Positions 1-64,000 of a DNA stretch of 64,000 nt are shown here, in pieces (the first letter of the stretch is position 1; every line of letters starts with the position of its first letter). Under the pieces are notes generated by a model. That model did no database searches. It had not been told where the DNA came from and saw nothing but the letters and a program-made list of their open reading frames with translations. Position numbers and translations under genes: made by a program. The DNA lies in assembly GCA_973895155.1 (NCBI GenBank), contig OZ316896.1:9011539-9075538 (forward strand), given 5' to 3'. This DNA comes from Marsupella aquatica. Its lineage: Eukaryota > Plantae > Marchantiophyta.

Positions 1-36
1 TCTTGTTTTCCTTGGTTAGAAGATTAAAGCAAATGT

Positions 37-153
37 TTGCCTCGCCCTCAGGGCGAGGCAACCTAGACTAGTCTCTCTAAGAATAATTCCCTAGTTCCGT
101 TTTAGTCAATTGCGGTTAGATGTAGAGGTTCGCCACGCCCTTGGGGCGAGGCG
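37..153. repeat. Two GC-rich palindromic hairpins, TGCCTCGCCC-TCA-GGGCGAGGCA (38-60) and CGCCACGCCC-TTG-GGGCGAGGCG (131-153)
   Basis: Directly visible inverted arms; the two copies are near-identical. Confidence 0.85.
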
Positions 154-238
154 GCTTAGCCTGTTTCAAACATAGGTATAAATTTTCTAACATATGCATT
201 GTACCCTGAAACTAATGTCAAGTCCATTGGATATGCAG

Positions 239-3200
239 GATTGGTTTGCCCTGGCAAAGGTTACAATGGGGAAGTCAAGCCTAAAGAGCATTTATTGGTT
301 ACTTTTTGCCGAAGATGAGCTCTTTGAATTATGGCGGAACGTGTGTGCAAAATGGTTGAGTGGGAAGCTCCAAGACAGGGCTGGTGGGTATGGAGGGCCA
401 AGACCCCCAAAATTGATCACTCCCGGTACCTTTCGATGCTTTGAAGGAGAGATTAGTAGCAAACAAATAATTGAGATCTTGAAGGATGTTGAAGAGGAGC
501 GTGTCTTGCTGAAGAAGGATATCACCAACAAATTAGAGCTTGTCGCAATGGGAGACTTGGCCCTTACAATCAAGATAATGTCCAAATTGAGAACAATCAT
601 TATTGGCTATTTCATGGAAAAGTATCGTGAGAAGTTTCCTGTTGGCACATCTTGGGAGTCTCTGGTGATATTGTTGCCTTCCTTGAAATCTGAGCTTGAG
701 ATGACAAAATTGAGGAGAGCAACGGGTGAGGTTTACCTCAACAATTCATTGAAGAAGAATGTGGTCAAGGAGAGTTTCCCACAAAGTCTGATGGTCAGAC
801 TAGATGGGTTGTATTGTAAAGAATTTGGTGGGATTGGTCGTTCTCGCACGGAGCCTTTCTTGACATTTTTTAGTGAGAATTTGATGAAGACGATCATGCC
901 GGAAATGCTACAAGAGCCTTCGCCTTTGTGTCCTCTTGCCATTGTTGACTTCAGTAGGCTCCGACAACATGTTTGGACCGATGCTGAAATTATTGCATTA
1001 CTGCAATACATTGTGGATCTTCCAAGAAATCCAACAATTGTTGTTGTCATGACTGTGCATCCGGGGCCACTTGCTGCAAACATTTTGAGTGCCCTTAGGA
1101 AATTGCAACATGAAAAGGGAATGGACATCCACGTCGACTACGGGAGCTATCGACGGAGTGATACACCAGTTCCAGAGGGCTTACTTTTCAGTTGTGGTAT
1201 GGAGGAGATAATCTTTGCAGGAATCACCACTGAGGAGAAATTTGATTGGAAGCAAGTGTTCAGGCCTGGATTTAATTGCCAATTTTCTTACAATTCGGCG
1301 ATCGACCCTGATTTCCAAGTGGAAGACAAGACGGAGAAGCGAGATAAGAATAAGAGTAAGACAAGTAAGGAGACAGAGACTGAGTCAACTTTGGCATTTC
1401 ACATTGGAGATTTCTTACGAAAGGCTCCCATGTTTGAGATGGTGGGAAGTAGAGGTGGCTTTGTGAATATTCACGCTAAGCCAAAATGTATGCTGCAGAG
1501 TATTATTGAATTTTTTTCGGCTGAAGGGGAGACTATACTTGACTTTTTCTCGGGAGGACAGGTTATGAAGGTGTCATTGTTGTGTTTCAGAGAATGCTTT
1601 GCGTATTCAGACACTGAGGATGAATATGATTTCACTCAGGCATATGGAAGGGTTCTCTGCGAGAAAGTTCCTTCCATAATGAGTGACCGGATGGGCGGTT
1701 CCAAATTTGGTAGAGCCCGCGATGGGGTTTCCGAGCATGTTGGTGCCAAAGAAGGCGTAGACCAGGGCGAAGATGATATTGAGGAAGGAGAATTGGGTCA
1801 CGACACAGACGACAGGGTCACCCAAAATTTGGATGAACGTGGAACACAAGTGGTAGGTATTCCCTACTTTGGTGTGGGGTTGGCTGATGTTGTGGGTCGA
1901 CCTGAGGGCGACCCACCAAGAAATCCCTTTGCCGGTGTAGAGAATTGGATGCACCAATTGGACCCAGATCTTACATCGTCCACATTGGACGCACATTGGA
2001 AGGCAACCGCAGATGGTCTAGGCAATATTGACGCAGTAGAATTGGGAGAAATGTCAGATATTGCGCTTGCAAAGGAGGATGATCGTCAAGTACCTGAGAC
2101 CGCTGCAAATGAAGAAGAGAAGGCAGGTGCTTCAAATCCTCCCCTGTCTCCTCTATATTGCTCATCAGAGACTAAATTGGTTTTTACAAGTGCTTCTACA
2201 GGAAGCCCCGTAGTATTATCATTTTCACAAAATTCTGGATCCGAGATCGGCAGGACTGGATATATGAAAACAGTCCGTCCTGCAACTCATTTTATATGGA
2301 GAAATGGACCAAAGGTTGGAATGATAGAATCACTAGACGATGCTCCAAAGATAATGGCAAAATCAGATTACAAAAAACTGAACTTGAGACTGAGCCCAGT
2401 TTTTGCACCCCCATCCTTTGAAGAGCAACTTCCCAGTGGTATCAATTCCGAGATACAGAGTGTTCTAGGTGATCAAACAATAGATGAATTTGGGCATTTT
2501 AGCATTGGAAATTATTAGCCCTTTCTTTGGTTCTTGGTATTTTAATGACAATCTAAGCTTTATCTTTGTAATAATATACTTTTTTACAGACCAAAGTTCC
2601 GTCGTAGAATCTCCTTCCTCAAAGGATTTTGTTGGCATTCCCTCGGAAAGCGTTGCTATGGAGGAAGGGTTTGACCCAGGTATACTTTGGATCTAAAAAA
2701 TGGTAATTGAATGTAATTAATGTTTTTCTAGGAGGGTCGCCCCAGGGTCGTTCCTCTCTACTTCAAATGCTATAACAAAGTTTGTTTGATTTCAAATTTT
2801 GAGAGTTTTCCTCCGTAGTAATTGTTTAAACTTTGAGTCGCATTGACTAAGGGCTTATGTTAATGTTTCCAGAATTCACTCCAATACTACACTCTCCGAT
2901 CCGGCGAAAGCTCTTGGTTCTTGACCTTAACAAGATTTGTTGGGATTGCATTAAGACCAGAAGCTCAGGACCATGGCGAAATCAGACAAGTTTACGTGGT
3001 GTGCACTGGGGGAGACGTGGAGGGTTTAATTTCATGTATGTGGAGCGCCCATACCTCCACGAATTTCTATATGCAGCTTTCATGGTTTTTGACGTCGCAA
3101 TTTGGACCTGTGCAAGGAGGCCAAAAACAATGGACTTAATGGAGTTGATTTTCACTAAGGAGGAGCGACAGAAGTTCAAGTTTGTCTTTACTCAAGAAGA

Positions 3201-3912
3201 TACCTTTGATAGTTGCATCCAAAGGCCAGATATAACAGATGGGAAGGCCAATTTACTTCTGAAGAATTTGCAAACCATTTGGGACCGTTTTCCAGAAAAA
3301 TATGATGCTTCTAATACAGTTCTTATTGATGATTCTCCATTGAAGGCATTTTTGAATTATGACGTGAATGGATTGTTTCCAAATCCATTTACTCACACAG
3401 CTTCAAATGACACTTTTTTGCCCAAGATATTATGGCCGTATCTTTGCAAATTGAGAAAGGCTTACTGCGTTCAACATTATATCACTATCAACAATCCAAA
3501 GTGGTCTGTTTTCAATTTATTAACAAGCAAGGAGGATCATGCTGCCATCTATGCTCTTTTGGAACAGAAGTGGGGAGATTGTCGTTGTATCCATAGGGAG
3601 TTTGGAACCATATTGGATGTGACTCCTGAAGAGATTCCTTGGGACGGAAAGAACGAGGTGCAACATTACCCACCACTGGAGACGTGGACCACGGATGAGA
3701 TCGAAGAAACTGCAAATGTAATACTTGGAGACAACTATTCTGGTCCTCATACACAAAATAGAAGGCATTTTATTTGGAAAGTTCTCAGAACTAGGGATCT
3801 CACCAATAAGTTTAAGAACCACCATGCGAGAGATACTTGCAACTGTGACATCCGCTATGATAAATCAGGAAGCAGACTTTCTTGTTCAAATGAGTTTTGT
3901 CTTGATCATTAG
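239..3912 (+). CDS. Spliced gene, 5'-incomplete; predicted exons 239-2468, 2590-2679, 2873-3912. Encodes a helical N-terminal region, a degenerate N4/N6 DNA methyltransferase-like domain, an acidic linker and an FCP1/NIF-like HAD phosphatase domain
   Basis: Acceptor atgcag|GAT at 238/239 with ctaat upstream. Phase-1 donor TAG|gtgatc at 2468 (alternative at 2438). Acceptor tttttacag|AC at 2589, donor CCAG|gtatac at 2679, branch tgactaa near 2844, acceptor tttccag|AA at 2872. All junctions keep the frame (3360 nt = 1119 aa + stop). MTase-like segment HAKPKCMLQSIIEFFSAEGETILDFFSGG; HAD motifs KLLVLDLN, ERPYLHEFL, VAIWTCA, NTVLIDDSP. Confidence 0.7.
2873..3912 (+). CDS. FCP1/SCP (NIF)-like HAD phosphatase domain exon, terminal exon of the gene above
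   Basis: RRKLLVLDLNKI (DxD replaced by DxN), RPYLHEFL, FDVAIWT, LLKNLQTIW, YDASNTVLIDDSPLKAFLN: the characteristic NIF-family motif order. Confidence 0.8.
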
Positions 3913-5097
3913 GAGATAGGGTTGCTCTAGTGCCTACCCTGAATTGTATATTCATATTATGTCTTGAAAGGATATGTTTTGAACATGTAGGATAAAGTAA
4001 ATAATTAGGATATATGCTTAGTGTGAGGCTCTCTCACTGGACTGGACAATTTAATAATTATATAGTGGGTCAATCTCATTTTGACCCTTGATTTATGACC
4101 ATCTATATTTTTTAATTTATAGATGGTCTGAGTGGTATTGGCCTCTGATTTTTGGACTAAATTAAATTTACTCTAATTTTTAAATTAATTAGAATATATG
4201 ATTTAAGTTATTATTAAACATTTGGGTGAAAAAAAACAAAATTTTGGGCGTTCAAAAGTGTATATTTGGGCTGAAAAAAATTAGCTTTTGGGAATGCTTT
4301 AATAGAAATTTGGCCTGAAAAAAAATAACTTTAGGGTTCATCTTATGGACTTTTAAAAGTACAGTTTTAATGAATATAGTGATCAAAACATCGTAACACA
4401 TTGCAAGGACAACCCGGCCTCCTGCCGTCTGCCCAACTACTGCCTCACTGGGGCAAGTGCTACACATCTACCTCACTACTCTGGCTTGATTCCCCCTTCT
4501 GGCTATGAGCTATCTTCCCTAAGCAAACACTAGACTGAGTCCCCCCCTCACTACTACGGGGCTCTCCCCCTAAATACCAAAAAACCCACCAAAGCACCCA
4601 TCACGGGGCCACAACGATGGTGGCTTACCCTAGCGGCGCTGCTAAACCCTTCACTAAGAAACCCCTAAACTAAAAGCATGCGGCACACACATGCTTCTAA
4701 AACCCTAAACCCTAAACTAACAATGGGGCCGACGGTGCCTTCGACGGTGCCCCAACATTACTCCGTGAACCGTGAAATTGCAAGGAACCCCACAATGGCC
4801 GAAACTAGGTGCCCTTCCACTTGCACTTCTGAGTTCAACCTTGGATAGCCCTCCTCCTCCTGATCATGAATCACTCAACCGCTCTTGAAACGGACATCGG
4901 ACGACCAAGTTATGGTCGTTTCAGTATCCCGTAAACCCAACTTCGTCGGGCCCTAACTTGCTCATCCTGGCTCCGTTTGAGGAGCGCTACCTCTTGTTGG
5001 AATCAGCTCCGTGAGCTTTTTCCAACAAGCCCGTGAGTGACCCCTCACAAAAAAGTTGGAAAGTCAAGGGCCGTACAACCACGTCCGTACGACCACT

Positions 5098-6840
5098 CTA
5101 ATCCTCCTCCTCGTCACTCATGGTGCCCTGGCTTGAGCCCCGTGAGTGGGCCTCCTCGTCACTCTCCACTGGAGTGAGTGCCACTTCACTCCTCTTCTTC
5201 TTGACCGGGGTAGTCTTTGTGCTAGTGCTCCCCTGCTTCCTCAAATTGGCCAAGGCCTGCCACGCCTTAATGTACCCCTCACCAATGGTGTCCTTCCATA
5301 AGGCCGCCTCTTCACCGGACCGCAACTCCAATGGTAAAACCTGCCCGGTGGCCATGGGAGTCCCAGGGGTGACAGATCGGGGTGGCATCCCCGTGTTGAC
5401 CTGAGCTTCTCGTAACGATTTACGTACCTCCCTGAGCTTCTTCTCTAAGCTCTTGCTCTTCTCTTGACTCTTCTTGGCTGCATCCAACAAGGGTCCATAC
5501 TTCCCACTGACTTCCTTCACCACCATCTCAATGGCCCTGGAGACCAAATCCGGGGAAAGTGTGGAGCTAGGTGTGCAGGGGCTCTTCCGTTTCCCCAGAC
5601 TCAAGGCCTCACTCCTCTTAGCCCTTGTCTCGAAGATCACCATTTGACCCCATAGTGTTCCCACCTGGGCTCTTAACTCCACCACTTCTCCAAAATTCTG
5701 CTTCTCTTTGGCCAATGCCTGTTTCAATACTCCAACCTCTTCCGCTTCCTTGGCCTTGGTGGACAAGGCTCCCTTCAAGTTGGAGATCTCTACGTGAGCT
5801 GCTTGGAGAAGTTTAACCTTCTCATGAATGGCCTCCTCCTTGGCCTTGATCACCTCCTTCATAGACAGGGCACTCTGCTCCAAAGTCTCTACTCTGGCGG
5901 TGGCCTGCTTGAGAGAATCTCTCAATGCGTGGACTAGCTTGAGTCCCTCATGGACTCCCTCCCGGAAATCCCGTAACTCCGCCAGGTAGACATCAGGAAT
6001 ATCGTAGACCAAGGGCTCCTCCGTATTTCCCACAAGTGATTCAAGCCACTCCATTGTGGAGTCCTCATCCTGGTTTTCTTCCTCTCTATTATCATCCCCA
6101 ACCGCCGACGATGATCCCTCCGTTAGTTTCCCCAAGATGGTAGTGGCAATACTCCTGATTTCCGTGGTAAGGGATGATCTAGTGTCTTCCTGTCCCGGGG
6201 AAACAATCCACCCTTCTGCTCTGGCTAGCAAAAATGACCCCATCAAATGTACAGCCCCACCTGGTTTCACACTCTCGGGATTGGCGTCCAATAGCTTCTT
6301 CAACGCATAGTACCACCATCCGTACACATGGGCTGGATAGTTCTTGATGTCCATAGCTACCACAAACTGCTCTCCATTCACCACCCCGGATTGCACGTTA
6401 CCAAGGACCCGTTGATGAACCTTGGCCAGAAATCCCTTGTGCTCAGCATCCTTGACGGCGGAAAGAGGAATGGAAGTAGTGGAGGTGGGATTAATCACCC
6501 AACCGGCCACCATTGTCAACGTGAGCTCTCCCCTTATGTTCCGAGGTGTGAATGAGAATTGCTGGTTCTCCAGGAACAGAAGCTTAGCTAACTCCACATG
6601 GGGCACTACCCGCTAGAGACATTCAAAGTAGATTCCTTCCGTACGTAACTCCATCCCGGCCTCAATGTTCCAACTCTTCCCCGAAGGGATTGTAATCTCC
6701 ACCTTCACGAACTCCGTGAGCCCGGTGGCTTGAAAAATATTCCTAAAATCCTCCATCACCTTGGTGGAGGTTTTGGGATAAATCGACGAAAAACCCTCCT
6801 ACTCACCGGTGTGGAACTTGCCACCAGCCCAGTACTCATC
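5098..6840 (-). pseudogene. Decayed intronless TE-accessory-like gene with a long coiled coil; 502-aa open remnant at 5098-6606
   Basis: The frame continues upstream of 6606 (YDEYWAGGKFHTGE*EGF...GIYFECL*RVVPHVEL) through in-frame TAG stops at 6613-6615 and 6799-6801. The C-terminal half is heptad-rich, followed by a low-complexity S/E/K tail. The family is not identified. Confidence 0.55.
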
Positions 6841-7699
6841 GTAGCTTTTCTCTCTTCTCTCTCTCTTGCAATCAATGTCTCCACGTAGTCACGTAAGCAG
6901 CCTTGTATCTCCGAACGCGTGCCGCACTAAACTCCGGGTAATCCAGCATCCATGCATCCAGAAATCAAATCCTCAATCACCAAATCCCGTCACCCGTAGC
7001 AATGTCAATTCCCTGGCCCAAAACGGCTCCCGTATCCCAATCAATCAATTACCCTCAATTCCCTCAGAAGCCACTCCGTGCTGCTGCCGCTAATGCTCGG
7101 AAGAATCATGCCAACAAGCCCCAACAATTGACCATGAGAAAGGGCTTCCAGAATAATTGCAAAATATGGAGAGAGCTTTCGGCAAGAGTTGAGAGAGAGC
7201 CCGAGTTTTTGCTTTCGGCAATGAGTTGGTCTTGCAAAAGAGAGGAAGTGAGAAAATAGGAAGGAAAAAAAGGGCACCCCGTGGCTCCTTTGATAATTTT
7301 CCCTCGTGGCTGCGCCTTGCTTATGCCCCGACAGACCCTTTAGGGGCTCCGCCTACTCGCGGGGCGGCCCTCCATCTCGCGCCCCACGGCTCGTGGGCTC
7401 CTCCGCCATATTACACCGGGGCCAAGAAAAACTGCCGGGGTCTCTAAATATTAATGGGTGGTATCCCCTTAAGATGCCTAATTTTCTTCTCCCACAACGA
7501 CAAGACCCAAGAGAGCAAAGGGTCAATTAAAAAAATAGTTCCTCCCGGGTTCAAATAGCTCCGGCCCTCCAGAGCAACATGAACACACACCGGGATGATT
7601 AACTTTTAAGAAATTAAAAAAAATTGAAAAACTATTGTGTATATTGGCTTATTTATTTACATGCATCTTGCCAATAACTCCTAATGGTGACCTTTCAAG

Positions 7700-8177
7700 A
7701 CGGGGACCCCGTCACAAGGAGAGGAAAGTGTTCAAGGCCGACTTTGATCTACGATCATTACGGAGATAAACCGGCGACTGGTAAGCACAAAGAGAAAACA
7801 CCCAATAAAAAATGAATTCAACCATCTCATGCACACATTAAGCACTAATAAACTCCGTGTTGAAAACAAATGCAGGTGTCATGAAGGAGATTCTTAGGTA
7901 CATGGCAGTTCCGTTCGAGGAAGACCAGCTCACTTACAAGGACGGGATGCGTGAGTACATCCAAGTCACAAAGGGAGCTCGTCTAGAGCAACTGACCAGA
8001 CTGAGGCATGATTTCAAGATGCCACTTGATATGTTGGTAGGGCTGACACATCAGCAATCCCAGTCCCTGATCGACAGGCTGAGGAGGAGCAGCGACCAGG
8101 GGCTACTATCTGACATCCCTGCCCAAACAACAACGGAACAACCCACCACATCCAAGCGGAAATTCAACGCGATGTGA
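7700..8177 (+). CDS. 3' fragment of a spliced gene of unknown function, exons 7700-7780 and 7876-8177
   Basis: cctttcaag|AC acceptor, ACTG|gtaagc donor, cactaat branch and aatgcag|GT acceptor. The joined frame reads ...RPTLIYDHYGDKPATGVMKEILRYMAVPF...KRKFNAM*. No upstream exon was found. Confidence 0.45.
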
Positions 8178-10228
8178 CAGTTGTTTCTGTGATGTAGTAC
8201 AAGTTTCATTTTTCAGAACAATGTGGTGTATCATGCAAAAACAAATGACGAGTCCCAATAAAGATACCCATTGTCGGAAACATATTTATCTATATCAATA
8301 ATTATCTACTTTTTAACACATTTTTGTATCAATAACTATGCAATTTTCAATCTCAATTGAATAAAACAGATGGGGGTCCATGAACTAATTATATGTCCGG
8401 TCGGTAATCACACATCAAAATGTGGCGATATACGGTGTACACTCATTGAATTAAAGAAAATAATGAGATTTATCATGGTATGGAGGAATGCCGTACACCC
8501 AATCGTACACCATATATGTCATATTTGCCGTTATATGCCTGGTTTGAGGAACATCTTTAGAGTCTTTCAGAGATGCTTTGAACTGTCTTTAGAGTTGCTG
8601 AGTATGGCACAGTAGTGCTTGTCGATGGCAGACAACTGTCTGGATACCTAGCTTGAAATATTGTCATAGAAGAACAGGACAAGATCAACTTCAAGGTCAA
8701 GGCTGTTGTCAATTTAATGTAATTTTGAGGCACTTGGAGATAACAAATTGTTGGACTCCATTTCTTAATTGTTGAGCTACATACTCCATGGTGATTTCAA
8801 TTAAACAAGATGTCATTCAATTTGCTAGGCAGTGAAAGAATTTAAATTGCAGCATTGTGGATGAAGTCAATTGGCTGTTCTGTGAATGAAATACAATTAG
8901 ATCACTCGTGGATGAATTGAAATTGCTATGCTGTGGTTTGAATTCAGTGTCATTTCCTACTTTCTACTGGTTTCTATTTTGTACAAAGCTGATTGTCATT
9001 CAGCTCATTCGATTTGCCCACACGAGCTCATGCAATTTGTGGACAGAAGCTAGTGTGCCCCCCAAGTACAATTAGAGAAGTTTACATTTTGGTCTTAAGT
9101 TACCATAAAGAAAGGAAATCTGTTCAACAGCAGAATGGTTTTCAGACGCCAAAAGGATATTTTGTCCACTTTGTTTAAGAGCATTATTGACCTGGATCCT
9201 CGTGGACAGCGGCAGTTAAACCCAACTATGGAAGGGTTAGCTTGCCGAATGAGTGGCTGCCATTTGTTAACATTCAAGAGTTAAGCTAGCCCATATATGA
9301 TTAAGGTGCGAATTAAAACAATTTGGGAACAGGTTAATATGAGTTTGACTAATTTTGGGTGGTGTAAGGTTGTGTAAAATAGCTAAGAACACTTGGGGAA
9401 GGTTAATAAATGTTGTTCACTAATGATATTTAAAATCTCAAAGTCTTCATTTTTGAGAACATGCCTTTTAGGCAATCTTTTCAACTGTGGTTAACCATGT
9501 CCCGACTGTAGTTTCGGCCACAATGTTTTGGGGTCAGTAGCCTGGATTACAAATGAGAAGTACAAAGATTGAGACGCCATACTAGTGTCAACTAAACCAG
9601 ACCCCAAACGTTGAGAATCTTTTGCTGCACCGTCCCTTGTGCAAATTCAGTCATCGGGTGGCCATCAAAAGGGCTATCCCATCCACCCTCCAGCCACAAG
9701 CCATCCCCGTCCCTGCACATGACATCTGGCTCACCTGCTGACAAGACTAGTACCCCCTCTCTTCCTCTCCAGGCGGTGGATTCATTTGCACTTTCTATCC
9801 AGAACTCTTTGTTTGCTGCCTTTGTGCAACCTCAAAATTGAGGCCCACAGCAGTTCTCGTCACTTCGCCTGCTGCATTCCTAGATTTCAGGAGCAGCTCT
9901 TCGGAAGTTGGGATTTCGCCAGTTCGTTGGATTTTCACTGGTGACTGAGGGTTTTTCTTCAAAGGCAAGATGAGTCTATTGCTCTTCAGTTTACTTGAGA
10001 ACTGGATTCGTCATCGCTCTTGCCAAATTCCTAAGTTTCAGGTTTGGGACTCGCTAGTTTGATTTTTGGCCACGAAAAGTGATGCAGTGTCTCGCCCGCC
10101 TTACACTTGATCTGGAGACGAAGAATTGCGCTGAGGTAGTCGCTCGGCCTCACATTTGGGAGTTTGGAAGTTTGTTGGAGACAGGGATCTAGAGAGAGAG
10201 GGAGAGACGGGAGCTCTGTTTTCTCTGA

Positions 10229-11985
10229 ATGGTTGTAGCGATGGCGGGCAGCTCGGTGCTGCCAAAAATGTGCACTGTCGAGGGACAGGTTCTGAAGAAT
10301 TCGCTTGGTCTGTCACGTGCCCAGCTGCAATATGGTATCGTCTCCTCGGCATCTCTTTTGAGATTACCTTGTGCGAGGTCTGCCGGGAGGCAAACATGGC
10401 CAGGGCCAACGGTGGGTCGGACGTACGCTGCTCTGCATTCGACCGGACAGAAAAGGGTTGAGACAGCGCGAGCAAGCATACAGAATAGCAGTGCGAGTGG
10501 ACGGAACTTAGACGGAGCAGACCTTGATCCACTGAATTTGGAGGATGATCTAGAAATGGAGCGAGCTGGAGGTGGACGAGAATTCGACAATGACAATGAG
10601 TCCAGTAGCTCAGAATCGCCATTTACTCTGTTTAGTATTGCCCCTATACTCGTTTACCCGTTGATTGCTGAAGGTCCTGGTTATTCCCAGGCGAGCTATT
10701 ACACATCTCTTGGCCTGTTTGTGATATCTGTTCCAGGAATTTGGTCTCTGGTTAAGCGCTCCACCAAATCTAAGGTACGGAGAGATTGTCTGACTCCCTC
10801 TATGCTTTCTCTCGCTCGCTCTCTCTATGCAACTTGAATTTGGGGAGAAGAACTAATGGCTTAGTGAAAATGCCCTTTTCTGTTTTGGTTTTGTTTTCCT
10901 TGGCTTCGGCGGAGCTTGTTGATTTTTCTCAACCTCCTACGCAGATAGTGAAAAAAACGTTCGAATTACCGGGCCCAACCGTACCCGAAGGAAAGGGTCC
11001 CAGTCAAATTGCAGGCGAAATCACATCCTCTCTCACTAGAAACAACTTCGCAGTTGCAGATACAGGAGAAACTGTCACGTATGTCACCTTATTCGAATTC
11101 CATGATCTTATCAGTTTTGTGTTCCTTTTCGAGTAGTTCCAGGACTTCGATTGCTGTGAAGAGAACTCGGCTGATATATCGTGACTAAGAGTTTCTAGGA
11201 ATGCAGTGAGTGCAACATTAGGGCATACAATAATGAGTTGCACGTCTGTTATGTTCGGTATTCTGGTATATTGAGACTTAAAGAATAAACAGTAGAATTC
11301 CATGAAAAATGGCGTTTCCTAGTTTACTTTGGCAGCCGAACCCTTATTTGCAGTATGTGCTGTATTGTGGGAAATTGGAAGCTCTGTCAGTGTAGGCTAG
11401 CGAGGTTTAAACCTAACTTATAAAACCGCCTGTAATTTTTAATTTTTTTGGTGGTGAAGGTTCGAGGGGAGGATGGTTCCAAGCAGAGGACAAGCAGCAT
11501 TTTTGAGTTTCTGCACTGCTGTAAGCCTAGGTTGTGTGGCATTGGTGCTCTCCATCACTGCGCCCGCTATTGGAGAGAACTGGTACTATCTGACCGTTCT
11601 CAGCCCTCTTGCGTAAGTCTCTATTCCCAAGATTACCCTCGAGTTTTCATCGTCTGATCTGGTGACTTCTAAGTGGGTAACTGATAAAAAGTAAAGAAAC
11701 AGTAGAGCATAGTCGAGGACCTGGATCTTGTCGTTCCCGTGTACGCCTCAATGCTTATTCCATGCCGTTCTAACAACATTCTTCATTCATTTACTCAGAG
11801 GATTCTATTATTGGACGAGAGCATCACGAAAGGAGCAGATAAAAGTAAAGTTGGTGGTAGCTGATGATGAATCATCGACTGATGTTATAATCCAAGGCGA
11901 TGACGAACAAATCGATCGTCTCCGACGAGAATTGGGTCTCATGGAAAAGGGCATGGTTTATGTGAAGGGACTGTTAGAAAGATAG
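10229..11985 (+). CDS. CCB1: Cofactor assembly of complex C subunit B CCB1, chloroplastic; exons 10229/10241-10774, 10945-11078, 11460-11612, 11799-11985
   Basis: GYSQASYYTSLGLFVISVPGIWSLVKRSTKSK|IVKKTF...GETVT|FEGRMVPSRGQAAFLSFCT...LSPLA|GFYYWTRASRKEQIKVKL...LMEKGMVYVKG. Canonical GT-AG junctions in frame; transit-peptide-like N-terminus. Confidence 0.92.
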
Positions 11986-13523
11986 GTTCTCATAATTTTG
12001 GTGACAAGTTCAGGCAGAAGGTGGCTTTTAGAATTATAGATTTATCCACTTCAACTTATGCACACCACATGAGAGGGGACGACTGTCTAAGGTCGTGCAG
12101 AACTCCGGCCAAGGACATGAGCACGTTTTTGTTCAATTCGGCGTTGGAAGCAGTACCATTCAGAGGGAATGCAGGAACCACGATTTAAATCGCTTTCTCA
12201 AAGCAGTGTGCCTCAATTGAGGCGCAATTATTTTGAGCTGTAGAAGGACAGACTCTCAATTACTCGTAGTGAACTCATTTTTTGCAGTAAAGAGTAGTTG
12301 GACTAAGTGAACTAAACATTGATGCCTTGGTCACTGGCAGAGTGCTCTTGCAATTGCACATCCCTTACGGAGGCAAACAGACTGCGCTCATCTGGCAACT
12401 GAAGTGTAGTTATGCAGTATGTGCGTGCAAAGTATCACGTCGGAGCCGTCCGACGACGGTGGACAGCGAACTAATACATCATGATGTGCTTGCCCGCATT
12501 CGCAAGATTGGAATGATTCTGAGTATGCGACAACAATTATCCATTCCTTGCAAACAAATGAAGCCAGATTTTCCTAGGTAGATAAATGCGCAATTGAATG
12601 CCTATTGTTTGGTCCGGCCAAGTCGAATATCTCCTACGTATATGCAAATGATCTATGAATCCCAGAGGAACGGCTTTCAATATTGCACCATCGTGTCTGA
12701 CAATTGCACCACTTGTTCGGGTGACTGGTATACAAATCAGTACAGGAAGTTTATGAGATTTCTTTGCCACAGAATATGTACATAGTTTCTCCGTCGAGGA
12801 ATGAACTTCCTGATATCTATAACAGGCCCAATTGATCTTCACAATTTGCCTCACCTATCCTAGGTGTCAATGCTTTTGCTTTGCACACCACGGGTTATTT
12901 TTCAAACTTGACCGCAAATCGCATCTATTTGTTCATTCTTTGGGTAACAACTACAGCAGCTTCTCGATGGACCACCAAACGACCCCTATTGCTCTAGTAG
13001 TAGTGCGTGGAAGGCTACAGAATTACTAAATCAATGTGAAAGGCACAATGCCACTAAAATGACCCAGCTAGAACCTCCTTGACCACAAGCCTGCGTTTGA
13101 TGTGGCAGATTTTCCAACATATTGGACTTTGCATTTAATAGTTCCTTCATCCACATTCGTCTTCCAGAATTCAAAGCACTGTGCTGCTGGTCCAAACCTT
13201 TGACGGGCTAGATTTCAAGAGAAATCAAGGTCCCTTACTCTCACTTGGTGGTCAACTTACCGGTTGCTGGTCAACTGCCTCCATTTCTACACGAGTGAGG
13301 ATCAGTATTCTAGCTGGTTTCGCTACAAAAATGTTGTGATAGGCACCCTTGACCAATGCTACTGCATACAACAGATTCCAGGGGTTACCTATCATAATGG
13401 CTACAACTCAGTCGAAACGCAGATGGATTCACCAACACGAGTTCCATCTGGGGTTCTGCTTTGGGGAGCAATTATACTACAAGATGCTGAACCAAGGAAT
13501 AGGGAATCTGCAGCATCAGCAAC

Positions 13524-16500
13524 TTAATTCACAGCGCACAGTTTTTTCGTTCCTTTCTTGACATCCTTTTTGTGCTTCTTGAATTCTCGCTTTTCTTTTT
13601 CGAGCCTTTTATGCACCCTGGGGATTTCAGCTTTGAAGGCTTCTATAGAAGCTTGTAGAGAGTGATTTCTGTTCTCTTGCGCCTTACACGTCTTTTCGAT
13701 GTCCTTGAATTCAATCTCAGCCTTGGCGGCTGCCGCCCTTGCAACTTTGAGATCCTTGTTCACCTTGTCCATCTCGTCCTCAAGCGCCTGCCCCAAAATT
13801 TGTTTTGAAACAATTGTGCTATCCATTTCTGAAACAATATTGACTCTTCTCCTGTGTACGTGAGTGTGAGAAACAACGCATAGTGCAAGCGCCAATAAAT
13901 TTATCCTCTTGTTTTAAAACTCAACTCAAGGAGCAAGTCAGAATTCCAACAATTATCCAAGATGCACAACTCTCCCAGTTGTGCATTCAATCTACAACCT
14001 GACATAGGGGGTATCCATGCCATCAGCACTTCTACAATTATTACTGCTCGCAGTATTTGACCACTGAACGTTGCTAGCTAACCAACAAGTGGTTTGATAG
14101 CAATGCACATTGCGTACTTGGTCAATTTGGGGTCGATAATAAAAGCGCTCCATCTCAGTTACTCGCAAATGAAAGACGTTCGGCTACTTTTGACAACTCT
14201 GGTTGCAAAAGAGGCTCTCAAAGTCTGTTGGTCAGAAAATATGCCCCAAGACATTTTGTCCGTCCTTTTGGTACAGATGGAAGGTAGTGTTTCACTTCAG
14301 CCAATGGAAAGAAAAGGATTCTGAAACAAGCAATAAAACTGAGCCTTCTCAGATCTATTGCAAATTTCCCTTGCTGTCCTGCTCTTAATTGGTTACTTAT
14401 TAACCAATTGCAATCTAGTGGTCCCCAGACTTTATACAGATATTGACTGGTCATGAGACCAATAGTTATGTTTTGTCTCTTCTGTTCGCGCAGAAGACTC
14501 TTTCTTTTGTTTGATCACCTCACATTCGGCAGATGAATCTGCGTGGAGGCTAAGCTTTTGATTGAGTGGATTATCCTCTCAGCCAAAGAATCCCTTTTTG
14601 CCCAACTTCTTGTTCATTTTTTGTTTGTGTTTCTTGAATTTCTTTGTTTCTTGAGCAACTTTTTTCTTCAATCGTTCAGCCTCTTCCTTCTCTGCAGTGA
14701 TACTGTTAGTCAAAACATCAATCTTGGCTTCGAGTGCCTTAGTCTTTTTCTCAGCCGTCTTGGCTTCAAGAGTGATCTCTGCTGCTTTCAATCGGGCAGC
14801 TCTAAGCTCCACATTCACCTTGTCCAACTCCTTGTCAAGTTCCTGTTCAACAAGAACTTGAACATCGGTTGAAAAGTATCCTTATCCTTGATGAATGTCC
14901 CACGTCTAACCTAAGGGGCTGTTTAGCTCCCTCATTGGCTGCTATAACTTCTAGAACATTAGCTCCAGAGTCATTTCGACCACCCAGAAAGTTCTAGGAA
15001 CATTTGTGCCGCCTCAGGACAATAAGGCGTGGCCATGGAGTTATCCTATCCACGCCAGATGTCCCCGTCTGACGACCTTCAATACTGAGTTTTCCAACTA
15101 TGACGGTTAATTGCAACTATCGAGTTAGGATACGTACTTCTTTCTCGAGCTCCAGCCGATCATTATCTGCTTCTGCTTCAGCAGCTTTATCAGCAAACGG
15201 TTGTAGTTCTCGGTTGTTTGCCATCAACTCATTGTGACTCCCTTTTAGCTTCTGTATTTGCACTTTGAGTCTTCCGACTTCTCCCAGAAACACATCTCTT
15301 TCAAATTCAATCTCCTGCGCTCAACACAAAAACGGAAAAAAAACACTCAGATACTCTCTGGCCCGAGAGTGTACTTACTCCATGCCTCTCATTGTGGGCG
15401 GGTCGACATTTACTATGCCCGCCAAAGAAACTGAAAAGAAATAAGAATTGTAGTTCAACGATATCACTTGGCTGGCAAAAGGCCTGCGTGTTAAGGCCTG
15501 CGTGTTAGGATAAAACTAGCCTTTCAGCCCCACTACTGAAGTACTGGGCAACTGCCTGCAACACAGCAGGGGTTAAAGGGAAGTCTCTTTTTTGCAGCAA
15601 TTTACTGTCTCTCCAGTTATACTCCAACCTCCAGAAGATTTCGTTATCCCCCAACGTTCCAGAGTGGTATGACTACAGTACTACCACTTTAAACCTGGTT
15701 CTTGAAGAATGCAATGAACATAAAACGGAGCATATCTTTTGATTGAGACATAGCATACCCTGCAATGAGACACGCGACTATCTTCACGAAGCTTGTGGAT
15801 CTCGTCATCTTGATTCTCTGCAATCCCTTGCATATCTAGTAGCTTGTTCTTGAGTCCTGCAGACGCATACAGTAAGCCATACATGCATCCCAAACTTAAT
15901 TACATCGTGGAAACCAAACCTGATAAAGAACTCGCAAATCTTATATGCATTCAGCCCCCTTCGAATGAGGTGCATTGGAAAACGGTGATAAAGTCATCGT
16001 TGATGAATAAAGGAGGTAAACTCAAAGACAAAACTCTCAGGCACAACCAAACGAGGGAAAGCAAATGGAGACAATTGCTCAAACATGTTCAGAAAGGTGG
16101 GAGATATCCAGACCAAAAATTCGAGCCCGCATTCGCATACAGTGGGACAGTCTTGTAGCTCGAGACTGGCAATTGGGCTTCTCCATGTCAAGGATATCAC
16201 GGTGCATTCTCCTGTGACCTCATCACTCCCATCATATCGTCAGAGTGTTAGGTCAGAAGCCAAAGGGAAACCAAGTGGACCCCAGGTCTGTCATTCTTTT
16301 CATCCATCTCATTGATAAACTCCTATACGACTCACAATTTACGGAGCCGAACAACAGAAAACATGTCCTTCGCTAGTGGGAAGGATCAAACGACAAAAGA
16401 GGGACGGTAGACAGATCAGACTGCCATGAAAGAAGGGCGGCCGATCAGGTTGTAGATCTTATAGTTTTCATCCATGGCAGTAGATAGAGATAAGCGTGAG

Positions 16501-17600
16501 AGTATGAATGAATGGATGAGAGCAACAGAATTGACTGGTTCACGGGGCCACAACTGAGTCATGCATTGTGCTGACATGAAAGGTCAGCAGCACTAACAAA
16601 ACGCTGAAAATGCCGGAAAAATGCCTGAATAAAATATACGTAAAATCAACAGGGACAAGGAACAGGGGTTGATGATTGCACAAGTGCTAGAAACCAGAAC
16701 GTGGGAACGTGGGAACGTGAGAAAGTATATGACATAAGCAATGTAATGATAGGAGAGAGAGAGATAGCCCATGAAAGCATGCCTGAATATCTAGGAGGCT
16801 CCAATTGACAAAGGGACCCTATTTTGAAGGAAGAAGACTTCCGAAACCACCAGAAATAGAGAATGTGAAATTCAATCTTAACGAGCTTAGAAATGACACG
16901 AAAGAGATACACCCCATGAATCAAAGAACCGATGTCCAGGAGACCCAGATAGCTGCAAAAAATCCTCTTTCTTTTCACCAAAAGTGTACAAAATGTACAA
17001 AACAATTTTTGTCATTTTCAAGGACTGGACAAACAGAGTCCTTGAGTCTCTTCTAAGTTGGCAGCAAAGAGAGGAGGAGGACCTGTTTTCCATGTCGAGC
17101 ATGGATGCCTGAATTTTGTAGTGGCGGAGGTGAATCTGCTGATCGAACAGGGAGCGCTTAAGGTCCAGCACCTGCTCCAGCAGCATCTCCTTGTCTCGGC
17201 TCTCCAGAACCAGCTTGCGCGAGACCTGAGGAATGACCTTCACGCGAGGAGAGCCAGTCCCCATATCTTGGTCGCATGCGGCCAGCCCCAAGCTCAGCAC
17301 CGGCTGCGCTCTCTTCCCAGTCTCCGCAGATTTCACCACCCATCGGCCTCCACTGTCGCCCGCCAGCTGCGGGCACGGATCGGCGGCATCGGAGTCGAAC
17401 GACTTGAGCCGCACCGCCAAATCGAAGGGCTCCGGAGAATTGCCTCGTATCGCATTCATCATGCGCCTATGATGCGCCTGCGAAGTCGGTCCGCTGTGCC
17501 TCATGTGGTCGATGATGGGGCACGGCCCGGCCTTGAAGCACTCGTCATCGTAATCCGACAAACTCATCCCCCGCGCAGAATTGTCCACGAATTGAGACAT
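13524..17600 (-). CDS. IQCE-like coiled-coil protein; exons 17600-17083, 16211-16114, 15856-15759, 15314-15138, then either 14842-14579 or 13787-13524
   Basis: All junctions are GT-AG and phase-compatible. RDKEMLLEQVLDLKRSL...MLDMENR and IFGLKNKLLDMQ...DEIHKLREDSRVSHCREIEFERDVFLGEVGRLK resemble, from memory, the conserved coiled-coil blocks of IQCE. No IQ motif was seen. Confidence 0.65.
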
Positions 17601-18071
17601 TGTTGGCTGCTTTTTTGCTTGCTAGCTCTTCTTCTTCTTCTTATAATTTGAAAATCGATTCAATCCGTCGAAATTCTCGGAAGAAAGAAGAGAAGATTTC
17701 GCCGATGAGCAATCAAATCCCAATGGGCTGCCTTAATTGCTTTCTGCAGTAGTGTCTCTTGTGGATTGAAGAAGAAGTAGGACCTTAATCTCTCGTCTGC
17801 CAATCCACAAGAGACCACAGAAAGCAAAATTTGGATTGATACATCGTAATTGCTTGAATCCAACATAGATTGACGGATGGGACAGAATGCGAGAGCATAA
17901 CGAAATCCGCCTGTCACTCAACTGTGCTGCCTGGCTGCAGAAAGGTTGAGTGACATCAATCTCAAGATTGATGAAGGGGACAAAGTGCGAGACAGAAAGA
18001 AACGGAGCAATTACGATGCGTCAATCAGATGACTGTTGACGTGAACTCACATTTTCTTTCAAGAATGATGA

Positions 18072-18103
18072 GAAAGAAAGAAAGAAGGAAAGAAAGAAAG
18101 AAA
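18072..18103. repeat. (GAAA)n microsatellite
   Basis: gaaagaaagaaagaaggaaagaaagaaagaaag. Confidence 0.9.
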
Positions 18104-18996
18104 GCAAGCAGTTAAGATGTATCAACCCAATGTTGGTGAGGTGAACTCGAGTTTTCCTCCGTATGCAGAACGAGGTTGGCAGAGATTGCCATTTCATAGC
18201 AGCAGCAGGCAGAGCTGAACCGAAATTGTCAAAAATCTACAGCACACTTGCCTCCATTCCTGGCGGGCCCACTTGACCACCCGAACAAGAGGCATGACCT
18301 CGCCTCGAGATTGGATTTCTTCCCTCAAAAAAAGCGCATCATCAGATACAGCTACAGCAATGGATGAATCGCTGACCACCATCGCAGGAAGTCGGAGGAG
18401 TGGTAGCAATTGCCTGCAAGATCAGAATTCGAGGACTCCATGTTCTCCAAATCCAAGAGTCAAAAGCAATAGTTACACCCATTCGTTTCTCACATCTGAA
18501 TGGTGGGAATATTATGATCTGCATACATTTCGAAGACTTAGGCTCGGATGGATCACTATGTTTTACTCTGCAACTCCCATAGGCCTAGCGAAAGGTTTGA
18601 GACGGAGATTTCGTGCAAGTCTAGAGAAATATACTCCATGGACCTCTCAATAGAAATTGTTATTGAAAAGTTCTGGGATACCTTGATTAAAGGTCTATCA
18701 ACGAACGATCTGGATCATCAAGTGACAGTCATTTTGTGGGTCGGTCAAGTATATCTCTCTGCAAATCTAGGAAGTGGAAGGTTTGATGCTCCTACTTAAA
18801 TGGACATAGGAACTTCATGGTGTGATGATACTCCCCGAATCTTACAGTGTCGTGATATGGAAGTGTAAGAATTGTTGCAAATATGGAAGTGTAAGAGTTG
18901 TAAATACAGTAACCAGGCATTCCCAAGTCCTTCAGTTTAATGAGAAAGCAGGTTACTGCATGGACGGAATACAGGAGGATTCCACTGAGGACCCTC

Positions 18997-19111
18997 TATA
19001 CTACATGAATGTCTAAAGTCAAATGAATGTTTACATGTCATCTTTGGAATGCTCCATACTACTTGAATGTCTAAAACAGTCAAATGAATGTTTACATGTC
19101 ATCTTTGGAAT
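18997..19111. repeat. Tandem duplication of ~55-60 bp
   Basis: tgaatgtctaaa..gtcaaatgaatgtttacatgtcatctttggaatg occurs twice. Confidence 0.85.
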
Positions 19112-20595
19112 GGAGGTGCAAAGTGTGCTATGCAACATAATTTTAATGCTTCCTTTGTGTCCATCAAGGTTTGGCGTCCATCTCAGCTTCCACTTCAAAT
19201 TTATCGCTCAAAATATTTATTTCCAGATTCTTATGAAAATGGAAAATTAGATAAGGAAAATTAGATAAACTCTAAATTGTGAGTCGTAAGCTTGGATGGG
19301 ATCTCCCTCCAAACTTTTGAACTCAGCCCGGATCCCCAAAAAGTTCTTTGTATAAGAGTCTAGATGTTTTATTCTAGATTGATGTTATAGTAGTTAATTA
19401 CATGGCTCACTAGGTCCCATGCAAACTCAGGATTGTTATTGGAGCAATCCTTAAAGGCTGCCCTCAAGTTTTAGAGTTGGGAACAGATGTTCCTCTCATT
19501 CAAGGAGCCCTCAAGCCATGACGAGTGAGGGTACGTTTGAGGGCCAATGGCATAAGACCCTTACTCTCCCAAAGACCTTGAACATTGACAAGAACTTGGA
19601 GAGTGAAGAACTTTTGTCCGAACCTGTGAGAACCGCTTCAGACATAGTGACCTCTGAAATTGTGAAATTTAGACACAATGGCTTCAGGTTAGTTCAGTGC
19701 TTGCCACCCTCTATTCTTCATTCTCAGAAAGAGAGATACATCCAAGCCAACCTCGATACCTTTGCTGCAGAATACATGGCAACCACAATAATATCAAGCA
19801 TTCCCTTGGGCGCATATTAATTGGAGTTTCATTTGAAAAACATAGTTTGGACGATCACCTGTGTACTGTAGAAGACTAAATTGAATTTTGATTCCGAGAA
19901 CTTGGGACTAGAGGTTGGAAAAGGATCCTGAAAATAGTATATCGAAAGGACACCTCGAGGGAGTATTGGAAGTTGCAGGTGGATGTCTAGTTAGTGTGGC
20001 AGGCAGCAGAATGATGTTTACACACGCACAGTAAACATTCAAGTGTACCTCTGGGACGATATAATTATTTCTAGCTATAAGAGAGTAAGCAAAAGATTGC
20101 AAATTGGAACGTTTGTGTCTGGTGGACCCATAGGATCTTGCAGAAGGTCTAAGCATCACAAATAGGTTAAAAACGACGCTATAACATATTTGTGCAAAAT
20201 TGATAGAATCAACCCGAGAGAGCAACTTGCGAGGCAGTCCGACCACCAATGCTGTGACTTCACTTGTCAGCAAGTGAAATACATCTAGTCTTTAATCCTG
20301 GAGAGTTACACCAAGTGTCGAGATGCAACCAGGGAGAATGCGAGTGCAGAAGACAAACAATCTTGAACTCAAAGTATGAGCGCCCTGAGTTATGTTTGCA
20401 AAAGAATTGTACAAGAATTGACTAGACTTGAATTCGAACAAAAAGCCACGGATTTCCTAAGCTAGATTGAATTTTTCCCAAAACGTGTCCTACGGCCCAC
20501 CAGTACAGAAACTGATGTTCAGGGTATACAAGCTGACGAGTTACACATCACAATTGTTTTAGCAGGCGATAGACAAGGGCATCCATCTACAGTAC

Positions 20596-21909
20596 TTAAA
20601 CCTCTTCAGTTGGCGGAATATCCTCAAGATCAAGCTCGTTCAAACCTAGGGCATCCGCAGCTGGCCCGGCAAGGCCTCTCAGACCGAATCCTCCTTCATT
20701 CTGCAGTCTCAAATCCTCCGCACGGGCTGCAGCCTCTGCCTGCGCCACTCTTTGTCGGAATGTCTTTGCCATCTCATCAGCCTTTTCATATACTAATGCT
20801 GGGTTGCGAAGCATGTCACCAGGTGTAGGCTCCAACTTTTTGGTGGACAAACTTATCCTCCCCCTGTCCCTATCTTGACTCAGGATCATCACCTTCAATT
20901 TGTCACCGGGCTGCAAGACATTCTCCACAGTGGTGATGCGATCATGACTGATTTGGCTGATATGCAATAGGCCACTGGTTCCCCCAATATCAACAAATGC
21001 ACCATAAGGCTTCACAGATTGGACAGTTCCAATGACAACAGACCCAATTCCTACTCCCAGCTGAGTGGCAGCCAAAGCCTTCCTGTTACTCAGAACTAGC
21101 CTGGTCTTCTCCTCGTCCACCTCAATAAACTTCAGGGGCAACTCCTTATCCACCATATCTTCCTGGCTGACACCTGAGTATATCTGAGAAAAAGGCACAA
21201 ATCCTCGCAAACCCTCTACGCTGACTACAAGTCCACCCCTATTAGCAGAAAGAACTTTGCCCCTAACAGAAACATCATCAGCCTGCAGCTGCCTGCAACG
21301 CTCCCATGAAATATCATACTGAAGTTTCCGCAGACTCAGAATGACTCGGCCGTTGTCATCATCTTCCTTCACTATCATGAACTCTTCCTCTGAGCCAGGG
21401 TACAAACCCACCTCCTCCACAGTCTTGATCTTGTGAATGCACGCCTCGGCGATAGGTAGATAAGCTGAAGCCTTAGCACCAACATCTATGAGCGCTCCAT
21501 TAAAGTCAGTCTTAAACACCACACCTTTCACCAAGTCACCGACTTCAAAGCTGAAGTCATACTTGGAAAGAGCATCGGCGAATTCATCATAGGTAAAGGG
21601 AACTCCTTCCAGAGGACTGTCCAGAGCACGCTGCCATCGCTCCTCGGCTTCAGTTAAGAGGTCTTTAGGCCTCGGAGTGGCCAAAGAGGCCGAGCAGCTT
21701 ACCCTCAAAGCCCGTGGCACTGATGCTCCGCGCACTCCCTGCAATCCCAGGCTCCTTCCCAACAGACCACTGCTGTGAGAAAAACAGAGCTCTCCTACTT
21801 TAGCGTTACCGCTGCTGCACCCCAACGAGGAATTGTCACCGAGCGTGCACCTCCCGCCCGGCACCGCGCACACAGAACCTGCCACAATGTTCGTGGCGAT
21901 GGCCGCCAT
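20596..21909 (-). CDS. PRPS1: Plastid 30S ribosomal protein S1 (nuclear-encoded, transit peptide, three S1 domains); CDS uninterrupted
   Basis: Start MAAIATN at 21909. S1 repeats [43 protein letters not shown] and [27 protein letters not shown]; ends with [18 protein letters not shown]. Confidence 0.95.
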
Positions 21910-21924
21910 TGATGGATACCTTGA

Positions 21925-21955
<31 letters not shown>

Positions 21956-21960
21956 GACAC
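21925..21960. repeat. (CA)n microsatellite just upstream of the PRPS1 start
   Basis: Run of acacacac... followed by agac repeats. Confidence 0.9.
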
Positions 21961-22061
21961 GAAACAAATGCCAACCCACAACCAAAATGTCGAGTGGCAG
22001 GGGAGAGGAGACGGAGGACGACGACCTGATTGATTCCACAGAGAGAGGGAGAGCAAAGTGC

Positions 22062-22980
22062 TTGAGTTACTGTTGTATGTACTGACAGCAATCGAGGAAC
22101 AATATCGTAGTGCTCATATCGTAGCACTATTGGAATAAATTATTCTCTGATGGACCACTCCCAATGAACTTTGCAACATGGAACCTGGCCTCTAGTAGGA
22201 TTCCCTTGCTTGAACTCCCATGAACCTCTCATGGAACCTGGCCTCTGGTAGGATTCCCATGCTTGACTTTCCTACGCAGTTTACACCATTTTTTGTGCCC
22301 TTGGCTATTCTCCTGCTGAGCCTTTTTGCCCGGGTCCTTCTGGCTTTTTTGCCTTTTGGTTGTTCCCCCTTGAATGTTGCCTGAGGGATCTGTCTCCCAG
22401 TTGTTGGGAATTTTGTCAGTTTGAAATATATTGAGCTACTACTGTATGTGTATGTTGACAGCTATCGAGTAATGTCATAGTGCTACAAGCCCTATGCCCG
22501 TGCATTGCATGGTGCAAGGAGGGCCGGTCCATAGGGAGTCGGGCTGGGGCATTTATGGGGCAGTGGGAAGCACATATGTGCCAGGGGTGCGCATTTCCTC
22601 CATCAATGGTCAGGGAAAACAGCCAATCGAATCCAATGGCTGTGGATCTTTCCCGTACAGAAACTCTTTTGTATTGGGACGAAAAACAAAACAAAATGGG
22701 ATCCCTTATTATAGTTGTAGATTGGAGGTAAACATAATTCTGAACCTTGCAGCCTGGAAAGACCTTGATTACAGAGCAAGAGGGAAGTTATTGAGTTACT
22801 ATGTATTGACATCAATCAAGGACCAATATCCTTTAGTTGAAACTTAATTCTTGGATGGACCACTCCCATGAACCTTGCAGCCTGGAACTACCATTCCTGA
22901 GCAAGAGCGAAGTTATTGAGCTACTACTGTATGTATATGCTGACAGCTATTGAGTAACAATATTGTCGTAGTGCTATTGA
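22062..22980. repeat. Cluster of degenerate ~55-bp and ~35-bp direct repeats upstream of PRPS1
   Basis: ttgag(c/t)tact..tgtatg...tgacagc.at.gag..a....tagtgct near 22062, 22431, 22791 (partial) and 22916; gatggaccactccc(a)atgaac near 22149 and 22854. Confidence 0.7.
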
Positions 22981-23925
22981 GCAACATATAGTAAGTTTAA
23001 GGACAAGTACTTCCAAGACCCTGACCCTCAGATGAATTGACCAATTAGTTCACTATGCTTAGGATTCATTTCAATTCCTGCCACAAGGGTCAATATGTAA
23101 ACTAAATCCTAGAACTTGAGATTCTCCTAGCAAAGTATCAGTTTCTTAAATCACAACTGCCCATATATAAGGGGGAAGTGTCCATTTTTTCCATATTCCA
23201 CTCACTTCTTTCCTCTATGCTACCAGTCGGCTCCACGATTTGGAAAATTTTACTGTTAATAGTGAAATTTGGATCTACTGGTAACCTTTAGCTCTTTGAA
23301 GGGGCAGCTGTGAGGTACCAGAAATGCATTACCTTCACTTTGGCTTTTGCTCCTCATTCTCCTAGCAACAGTTGTCTCTGTTTGCATGTTTTGGAAGTAC
23401 ACTTAAATGTTTATTTAGAGAGAAAGTACTTAGTGAGACCCCAAATGGAACATTTCTGTCTCTCTAGACCATCAGGCACCACAAGTGGGTTTGTTCTTTA
23501 AGTTTTGAACAGTTCAGAAATCTCTTCAGAAGGAGTAGTTGAATTGATGACCTATGTCCAGGTGGTGTGTTTGTTTATCAACTTGTAAAACACTTAAAAG
23601 ACAATTTACTAATACATCCCAATGAGAAGCTAGAGTTGGGTATGGGCTTCTAGAGTGAAGACTCTACCCTAACCCTAAATTTACGTGGATGGAAAGAACT
23701 ATGTATACTATGAAAATGATACATACATGATGTATTTTGTCATCATTTCTATTAACATTCCAAAAATGTGTTGTTCAAAAGGAGGGTGTAACTACTACAG
23801 TTGCAAGCGCTTTTAAATCCAGATCATATCCGACCTGGGCCCCTTGCTGAAACAACTGGCAAGGAAGGGGTTCATAGTTTAGATGTTTTAAACAACTGGT
23901 TAATATGATGACATGTCATCAGCCA

Positions 23926-24007
23926 GTCAGGATGGCCGAGTGGTCTAAGGCGCCCGACTCAAGTTCGGGTCTCGTGAGAGGCGTGGGTTCAAATCCCACT
24001 TCTGACA
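23926..24007 (+). tRNA. tRNA-Leu-CAA: tRNA-Leu(CAA), nuclear
   Basis: GTCAGGA/TCTGAC-A acceptor stem, A-box TGGCCGAGTGG, anticodon arm CCCGA-CTCAAGT-TCGGG, long variable arm, B-box GGTTCAAATCC, and a T-run downstream near 24035. Confidence 0.95.
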
Positions 24008-25798
24008 TGCAGGAAATTATGATATTGCAATTATGTTTTTCATATTCTCTTTGTTAGATGGATGCGATTGCAGACGGCTGCTGTAAGTAAGCACTGTATT
24101 GCTTGTGTATTGATTGTGTCCCCGCGATGGGTTGGAATGTGCTTGTTGGATGCGCTCCTCCAGGGAGTATGATTGCCTTGTCCATGAGCTCTCTCTTTCA
24201 TTTTTGTTTGTTGGGCTCCTCGGTCACAATCTTTGACGTTGGTGAATTTTACTGATGACAAACAATCTTCTTGTGCCCTTGCTTGTGTTTCCTGTTTGGA
24301 AAAGGATACATGAACTGCGTCTGTGTGTGTGCGTACTTCGTCTCCCTCTTGGTTATCGATGCTTTCCATTTGGTGTCTTGGAGGAGAGTAGTGTTCATAG
24401 ACTGCCTCATTACTATGTTGCATGTTTAAGAGGATTTGACGAGACTTAGAATTTATCTGAAAAGGGCTGCCTCCTGGTCTCATTATTGTGGGTGTTCCTG
24501 CTCGAGAAAATTTGTCCCGATCTGCTTTTCCTTGATGTTGATTTTAGAGCAGCAGGACTAGGTATTATCACACCTTTTTTTTCTGTCAAGGATTTGCGTC
24601 CATGATGGAGATGCAGGGTATGTTGCATGTTTGCGATAACTTGTAGAGTTACAGAATGCATCTGGGAATAAGTGCATATTGGTCTCATTATTTTGGGCGT
24701 TCCTGCCTGAGAAAATTTGTATGCCGACAAAGTCTGTACGCTGACAAAATCTGTATGCTACTGTTCTGCGTTGCTTGATGTCCTTGATTTCGAGCATTAG
24801 AACCACCTCTTCTTTCTGACAAGGAGTTCTGTCCATGGTCAACACGAAGAACAAATATTCTGTCCGAGTTCCAGATTTTAGATGTTGAGTGTTGAATGCC
24901 GCTAGAAATGCACTCGGGAATTTCCAGGTGAGATGAAATTAGTGCTGTTGCTATTTCACTGGGCCAAGGGCAGAAAGACGTGAACAAAGGTAACTCTTTC
25001 GATGAATTTAAACTCTTGTATTCTGTCGACAAGCAGACCTTTGGTGTACAAATGTGTGTCAATGGGAGAGGTTTCATAATGTTGGATAGGAATCCTATCA
25101 GATGTCCAGATCATCTATGGCAGTGTAGAGATTTTAGCAACAGGAATGTCTGCCTTCTCTTCTAAACAATTTCTCAAAAGCACATCAACAGACATGGAAA
25201 TCATCTGATAGCAATTCTCCTCATTACAACATTGGTCGAATTTAAATCTGCAACCTCTCGACCCTGATCCTTGAAGCTTCTGTCTCAGCTGTGATTTTCT
25301 ACGAACGCCCCTCGTCACAGCACCAAAATGCCGGCCAATGGCTGCCACTACTTGCAAATTGTTTTTAAGCTTCGCTATCCTTTGAAAGCCCTACTCCTCA
25401 ACCCCATAAGACGTGAAGTTTTGACAGAGAGACAGCAATTCTGACCTCAAGTCATCTTAAGTTGCCTATCGCTGAAACGAACGTTTTATAATGCTTAAAC
25501 TCTGTGACGGTTATGACAACAAGGCAGAGTTACATCCCAAGAGCCCTTCCCAAGATTCAAGATGACGCTCGGATCCCAGTTGAGACAGGGCATATCTGAC
25601 CAAAACCCTCAAACCACTTCAAATCTGTGGGCCATTTTTTCCGGATCCCAACCAGCCATAAGGCTTCTTCGTGACGCCATCCAGGCACATACGAACGCTT
25701 CTAGTCTCTCCAATTCTTCTCCAAACTTGTTAGAGTATATTAAGTACTATAACGTGCAAGTACTCCACAAGTCTTCATCGTATGAACCCTGACGTAAC

Positions 25799-27392
25799 TC
25801 AAGCACATATGTCCAGTCTCGGTTCGTAGGGACACCAGATGTGTTTTACTTGCGAGTCGTGATCAGGGAAGGGCACTCCAGGAAGCCAATTTCCCTTCTT
25901 GAAATTACCTTGGAAACGCATCTCGGATTCCGTCCTTGCAAGACATACAATAGATTTCTGCACAAAGCCGTTAACGAGACAATGCCTTTGTAAGACAGGT
26001 AAGGATCTATATGGCATTGCCACCCATTGCGCTGCAGGGCTGGCATGTTCTTCTTCGCCTTCCAGCGTCCACAATCCAACAGAAAAACTTTGGCCCCCAA
26101 GCATCAAACCCATCAATGCCATGCGACCTCCAACTCTGAAAAGATAGGCACAACCAAAGGGTGTGAACAGACGAGGAAAAGAAACCCTTCTGTGACTCCA
26201 ACCTCCCTGCTCCAGATTGTAGGCGTGCAGCCCATCCGGGCCCATCGTGCACCAGTACAGAACTCCATCCCTGATTACGCTGGTTGATGGAAGATTGCTT
26301 CGAACCGACAGGTTGTGTACGTGGTGCGTCCAAATTCCTGCCCAGAAAGATCAATTCAGATGCATCCCTAAACCTTTCCCTCGGAGAACTACGCCTTTAG
26401 ACCATTCCAATTGTATCGACAACATTAAACTGGAACAGGAAAGGGATTCTTTCTCAGCGTCTGAACCATTGCAGCTCATGGAAACCACATGACCAAAAAG
26501 TTGAGCTCCATGTTTACGCACAAAGGTGAGCCTTCAAACCCCAAAGCCACTAATGACAAGCAAATACTACTCTCGACCTGAGAAAGCAGCATATTACGAA
26601 ATCACGATATAAAACCCCACGACTCTCTGAGGTGACTAGAAATGAAAGAAGCCATGTTGTAATAACACCGTTCAATCCCTTCTATCATCCCACGAGTGTC
26701 AATCGTGAGAATGGCGGTGCTCGTGTGGCGAGACAAGGGAGGGAATTACCTTTGTCTGAATGATACACCTTCAACAATGTGGAAAGAGTATTGTTGAGGC
26801 TGGGATCACCAATCACGACGACTTTGTACGCGCCCTTAGCCTTGACCATCATGTTCACTAGCGGTGAATCGCCTCCCCTGCAAACCTCTCGAAGGTGGCA
26901 GTCCGGCAGTCCTCTCCAGCTCCTCGTCAAAGGATTGCATACCCATAAGCTAGAATTTTCCGGATCTAAAGCTCTTAGGCACAGAAGGCCGCCAGCTTCG
27001 GCCAGTGGCACGCTGGCCGCTTTCGGCAAGAAATCTAAGGGCAATTGGAACAATTTAGAGGATTCTAGGTAGAAAGAATTCACTCTCCTATTGTAAGCAT
27101 CGTGAGTGAGAATAAAGACGCTTTCGGTGGTAGGAGGAGTAATTTCCTTGTACAGTTTGTTAAACACCGGATTAGCGCAGAGTGAGTTCCATCGCTTGCA
27201 CACACAACGGAACCGGAAGAGGGCCGAAGGAGGAAGAAATGCTCGAATCAGTTCAACGAGCTCGTCAGAGAGACCCCTCCAAATTTCACTGTCGAAAGAA
27301 TTATCAATGAAGTGCGTTTGGCTGGGATCATCAACTGCTTCTGCTTCTAAGAAGCTCATATCCTTAAACTGTGGTCGCATCTCCATATCCAT
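25799..27392 (-). CDS. F-box protein with a kelch/FBA-like beta-propeller C-terminus; exons 27392-26750 and 26337-25799 (~393 aa)
   Basis: F-box IWRGLSDELVELIRAFLPPSALFRFRCVCKRWNSL; LAEAGGLLC, LWVCNPLTRSWRGLP and GVLYWCT. Phase-1 junction AAAG|gtaatt ... gggcag|GA gives HSDKGIWTHH. Confidence 0.88.
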
Positions 27393-30122
27393 TGTATAGC
27401 AATACGGGAAAACTTGCGAGACGATCTGTCATTCTGCCCCTGTCTCTATCTTTATCAAACCCCAATCTATAACACCTTTCATTGCACACACATCTCGCAA
27501 ATTGGTTATGAAGCCACTACCAGAGAGTCACTGGGAAAGGAAATAAACCAGGACGTAGGCTCTACTCTAGCAGTGCAAATTGGTGATCAAAACAATCCCA
27601 AGAGGGAATTCAACAGTTCCTACGGTTCATTGAATGAGGAATCAATCTGCAGATTCACATTAGTCTATAATCCCTAGCATCAGGTCTCGCAAATTAGTGA
27701 TGACAATCACATCAGAAAGCTCAACCGCTCTAATTGCGGTGTGACCAACAAGGTAAAAGTTCTACAAATTGACATCCCTGAGTGTCTCTCTACTCTAGCC
27801 TTGCAGATTGGCGATGAGAAAGACATTAAAGCTGGAAAGAGACTGTCACCGTTCTTACTGTTCTTGAGCGACAAAGAGGAACGGTATCTTTGAACTGACC
27901 TTACCTAATCTTTCCGTAGTCTCGTGGGCTGTTAGCAGTCAGGCCATAGTCTGTTCCCTTCCCATGAAATTGCATTGTTCGTTCTATCTAAAATCCAGCA
28001 CGAATTGGGGAGCAATGCCTTGCCAATCTCCCCGATGTATCCTTCCCGGTGAAAGAAACTCGCGCACTAGCATCCTGTGAAGACTAGAGAAGGGAACTCA
28101 CATCAGCAATGGAGGGGAACTTCATGTTCAACAGGTGAACGAAACCTCGCCGAGTCCCGTCCCATCCCAAGCTCTGCTGCACGGATGCCAGTCTAACACC
28201 CGTAAACAACCGTACTATTTAGTTGTACGGTGCTCAAGATTTCAGTGCGCCTCAGAAAATCTTCCCTGAACTCCAAAATCATCAAGCCAAACCAAACTTC
28301 TCGGCTACGTCTTTAGCCTTCCTCGTCCACAAGCAATACTTTCAATGTTGGGCTCAATGGCAGTACAATAGCGTCTCCATGCCGCACATCTTGCTCATAA
28401 TCACCCTCAATTACAGGCAATCATAAATTGAAGGCTGCTCTCCTCGCTAAACTACCGCGGCTGTAGGTAGCACCAAGGGAGACTGGATACTGCTCATGCT
28501 TACAACTCAAGTATTGTACAGTTCCACTGTATCAGATTCTATTCACACCATTCTTCTCTGTTTAGAAGATCTTGCGTGTTTGCATCCCTTGGCTTTTGCA
28601 TTTGGGTCTCCATCTTCTTTCGCTCCCAAGCGGTTCTTCACACGTCTGATTGCCACCGAGAGAGAATAGAGCAGGCAGAGTCGCCAGGCCCAGGGCTTGT
28701 GGTAGCCTCCGATTTAGATTGATCGAACCTTCTTTCTTTGGATTGATTGGTGTCGTTGGTGATACGGGTGCCCCACAGTATGCGTTGGCATTGTACAGTT
28801 ATGTACAATCACTTGTATAGACTAACCTCGTACGTTCTAGTTTTGGACTGTCGTGAGCCCGGTTCTCCAAAGTCTGTACTACACTTCTCGAGTCAGATAG
28901 TTAGCTGTACCAGTCTGCACCAGTCTGGGGCAGGAGGGCACGACATCGGTGTGGAATTCTTTAATTATTTTTTCTTCCTTTGTTTGGACCTGGTGACGAC
29001 ACGCATACAAGAATTTAATTTTCAGCAATCAGGAGCTCGTGTGCATGTGCAACGTCAGGTGCAGGTTGTGGTCAGTAATTTACGAGCAGAAGAGTGTTGT
29101 GCGACTCAATCAAGTTTTCGGCTCTCCACACCGCCTTTCGACATTCGACGGCCTGCCCCGTGGAAAGTCGGCCACAGACCACAGTCGGTGTACTTAATTA
29201 ACGAGAATCCTTCTCTCTTGTAGGCTGTGCCCATCTGGATCAAGTTTTGGGTTATCCTCGAGGCTCACCTCGTCTTTCCTGTGATTGTTGTCCGAAGGCA
29301 AGTAGTTTGAATTTCGACGCTCTTCAGCTTCATCGTCTGAAATATCGAGGAACTTAAGAGTAAGCACGAGTTTCCTGTCCTTCCTACGAGCGTTCCTGTG
29401 ATTATTTTCCATGTGTGAAAATGTCTCCCAGTTGGGATCTTGATACTGAGTCGTTCTAAGACGGCAAAACCTTGGAATATTGTCAACGTTCAGTGTTGCC
29501 ACAATTTCAATCCTGATCTTCCCTTGCTGCTGGTCACTCGAGATGGATTAGGTTTTTCCTTCCTGGGCTCACAAGGGACTGGCTATGTAGCATAAGATAA
29601 ACCTTAAGAAATCCGTAGAAAGTGAACAGGATGTGGTCCGCTCTCAGCACCGTACCAATCAGGAGTCTCTTGGAAGGAAAGCGCCAAGCAGACTTTGACA
29701 GTACGTAACACTTGGCCAAGAAGGTGCATCAATCATGCCATACAAATTGAAAATTGTTACTAGCTAAACGGGTAGAGATGGTCCTAAGGATCCCAAACCT
29801 CAGCCTGCAGCAATTAGTGAAATAGAGCTACATTGCAGAGGAAAGGAAGGCTTCTCATCCTCTTTCTCCTGAAAATTAATAAATTGGATGTCATTGCACA
29901 TCATCCTATAACTTGGATCTGAATTTGAACAACGGAGTGAGCTTGGGATAGTGCTGTCGTTTTCTTCTCAGTGGAGTGATGACACCCTTTATCTGAGAAC
30001 TATGAAATGAATTTCTATTGTAATGACTAGTAATACGTTGGAAAGGTGAAAATGCTCCCCAACTATACGACACTTTACCCAACATCGATCAGCGGACGCC
30101 CTTCGATTTGGACGGCGTGACC

Positions 30123-30471
30123 GATCCTTTGCCATGTCAAGGAAACGACTATTGACTGTGACTGATCAGACGTATTTCTAAGACTGCCAGATCCTCTGCC
30201 ATATCAAGGAAACGACTACGAACTGTAATTGGTCAGAGGTATTTCTAAGTGCCAGATCCTCTGCCATATCAAAGAAACGACTACGGACTGTGATTGATCA
30301 GAGGTATTTCTAAGTGCCAGATCCTCTGCCATATCAAGGAAACGACTATGGACTGTGATTGATCAGAGGTATTTCTGAGGCTCTCAGATACTCTGCCGTC
30401 TCAAGGAAACAACTACGTACTGTGACTGACCAGAGGTATTTCTAAGGCTCACAGATCCTGTGCCATTTCAA
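30123..30471. repeat. Tandem repeat, ~5.3 copies of a 65-67 bp unit
   Basis: Unit gatcctctgccatatcaaggaaacgactacggactgtgattgatcagaggtatttctaagtgcca starts at 30123, 30190, 30255, 30320, 30387 and 30454. Confidence 0.92.
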
Positions 30472-33141
30472 ACATTTAGGGTACTGATGAATCCCTGGAC
30501 CTTAGAAGCTACAATTTGTCAAGTTCTGTACAAAACCCGTTGCAAATTACCTTTAGACTTGCTAATTTACTTTCTCCATCTAGTTATCCACTGTGTCACT
30601 AATCGAATATCGTCACCTCACGAGATCTGGAGAGCTATCTATGTCATTCCGGTTCCTGGAAAGAGCTTTTTTGGTTAATTCTCTAGATTTATGGCCCATG
30701 GCTGGTCGTGACAATTTGAGACTTGAGGAGTCGCTTTCCATGTTCAAGATGTAGTTTGGAACGAACTGGAGCACAGCATGCACTTAGATGTTCCAAAGGC
30801 CAAGAAAAATACAAAACCAGTACAAGATGTTTTTCTTCCTAGGATTGAAGTCAGAGTCATCTGAGACGACCACATCCATTGAAATATCAGTGGCACTAGA
30901 ATTCCATACACTACTTGCCACCACAGATGTCGAAGTTTCTCCACAAAAACGTCCAGCCAGTACTGGTGTGGTTGAATTGGAGAGACAGGAGCTCAAATAA
31001 ACTTTTTCAATGGAGTTGAGCTCCCACTTCCTCATATTCAATGAGCGTTAATTGCAACAAAGAAATTACGCCCCTGTAGCAGTCCTCATCGCTGACAGAT
31101 TCGCGAGTGATAAGTAACTAGAATACCTAGAACTTCGGCGGCATTTTCAGGTCTGAATCTAAACCAGATTTTCCTTCACAGACAAACAATAATCCAAAAA
31201 CTGAGACACCTCTGACAAAAATGTTCAGATTTTTAGTCTTTAAAAGAGCATTTTGCTTCTCTTCAGAAGCTACCAATACAATACACTCCGAAGGCTAAGC
31301 ACCTCTCATTAAGTGCTCATATTTTGAGCACGTTGTACCAAGGCTATGGGTTATAACTGATGGGCTTCATTCGAAATTTTCCAGTCTCACGGGGTTACAA
31401 GCCATTTTGTTGAGGATTTTCGTGGAGTTGCCATGTAGGACTGAGAATGTTAGCTTCATCCTGAGGATGGGCCTGTCTGAATTCTGTCTTGTCTCTCTCA
31501 CTGGGAACAGAATCTTATTGCTCGGTTGAGTATGGAATTGATACGAGAGGATCATGAGCACGCAAAAGAAGGATAGGACTTGCCCATGAGATTCTCCTTG
31601 GACGTCCAGAATGCTGCCCAAATTGTGGTGCTGGTGACTTGCTTTGATTTTATAGAGCTTTTTGATTGAGCCAGACTTGTCCACTGCTTTGATCAGGAAC
31701 ATTTTCAAAATTCAGAGAAAGAAAATTGCAAATTTTAAATCTCAAGGAAATTCTACAAATTTTTAAGTCTTCCTTTTAATTGCAAGAATATGCATAACCA
31801 AGGAGAGAATTTCAAATTTAAGGAACAGGGTGGCCACCATGAATTAAAATAAATGGAGAGAGTATTCCTCTGTCTTCAAGACAGCTAATCATTCTTAGTG
31901 CTTTACACCAAGCCTGTTCATATAAAAATCTCATTTCCTGCCTTGTTATTGCTCATTCCTGTGATGAATAGTGCACTCACCATAAAAGATGGAGCCGAAG
32001 CCCATTGCTAGTGAAACTGAATGTGCACACTTTATAACAAGAGCTAAGGTTAACACATAGCTCCTATAGGGCAAGTTTGTGCTTTGATTGCATACCATAG
32101 TTAGCAAGAAATTAAACTTTGATACAAAGGTGACAGCCAGTTGGCAATGATTCCCAAGGATCTAAGTTCCCCACAAAGTTGATTAGAGACAGAAGGGAAA
32201 GCACACTAGAGTCAATGCATCCCTTCATTGTGTATTACGGTAACAAGGAATGCCATATGCACAATGGCAGGAATAGTACTAGTGCATCCACAGCAGGGCT
32301 AACTTTTGGGCTTTACCTGATGGATTGTGGATTGAGACTTATTACCTATTTTCTAAATAAAACTTTCCCATTGATGGTTGCATTGGACTGGATGTGTAAT
32401 TATTTATATCGCACTGCCACTTAGCAAAAAGCACCAAACGTGGCAGGATTCCAAAAGCAAGAGACCCAATAGAGTGGAGAAAACAAGGAAAAACCACCCC
32501 CAAAAAACCAAACTGCCTTCTCTAGAAAAGCAAGAACACACTACCAAGCCACAAACTGAAACACCTGCTTCTAGCTGCATAACAAGAGGGAAAGAAAAGT
32601 GTATTCTTAGGTGGGCCCTATAGAGATTATGCACCTAGCCATCCAGCCAAAACCAATTCTAATGGGCCTCGTCCAAATTTATCATGTGAATCTTGGTGAA
32701 ACCCCAAACAGTGAATTTCAATTTTTAAATCTTGAATGGAGGGGACTCCATCTTTAGGGGTCACACACTTTATGTGTATCTCAACTTATTATGCAACTAT
32801 CGTGTCCGGTTCAAATGCTGTTATGGCCAGAGTGCCTACCTGTAGGCGATGATAGATTGATAGATGCAATATAAAATTTGGAGCCCCAAGCCAGTGCGTG
32901 CCTTTTGGTTTCCCTTAAATACATTTTTATGTGGATTCGAGTACCAACCTCAATTACTACAGGGTGTGTACAGCCCACAGTCAGTCTAGACAGTAGCCTA
33001 GGGAATAAATTTTGATTTCCATCTACTAGTTAGATAAAATTATGTACATTTCTCGTTAATCAGAATAAAATGAACTATTTCCCTTATGGAGTTTCTCTGG
33101 AACCGTCAACATGAATAGAATGAAGAGTCCACCGCACACGC

Positions 33142-33160
33142 CCCCCCCCCCCCCCCCCCC
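33142..33160. repeat. Poly(C)/poly(G) tract
   Basis: About 19 consecutive C. Confidence 0.9.
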
Positions 33161-34716
33161 AAGAAACAAAAGCATCTTATTAATTGTGCATCAAAATATG
33201 ACAATAGACAACATCACTCCAAACCTTGATAAATAGAATTATTCTCTTTTAGGTAATGAGTGTACACAATCTATTGACTTATTTTTATGAAAAACAACCT
33301 TAGGTCCTTCCAATTGCCACTGTCCACCTACTATGACAGGACCCTATAGAGCATGTCAAAGTTCACCCATAACACTTTGTTACAGTTTTATTTTTTGGAT
33401 ATACCATCCTTATGGGGTACATATTTTGGTAATCCATAACAATTCCTGGTGTTGTATGTCCTGAGCCATAAGCGCGTAACTCCGTAAGTGCATTGTATGT
33501 CCTGAACAGTAACAACAGATACAAGTGTGCTATGCCCTTATGACTATGGACGGACCCTATGGCTATAGCTGTTTGGTTTTCAAAAAACAAGTCAATACAG
33601 TGTTCATTCATGATTTAAACAGACGTTAAAAGATACCTTTTCCAAATTTTATTAAGAACATTATTAACTAATTTTAGATACCCTAGATTTTACTCTCATA
33701 ACAGTGGCGATTTAAAGACGCGAGTTTTAGACAAACCAGTGATATGCTCCCGAAATCCTTAGCGGTTCCAATTATGCAATTATAATTCTGTTTTGCTGTA
33801 ATGATGATCACCACCGAAAGAATCGCGCGGATTCGTCGGTCACAATCATCAGTCGAGGATGCAACTTTCACTGGCAGCCCAGGAATTGAGGCGATGGTCT
33901 AATACTCTAATGAACAAGAAAATTATGCGATCGATAACATTCGTCTCATGCAGTCCCGATGAGTACGTGGTTACAAAGCATACGGACGTCCTCACTGTGC
34001 TTTTCAAGCGAAGCTTCATGTGTGATGATTTGCTTGGGCGCAAAAAGTTACAGCAAGCGCATGTTTGAGACTCGTCGATAGCATTGCTGTGCCTGCCGTG
34101 GCTGAGTACGAGCCCTCTTTGGAGCTAATCCTACTCCTCTACAGTAGGTGCGGAATTGAAACTCTCTCTCAGCTGCTGTTGCTGATGAATCTGAAAGCGT
34201 CGAAGGATTTGGAAAGTGGTACGAGGAATGCGAACTCCATCTTGAGAGGCACTAACTGTATGCAACACACTTGTCGAGGCCGAAGCTTCTCCTCATCAGT
34301 CTGGGTTCAGTCTAGCTTGCAATTCAGGTGACGCATACATTGGATCATTCTCTCGAGCAGAGGAGAGGTTTGGCGACTAGTCGGACAAGATTCCAGGGAA
34401 GGTCGAGTTTGTTGTGCTCAACAGGTCTCGTGTGTTTGGGAGGAATTGGTGTCGATATATCGGGGTCCAGCTTTATCTGCGGGTTTTGAATTCCCGAACG
34501 CAGTGGAGTGATCGAGTAGGGCAGAGGGATTGAAGCATTGCGGAGGTCGAATGGAGTGTTAAAAGGTAGGCGTGGGGATTGTTCGAGGTTTACGAGGACG
34601 CCAGGGACGAAGATGAGGGAATGATGTTGCTATCGCATTCGCCCTCCACCTGCTTTTGAAAGGGAAGAGTCAGTTTTGTGGTTGGGGATTAAAGGGGTTA
34701 TGATTGCAGCGCGACG

Positions 34717-37451
34717 ATGAGTGAACTGTGGAACGACGACTCCACGGACGATGGAGCTCTCACGGCTCACTTCGTGCCCGATGCTTGGAAGGCTTCGTGG
34801 GATTTCACCCAAATTCTGCCGGTGCCATCGCAAGCCTCAAAACGAGCAGCCGAGAAATTGGTCCGAGCAGAACGAGTCCAACAAGGCATCGGATGGCTGC
34901 TGCTCGCTCAACTCATCGTCACCTTGGGATTCATGCGAGTCATGTCCCGGACTGTTTTCTGGATTACGTGGGCGATCTTCATGCTAGAGGTGGCAGTGAA
35001 GCTCGCCCGCAGGTGGGGTCTAGCCTGTTGCTTCCAAGACGTGCCATGCGCTTACGTTCCTCTCCACCAAGGAGCGGCAAAACACTTCATCCAATTATTT
35101 TGGCAGGGGCTCGGCGCCGTCACTGCGACGCAATTAGGATTGGCTGTGGCGTACCTCTATGCCATAACTTACGAGTGGGTTCGGTGGAGTGATGGTAAGC
35201 CACCCTACAACGAACCAAATTCTCCATACAGCACTAAGCTGATGCTGGAGATGATCACTGGAGCAGGATTCCTCCTGCTTTTGTGCTGTGCCTGCAATTT
35301 GTTTGTGCTACGCAAATATGACATTGCCATGAAGCTCGGTAGGAGCTCAAGCAAGCAGGGCAAGCCCCGGAGTGGTGAGCTGGATCGTTCTCTGTGTTTG
35401 ACATGGTGGGTGCACATCGCCAGACATCGCCATCTAACTGCAGCCGAGGCCAGGTCTCAGCCTGGGATTTGTGGGCTGCCTGGACAATGGTACGAGTCTG
35501 TGGCTCAGCTGAAGAAGATCTTGGAGCAGAGTACGGTCGTTGGCCATGGCGATGATGTGCAGCTTGTGTGGTTGTCGCAGGAGATGGCGATGCGCGCCTT
35601 GCTCAGCGTCGCAATCCAAGGGCAGTCGGAGTCGTGCCGCCTTCTGTTACAGGACGATGGATTCAGGTTGCTCCTCTTGGTGCTGTCGGAGGGCAAGCCC
35701 GAGAGTAGCCGGGGTCTGGCAGCTGCTGCAATCGCGGAGCTCGCTGATCATGAATGCATCGAGAGCTTGGGAGTGAAGCTCGCCGCAGCAGTGTTTCCCC
35801 TCAAGAGTCTGGCGAGGTCGCATGTCGTGGAGTTGAAGGAGATGGCGTTGGGCGCTCTTCTTAACCTTTCGCTGAACAACGAGCAGCGCAGCCACGTCGT
35901 TGCGGAAATACTGTCTTCCGGTGACGATGAATACCTTTCCTCGCATGGAGGCAATGTGATGGACATGGTGGTAGCTAACGATTCTCCGAATACATTCGTG
36001 GATAATCTCCTCCATTGCGTTCGACGAGGACCGACGACCACCTGTCAAGTGCTGGCTGCAAGCCTACTTGTTCGATTGGCTCCCAACCAGCGAGTTAGAG
36101 ACTCAATTCTGCGGGACTTCCCACTGAGAGCTCGACATGGCAGTAACCTGAGCAGTAACCTGGAGCTATTCGTGAGAATACTACGGATGGGGCTCACGGA
36201 TGATGTTCAGGCTAGCATCGCAGGATTGCTGTGGGAGCTAGCGTACTGGGACGCGAAAGCAATAGGGGATGATCCTCAAGGGGACAGCTGCATCGAAGCC
36301 CTTGTTGCGGCCTTGTGGGGTGACACTCAGGTTGCTGCTGCTGCAGCGGGAGCGCTTGCCAGCTTGGCGTTTAACAGCACCGAGAGGAAGCGGAGGATTG
36401 TCGAGATGGAGGGGAGCTTGGAAGGGCTCACGAGGCTACTGAGGGATCACGCGAGTTCCAAGATGAGGCATGCGGAAAACCAAGACTCATTGGCCAAGGT
36501 ATAATTCTACTGAAGCCTTGCGCAGCCGTAGCGTTGAATGCGGAGTGGCTCACACTTCCACTCATTGGGAATGGTGTTTCGGTGGAATGTAGCGTGTGTA
36601 CAGGAGCTTGTTTCTTTATCTAACAACTTTAAGTTCTGGTTACTTGAGTTTTCTCTCTCATACATATCTGGCTTTGGGTCACATGGAGTAACAGCGATTC
36701 ACCTGTTAGTTCGAGATGCGCTCTAATCTAGACAGCCTTCGACTGCTGGACGTCTGCAATCTCGGATGGATTTTGCAGGTTCTCGTAGTAGTGAGATCCA
36801 TTTGTGCGAAAGGATAGTGTCTTCGTTATATGATTTGAATCACGAGATTTGGCAGATTGTTCACTTTGCAGAGAGATTCCATCGTAAACTTACGAATGGG
36901 TTCTAATTATTTCCGTAAACGATGGCCGTTTTGATGTGTCATAGGTGGAAGCCCAAGGGCAAGCGCAGGCAGCGAGGGCATTGCGGATTCTGGCGGCTAG
37001 TAATGAGGAGAATCAGACTCTGATCGTCCATGCCGGGGCAATTGCTGAGATAGTGAAGTTACTGCAGAAGGGCAATTCTTATCTGCACATGCAGGCAGCT
37101 GCGACTCTTGATGCCATTTCTCATAGGAACAGGCGAATCCAAGACTTCATAGGGACGAACTACCCCGAAGTCTTCCCACGTTTGACTCGACTGTTGGATC
37201 CAGTTCGGTTCGACATTCTCGATGTGTTGGTTGAGAAGCATGAGCAGCATCATATTTTGGAAATGGTTCTCGAAAAGGTTGCCTTGGCCTTGAGAAGCAT
37301 TGCAGAAGGGCACAGGGGAAACCGGGAGAGATTCCTGGAGGCTGGAGCCAAAGAACGACTGCAGTCCATTCTGATACGTCACAGGGAAAGGGAAACTCGA
37401 GGCAACAAGCTCTGCAACATAATGGAGAAAGCTTTGGGCACTTTATTATAA
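34717..37451 (+). CDS. Multi-pass transmembrane + ARM-repeat protein, paralog A; exons 34717-36498 and 36945-37451 (~762 aa)
   Basis: About four hydrophobic N-terminal segments; ARM-like helices (EMALGALLNLS, AAAAAGALASLA, AQAARALRILA, GAIAEIVKLL). Phase-0 intron AAG|gtataa...catag|GTG. Confidence 0.85.
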
Positions 37452-40400
37452 GATTTCCTCCGACAGCCGTACGTTTGACCCAGGCCCAGTGAAGCGCATT
37501 GCAGTGGTTCTGCCATGTCAGCCTCCTAAAGAATTCTCGTAGCTCTCTATTAGTTGCTATCGCGCACAAGGTAGTCAATTGCACATGGCTTGCAGGATTT
37601 ACTAGCTTAGTAGAAAGGCCCTATAGAGAACCCAAGGTGTTCGTGTCAGGCACTTCAAAAGGCTTCAAGAGAATCATGCAAAAACCTAGAATTTGTCCTT
37701 CCGTATATCTCAGTTCCTGTTTGGCGGAGAATATTTTGTGCACTACAAAGTACGGGAGTACCTACTTAGTTGCCTCTTGGAGTGCGGGCAATGATTGTAG
37801 ACGTAAGGTTTGAAATCGATTGAGCACAGCCATTGAGCACACAGGAATTGCTGACATGGCACTGACCTTTACAGCACCTGGCTTTCGCAATGTCACGCTC
37901 CACGCTGCCAGTATCAACGAGGATGATCGACCAACTCATCAGTGGAGAAGCTGGACGAGTTCATAGTTTTTCTTCGGGACGTGTTAGGGAGAAAATTTTA
38001 CTTTCTCAAGGAAGCACGCGCGTCCTCCTTTAAGATTTTTCGTTCGGGTGTCCATTGCCTCGACGGAGGAGAATTTGACGGAGACAAGGCAAAGCGAATC
38101 ATGAAGGCGCTAGACACGAAAATGATCGTAGTATAGTAGAATTTGTCATGAGTAAATCACATGGTCCTGTAGGCATCTACGTGGTTGGCGATATGTAGAG
38201 CATCGTATCTCCTCTAAGTTTGTCTTTTTAAGGGGACACGAACTGAGTGGTGATCAAAGGTCCACATCTCTGAATATGAGGTACTTTATGAAGGAAAGAC
38301 AAACGCCAGTTGTACTCGATTGAACGAAAATTCCTCTGTGTAGTTTCCTCTGTTCTTGACCACTTTGCAGTCTGTTTGGCCCATTATTCGACCTGCTTGA
38401 TCATTCTGCCATAACTGAAATAAGAACAGTTTAACTAATTTTTGTCCTCCTTGGCTTTCGTGGACGGAGGAGAGAAAACCAGCCAGGGAGTGGGATGATC
38501 CGAATCTCTCCCCTTGCTTCCCACGGCTGTCAGCCAAGTGTGGCGAGCCTTGGGCCCGTGACCCTTTCTGAGTTTTCTATTGTTAAAAAAAAAACCCCTT
38601 TAGAAAAGGAACAAGGCAATAGATGTCCGTCGCCAGGAAGCTACTTACTAAACAGAACCTCCTTGAAAGAAGTAACTTACATTCCTCAGGTGTAATCACT
38701 CGTGTCGTCCAGGGAGGTGCCCTCGCGCCTGGAGCTCTTGAACCTGAATTAAGAAAATGAGTATTCGAGATTGATCCTCGCTAGTAGACAAGACTGGGAT
38801 TTTCCATTTTGCCACTGATGCCCACAATCTACAGTACCGACATAATTTCGAGATATGGCAACTCACTGTACACCGCAATAACATTGCCAATTTGCCACCT
38901 GCATTGCAGCACTCTGACATGGTTGTCACGATTGGTTGCAAATGTGCAACTGATAGAATGTGCAACTGCTGGATGATTAAGCGTTTAGTACAGTAGCCAC
39001 TTCCACACTTACGTCTCATGCTGGAAGCTCTTTTCTATGGTTGTATCTGCTGTAAGCTGTAACCTTCTCAGATGCTATGTGAGGATCTGTCGTGCATGAT
39101 GCAAACTGGGTGACCCAAATGAAGTGCAGTAGTATAATAGTACCTCAGAGCTCAAAGAAGTTATCAGGTGACGGATGAGGGGAGGCTTTGTGCAGGCATA
39201 TCAGTGGGGCCCTTGGTGGATAGCCCACTAGTCCATAGCCCCAGTAGGACTGTAGCCGTGGACATTGGCATAGTTCTACTTTTCGTCAAAAGTTTGTCAC
39301 GACAGGAGGATTTAACAACACACGCAGAAGTTATTCGGCATTTCTAGAACAACTAAAAGCCCTAAAGCGCACAAAGCGCACAAGGCCGCCCTTACTTGAA
39401 AGGTAACAGGGAACTTTGTAGTAAACTTGCCTCATCATGCGAAGCAAAATAATGGTACAGCTCTCAAAGCTGCTAATGGATCCAAAGAGCTAGCGCAGAG
39501 AGCCAAGAAAAGAAGACGCAATTGTTTTCTGCAATGCCAAGTCAATTCTTGAATGTCCGGACAGATATAATTATTAGTTCGTTCAAACCATTCCTCTTTC
39601 GTAATGATTGCAATGGCCTCATGATACTCCGTACTTCTTATTACGGCTGAACATTACTGCCCCGGACACCGCTCCCCCGGAGGCACTGACTGTCTGGCAG
39701 TCTGGCCCTGTTCTTGGCATTGGCTTCATGTCTTGTCCAGAGTCTGGGAACAATCCTCTCAATCTCAATCCGCCACTCCGGTCGCATATTCTATTGGTCC
39801 ATGGCAAACAACTCAAACAGTAAAATAGTCATGCCTCACTGGTCCATGCCTCACTGGTCCTGTACTGTGCTCATTGTGCTGCATCCTGATCGTCTGATAT
39901 TGCTCATTCGGATCTCCTTGTTTGTCTTGAAGGTATCCATTCAGACCTGTTAGTTTGTCTTGAAGGTCTGGAATCTCCGGACGGCGTTAGGACTCAGGAC
40001 TGTCCAGTCATCCAGTATTCCAGTGTGACGTTGTGGAGGGCGTAACTCATCATTACACTGCCTTACGCTACGGCCCAAACATTAAGAGGGAGGCCCACGC
40101 GAGTTCCATCAGATGCTGTAAAGCAATCCGTGGACTGCGCCGGTACAGTTTACGCCCGCATCCTGGCCATTGAATGGAAGTCGACTTTTGAGCAGCTTGT
40201 TAGATCTCCTGGCAGATAAAGAGTCAATTCAATGGCTAGTCATTGTGCCACAAGCCATCCCTGGGCTACAGAACACGCGCGCGCATGACTGTGTCTTTTT
40301 CTTGCCTATGGTAGCTACTCATTGTCCTGAGCCTGGAATCTGTCTATCCGATCCTACGCATCATGACCGTGGTAGGGTAGGGGTCTAGATCAATGCTGAT

Positions 40401-42260
40401 CGATAGTTCAGCATTTTACTTTTCAGAAGCATCGACTTGTCGTGGATCCCAATTCCTCCTCTCTCTCTTGCAGAGACGACCTTCCGCGCTTCTCTCTGTT
40501 GAAGGCTATGAAGGCTATGAACCGTTTGTAACATAAGGCATGTGACACTGCTGTAATAAGACCCTCCATTGATCGCTTTGACCTTTGACTATTGGGTGAG
40601 GGTTCGTACCGTTTGATCGGACAGCCTTCTCCCTGCCTGAGGGCACAAAAGGATAAGACACTACCAAAGTGATCCACTTTACCACAAATTGGGAAATTTG
40701 TGCATAGCTTTTTGAGAAGGCCACTGTAGTGTGTTGGGTAGGCCCTCAACGTGGCATTTGGGTAGCGATGCGAGCTGCAGAACCGACAACTTGGAGCTAG
40801 ATTAATTCCATCGACGAGTCAAATTGTGGGTCACGATGAGATCCTGGATGTGGCCTTAACACGTAGAGGAGGCGAGCGAGAGCTCGAGCCAGCACTACTG
40901 GGTATGGCAACACGAGGTAGTTTTACTGCCCGTCGACCATACAATAATCTTCACAAGCTCATCGCAATCATGATTCTCCTGATGGGCAACATGTGAATTT
41001 CTTTCCACCGTACTTCCGTATGCCGGCTACCATCAAAACGGAACTGTAGCAAAAAGGCTTTCGAAAGTGGATGGGTAAGGGAGAAGGTGGAGGGACAACA
41101 GCCAAGGGAGTAGTGAGTGTGGGCGCTGTGGGCCTTTGTGGTGGCGGTATAAAACCCTCCCGGTGACCGATGTTTCCCTTTTCGGCAGCTTCGGTGTCTT
41201 GCACAGCATGCCTCTTCTGTGCCCCGTCCACGAAAGCTAGTTTCCCCGATTTGAGCGTGAGCTGAGTTGGGGCAATTAATGTTGATGTCCCTCTCAGTCT
41301 CCGGAAAGGTCCAAGGACTGATTTCTGTTTGGTAACTAGCAGCTGTGGGTGGATCAGGCCGCGAAGACAGAGAGCGCCACTCCGTCGCGATTGATTTCCC
41401 GTTTGTTTCGGCGGTGAATGGGAAGGACTTGATATTTATGGCCCCCAATATTAGCAAATCTGGAACTTTAACAAGCCGGTGTCACAGTGTGTCTGCGGAG
41501 GCTTTTGGATGAATGATTGATTGGATTGCATTGAATCGACGAGCATTTTGTGCGCCACTGGCCAAGCTTGCAATCTACCACTGTAGACTTGACTCAGGGC
41601 AGACCAAACTTTTCATGTGGTTTGTTGGTTGGGAAAGACAGAGAGCTCTATCCTCCTCTGTCGAAAGATTTGCCCCGAATTGCACATATCCGAACAATTC
41701 CACTACCAGCTTTTCCGTCTACGGAGCTCGGAGCTCGTGCAGTTGAAACAAAGTGAAGAACTCTCCGGCTTTCCTGTCTAGCCCGGTTAATTGGCTTGCC
41801 GCCCACCTTTGAGGGAGAACTCGGCACACTGACAGGACAGTCACGATGAATGCAACATCGATTGCTCTGAACTATGAAGTATTACAGCACGCACGAGAGA
41901 AAAGCATCTGGAGAGCACCTTAACCTGAAGAGTTCTCGAACATTGTAGTGACAAGCGAGAGGATGGCTGCTGTCTTGAAGAATTGATTGTACAGTGATTG
42001 TTGAATGTATTCATCCACTCGATCTATCGATCGATTTTGTGAATTCCTTTGCCGGTAGGAGGTTTTTCAGAGAGTTGGAAACTGGAACGAAAGAAAGGTG
42101 GTTCGTTGCAGCGGACGTACGCCAGGAGCGGTTGACGGAACAGGAGGGGCCGGTGCAGCATAGCTTGATACGAGTGAAGAGAAAGCTCGCCAAAATAGCG
42201 AGGGGATATTCTCTCTCGAGTTCAAGTCCTTCGGAAGTAGCATGTGGCAAGGAGTTTGCA

Positions 42261-45200
42261 ATGCACGCTCCCTCGGAGGATGACGAGACCGCATTTCAGA
42301 TTTCCCACTACAAGCCGGATGCCTGGCTAGGGAAGCACTGGTGGGACGAGACGCAGAACGTGCCTATTCCTTCTGCTAAAGCGAAGTCAGGAGCTGTGCA
42401 CCTCGTCTGGTGCGAACATGTCAAAGACGGTGTGGGATGGTTTGTCATCGCCCACTTCGGTGTTGGCACCTTCCTGCTCAAAATTTTCCCTGATGAATTG
42501 TACTGGCTCGCATGGGGCATCTTTTTGCTCGAAGCTCTTCTCAAGCTAAGTCGGGGATGGGCTCGGGCCCATTTTTTCCGGGGCGTGCCATGCGCTTACG
42601 TCGTCTTGAACCGTGGAGCTGCTCTAAAGTTCATGGCGTTTTACATCAGGATGGTACTTCTCGCCGCCACGGCCGAGCTCGGGCTCTACCTTCCGTTCAT
42701 CATCATAGCAGTGAACAAAGTGCACGAATACTACCACAGCGATGCCTATGCGCGACGAGGAGCCTTCTTCGACCCGTCTGACCCGCACTCGAGGTCTCGG
42801 ACCACAGAAATGCTCATCTCCTCTTGCACCCTCATCTGTATCCACTTTGCTAGCAGCGTTTATAACGTGGTCATATTCGTCTACGCCATGGGATTTAGCA
42901 GCATCTCTCCGGCTCTTGAGGTCAAGGAATTGGCGCAGGCTACGAGGCCCAAACGTAGTGGTGACCTCGATCGCCTGCTGTGTCTCACGTGGTGGTTGCA
43001 TCTCGTGAGACATCCCTACTTGTCAGCTTCGGTGTCGAGTGCCCAGCCTGGGAAGTGCGGATTGCAAGGCCAGTGGTTTGAATCGGTGGGGAATCTCAAG
43101 AAAATTCTCGAGGAGAGCATCACTCAGAAGGGCAAGAACTTGACCACTGCCGCAGGGCTCTGGGTTTCACAGGACATGGCAATGCGTGCGCTCACGAGCG
43201 TGTCTAAGCATGGTTCGATGGAAAATTGCAAAGAGATATTGGAAGAGAATGGGCTTCTGCTGCTCGTACTGATTGTTGAAGAGGGAAATCCAATGTACTG
43301 TAAGGGGCTAGCGGCTTCCACGATAGGTACACTCGCCAACCGCGGGTGCTTCGACGGAGAGCAGCTGGCGAATTTGTCCGATGCCATCCCGGCGTTGCAG
43401 AGATTGGCGAGGTCGGAGGAATCGGAGCTTCAGGAAATGGCTATCGGTTCCTTGCTCAACATAACGCTGAACAGCAATCAGCAAGACGAGGCCTTGAACG
43501 AAATGTTGGCCTCGCCGGAGGACTTGGAATCAAATCATGGGCCCTCTGACGAGAAAGTGTCGAGCCGATTCTTCGTGGAGTCCCTTCTCCAAACAGCCCA
43601 CAAGGGGTCCACTATGCGGTGCCGGGTGCTCGCATCAGGTCTGCTGGCTTGTCTGGCTTCCAAGAAGAAAGTTAGAGATGCGATACTCAGATCTCCGGAC
43701 CACGATTACGTGAACATCTTCTCAACAGCCTTGAGAAGCGGGGCGACACTGGAGGTGAAGCGCAGTGCTGCAGGGTTGCTGTGGGAGCTGGCGATTTGGG
43801 AGCCGAAAGCTGTCGGCAGTGGTTCTCACGGTGATCGATGTATCCAAGCTCTTGTGGGAGCAGTGAGAGAACTGGAAGAACCTAGTGTTGCAGCTGCAGC
43901 GGCTGGAGCTCTAGCTAGCCTGGCTCGGGAGAACGACGAGTTCAAGGAAAGGATTATAGCTGTCGAAGGATGTGTCGAGGCGTTGATCGAACAGTTGAGG
44001 GGAAAATTGATGTGGAGACTCAGCAATCATCTTCTTGAAGTTTATGGTATCGTGTACAATAAGGTCTGGCACTGCACCTTCCTTTCTTCGCTGCTTTCGT
44101 GTGAAGCGCATATATTCACTATCAAGAATGTCGTCTGATATAGCTGGCTGTCCTTGGGACTGGTTTGGTTGCTTCTGGTTTCGGTTGCTTCTGGTTTCTC
44201 GTGTCTTTGCGGTCTACTTCATGTCATAGGCTTTTGTTTCTAGGAGAAATTTACTGCTCAATCCTATGGCTCGATGGTGTTTCACAAATGCACTGATTCT
44301 CTCTAGTTGTCACGGGCTTCATAACACCTTAGTTGGGTTTTTATCGCATTTCCTTTATTCTTCCACTTGTTTCCTCGTGGCTGAACAAGGAACGTGTCTC
44401 TTTCTCTTCTGGTAGTATCGAGTTCTATGGAGCGGGGCTTCGATTCTGTGCTAGGATGCCAATTGCTTGACTTCCTTCATTTTGGGTTTTATTGAACTCC
44501 ACACTCGGATGACGGTTGCTCTCAGCTTCCTTTCACCGGCTTCTCGTCCAAGCTGGAGATTTTTATTGTGTCTGGTAGCTGATGGGTCTCTTTTCTGGTC
44601 GAAGAGCCGAAAGGCAGATGCCAAATCCTGTTGACTCTCGTTTATTTGTCCTTCGTTCGTTCTCGAACTTGTACAAATGAACGAATTTCTTCTTCTGATT
44701 AGCGGATATTAAACACTTCTCCCTAGCACACGTACAATTGAGGAAAGCATTACTTACTGAGCCTCGATCTCGAGTTTCCTGAATTCAACGCTTTCATAGG
44801 TCCACTTGTTCTCCTTGAAAAAGAAAGAAAGAAGTCACAAACGCCAAAGTCGTTAAGAGTTGGAGGCCCGGTGCAGTATATAAGCCCGAATTTTTTAATG
44901 TGTGGGGATTCTATAATTCCAGAGATAGAAAGTGAAGGTCAACAAAACTGATTCTTAGGGGAAGGATGACTGACACTTCGGACATGAGAACTACGCGAAA
45001 ATTGATCTTTCGTGTGTTTTGCACAACGCAGGTGGCAGAACAAGCACAGGCACAGGCTGCAAGAGCACTGTGGACTCTCGCTGCCGGCAACCAGAAGATT
45101 CAAGACTTCATTGCGCGCAAGGGCGCAATCCCCGAAATCGTAAAGCTGCTGACTGTCCGAAACCCTTACGTTCAACTGCAGGCAGCCGCCGCTCTCGATG

Positions 45201-45664
45201 CCCTGGCCTACAAGAACAAATCCATCCAGGACCTGATCGGGCTGTACTACCGAGAAGCCTTCACGGGGCTCGCAGAGCTTCTCAACCCAGCGCGCATGGA
45301 TATCTCCTCCGACCTTCTCGAGGTCGTTCTCGAGAAGGCTGCGCTGGCTGTGCGAAGCCTTGCAGAGGACCACACCCCGAACGCCGAGAAGCTGTTGGGG
45401 AGCGGCGCTACTGATCAGTTGGCGGCCATCTTAGAACGGGATAAAGAATACAAATTCTCGCACAGCAAAGTCTGCGATGTCGTTATCGAAGCTCTCGCGA
45501 GCACCGGGGGAGCCTCCAGAAGAACGTCCGACTCAGTCTCATCCTCGAGAAACTCGACCTCCGGGCTCTCATTGTCTGGCCACCAATTGGCCGTCGCCCT
45601 GCGAGACTACGCGCCGCTCCATTCCATCTCTCAGGACTTGAACATCATACACTACAGCAACTAA
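42261..45664 (+). CDS. Multi-pass transmembrane + ARM-repeat protein, paralog B; exons ~42261-44063 and 45032-45664 (~811 aa; start uncertain, frame open from 41994)
   Basis: Shares VPCAYV, RSGxLDRxLCLTWWxH and QPGxCGLxGQWxESV with paralog A, plus the same K|V intron position. Junction AAG|gtctgg...acgcag|GTG. Confidence 0.85.
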
Positions 45665-46760
45665 TCATCTATCCATCCACGATCCATCCTTGGCAACGGA
45701 CTGGACTGGACTCGGCTTGACAACCGGAATCTGGCGAACAAATTGAGTCGACTATAAGTTTCAGAAGCGTTTGTCATGGCTTGTAACACGAGTTCTTGAT
45801 GGCAGCAATATGAAGAGCATGATGTGTGAATTCAAAGTCTCATTATCAAATCATCCTTTCCTCGGTCTAGCATGCATTGAGTGAAGCTTGTGCTGCTCTG
45901 CTCTACTTGCATTTAGTGCACCTTAGTCAAAGAAATCACGCACCGAGCCATTGTTTGGACTCGGAGGGAAGTAGAGGGGAGTTGTCACAAGAATGGAAAG
46001 CACAGATCAGCTGAACAGAAAAAGCAGACTGCTATTCAATTCCTTGGAGAACTTTTCCGGACAGCTTAGATTTGCATGTAAGTTTCGATACATTAGAGTA
46101 GCCAAGAGAAAGAAGTCGTTGTGTCGGAAACTATTGTGCGAGAGAAAGTCAGTGAAAACGGATTGAGGAACGATCAGTTTGACCCGCCTGACGTTGGTGA
46201 ACTGATCGAGAGGTTGAGTGTTCTGAGGCCTGATCATCCTGTCGACGACAAAGTTGTCGTGCAAATTGAAAATTAAATCTTGTGACGTGTAATTGATGCT
46301 CATAGCTGCTGTTGTTGAACTACCTTCTCGGCTTTACGCAAGAACATGTGGTCTACCGATGAACCGATCTGCTCTTGCTATTGGACTCGATTGTCACAGA
46401 TTCGGCACGAGAGCACGAGACTATGTCGTGGAGGATTGCTGTCCAACCTTCTCGTCCATCGCTACTGATAAGTCCACGGTTTGTGAATTTGTTGCTAATC
46501 GGGAAAATTGGGAAGTGATCCACGGGATTTTGTACTTTTGAGCCTCTTGCGAATCGATATGTGGAAATGATTCGAAGCTCAATGCTTTGTGGGATTTCAC
46601 CAAAATCTGACCTGTATTTTGTAGTGGCTAATCTTACTACTAAACCCCCAAACAAAACCTATAGACTAGACAGTAACCCCTATGGCCCCACCAAATTGAC
46701 TTCCATGGAAAACAAGATGGGATAGTATGTATCTGAAAAAAATGACAATGCTTATGTATT

Positions 46761-46823
46761 ATCATATCCACTAAAACCCGCTAGCATGCAATCATATCCA
46801 CTAAAACCCGCTAGCATGCAATC
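46761..46823. repeat. Perfect 30-bp tandem duplication
   Basis: atcatatccactaaaacccgctagcatgca x2. Confidence 0.95.
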
Positions 46824-48369
46824 GGTTTGAATAACATTTAGTTTAGTCATTTAGTTTAGTTAGCACACTAGTAAAATTTTAAAAATTTCTGTTACAATTG
46901 ACTCCGTGGTGTCTTTGTTTCACATTTGCACAATTTTTGAAAATTGTAATAAAAAAAAAAAAACCAAAAGTAAGAGGTACTTGATTCCTTCGATACTTAG
47001 ACACTTGGACAATTTTTGTAAGTTGTAGTATGGACCAATGGTCACAAGTAGATAATTCATTTCATACTTGACAAAATAACAAAGAGAAATGTCAAAACAT
47101 CATGCAAACCCTATACATGGGTTGTGTAAAGCAACCTAAAGACAAGATAATGTTGTAATACCATGCTATAACTCTTTAAAGTAAATGACATGTTGTACTT
47201 AAAGAAATGGTTTGTGCAACAATGTATTTTATTTAATAATATCTTTTCTGTAACAATATCTTAAACTAATGGACAACTTTTGCGCAATGACGCCTTTGAC
47301 TTCACAACATGTTTTGGGGACACAGTCATTTACTTAACAGCATATTTTATATAACAACATTTTCTTTGCAACACTGGTCTCTATAACATTAAATCAGAGC
47401 TTGTTGTCAATCCACTTGTTCAGCAACAGGTTGTCCAAAAGAGCTACCATCCCCCTCAAATGTTTATCACTCAGATCCATATTCATATCATCTCAGGGCA
47501 CTTACAATAAGCCATTCCCCACAACATTTGAATGAGGCAAGGAACTGTTATAATCACTGCACGTGACTGAATTCTTGTAGTGGGTGGACAGCAAGACTAG
47601 CAGCAGGAATTGAAGACATATTGGCTTATATCATTGACCTTGAGTTCTTGTTCTATCGTTACAGGCAGAATGTGGAGAAAAAACATGTTCCACCTTGCCT
47701 CCATAGATCCCCCTCTCCCACGCAACCAGTTATCCTCCTGAACTCTCCTGACTCCCGGCCTGACCGCATCCTAACACCTCTCCAACGAACACACCCTATG
47801 CCTCACCAGTCAGCCTTACTCTAGGCCCTTAGTTGCCTGACCCTAGGCCTTGTTGCTGACACTTTAAAGGCTTTATCTTTTCCATGACATACTAACAAAA
47901 AACGTGTCTAATGGGTGAATTTGAGATTCTAATTTGAAGTTATTATCATATTAAACATAACTATCAGTGTCTACAATTAGTCACTTGAAAGGGCATATGC
48001 ATAATAACTTAGGATAAGCTGAAATTATTGTGGGTCACATTCATCAAAACTTAGTGTGACTTAGGCATTACTATGGATTTTTAGAGCCCCATTGGTGGTC
48101 ACTGCATGGTGTGTCAACAACTCCAAATTATTTTGCCCCTGTCCATTTCCCTGTGTCCCTAGCAAGTGAATTTTGGTAAAAGGGTTTAGGAGGACCAAAC
48201 CCTATCAAAAGCAATGTGATGTACATCTGCTCCTCAGCTCCCAATGTAATTTACCAATTTTAATGTGGGCAAACCAACCCACGCTATGTAACACTATAAA
48301 CATGATTTATCATCCACTTTAAATGCTCAAATTGGGGTATCCTGTGAAATAGGACAAAACCGGATCACT

Positions 48370-49400
48370 TGAAGGTGGATATTTATTTGGCTGTAATGTG
48401 TTGGGGGGCAACAAACGGCGTTTAGGGGTCTTCATCCTTCTGTGAGAAATTGGGTGTAAAGAATTTCTCTTAGATTTGAACCTTTATTGAGAATGAAAAG
48501 GGGTTTTAAATGAATGTGGAAAGGAGAGGCTCAGGCTTTGCCATGGATATTTGGCTGTAATGTGTTTTGGGGCAGCAAAAGAGGTTCCGTGTTCAGGGGT
48601 CTTCCTTCTTAGAGAAATTAAGTTTAAAGAATCTTCTCTTAGATGTAAGGATCTTCTTTGAGAGAAATTACGTGTAAAGAATCCTCTCTTAGATTTGGAT
48701 ATTAACTGAGAATGAAATGAGGGAGATTAGGTGACTGTAGAGAATCTTTTCTTATATTTGGATCTTTATTGCGAATGAAATTGGGTCTAGAAACTGACAG
48801 AATAGAGAATTCTCTTAGTTTTGGATCTTCATATTTTATGAACAGTAAAAACTGAAGTATTGTTATCGCTGAGATGTACAAAATCTTCACTAAGATTTGG
48901 ATTTCACAATTGCGAGAGTGAAGTGGAGTGTAGATAGTCTTCTCGAAGATTTGGATCTTCAGCTAGAATGAAAAGTTTCCATCAGTGACAGTTATCAGTT
49001 CACCGGAAGAATATTCTGAGATTTGGATGTTCAGCTGAGAATCAAAAGTTTCCGTCTGTAACATCTATCAGTTCATCCGGAGGATCTTCTGAGATTTGGA
49101 TGTGTAGCTGAGAATGAAAAAGTTATTCATCAGTTCATCTGCGGATAAACATCTCTATGATTTGGATCGTTGTCTGAGTAAGAAAAGTTCTGTCAAAGAC
49201 ACCTAAGATTTGGCTCTTTCTGAGAATGAACAGTTCCTATCAGTGACATCTAAGATTGGACCTTCATCTGAGAAGAAAAAGCTTCTATCAGTGACATCTA
49301 TCATATCATCTGAGAACTGAAAGCTTTCTCTTCTATCAGTGACATCTATCAGATCATCTGAGAACTGAAAGCTTTCACTTCTATCAGTGACATCTATTAG
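48370..49400. repeat. Degenerate satellite-like array downstream of FAAH
   Basis: Recurrent agatttggat(c/g)tt...gagaatgaaa and ctatcagtgacatcta motifs with ~45-70 bp spacing; duplicated atttggctgtaatgtgtt..gggc near 48386 and 48550. Confidence 0.75.
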
Positions 49401-50011
49401 CATGAAAAGTTTCAGATTTACGCAAAGTTTCAGATAAGGTAGTGCCCTTCGATTCGCAATTGAAATGAAGTTCCGGGCAGATGGATGTGTCAAATGAGGT
49501 AATACCAATATCAACTTTTTCCACCCAAATTAAGGGTATCTTGTCCTCTACCAACTACTGTAGGTACGGAAGCGATCACCCTGCACTAAATTACCCGACA
49601 TGTGATAATCTCCAGTAAAATCAAGGGAACAGGCAACCCAGCACAAACATTCGCTTGACTAAGTGGAGCTCGGGTATGTATGAACCCTGAAAATCCTAAA
49701 AAGGTGGGCTTTGCTACCAGCTGGGAATCATCCTTTCTGTACATGAGTGTATTTAATCCCAGTTTGTAAGTATATTCCTGCTGTACATAATCTATACATT
49801 TAAGGGGTTTTCGAGTCCGTTTGCAATTAGAATTCTGTTGTGGAACACGACAGCCGTAGAACTACACCTATCTTCATATGACGGTGCCACGTCGTAAAAC
49901 CCTCAATTGAAAGTATATTCTAGACATAATCTTTTGCGTCACATTTGACCTGCAAGCCCACCCCAGCAGGGACACGTAGGTGCAAAGTCTCCAACTCTGG
50001 ATGGCCACCAC

Positions 50012-53000
50012 TCACATGAGGAGGTCGTAGAGCACTTCTGGCCTTCTCCGTAAAGGTGCACACAATTCCTGTTGAGAAACCCCGAGGCATGAACTTAAGA
50101 TGCAGTATCCAGACTCGTCGGGCAGAACCACGAACCAGAAAAGATTTGATGCGAATAATAAAAGTGCACCAAACGAACCAAGCCAAGCCAAAACATCGAA
50201 ACGAACAAACTTTACTTAGCAAACTATTTGCTCAAGGTCCAATCCTGAGCACATCACAAACGGTACCATTGCGTCAATTATTTTAACAGTTAGGAGAGTC
50301 TGACCTCCAGAGCGGCGGCAAGTTGCAAAAGCGTTGATTCAGCCCATGGACGACCAATCAACTGAAGCCCAATTGGCAGTCCATCCTTGTCGTGCCCAAT
50401 CTGTGATACAACGAGATTAATAATTGTCTTCAGTGCAAATTGCCGAGAAAGCTCGCCAGACCACATAACTGCAATTGAAATGACTTCTAAGCTCTTGCGT
50501 GATGCAACCAGAACACACACCAAGCAGTTCAGAACCTCTGGTTTCATGAACTAACGAAATTGAGTAACATAATAAATTAGCATTAAAAGGCCAAAACACT
50601 ATAGTTTACCACAATAAATTTGACCAAACCAAGCTGGAATACTTGGGTTATAGCAATGAATCAGTACCGGAACAGACACTGCCGGAAGACCCAAGAAATT
50701 CCCAGCAATTTGAAAGCGCATGAGCTTGGCTGTTGTCAATGTCGTGTCAGCACCGGTCATCACATCAAAAAGCGGAACAAAAATCAGGATTAAGCAAATT
50801 TAGAGATCTCCAGTTTTTCAAGCTCATTCAAGCCTTCTGGTACATCACATAATGATTATTTTGGAGAACGATAATGACCCACAAATGACAATAAAAGCTA
50901 CAAACTCCAAAGAAAAATATTCAAATTTAGAAAAGATTGACGAGTTCTAATTCGATCCAATCACATCACTTAGAACAAAGTCGGCAATATCAAGAATTAC
51001 CTCCCGTAATATAGTTGAGTTCCCCGTATTTGAGAGAATCTTCCAGCAAAGGAGGGGCTGTGCAACTGGAGAAGAGCCACAAATAAAGGGAAGGAAAGGA
51101 ATGTAACCATGGTAAAGGAAACAGCACGAGTCAAAGCACCTCTCACAAGCCTTGCTGCTCACATGGAATCAACAGGTCGGGGCGTTTCAATTACCCAGTG
51201 ATAGGAGTGACCACAACATCTGCTTTCTTGAAAATATCCATGAAGTAGTGCATTTGCCGGAACCTGAAAAACAACAATTTTGTCATGACGTTCTTCAAAG
51301 ATCTACAGGACCAGACTCCCTTTTTTCTGCACCGTGCATTTAAGATCCGAAAGTTCTTGACAGTACATATCTAACTATATCCAGTGACATAGAATGAAAA
51401 GAATTCTCTTAGGATAGATCAGTAAAGATTGTTGCAATCAATTAGAGTTACTCTTTTCCCGTGCATTGCACTGGCATGTCATACCTCATGCGCTGGGAAG
51501 CGATGAACTCCACATTGGTGAAGGTCTCGTATATAGAAAAACCAACTCGAACATCCGCTCCAGAATCATCGACGCCTCTGCACTCAATAAATTTCAATTT
51601 TCAAGCTGTATTAATCAAACCTCAAGGCCTCATGATAAAATTCTTTCTTCAGGCATTCTTCGAGAATACTCTGGCTTTGTCCAGAGAGGTATTCTCGACC
51701 TTTGCACAGAAGAGGGAAAATAAGAGTTAGGTCACTTAAGATCAGGTGCACCGAGACAAACATCACGGACTCGAAGCAGATCAGATAAGACTAGTAACTC
51801 ACTCTTTGATAGTACAAGACTGCAATAGTTTCGATCAATTCAAGCTGCTGAGGCGAACTCTATAAACTGGACCCAGACAATGAAAAGGGACTTTTGCCTT
51901 CAAGTCTTCTAAATAAACAGGGTTATGCAGAGTGGAAGCACCCTACGCTTTATGATAGTCGGACGCCAGAGAAGCATAGCATTCACTGCCAATGGTGATG
52001 AAGTGTGCCAACCTCATCTGCTCTATTTCTGGCACTGTAACCTCTACAATCTGCTCAAAATCCGCAGAGTCAACATTTCAAAACTTTTCTCAAAATAGAA
52101 GGGTCCAAACTCAATGTAGATAATGCTCTCAACGACTCTACTTCACTTATAACCCTAAAAAGCTAACAATTCTGCGATACCCCCTTATAAAGCTTTGGGC
52201 ACGATTCCAGACTCCTTCGAAACGTACTTCGTTACCATATGCTTTTTGAAGTAGGCCGAGAGCGTGATAACAAGCACCCTTCACCTCATCATCTGAGTCA
52301 TCGAACCACTGGTGCAGAAAGAGAGTTTTGCCCGGGTTAGCATTTGCGATTCCAGAATCAGATAGAATCCACGATTTCAACTCCCAAAGTGCAATCTTGC
52401 GGACTTCGACAACCGAAAGTAACACGTTGGAATTTGGCTATAATAAGTATGAACTGTGCTAACGTGCAAGGTGCAAAATAATGGTAGACGTTCCATTTGC
52501 ACCACTATGGCAAATCTGAAAATGTTAGAAGTACGCAATTTGGGGCAGTACCTATACTTTATCAGTGGAGTAGCCCTGATACCTGATCCAGGTCACTAGC
52601 AAATGCAAACTGTAAATGCACACTGTAAATGCACCGAACTGTTGTAGGGTGACATGCAACAAATCATGAAATGCAACTCGGACACCTCTTTAGAATAGGA
52701 GCTAACCCACCTCAGAATACTTCGCAAGTTTGAGGCCTCCCACCGATTGTGCTTTGCTCGGTTCACCCTCAGGTCGGTCCCTCAAAACCGGAAACGTTGC
52801 GGAAGGCTGACTCAAAACACGATACAAGGTAGTAGAAGATCAGAACATTCACCATTAGAAGTCTAGTCAAGCACCCAAGGAATGCCGCGTTAATTTTGCA
52901 CTGACAATGACCTGGGACTGTAGCAGGTAAAACATCACACCCCACGGACGAGGATACTGTACGTATGAAATTGGTTCCATCGAGGTTAATCCACTCACAG

Positions 53001-56000
53001 GTAATGATACAATTCTATCTTGAGGAAGGTGCCCATGAACAGCTGCGTACCTGCAAGTAAACAAACGGTTCTATATTCAATCAAAACATTTGGAATACCT
53101 TATTTCTACCAGGTAAAAGAGGTACCGTGGTCTATGAAGCTCCTGGACAAGCCTAATTATCTCAGGGGCCTGTGGTGAGCTAAGAATATCTCAGCAACAC
53201 TTATGTCAATTAAACGTCTAGATCACAATTTAAAATGTCTTAGCCCGTCTCAGCTAGAGAAAACTGAACATCGAATACGATTGGACCGCAATTACATGAT
53301 AAGAGCATCCTCCACCGTTGCCGTCAAAGTACCCAGCATTCCCACTGTCCAATTCAACGGAATGATTCTGCAAAAATGGAACGAAGAAAATATGTAAGGA
53401 ACACAAGGTCAGGTCAAGTTAAGAACCTCCTTGAACTCATACTACACCATCAGTGTTCAAAATTCATGCGTTTTTTAACCCGTAACGGTCGCACTCAGTT
53501 GTGCTCGGCATTCTATGCAGGTGCTGAAAACTTACTGACAAGACAAGGCATCCATCCAAGATTCAATGCTATGCAGATTAATTAGGTCGAAGACCGTATT
53601 GCACTGCAGGTTAGAAATTCACCCTGCACTGGAAGTTCGGCCAAATGTAGCCTTGAATCCAACCACACCACAGAGTCCAGCCGGCATTCGAACAGACCCT
53701 GCAAGCAGACAAATGAACTTAATTGTTTCCTGCTGGATAACTCAGGGCTACGAGACTAAAGAATCTGATAACGAATCGCCGGAACAGTTGCCCGTCCCGA
53801 ATCGATTAGTGTATTTCCGTCTATATTATCAAATTCCGACTACCTCTGTACAAAACCCCGTCCCGCTACCCTTGCAAGCATGGTGTTCCACAAGCACAGT
53901 GGCCCTCTTGGCAAAGTCCTGAAATCTATACCTCCGCCGTCAACACCGAGAGCCGCAGGACACAGACCAGCTGCAACCGCCGCAGCAGATCCCCCCGAAG
54001 AACCACCTGAGACTCTGTCTATCCCATATGGATTACGAGGTGCCCTGTAAGACAGATGCAGTCCAACAGTCAAACAAGGTTTTCGCCTTGGTATACCATG
54101 TCTTCGTGATTATGGTTTCATTTTTGGAACTTCCGATAGGGCAAAACGAAAGATATTAACTAAAGCTTTAACGAAGATGCAACTGTGAAGTGATCGAAAA
54201 GCCAAGTATGTGACATCCATTCACAAACTATCTTATCCAAAACGACTGAAAGGTACTCGAGCATTCCATACCCGTAGTGGGGATTGATACTTGTGGTGCC
54301 CATCCCCAATTCATGCATGTTTGTTTTCCCCACCAGGACTGCACCACATTCTCGTAACCGCTTGACACACATAGCATCGTCTTTGGTCATCCGAACTTTG
54401 TGCAGCCACTTCGTGCCACCTACCCCAACGACGTGAACAACATCTCATCTCAGGATCGATTGGTAAGTGAAGTACCAGACTAGGAAAATTCAGTACAATT
54501 CAACCCAACAACAGCCGACACGTGAAACTTCCTGGCATTTGATAGACAACGTACCTGTTGTAGGATACGGGAGGCAGTCTATCTCGTCTTTGACTGCAAT
54601 TGGCACTCCATCGAGTACTGACAATGGCTCTCCTGTTGACAGAAGGGAACAATACATGAGTCGGCGGATCACAACTCAACATTACATGCAGCCAACAGAT
54701 AAATATCATACGAAAAGAGGTCTTATTACTCACCGGCACTCCCGTGTGATCGATGGTAGGAAAAACATGCGACTAAGTTGCTGTTGACAAAGTGAGTAGT
54801 TCTAGGAGAATGAAAATGAAAACTTCACAGAATGAAGAGGTAGCGCAGAATCACCTTTCTGGTATCGAGTGGTGGATGCTTCCGCTTGACGAAGAATATC
54901 CTTCTGATCAAAATTAATGAACAAGAACATCCCTGGAGATTGTTTTATGGTTTCGTCCAGCGCAGATAAGAAACTCTCGGCCACCTAAGAGCGCAGAAAT
55001 TTGAGGTTCAATTAGCCAAGTGAGGGAGTCGAATTTCACACGAATTAACAGATATTTCATATGATACACTCATTTGATTTAACACATACCAAAGTGGGAG
55101 TGACACTGCCAGCGCGGTAACCTTCCGCATAATCTCGTATAGTCCAATGTCGAAAGTTAAGCTTGCCTTGTTGTTTGACTACACTCACTGCCTCACCTTG
55201 CTTGAAGGGCGGGAGGCATGTCACGGCCGCTTTTACTCGCTCCGGTGGCGGTAATCGAGAATCAATCGCAAGGTCAGGTTCTAGCTGATCCAACCTTTCA
55301 AGTCCTGAGGAAAGAGAAAACACGCCGCTTCCAAGTAAATCCTCTTACTGAACAGGTCATCAAATAAGAGGGAGGTTTTTCTAGTACTGCTCACCAATGA
55401 CATTCAAATCTACAGCTCTACTTGCGAATAGTTCCGTGAGAGAGACCAATCCAAACGCGCCCATGGTAAGCCATCCCCAAACTAAAATGAAGAGCATGAC
55501 TTCCTAGTTGAGGCGGACCAGATTTCGATTACTGACCTTCTTCAGGGTACTGCGAAGTGTACATGGGCGGCTCCTGATATATTGCTTTCGAGAAAAACTG
55601 TTCCACAATTTGGAGCAGATGTCAGGTCAGTTAATGTAGCGAAGAGATCGAGACAACCCCCAATCCGATTTAATCGAATGACAGTGGGCAGTTATCGGAG
55701 GGGATCATTCCATTTGTTCCCAAAAGCTGCTTGATTAATTTGGGAAACATGAGTTGCCAGAGTCCTTCCGTTCGTGACATACTACATCAACAGGAACCAG
55801 CAATGGTAATGCAAAAACAGTTCAACGTGAACAGCTGCATTGCGCCTCCAATTTAAACATCTATCCCACATGGTGCTGTAATCAGCGATATTGTCCTTAC
55901 AGACGTGGACATGTACCTTTGTGATAAGGTTGTCTGTCTTCAACTTGGGCTTCAAAAAGCTTCCAGTCAACCCGGTCTCCAACATCCAAACGAAACATTT

Positions 56001-57437
56001 CAGCGGAAATCCTGCGAGTCGTGGTGCTGCACGGCCCAATCCAAATATGTCGACAAGGTGTCAGTAAACCGGCTCAGGTAGAGCTGGCTAGCTCTTTCAC
56101 TGTCGTCAAGCCAAGCCACGCAACACCACTTCTGTCTGAGCCAAACACCAGTGTATCCAGGCAGCGTCCTTCCTCAAGGACTGCAGGCGACCTTACGCGG
56201 GGTCATGTGAGTTGAACTTGGTCTATTAGATCCACAAATTGTAGATAAACTTATATTTAACCTCCCCCGACACGTGCAACAGGAAGTCCTATGCAATTCG
56301 TACGAGCTCGAGTGTGACTGGCTGATAGAAGTACTTGCCCACTGAATATCGCTTGCTTGCAGGAATTATACAATGCCACAACAGACGGGCAGCGCAAAGT
56401 CGACTCGTATCCTGGAATGCATTATTCTTGACACCGACGGAGGGAGCACATGTATCATTCCATTGAAAAGTTAGCTCCAAGAAATCGCACGACTGTGTAG
56501 TAAGAGCACTTTTGCGACACTTCGGAAGCGTAAAAAGATTCCTTCATGCACGAAGACTGTCCTGCAACCTGGAATTCACAGTCCTCCGTGTCAAATGCTT
56601 CGAAGGGAAGAACAGCCACAGATCAAGGTGGAGAGCCGGCTAAAACGTGCAGTTGTGGAAGTTGCAGTCCTCTCATTATTGAACTAATCCCGGCGTCACA
56701 GGAAATCAATTGTGATGAATAAGTCTCCGACGCTGTCCGACCATAACTCCGTTTGGGATATTCACCTCGGTATTATGGTAAGCGCGGGGTTAACGGGGCT
56801 ACGGAGTGAGTGGTTTACTCGAAACTAGAAGCAGACAACGTGGTGTTCTGCGACATCGTTCAAACTAGCTACTGTAGCCGGTTACTTTCCTGGAGTCAGA
56901 TTAAACTCCGTTCTCAAACCTCCTTACCGGAAAGGAAATGTGATAGCAAATTGGAGCTAAATAGTCAAGCCGGACAGGCCGACCAAATCAAGGAATCCGA
57001 GACCAATCTCAAGGCCAAGACGGAGCGCTTGATATGTCAAACCTGCATGTTCGGAGTGGAATCAAGCAGCACAAGTAGAGTTAAGGGGGACAATTCCATT
57101 TAGTTCTCTTACCGACACGTCCCGTGCATGGCACTGTACAACTGCTCCCTTTCGTTATAAACTCGTGTCATAGCGCAACACCCACTCAAATCTCCACAAC
57201 GGGCGGAGCAGACAGACACGCAGTGCCACATTCGTTCTTTCTACACTTTCCTAGCCAAACGACAAATCAGAGCTCGGAGAGGATAGATACATAGATAGAT
57301 AGTAAGCAGAGAGCATCGTCACCTCGAACAATTACGTGCATGTAGTCCGCATCGCTGGAGTCGGAGGTGCTCATCTTCTCCACTGGAACGAAGTCCTCGC
57401 GCTCTTTTGAAGAAACTCCCAACAATGTGAGCCCCAT
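50012..57437 (-). CDS. FAAH: Fatty acid amide hydrolase (amidase-signature family), many exons; first exon 57437-57323, second starts 56026, last 50068-50012
   Basis: [47 protein letters not shown], amidase signature [26 protein letters not shown]|[30 protein letters not shown], and terminal [18 protein letters not shown]. Confidence 0.93.
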
Positions 57438-59150
57438 TGTATCCCCCAATCCCCTCCACCCCCAAGCCCCTGCACCCACCCCCCCTCCCCCCCTCTCGGT
57501 CCTCCCACGCACGCGCGCCTCCTTCCCCCCTCCCCCCCCCCCCCCCCAACCCCACACCACCCCTATCCTCCGCCCCCAGTAACCCTGCAAAACCTTACGG
57601 CAATCGTCCTTCCTCCCACGACGTCCTCGCTTCTCCTGCACGCACCAACTCAATAAATTACATCTTTCTGTCCTTGTCAATTCTCCTGTCCTTCTCTATT
57701 CAACGACTGCAACGCAATGCAGGAGCCAATATCATTCTGCGCGATTTGCCAGACCCGCCCACGCCCTATGAGACCGCACTAGCATGACGTTCCTTGGCGG
57801 AGAATTTTCACAGAAGGCTAGAACGACCAGGCTGGTATCTCTACAAGTCTACTACCCTGCAACTGTGTTGGCAGCGGACCCAGAACTCAGACGCAGCAGA
57901 ACTCTTGCTGCAGCATGCGCTTCACCAACAGCAAACACCAACCAAACGGCAACGAACGAATGAATGCGGTGTCCTGCGGTAGTTGACGAAGGGCGTTCAA
58001 TACTTCAATACCTTGGTATACGTGCCACCACGGTGGGGTGGGCGGTGATGGTGATCGTTTTACGGTACTTTTTCTCGAATCACCGGATTACGCTTCACCA
58101 TCCGTACTGTCTTACTAGTTTTCCTCACGCCACCTCCACCACTGCTGCACTGCAGCACGCCTCGTCTCGACTGTCGATGCAACAGAATGATGAGGTCCGA
58201 CTACTCCTACGCACTTACGTCACAATCAATTATTATTTCAGTAATTCAGTGAGTCCGTTCCATACCTGTCCAAGAGCCACGCCCTTCTTCGTACCTCTCA
58301 TCCACACTTCGGTCCACTTCCCCTCCCAATTCAATGCACTCAGTGCACGCTCCTCTCTCATCCAGTCATCCACCGACTAAATCCACACAGCTCCTCAATG
58401 TCTCTCCAGTCGTCCCCTTCTCGGCTTCTCTGCTCCCTGTCTATGCAGCGCATCTGTCGCAGTAGCAATGTACCAGTGCTGTACAGTACTTCTCACCAGA
58501 ATTCGTCCACGTTCGCGATCTTCTAGAACAACATGATACGGTACCGTAGCCTTTCTCTCCGCTTGCTCCCGTCCGCATGCGCGCATTCAAGCGTTCCAAG
58601 CTCTCACCATAATTCTTCCGAAAAGCTCGCTGCTCCTGACTCCTGTGCTCCAAGCTCTGCACCCCCTCCCAATTGCATTCAAGCTCTGCACCCTCTCACC
58701 ATAATTATTCCCAAAAACCTCGCTGCTCCAGCATTCCTCCCAATGACCCAATGTCCCAATTGCTTTGCAGTTTGCATCTTCCGTTTGTTGCCGCCACAAT
58801 TCTTCTCTCTTTGACGGTGTCATATGAAGACCTCATCCATCCGTTCGGCCAACACCCGCTCGCATACGAATGGTTCCGATTCCGACTTCCATACACGACT
58901 CTCGTCATTCCTCAATCAACAGCTTCACTTGCCATCTTTCCTCGATTTTGCAATTCCGCGCATCCAGCGCTCGAAATTGGGGTCGCAAAACTTCGCGCGA
59001 CATCCCTTTTTGAACGCCGCTCATGAATCACGGACGCCCGTACGTGTACACGCCAGCAGCGCCGCGGCCCCACCCCCTCTGCCTTTTTCCGCCTCTTTCA
59101 CGGGATGTTGCGACACGATAACGGCGGTCGGGGATACACTGGCATACAGC

Positions 59151-59480
59151 TCTTTGACCGGAGGGTGAACTAAACCTGACCAGCGGCAGCCCGTCGGGAA
59201 AGTTTCCCGACTAGTACGGGAGCAGGTTCAGGCTAGGACCCTCCCCAGAAGTCCTTTGTCTTAGTGTATAATATCCAATCCTGCCACCTGGACCTCCGTC
59301 ATGGTATGTTACGTATGCGGTTGGGGTTACACTAGTTTATAGCATATTGACCGGAGGGTGAATACAAGCTGACCAAGGGTAGATAGCTGACCAAGGGTAG
59401 ATAGCCGGGAAACAACGCCGAGCATTATGGGAGCAGGTTAGGCTAGAACCCTGCCCAGACCTCCTTTGTCTCATACTATG
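59151..59480. repeat. Two diverged copies of a ~130-nt element with internal pairing potential (~59151-59262 and ~59347-59472)
   Basis: Both copies share ttgaccggagggtgaa...ctgacc...gggagcaggtt..ggctag.accct.cccaga..tcctttgtct. Copy 2 contains an 18-bp internal duplication (gctgaccaagggtagata). Confidence 0.8.
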
Positions 59481-59691
59481 CTCTCCTGCACTGGGATCCA
59501 GTGTCCATAATTAATTAAACTAACTTTTGGTGTCAATTAAAAATTTATTTGGTCAAATTCCAGCACAAGGTGAGTATCTGGAAAAATATGGTAAACTATA
59601 AATTTTAGACAAATATGTAGGAGAAGTCAAGGTATGCAAAAGAAGAGAATGCAATTAATAAGTACATTTGGGTACCAGTGGTTCATGTTGT

Positions 59692-59964
59692 CTAGGTTAC
59701 ACCCGGCACTCCCGACCTACGCTACAAATTAAATTATATTTTATGGGCTGAATTTTCAGTTAACTCCAAATCTTATTTCTGCCTCCAAAATGACTCCAAA
59801 TCTTATTTCTGCATATACTATTTCTCCGCATATGATAGTGTAAAATAAAGTGTACACAATAAAGAGAGGGCATTTGTAACAGTTCAACTTTTTTGACCTA
59901 ACCTCTTTGATCTAGGGTACACCCAGCACTTCCAACCAGCGCTACACATTAAATTATATTTTAT
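59692..59964. repeat. Dispersed ~53-bp direct repeat pair
   Basis: ctaggttacacccggcactcccgacctacgctacaaattaaattatattttat (~59692) and ctagggtacacccagcacttccaaccagcgctacacattaaattatattttat (~59912). Confidence 0.8.
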
Positions 59965-60113
59965 TTATTAAGAACAACCCAAGGTCAGAATATTATTCTC
60001 GTACTACTTTCAATCTCAAAAACATGCATGCACCTGAGTAAACACACCCGGATCTTTAGAAGCTTCTAATAGTTTCCATGAATATTATTTTTAGGTTTCA
60101 CAAGGCTTCCAAG

Positions 60114-61949
60114 ATGAAAGTGAAGTCTGGATGGACCACCATGTTGTTCATTGGGGTCCATGGGAGTTTTGGGCTTACAATTTGATGATTTTGAGTCTGA
60201 AAATGAATTTTAGTTTTTCACCTGCAAGGCAACTAGAGAAAGAGGAGACATAGAAAAACACAAGCCCTAACACAATGAAAATTAATCTAATAAAATTGCG
60301 CTCCATGAAATGATTTGCTCAAACCCATATGTCACTTTGTATGCCCTACCATCACCTCTTGCTGACATTGCCTCCCCATTTGATTCAATGCTGCACCTGT
60401 CTACTCTCATTCCTATTGATACTTTCCAATGGTGAAGTGGAGACTCTTTCAGTCTCCCCTTGCCAAAGTCAAGTTAGGAGCTTCCACTTAAAATAATGTT
60501 TCAATGGCAAGCTCGAGATCAATTAATAGCACTGGCACTGGCATCAGCTTGGCAAATTATTCTCGTATGACATCATAAGGCCTAGCAGGAGAGTGCTAAG
60601 ATTTTAGTGCATGAAATCCATAGAGAGGTCAGAATGGTACTTGATATGTCTAGACAGCCAGGTTCCTCTAGTGGTACAGCTTGAGGACTGACCAAGGCCC
60701 GTTCGAGTGCAAATTTACCTAGCCCATTCGGCTGGGGATTAGCATGAGGAAGTGTGCAGACACATTTAGGAGAGGCCATCACCCAAGCCATAAAATCTGT
60801 GACTTTCTCCACTTTGTCACCAACACTATGAACCCTAAGATTGGTACTACTGTGAAACAGTTGCACAAGGATAGTAGTTGATGGGTTCTGCTTGGGGCTA
60901 TCCTTCGCAGGCTCTTTTGTCTCTCATGGCTTGAATAGGTTTTGTTTCTCCTTAAGGTGTGGTTGTTGCCCTGCTCGGGTCACATGTTCAAATCCTGCAG
61001 GATGCGTAGGGCACAAGACACTTTGTGCATATGCATTAGTATTTGCTAGATACATTTACTTACTTAATGATCTGATAAATGGTTGGGAAACAAAACAATC
61101 AGCAATTATAGCTCCTTCGGGAGTTTTATGATTATGTTTGTTATTAGGTGTTAATCTTCTGGGAAGGCATTTACGTAGTTATAGATGGGTACCCAAAAGT
61201 CTATAATTTTAATTGAATATATGAAGTGCAATTTCAGTTCTATAGGTAATGCATGATCAGCAGGAAGGATAATAAGCTTGGTATCAGTGAAGCACCCATG
61301 GATTTCCAAAGATGAGATAGACTGACTCAGAACATCAAAAAATACTGGGCAAGCACTCTTTACAGTTTTGAAAGAAAATTTGCTCTCACCTTTGCTTTAT
61401 TGATAAGGCTTCCTGCTTGTTTGCACTCACATGGACAAAATGTTGAATGTTCCCCAAGATTGTGACCTGTATATGGGCTTCTGACTGCTTGCAGCTGGTT
61501 TTAATTAGTTTACACAACAGTTAGTTGCTGCTCATGTGCAAACTACTCAGGGCTTCCCTCCCCAAGTGTTAAGTAGATGCTCATGCCCGAACAACTCAGG
61601 GCATCCTTTCCCAAAAGTGGCAACTAATTGTTGTTTATGCACAAATTAACTACTTAGGGCACCTTTCACAAAAGTAAAGTATCCTTTTTCAAAGTGATAA
61701 GTCGTTGCTCATGCTCAGGGCCTCCTTAAATTATGTTAGATTAATTTTCATTGTCTTGGTATGAAATATTAGTGCTTGTGTTTTTTCACGACTCCTCCTT
61801 CTCTAGTTTCCTTGGAGATAAAAAACTAAAAATTATTTTAGAGCTCATAATAATCAAATTATAAGCCCCAAACTCCCATGGACCACCAATATGTGCTAGA
61901 CAGGAGGGCAATGTCCAACATGGAGGTCCATCTGGGCTTCACTTTCATG
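60114..61949. mobile_element. ~1.8-kb non-coding element bounded by ~190-220 bp imperfect inverted repeats (non-autonomous TIR or foldback-like)
   Basis: 60114-~60298 (atgaaagtgaagtctggatggacc...ccatgggagttttgggctta...caatgaaaattaatctaa) is the reverse complement of ~61730-61949. No target-site duplication was identified. Confidence 0.6.
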
Positions 61950-61971
61950 TTTATCTAGTTATGAGCAAAGG

Positions 61972-62137
61972 TGAAGGATTTTCTTGATGGGACCCCAAAA
62001 TGAATTGTGTTACTTGATAAGACCCCTGAAGATTTGAGTACATTGATTCAAGGTCAGTCAATCAACCGTGTGCATCACTCATGGGTCCTATCAAGTAACA
62101 GGTTTCATTTTGGGGTCCCATCAAACAAATTCCTCAA
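61972..62137. mobile_element. MITE-like ~165-bp hairpin element
   Basis: ttgatgggaccccaaaatgaa...tgttacttgata.gaccc is mirrored by gggtcctatcaagtaaca...ttcattttggggtcccatcaa. Confidence 0.7.
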
Positions 62138-62452
62138 CAAAGTTTGGTAAATTTATGTTGAGAAAATACAACATTCACAATGGCGAGCCCATGAACCATC
62201 CAATGCATAAATAGATGACACAAAGAGATGTTCACCTAAGTTGAGGTTACATCCATGGGAACACACAAGAACTTTATTGCATTCTAGACCTATCAAATCA
62301 TACCGAGTCTCTACAATTATACAAAATCTCTCAACTGGTTCCGTAATCATGAGCTTGTGAGTTCTTGTTATGGAAACACGATTTGAGATATAATGTGTAA
62401 TCTAGTTAACCTAATATAGTCTGCAACTAAAGTAAACCTTAAGATAGTTACA

Positions 62453-62685
62453 TTAGTAAACTTAGACTAAGAATAAATGTTTAAATTGGGGTTCTTGTGG
62501 GAGCTTTGCCCATAACTAAGCTAATTTGTGAAGGTTCTCAATCCTAGCTTTGCTTTAGTAAAACTTAGACTAAGAATAGATGTTTAAGTTGGGGTTCTTG
62601 TCGGAGCTTTGCCCATAACTAAGCTAATTTGTGAAGGTTCTCAATCCGAGCTCTGCCCATAATTAGTCTAATTGTGAAGGTTCTT
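62453..62685. repeat. ~102-bp tandem duplication plus a partial third copy
   Basis: ttagtaaa(a)cttagactaagaata.atgttta..ttggggttcttgt.ggagctttgcccataactaagctaatttgtgaaggttctcaatcc x2. Confidence 0.9.
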
Positions 62686-63058
62686 GTGCGAGAGGGCAGG
62701 GGTTTCCAATCCCACCATCAACCCTATCTTCCGTAATTATAGCTCGTTCAGATTCAGATCATTCGAAGCAGGGTGAGATGTTCAGCTTCGCCATCGTCAT
62801 CCTCGCCTCTCCAATTGAAGGACCGATCGAGATTTGTGACGAGAAATACGTAATGACAATGCGAACTTCACAGTTGGGCTGTTTGTACTGATCGGAACTG
62901 TGGGTGCCAATCACCATCTTCGCTTTGAATCTGGCTTTGTGAGCGCTCGCGCATTCTTCAGCACAGTGAGTGGCAGCGTTGGAGACCCCAGCGAATTGAA
63001 GCACTTGCTGTGTGAACTTTGAAGTACACCGACGAGAAGAGTGCTTCCTGCGGCGGTT

Positions 63059-63947
63059 ATGGAAGACTCCAACAATGGGGCCGGTGCTGAAGTTGCAGCG
63101 GCAGCAGTGGAGGAGAATGGGACCGTCGGAATCCAGGGTGGAGAGGCAGAGGCAACAGCGGCAGAAGAGGCGGAGCAGGTTGTGACGCCATGGGAGGTGG
63201 CTGGGAAAGGGGCCATCGACTATGACAAGCTCATCGTCCAGTTTGGGTGCCAGAGATTGGATAGGGCGCTGGTTGAGAGGGTTGAGCACCTCACGGGAAG
63301 GCCAGCCCATCCATTCCTTCGTCGGGGCGTCTTCTTTGCGCACAGGTCTGTTGTTCGTTCCCCTCAGCTCTTTTCCCTTACCTCTTGCACGTGCCTTTGC
63401 CATGCCATCCAATGTGCTCTAAAACGGAATTGGGAAATCATTCTCTGTAGCTGTTCATGTCTCTCTTTTTCACTTGGCAACTGAAGAATCTTTTTGACTT
63501 GGCAACTGAAGAATCTCCTGTAATCTGAGTTCCATTTTTATATTATGCTACTCCCCATGGGGGTTCTAAGATAGCAGACCTAGTAAACCTAATACCACAC
63601 ACGAATCCAGTCTTAAGTCTTCCGACGACTCTTAACAATGAGAGGGGAAGGATCAACGAAGAGTTTAGACAAGATCGTTCCACACTCAATACACAGGCAC
63701 GCGGGATTGCGGAGGGTCAACACTTGGAAATTTGTGAGTCCCCTTTATCCGTTCCAATTGAATTTCCAGAAGTGAACACCTTTCAATGACTCAAGGCCTG
63801 GTTTGTCTTGGTGTTGAATGGAAGCAGGGAGTTCAATCAGATTCTTGATGCGTATGAGAAGGGTGAGAAGTTCTATTTGTACACGGGAAGAGGCCCATCA
63901 TCTGATGCTCTCCACCTTGGGCATTTGGTCCCCTTCATGTTTACAAA
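63059..63947 (+). CDS. WARS: Cytosolic tryptophanyl-tRNA synthetase, 5' part; exons 63059-63345 and 63828-63947, continuing beyond the window
   Basis: EQVVTPWEV...[11 protein letters not shown]...[13 protein letters not shown]|[40 protein letters not shown], containing the HIGH motif HLGH. Confidence 0.95.
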
Positions 63948-64000
63948 GTAAGTACATACCGTAGGATACATAGTTTCCTTTACCCGCTAAACCCTGAACC

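Follow-up and report, generated by a model that had tools for sequence, protein, structure and literature searches.

Near one end of a 64,000-nt stretch of the genome of the liverwort Marsupella aquatica (hereafter, "the window"), two long reading frames lie in tandem, one resembling DNA methyltransferases and the other resembling phosphatases. A first-pass annotation of this DNA joined the two frames by splicing into a single protein of more than 1,100 amino acids, borne by a mobile element and coupling the reading or writing of DNA marks to a phosphatase module. Does the locus encode one protein or two, is either product likely to be an enzyme, and what would a repeat gain from such a pair? 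Here, we describe evidence that, on balance, favors a liverwort mobile-element repeat with a methyltransferase-fold gene (ORF1) that lacks the catalytic motifs and ends at position 2518, and a separately translated phosphatase-like gene (NIF).

A multicopy repeat, very probably mobile

Both genes lie within a repeat whose right-hand part opens the window (Table 1). This stretch is present in five public runs from three organisms, none of which is recorded as RNA. In one run (X1), contig depth is 455–515 over positions 1–4235 vs 10.6–15.2 in unique flank contigs from 8456 on, a ratio of ~38 (range 30–49) that serves as a proxy for copy number and not as a count. X1 may be the source sample of the window. 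Its unique flank contigs are identical to the window (zero differences), and the repeat contigs differ from it at 23 of 3,424 bases (0.7% divergence). The mobile-element-like copy number expected by the first-pass annotation is borne out by these figures. The introns and the 3′ flank are co-amplified with the genes at <1% divergence; by the depth proxy, there are thus many near-identical copies that include the non-coding parts, as is characteristic of transposable elements. On the right-hand side, a contig from a second run (X5) tracks the repeat to 4383 and diverges thereafter, and a second repeat with a higher copy number adjoins the element at ~4392. With ~38 near-identical copies by depth, the repeat is likely a young mobile element; that it is a mobile element at all is very probable. 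No terminal repeats were found around the element in the window, and neither a transposase nor a target-site duplication was seen there, because the left end of the element lies outside it.

The intron upstream of the large ORF1 exon contains a tandem unit, recognized from contig joints (64 to 1) in three runs, with a stable hairpin (z = −4.8; equal stability in 0 of 200 shuffles). We considered whether the hairpin and a CTAG at 37–71 form the 3′ end of a Helitron, and rejected this candidate, given that the unit occurs in tandem copies and that the gene runs on upstream in relatives. The neighboring genes, encoding an S1-domain protein, an F-box protein, and a protein with ARM repeats, are of ordinary plant type.

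Table 1. Features of the repeat and its two genes, in window coordinates
Feature	Coordinates	Strand	Remarks
Multicopy repeat, right-hand part	1..4385	+	Left end outside window; right boundary approximate
Intron 5′ of large exon	1..238	+	~66 bp tandem unit; GC-rich hairpin 37–61; acceptor AG 237–238
ORF1 terminal exon, best-supported form	239..2518	+	Helical domain, predicted dead methyltransferase fold, acidic linker, C-terminal domain; stop 2516–2518
All-helical, family-conserved domain	239..835	+	FRCFEG motif 431–448; pLDDT 72–97
Permuted beta-class N4/N6 DNA methyltransferase fold, predicted dead	845..1693	+	Structure and profile matches
Strand at motif IV position	932..961	+	DFSR; Asp retained without PPY
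Degenerate SAM-binding motif I (DFFSGG)	1535..1561	+	One residue shorter than FxGxG
Acidic, poorly conserved linker, predicted disordered	1694..2143	+	pLDDT <50; alignment
Conserved beta-rich C-terminal domain	2156..2500	+	Spans proposed donor 2469; pLDDT 67–97
Family terminal motif	2483..2500	+	Within proposed intron 1; DEFGHF in the window vs E[YFH]G[ST] in relatives
Exon 5′ of NIF exon, likely	2590..2679	+	In-frame ATG 2658
NIF/FCP1-type HAD domain (~2908–3462) and helical extension	2873..3912	+	DLNKI replaces DxDxT
Cys/His tail, predicted zinc site	3838..3909	+	C-x14-C-x4-C-x2-C/H; pattern in window and 4 of 6 aligned relatives

One protein or two

Read without splicing, the region contains two long frames, 191–2518 and 2851–3912. 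The first-pass annotation merged them through three exons (239–2468, 2590–2679, and 2873–3912), and these do have canonical GT-AG ends and are consistent in phase, yielding a single frame of 1,119 amino acids with no internal stop. The motifs that it quoted are also present (932–961, 1472–1486, 1535–1561, and 1589–1612). Its expectation of further exons upstream agrees with two relatives, P0002 and P0044, which read upstream of the acceptor at 238 through the same QDW; these two, with a third, P0026, that starts just before QDW, lend support to this acceptor.

While the join is in frame, the proposed donor at 2469 would delete the conserved C-terminal motif of the family, so that fusion into one protein is doubtful for this copy. 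Proposed intron 1 is not free of coding constraint, since it holds this motif. Using a profile built from columns upstream of the donor only, we found the motif in 29 of 31 stored unique relatives, and all but one of the 29 stop 2–21 residues past it, as the unspliced frame of the window also does; of the two relatives without the motif, one ends at the match end and the other 5 residues on. The 31 include close pairs, but median pairwise identity in a set of 23 is 24%; most relatives are frames read to a stop codon, not spliced models. The annotated Calypogeia model (P0002) also terminates after the motif, and P0174, one uninterrupted frame of 1,009 aa, ends 4 residues past it. Against a profile of 23 relatives, themselves selected on the terminal motif, the unspliced frame scores 119 bits vs 102 bits for the spliced frame, a difference of 17 bits.

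The donor itself (AG/GTGA) is a reasonable site, and its phase matches that of exon 2, which is open. The required phase is found at four of the six GT dinucleotides in 2399–2469, so the in-frame join exceeds chance expectation by little; there is no further GT between 2471 and the stop codon. The donor codon does not encode Gly in 8 of 23 relatives, making a GT impossible there, and the donor is therefore not family-wide. The residues that follow the motif in relatives differ from those that a GTAAGT donor would encode. One X5 contig carries a 1-bp deletion at 2492, in the motif region, that leaves DEFG intact and alters the downstream reading. None of nine listed contig joints coincides with either proposed intron; the run contigs behave as genomic DNA, so this comparison provides no evidence on splicing.

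Because proposed intron 1 encodes a family-conserved terminal motif, the main product of ORF1 likely ends at 2518, as judged from sequence comparison. For the NIF protein, separate translation from the ATG at 2658, or production through a minor splice form, is likely. This ATG has a good context and is a possible start of a separate 353-aa protein. An unspliced start at ATG 2484, where the frame is open into exon 2, was rejected as likely due to chance because the stretch is intron-like, with 72% AT. The residues at the 2679/2873 junction resemble, weakly and over three residues, a P-[ED]-F found upstream of NIF in P0154 and P0065. Taken as a whole, a gene structure with two products is probable.

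A methyltransferase fold without its motifs

An AlphaFold2 model of ORF1 built from 98 sequences has a mean pLDDT of 78, vs 39 for a single-sequence fold. The model consists of a helical part (residues ~1–200), a Rossmann-type domain (204–486), a linker predicted to be disordered, and a C-terminal domain modeled with confidence (641–755). In a Foldseek search, beta-class methyltransferases rank at the top (E = 1.5e-7). Alignment with VIA-align gives a Z score of 18.1 to CcrM (6pbd; rmsd 3.6, 216 aligned), 16.5 to MboII, 16.0 to RsrI, 15.9 to PvuII, and 15.2 to rotifer N4CMT, vs ≤5.4 for unrelated folds. The catalytic strand precedes motif I, and the permuted beta-class amino-methyltransferase recognized in the first-pass annotation is confirmed as a fold for residues 204–486. 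At the sequence level, M.RsrI is also recovered with a profile of the family (E = 1e-8). A check against PF01555, which that annotation had suggested, remained below the cut-off for the window protein (E = 0.007; 16.8 bits vs a gathering score of 26.7), while the fold is established by structure comparison; 3 of 40 relatives reach the PF01555 cut-off.

At the motif IV position, (D/N/S)PP(Y/F/W) is found in none of 56 aligned stretches; the commonest states are DFSR (15) and DLTH (8), and the Asp is kept in 51. The consensus of the SAM-binding motif I is FxGxG. This consensus is found in none of 52 matches, all of which read D-x-[FY]-S-G (DFFSGGQ in the window), as counted with a search pattern that collects only D-x-[FY]-[SCA]-G sites; compared with M.RsrI, there is a one-residue gap. 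Both catalytic motifs are degenerate across the family, which makes the writing of DNA marks, one of the two activities first proposed, unlikely; to judge from these motifs, we regard the methyltransferase as very probably dead.

The remaining domains of ORF1 are less readily placed. The helical domain has no library match and no usable Atlas match. Neither it nor the C-terminal domain had a fold match in a whole-model search, in which such an absence means little. A predicted complex between the C-terminal domain and the NIF protein scored 0.00, which speaks neither for nor against an interaction.

A phosphatase domain with a degenerate motif

The FCP1/NIF HAD domain claimed for the last exon is well founded: PF03031 matches with E = 9.5e-17 (61.6 bits vs a cut-off of 21.8), and the exon matches UBLCP1 (3shq) with E = 1e-9. 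The catalytic motif of FCP1/SCP HAD phosphatases is DxDx(T/V). The window domain keeps the first (nucleophile) Asp and DDSP, and reads DLNKI at 2923, with no DxDx(T/V). The second Asp is absent from all eight relatives read, in which the position varies (N, R, or E), and DD is also lost in some. The DxN state also occurs in an angiosperm NIF and in viral NIFs, and the closest named outsiders read DVNG or DLNG. Hence, while the catalytic motif is degenerate, DxN may be inherited and residual activity is possible.

Relatives and the age of the pairing

A search with the ORF1 profile gave 220 matches with E ≤ 0.001 among 50%-identity representatives. Among the best 150, which were listed, named relatives come from liverworts only, i.e., Calypogeia fissa (46% identical) and Riccia sorocarpa, the latter with eight named relatives on five sequences of different length. 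NIF lies within the same model in 3 of 40 scanned relatives (P0076, P0124, and P0154), and two others (P0065 and P0111) extend as far as the beginning of NIF; of these five, P0076 and P0065 were confirmed to come from R. sorocarpa. We placed 29 family members in a tree, leaving out P0124 (skipped) and P0139; the four of these NIF-fused proteins in the tree fall into one clade (100/100) with no C-terminal-domain member inside, and the window is placed among the C-terminal-domain members. The fused architecture proposed for the window thus exists in models of a distant clade (P0076, P0154, and P0124). Because fused models exist in this separate clade, the pairing of the methyltransferase-like and NIF domains is old.

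The upstream domain of relatives carries an SG[QA]HS motif; the corresponding region is outside the window. We take this domain to resemble ParB/DndB. It has no Pfam, NCBIfam, or PHROG match, and its likeness to ParB is not significant (hhalign P = 0.15; exceeded by 1 of 20 shuffles) in either local or global mode, with 23 of 26 ParB loci and six of eight N-terminal slices as inputs. A metagenome scan yielded at least seven loci, with prokaryotic methyltransferases only among the matches listed. Searches by tblastn with P0174 against phages and with P0142 against plasmids gave no match.

Alternative readings

Three other explanations of the locus deserve consideration. The fusion may be an alternative isoform, such that one transcription unit produces both the C-terminal-domain protein and a methyltransferase-like/NIF fusion, the latter by splicing from 2469 or from a different donor of equal phase within the large exon. 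The in-frame join and canonical sites are in keeping with this, as are the three models that hold both domains and the two that run into the NIF start; the linker is conserved between P0154 and P0111, and P0154 has a NIF domain that clusters with window-type NIFs at weak support (79/78). However, the splice would sever the conserved terminal motif, and the fused models sit in a different clade. These models also look unreliable in detail: P0076 has no NIF motif I, and P0154 has an intron-like hydrophobic stretch. The R. sorocarpa annotation is, according to the available part of its description, an EvidenceModeler merge of long-read cDNA and ab initio predictions (PMC11735767), so its fusions may lack transcript support. 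Together, these points make a fused isoform in the window unlikely, and two separate products remain our preferred reading.

Two further alternatives concern activity and origin. An active ORF1 methyltransferase with non-canonical motifs could mark DNA or RNA of the element. The fold is complete, and the retained motif IV Asp and uniform motif I variant indicate a pocket under constraint; moreover, permuted clades of eukaryotes include some with unusual strand-4 motifs, as far as the accessible portion of PMC4738411 describes them. Yet the residues by which the target base is oriented, a pair of prolines and an aromatic, have been lost and replaced variably, whereas active plant and rotifer enzymes keep SPPY in the published accounts available (10.1101/2021.02.12.428880, PMC8885841), and we consider activity highly improbable. 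It is similarly very unlikely that the genes are an amplified host gene family or a remnant of an endogenous large DNA virus instead of a transposon. This origin would fit with the lack of a visible transposase, with DLNG NIF relatives in viral contigs (20 loci), and with a beta-class methyltransferase match in one of three such virus records. Against it, introns and 3′ flank are amplified together with the genes, the ORF1 profile has no relative in viral contigs or near viral NIF genes, and the viral NIFs form their own clade, at ~30–36% identity. A mobile element with a catalytically dead ORF1 thus remains the favored interpretation.

Comparison with known systems

ORF1 resembles the beta-class methyltransferases CcrM, M.RsrI, M.MboII, and M.PvuII (PF01555) in its permuted fold, motif order (Z scores of 15–18), and sequence around motif I. 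Unlike these enzymes, it has no (D/N/S)PP(Y/F/W), a shortened FxGxG, and a Pfam score below cut-off, and it has extra helical and C-terminal domains and resides in an intron-containing eukaryotic repeat. MpDN4MT1a/b from Marchantia and rotifer N4CMT are likewise eukaryotic beta-class proteins of bacterial origin. By contrast with ORF1, they are active, low-copy host genes with SPPY, in the case of MpDN4MT1 by description, according to the available text of the two reports (10.1101/2021.02.12.428880, PMC8885841). In the part of the literature accessible to us, these two are the characterized eukaryotic beta-class N4/N6 DNA methyltransferases that were found. The DIRS1 retrotransposon provides another transposon-borne amino-methyltransferase domain, Dam-like and described as likely inactive in the accessible sections of PMC4738411; this domain is related to PCIF1 (group 2) and belongs to the polyprotein of a retroelement, whereas ORF1 is beta-class and paired with NIF. 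Phage fusions of ParB/Sulfiredoxin and methyltransferase domains include the top viral structure match (A0A6J5MMM5; E = 8e-8). The NIF domain, with its nucleophile Asp and DDSP, is similar to FCP1/SCP/UBLCP1 phosphatases (PF03031), and in particular to the DxN subclass from plants and viruses, but does not have DxDx(T/V) and has an added Cys/His tail.

A possible anti-silencing role

The ORF1 family is carried by repeats and has probably lost catalysis in all its members, yet it retains the fold, a combination that points to a role as a reader or decoy. We propose that the fold was acquired from a bacterial or phage gene, and that ORF1 would function as a non-catalytic DNA-binding protein built on it. 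Its target would be the DNA of the element itself, e.g., the hairpin repeats in the intron. The NIF product likely binds phosphoserine peptides, such as the Pol II tail, with no efficient hydrolysis. ORF1 and the NIF product could then aid transcription or transposition of the element despite silencing by the host, similar to VANC. VANC of VANDAL transposons is a precedent for element-encoded accessory proteins that act on non-coding tandem repeats, as presented in the available part of PMC10398659; the likeness is one of functional analogy only, with the upstream intron of the window holding a tandem hairpin unit. The methyltransferase domain of DIRS1, described as likely inactive, offers a second analogy. 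An anti-silencing role for ORF1 and NIF is a tentative proposal. More speculative still is a scenario in which liverworts host an undescribed, old, still mobile element family in which a ParB-methyltransferase of phage type became a dead reader of DNA and was combined with a phosphatase decoy for the Pol II tail; the two would be fused in one lineage, separate or joined by alternative splicing in another, and would serve to counter host silencing.

Significance

The literature searched, which included the available part of PMC12344493 and had most subscription titles outside its reach, contained no description of the ORF1 family or of the methyltransferase-like/NIF pairing. An element-borne, putatively dead methyltransferase with a paired pseudo-phosphatase thus appears to represent an undescribed family of a known kind. 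Mobile elements such as this one are suggested as a route by which bacterial methyltransferases enter land plants, and PF01555 matches in liverwort annotations need not signify the writing of 4mC or 6mA.

Reading frame of ORF1 and viral NIF proteins

In one contig assembled from X5 (X1 and X5 being public sequencing runs), a single base is missing at window position 2492. On the window's own sequence, this deletion would move ORF1, the methyltransferase-fold gene predicted to be catalytically dead, into a frame without stops as far as exon 2; the X5 contig's other differences were not visible.

Compact proteins (160–176 aa) with the phosphatase domain NIF are encoded by viral contigs, with DLNG occupying the DxDxT position (7 of the 20 loci, L008–L027, read).

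Repeats and genes elsewhere in the window

The ARM-repeat genes are paralogous, 7.5 kb apart, and both have hydrophobic N-terminal regions. One copy of a dispersed short repeat marks where unique DNA begins (~8456). The inverted arms suggest a non-autonomous DNA transposon.

Features of the window outside ORF1 and the NIF exon
Feature	Position	Description
Second repeat	4392–7416	higher-copy
Coiled-coil frame	5098–6612 (−)	antisense, inside second repeat
Small two-exon gene	7684–8177	exons 7684–7780 and 7876–8177; product ~132 aa
Dispersed short repeat	8413–8490; 33212–33289	mutually inverted, 74%
Tandem array	30117–30513	~65-nt unit, five copies
ARM-repeat genes	34693–37451; 41979–45664	
Tandem array	48384–49377	degenerate, 48–73 nt
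Inverted arms	60111–61951	116 nt each, 83%, ~1.5 kb between

Sequences adjoining the element

Next to the multicopy element that carries ORF1 and NIF lies the second repeat (X1 bin depth ~1,500–4,000), whose coiled-coil frame has no Pfam match above the cut-off. This repeat, with its frame, is likely retrotransposon-related accessory sequence. The product of the small two-exon gene has a basic C-terminal end and no family match, and depth is raised in the surrounding DNA (X1 ~185–470). It could be an additional gene belonging to the ORF1/NIF element, located past the insertion.
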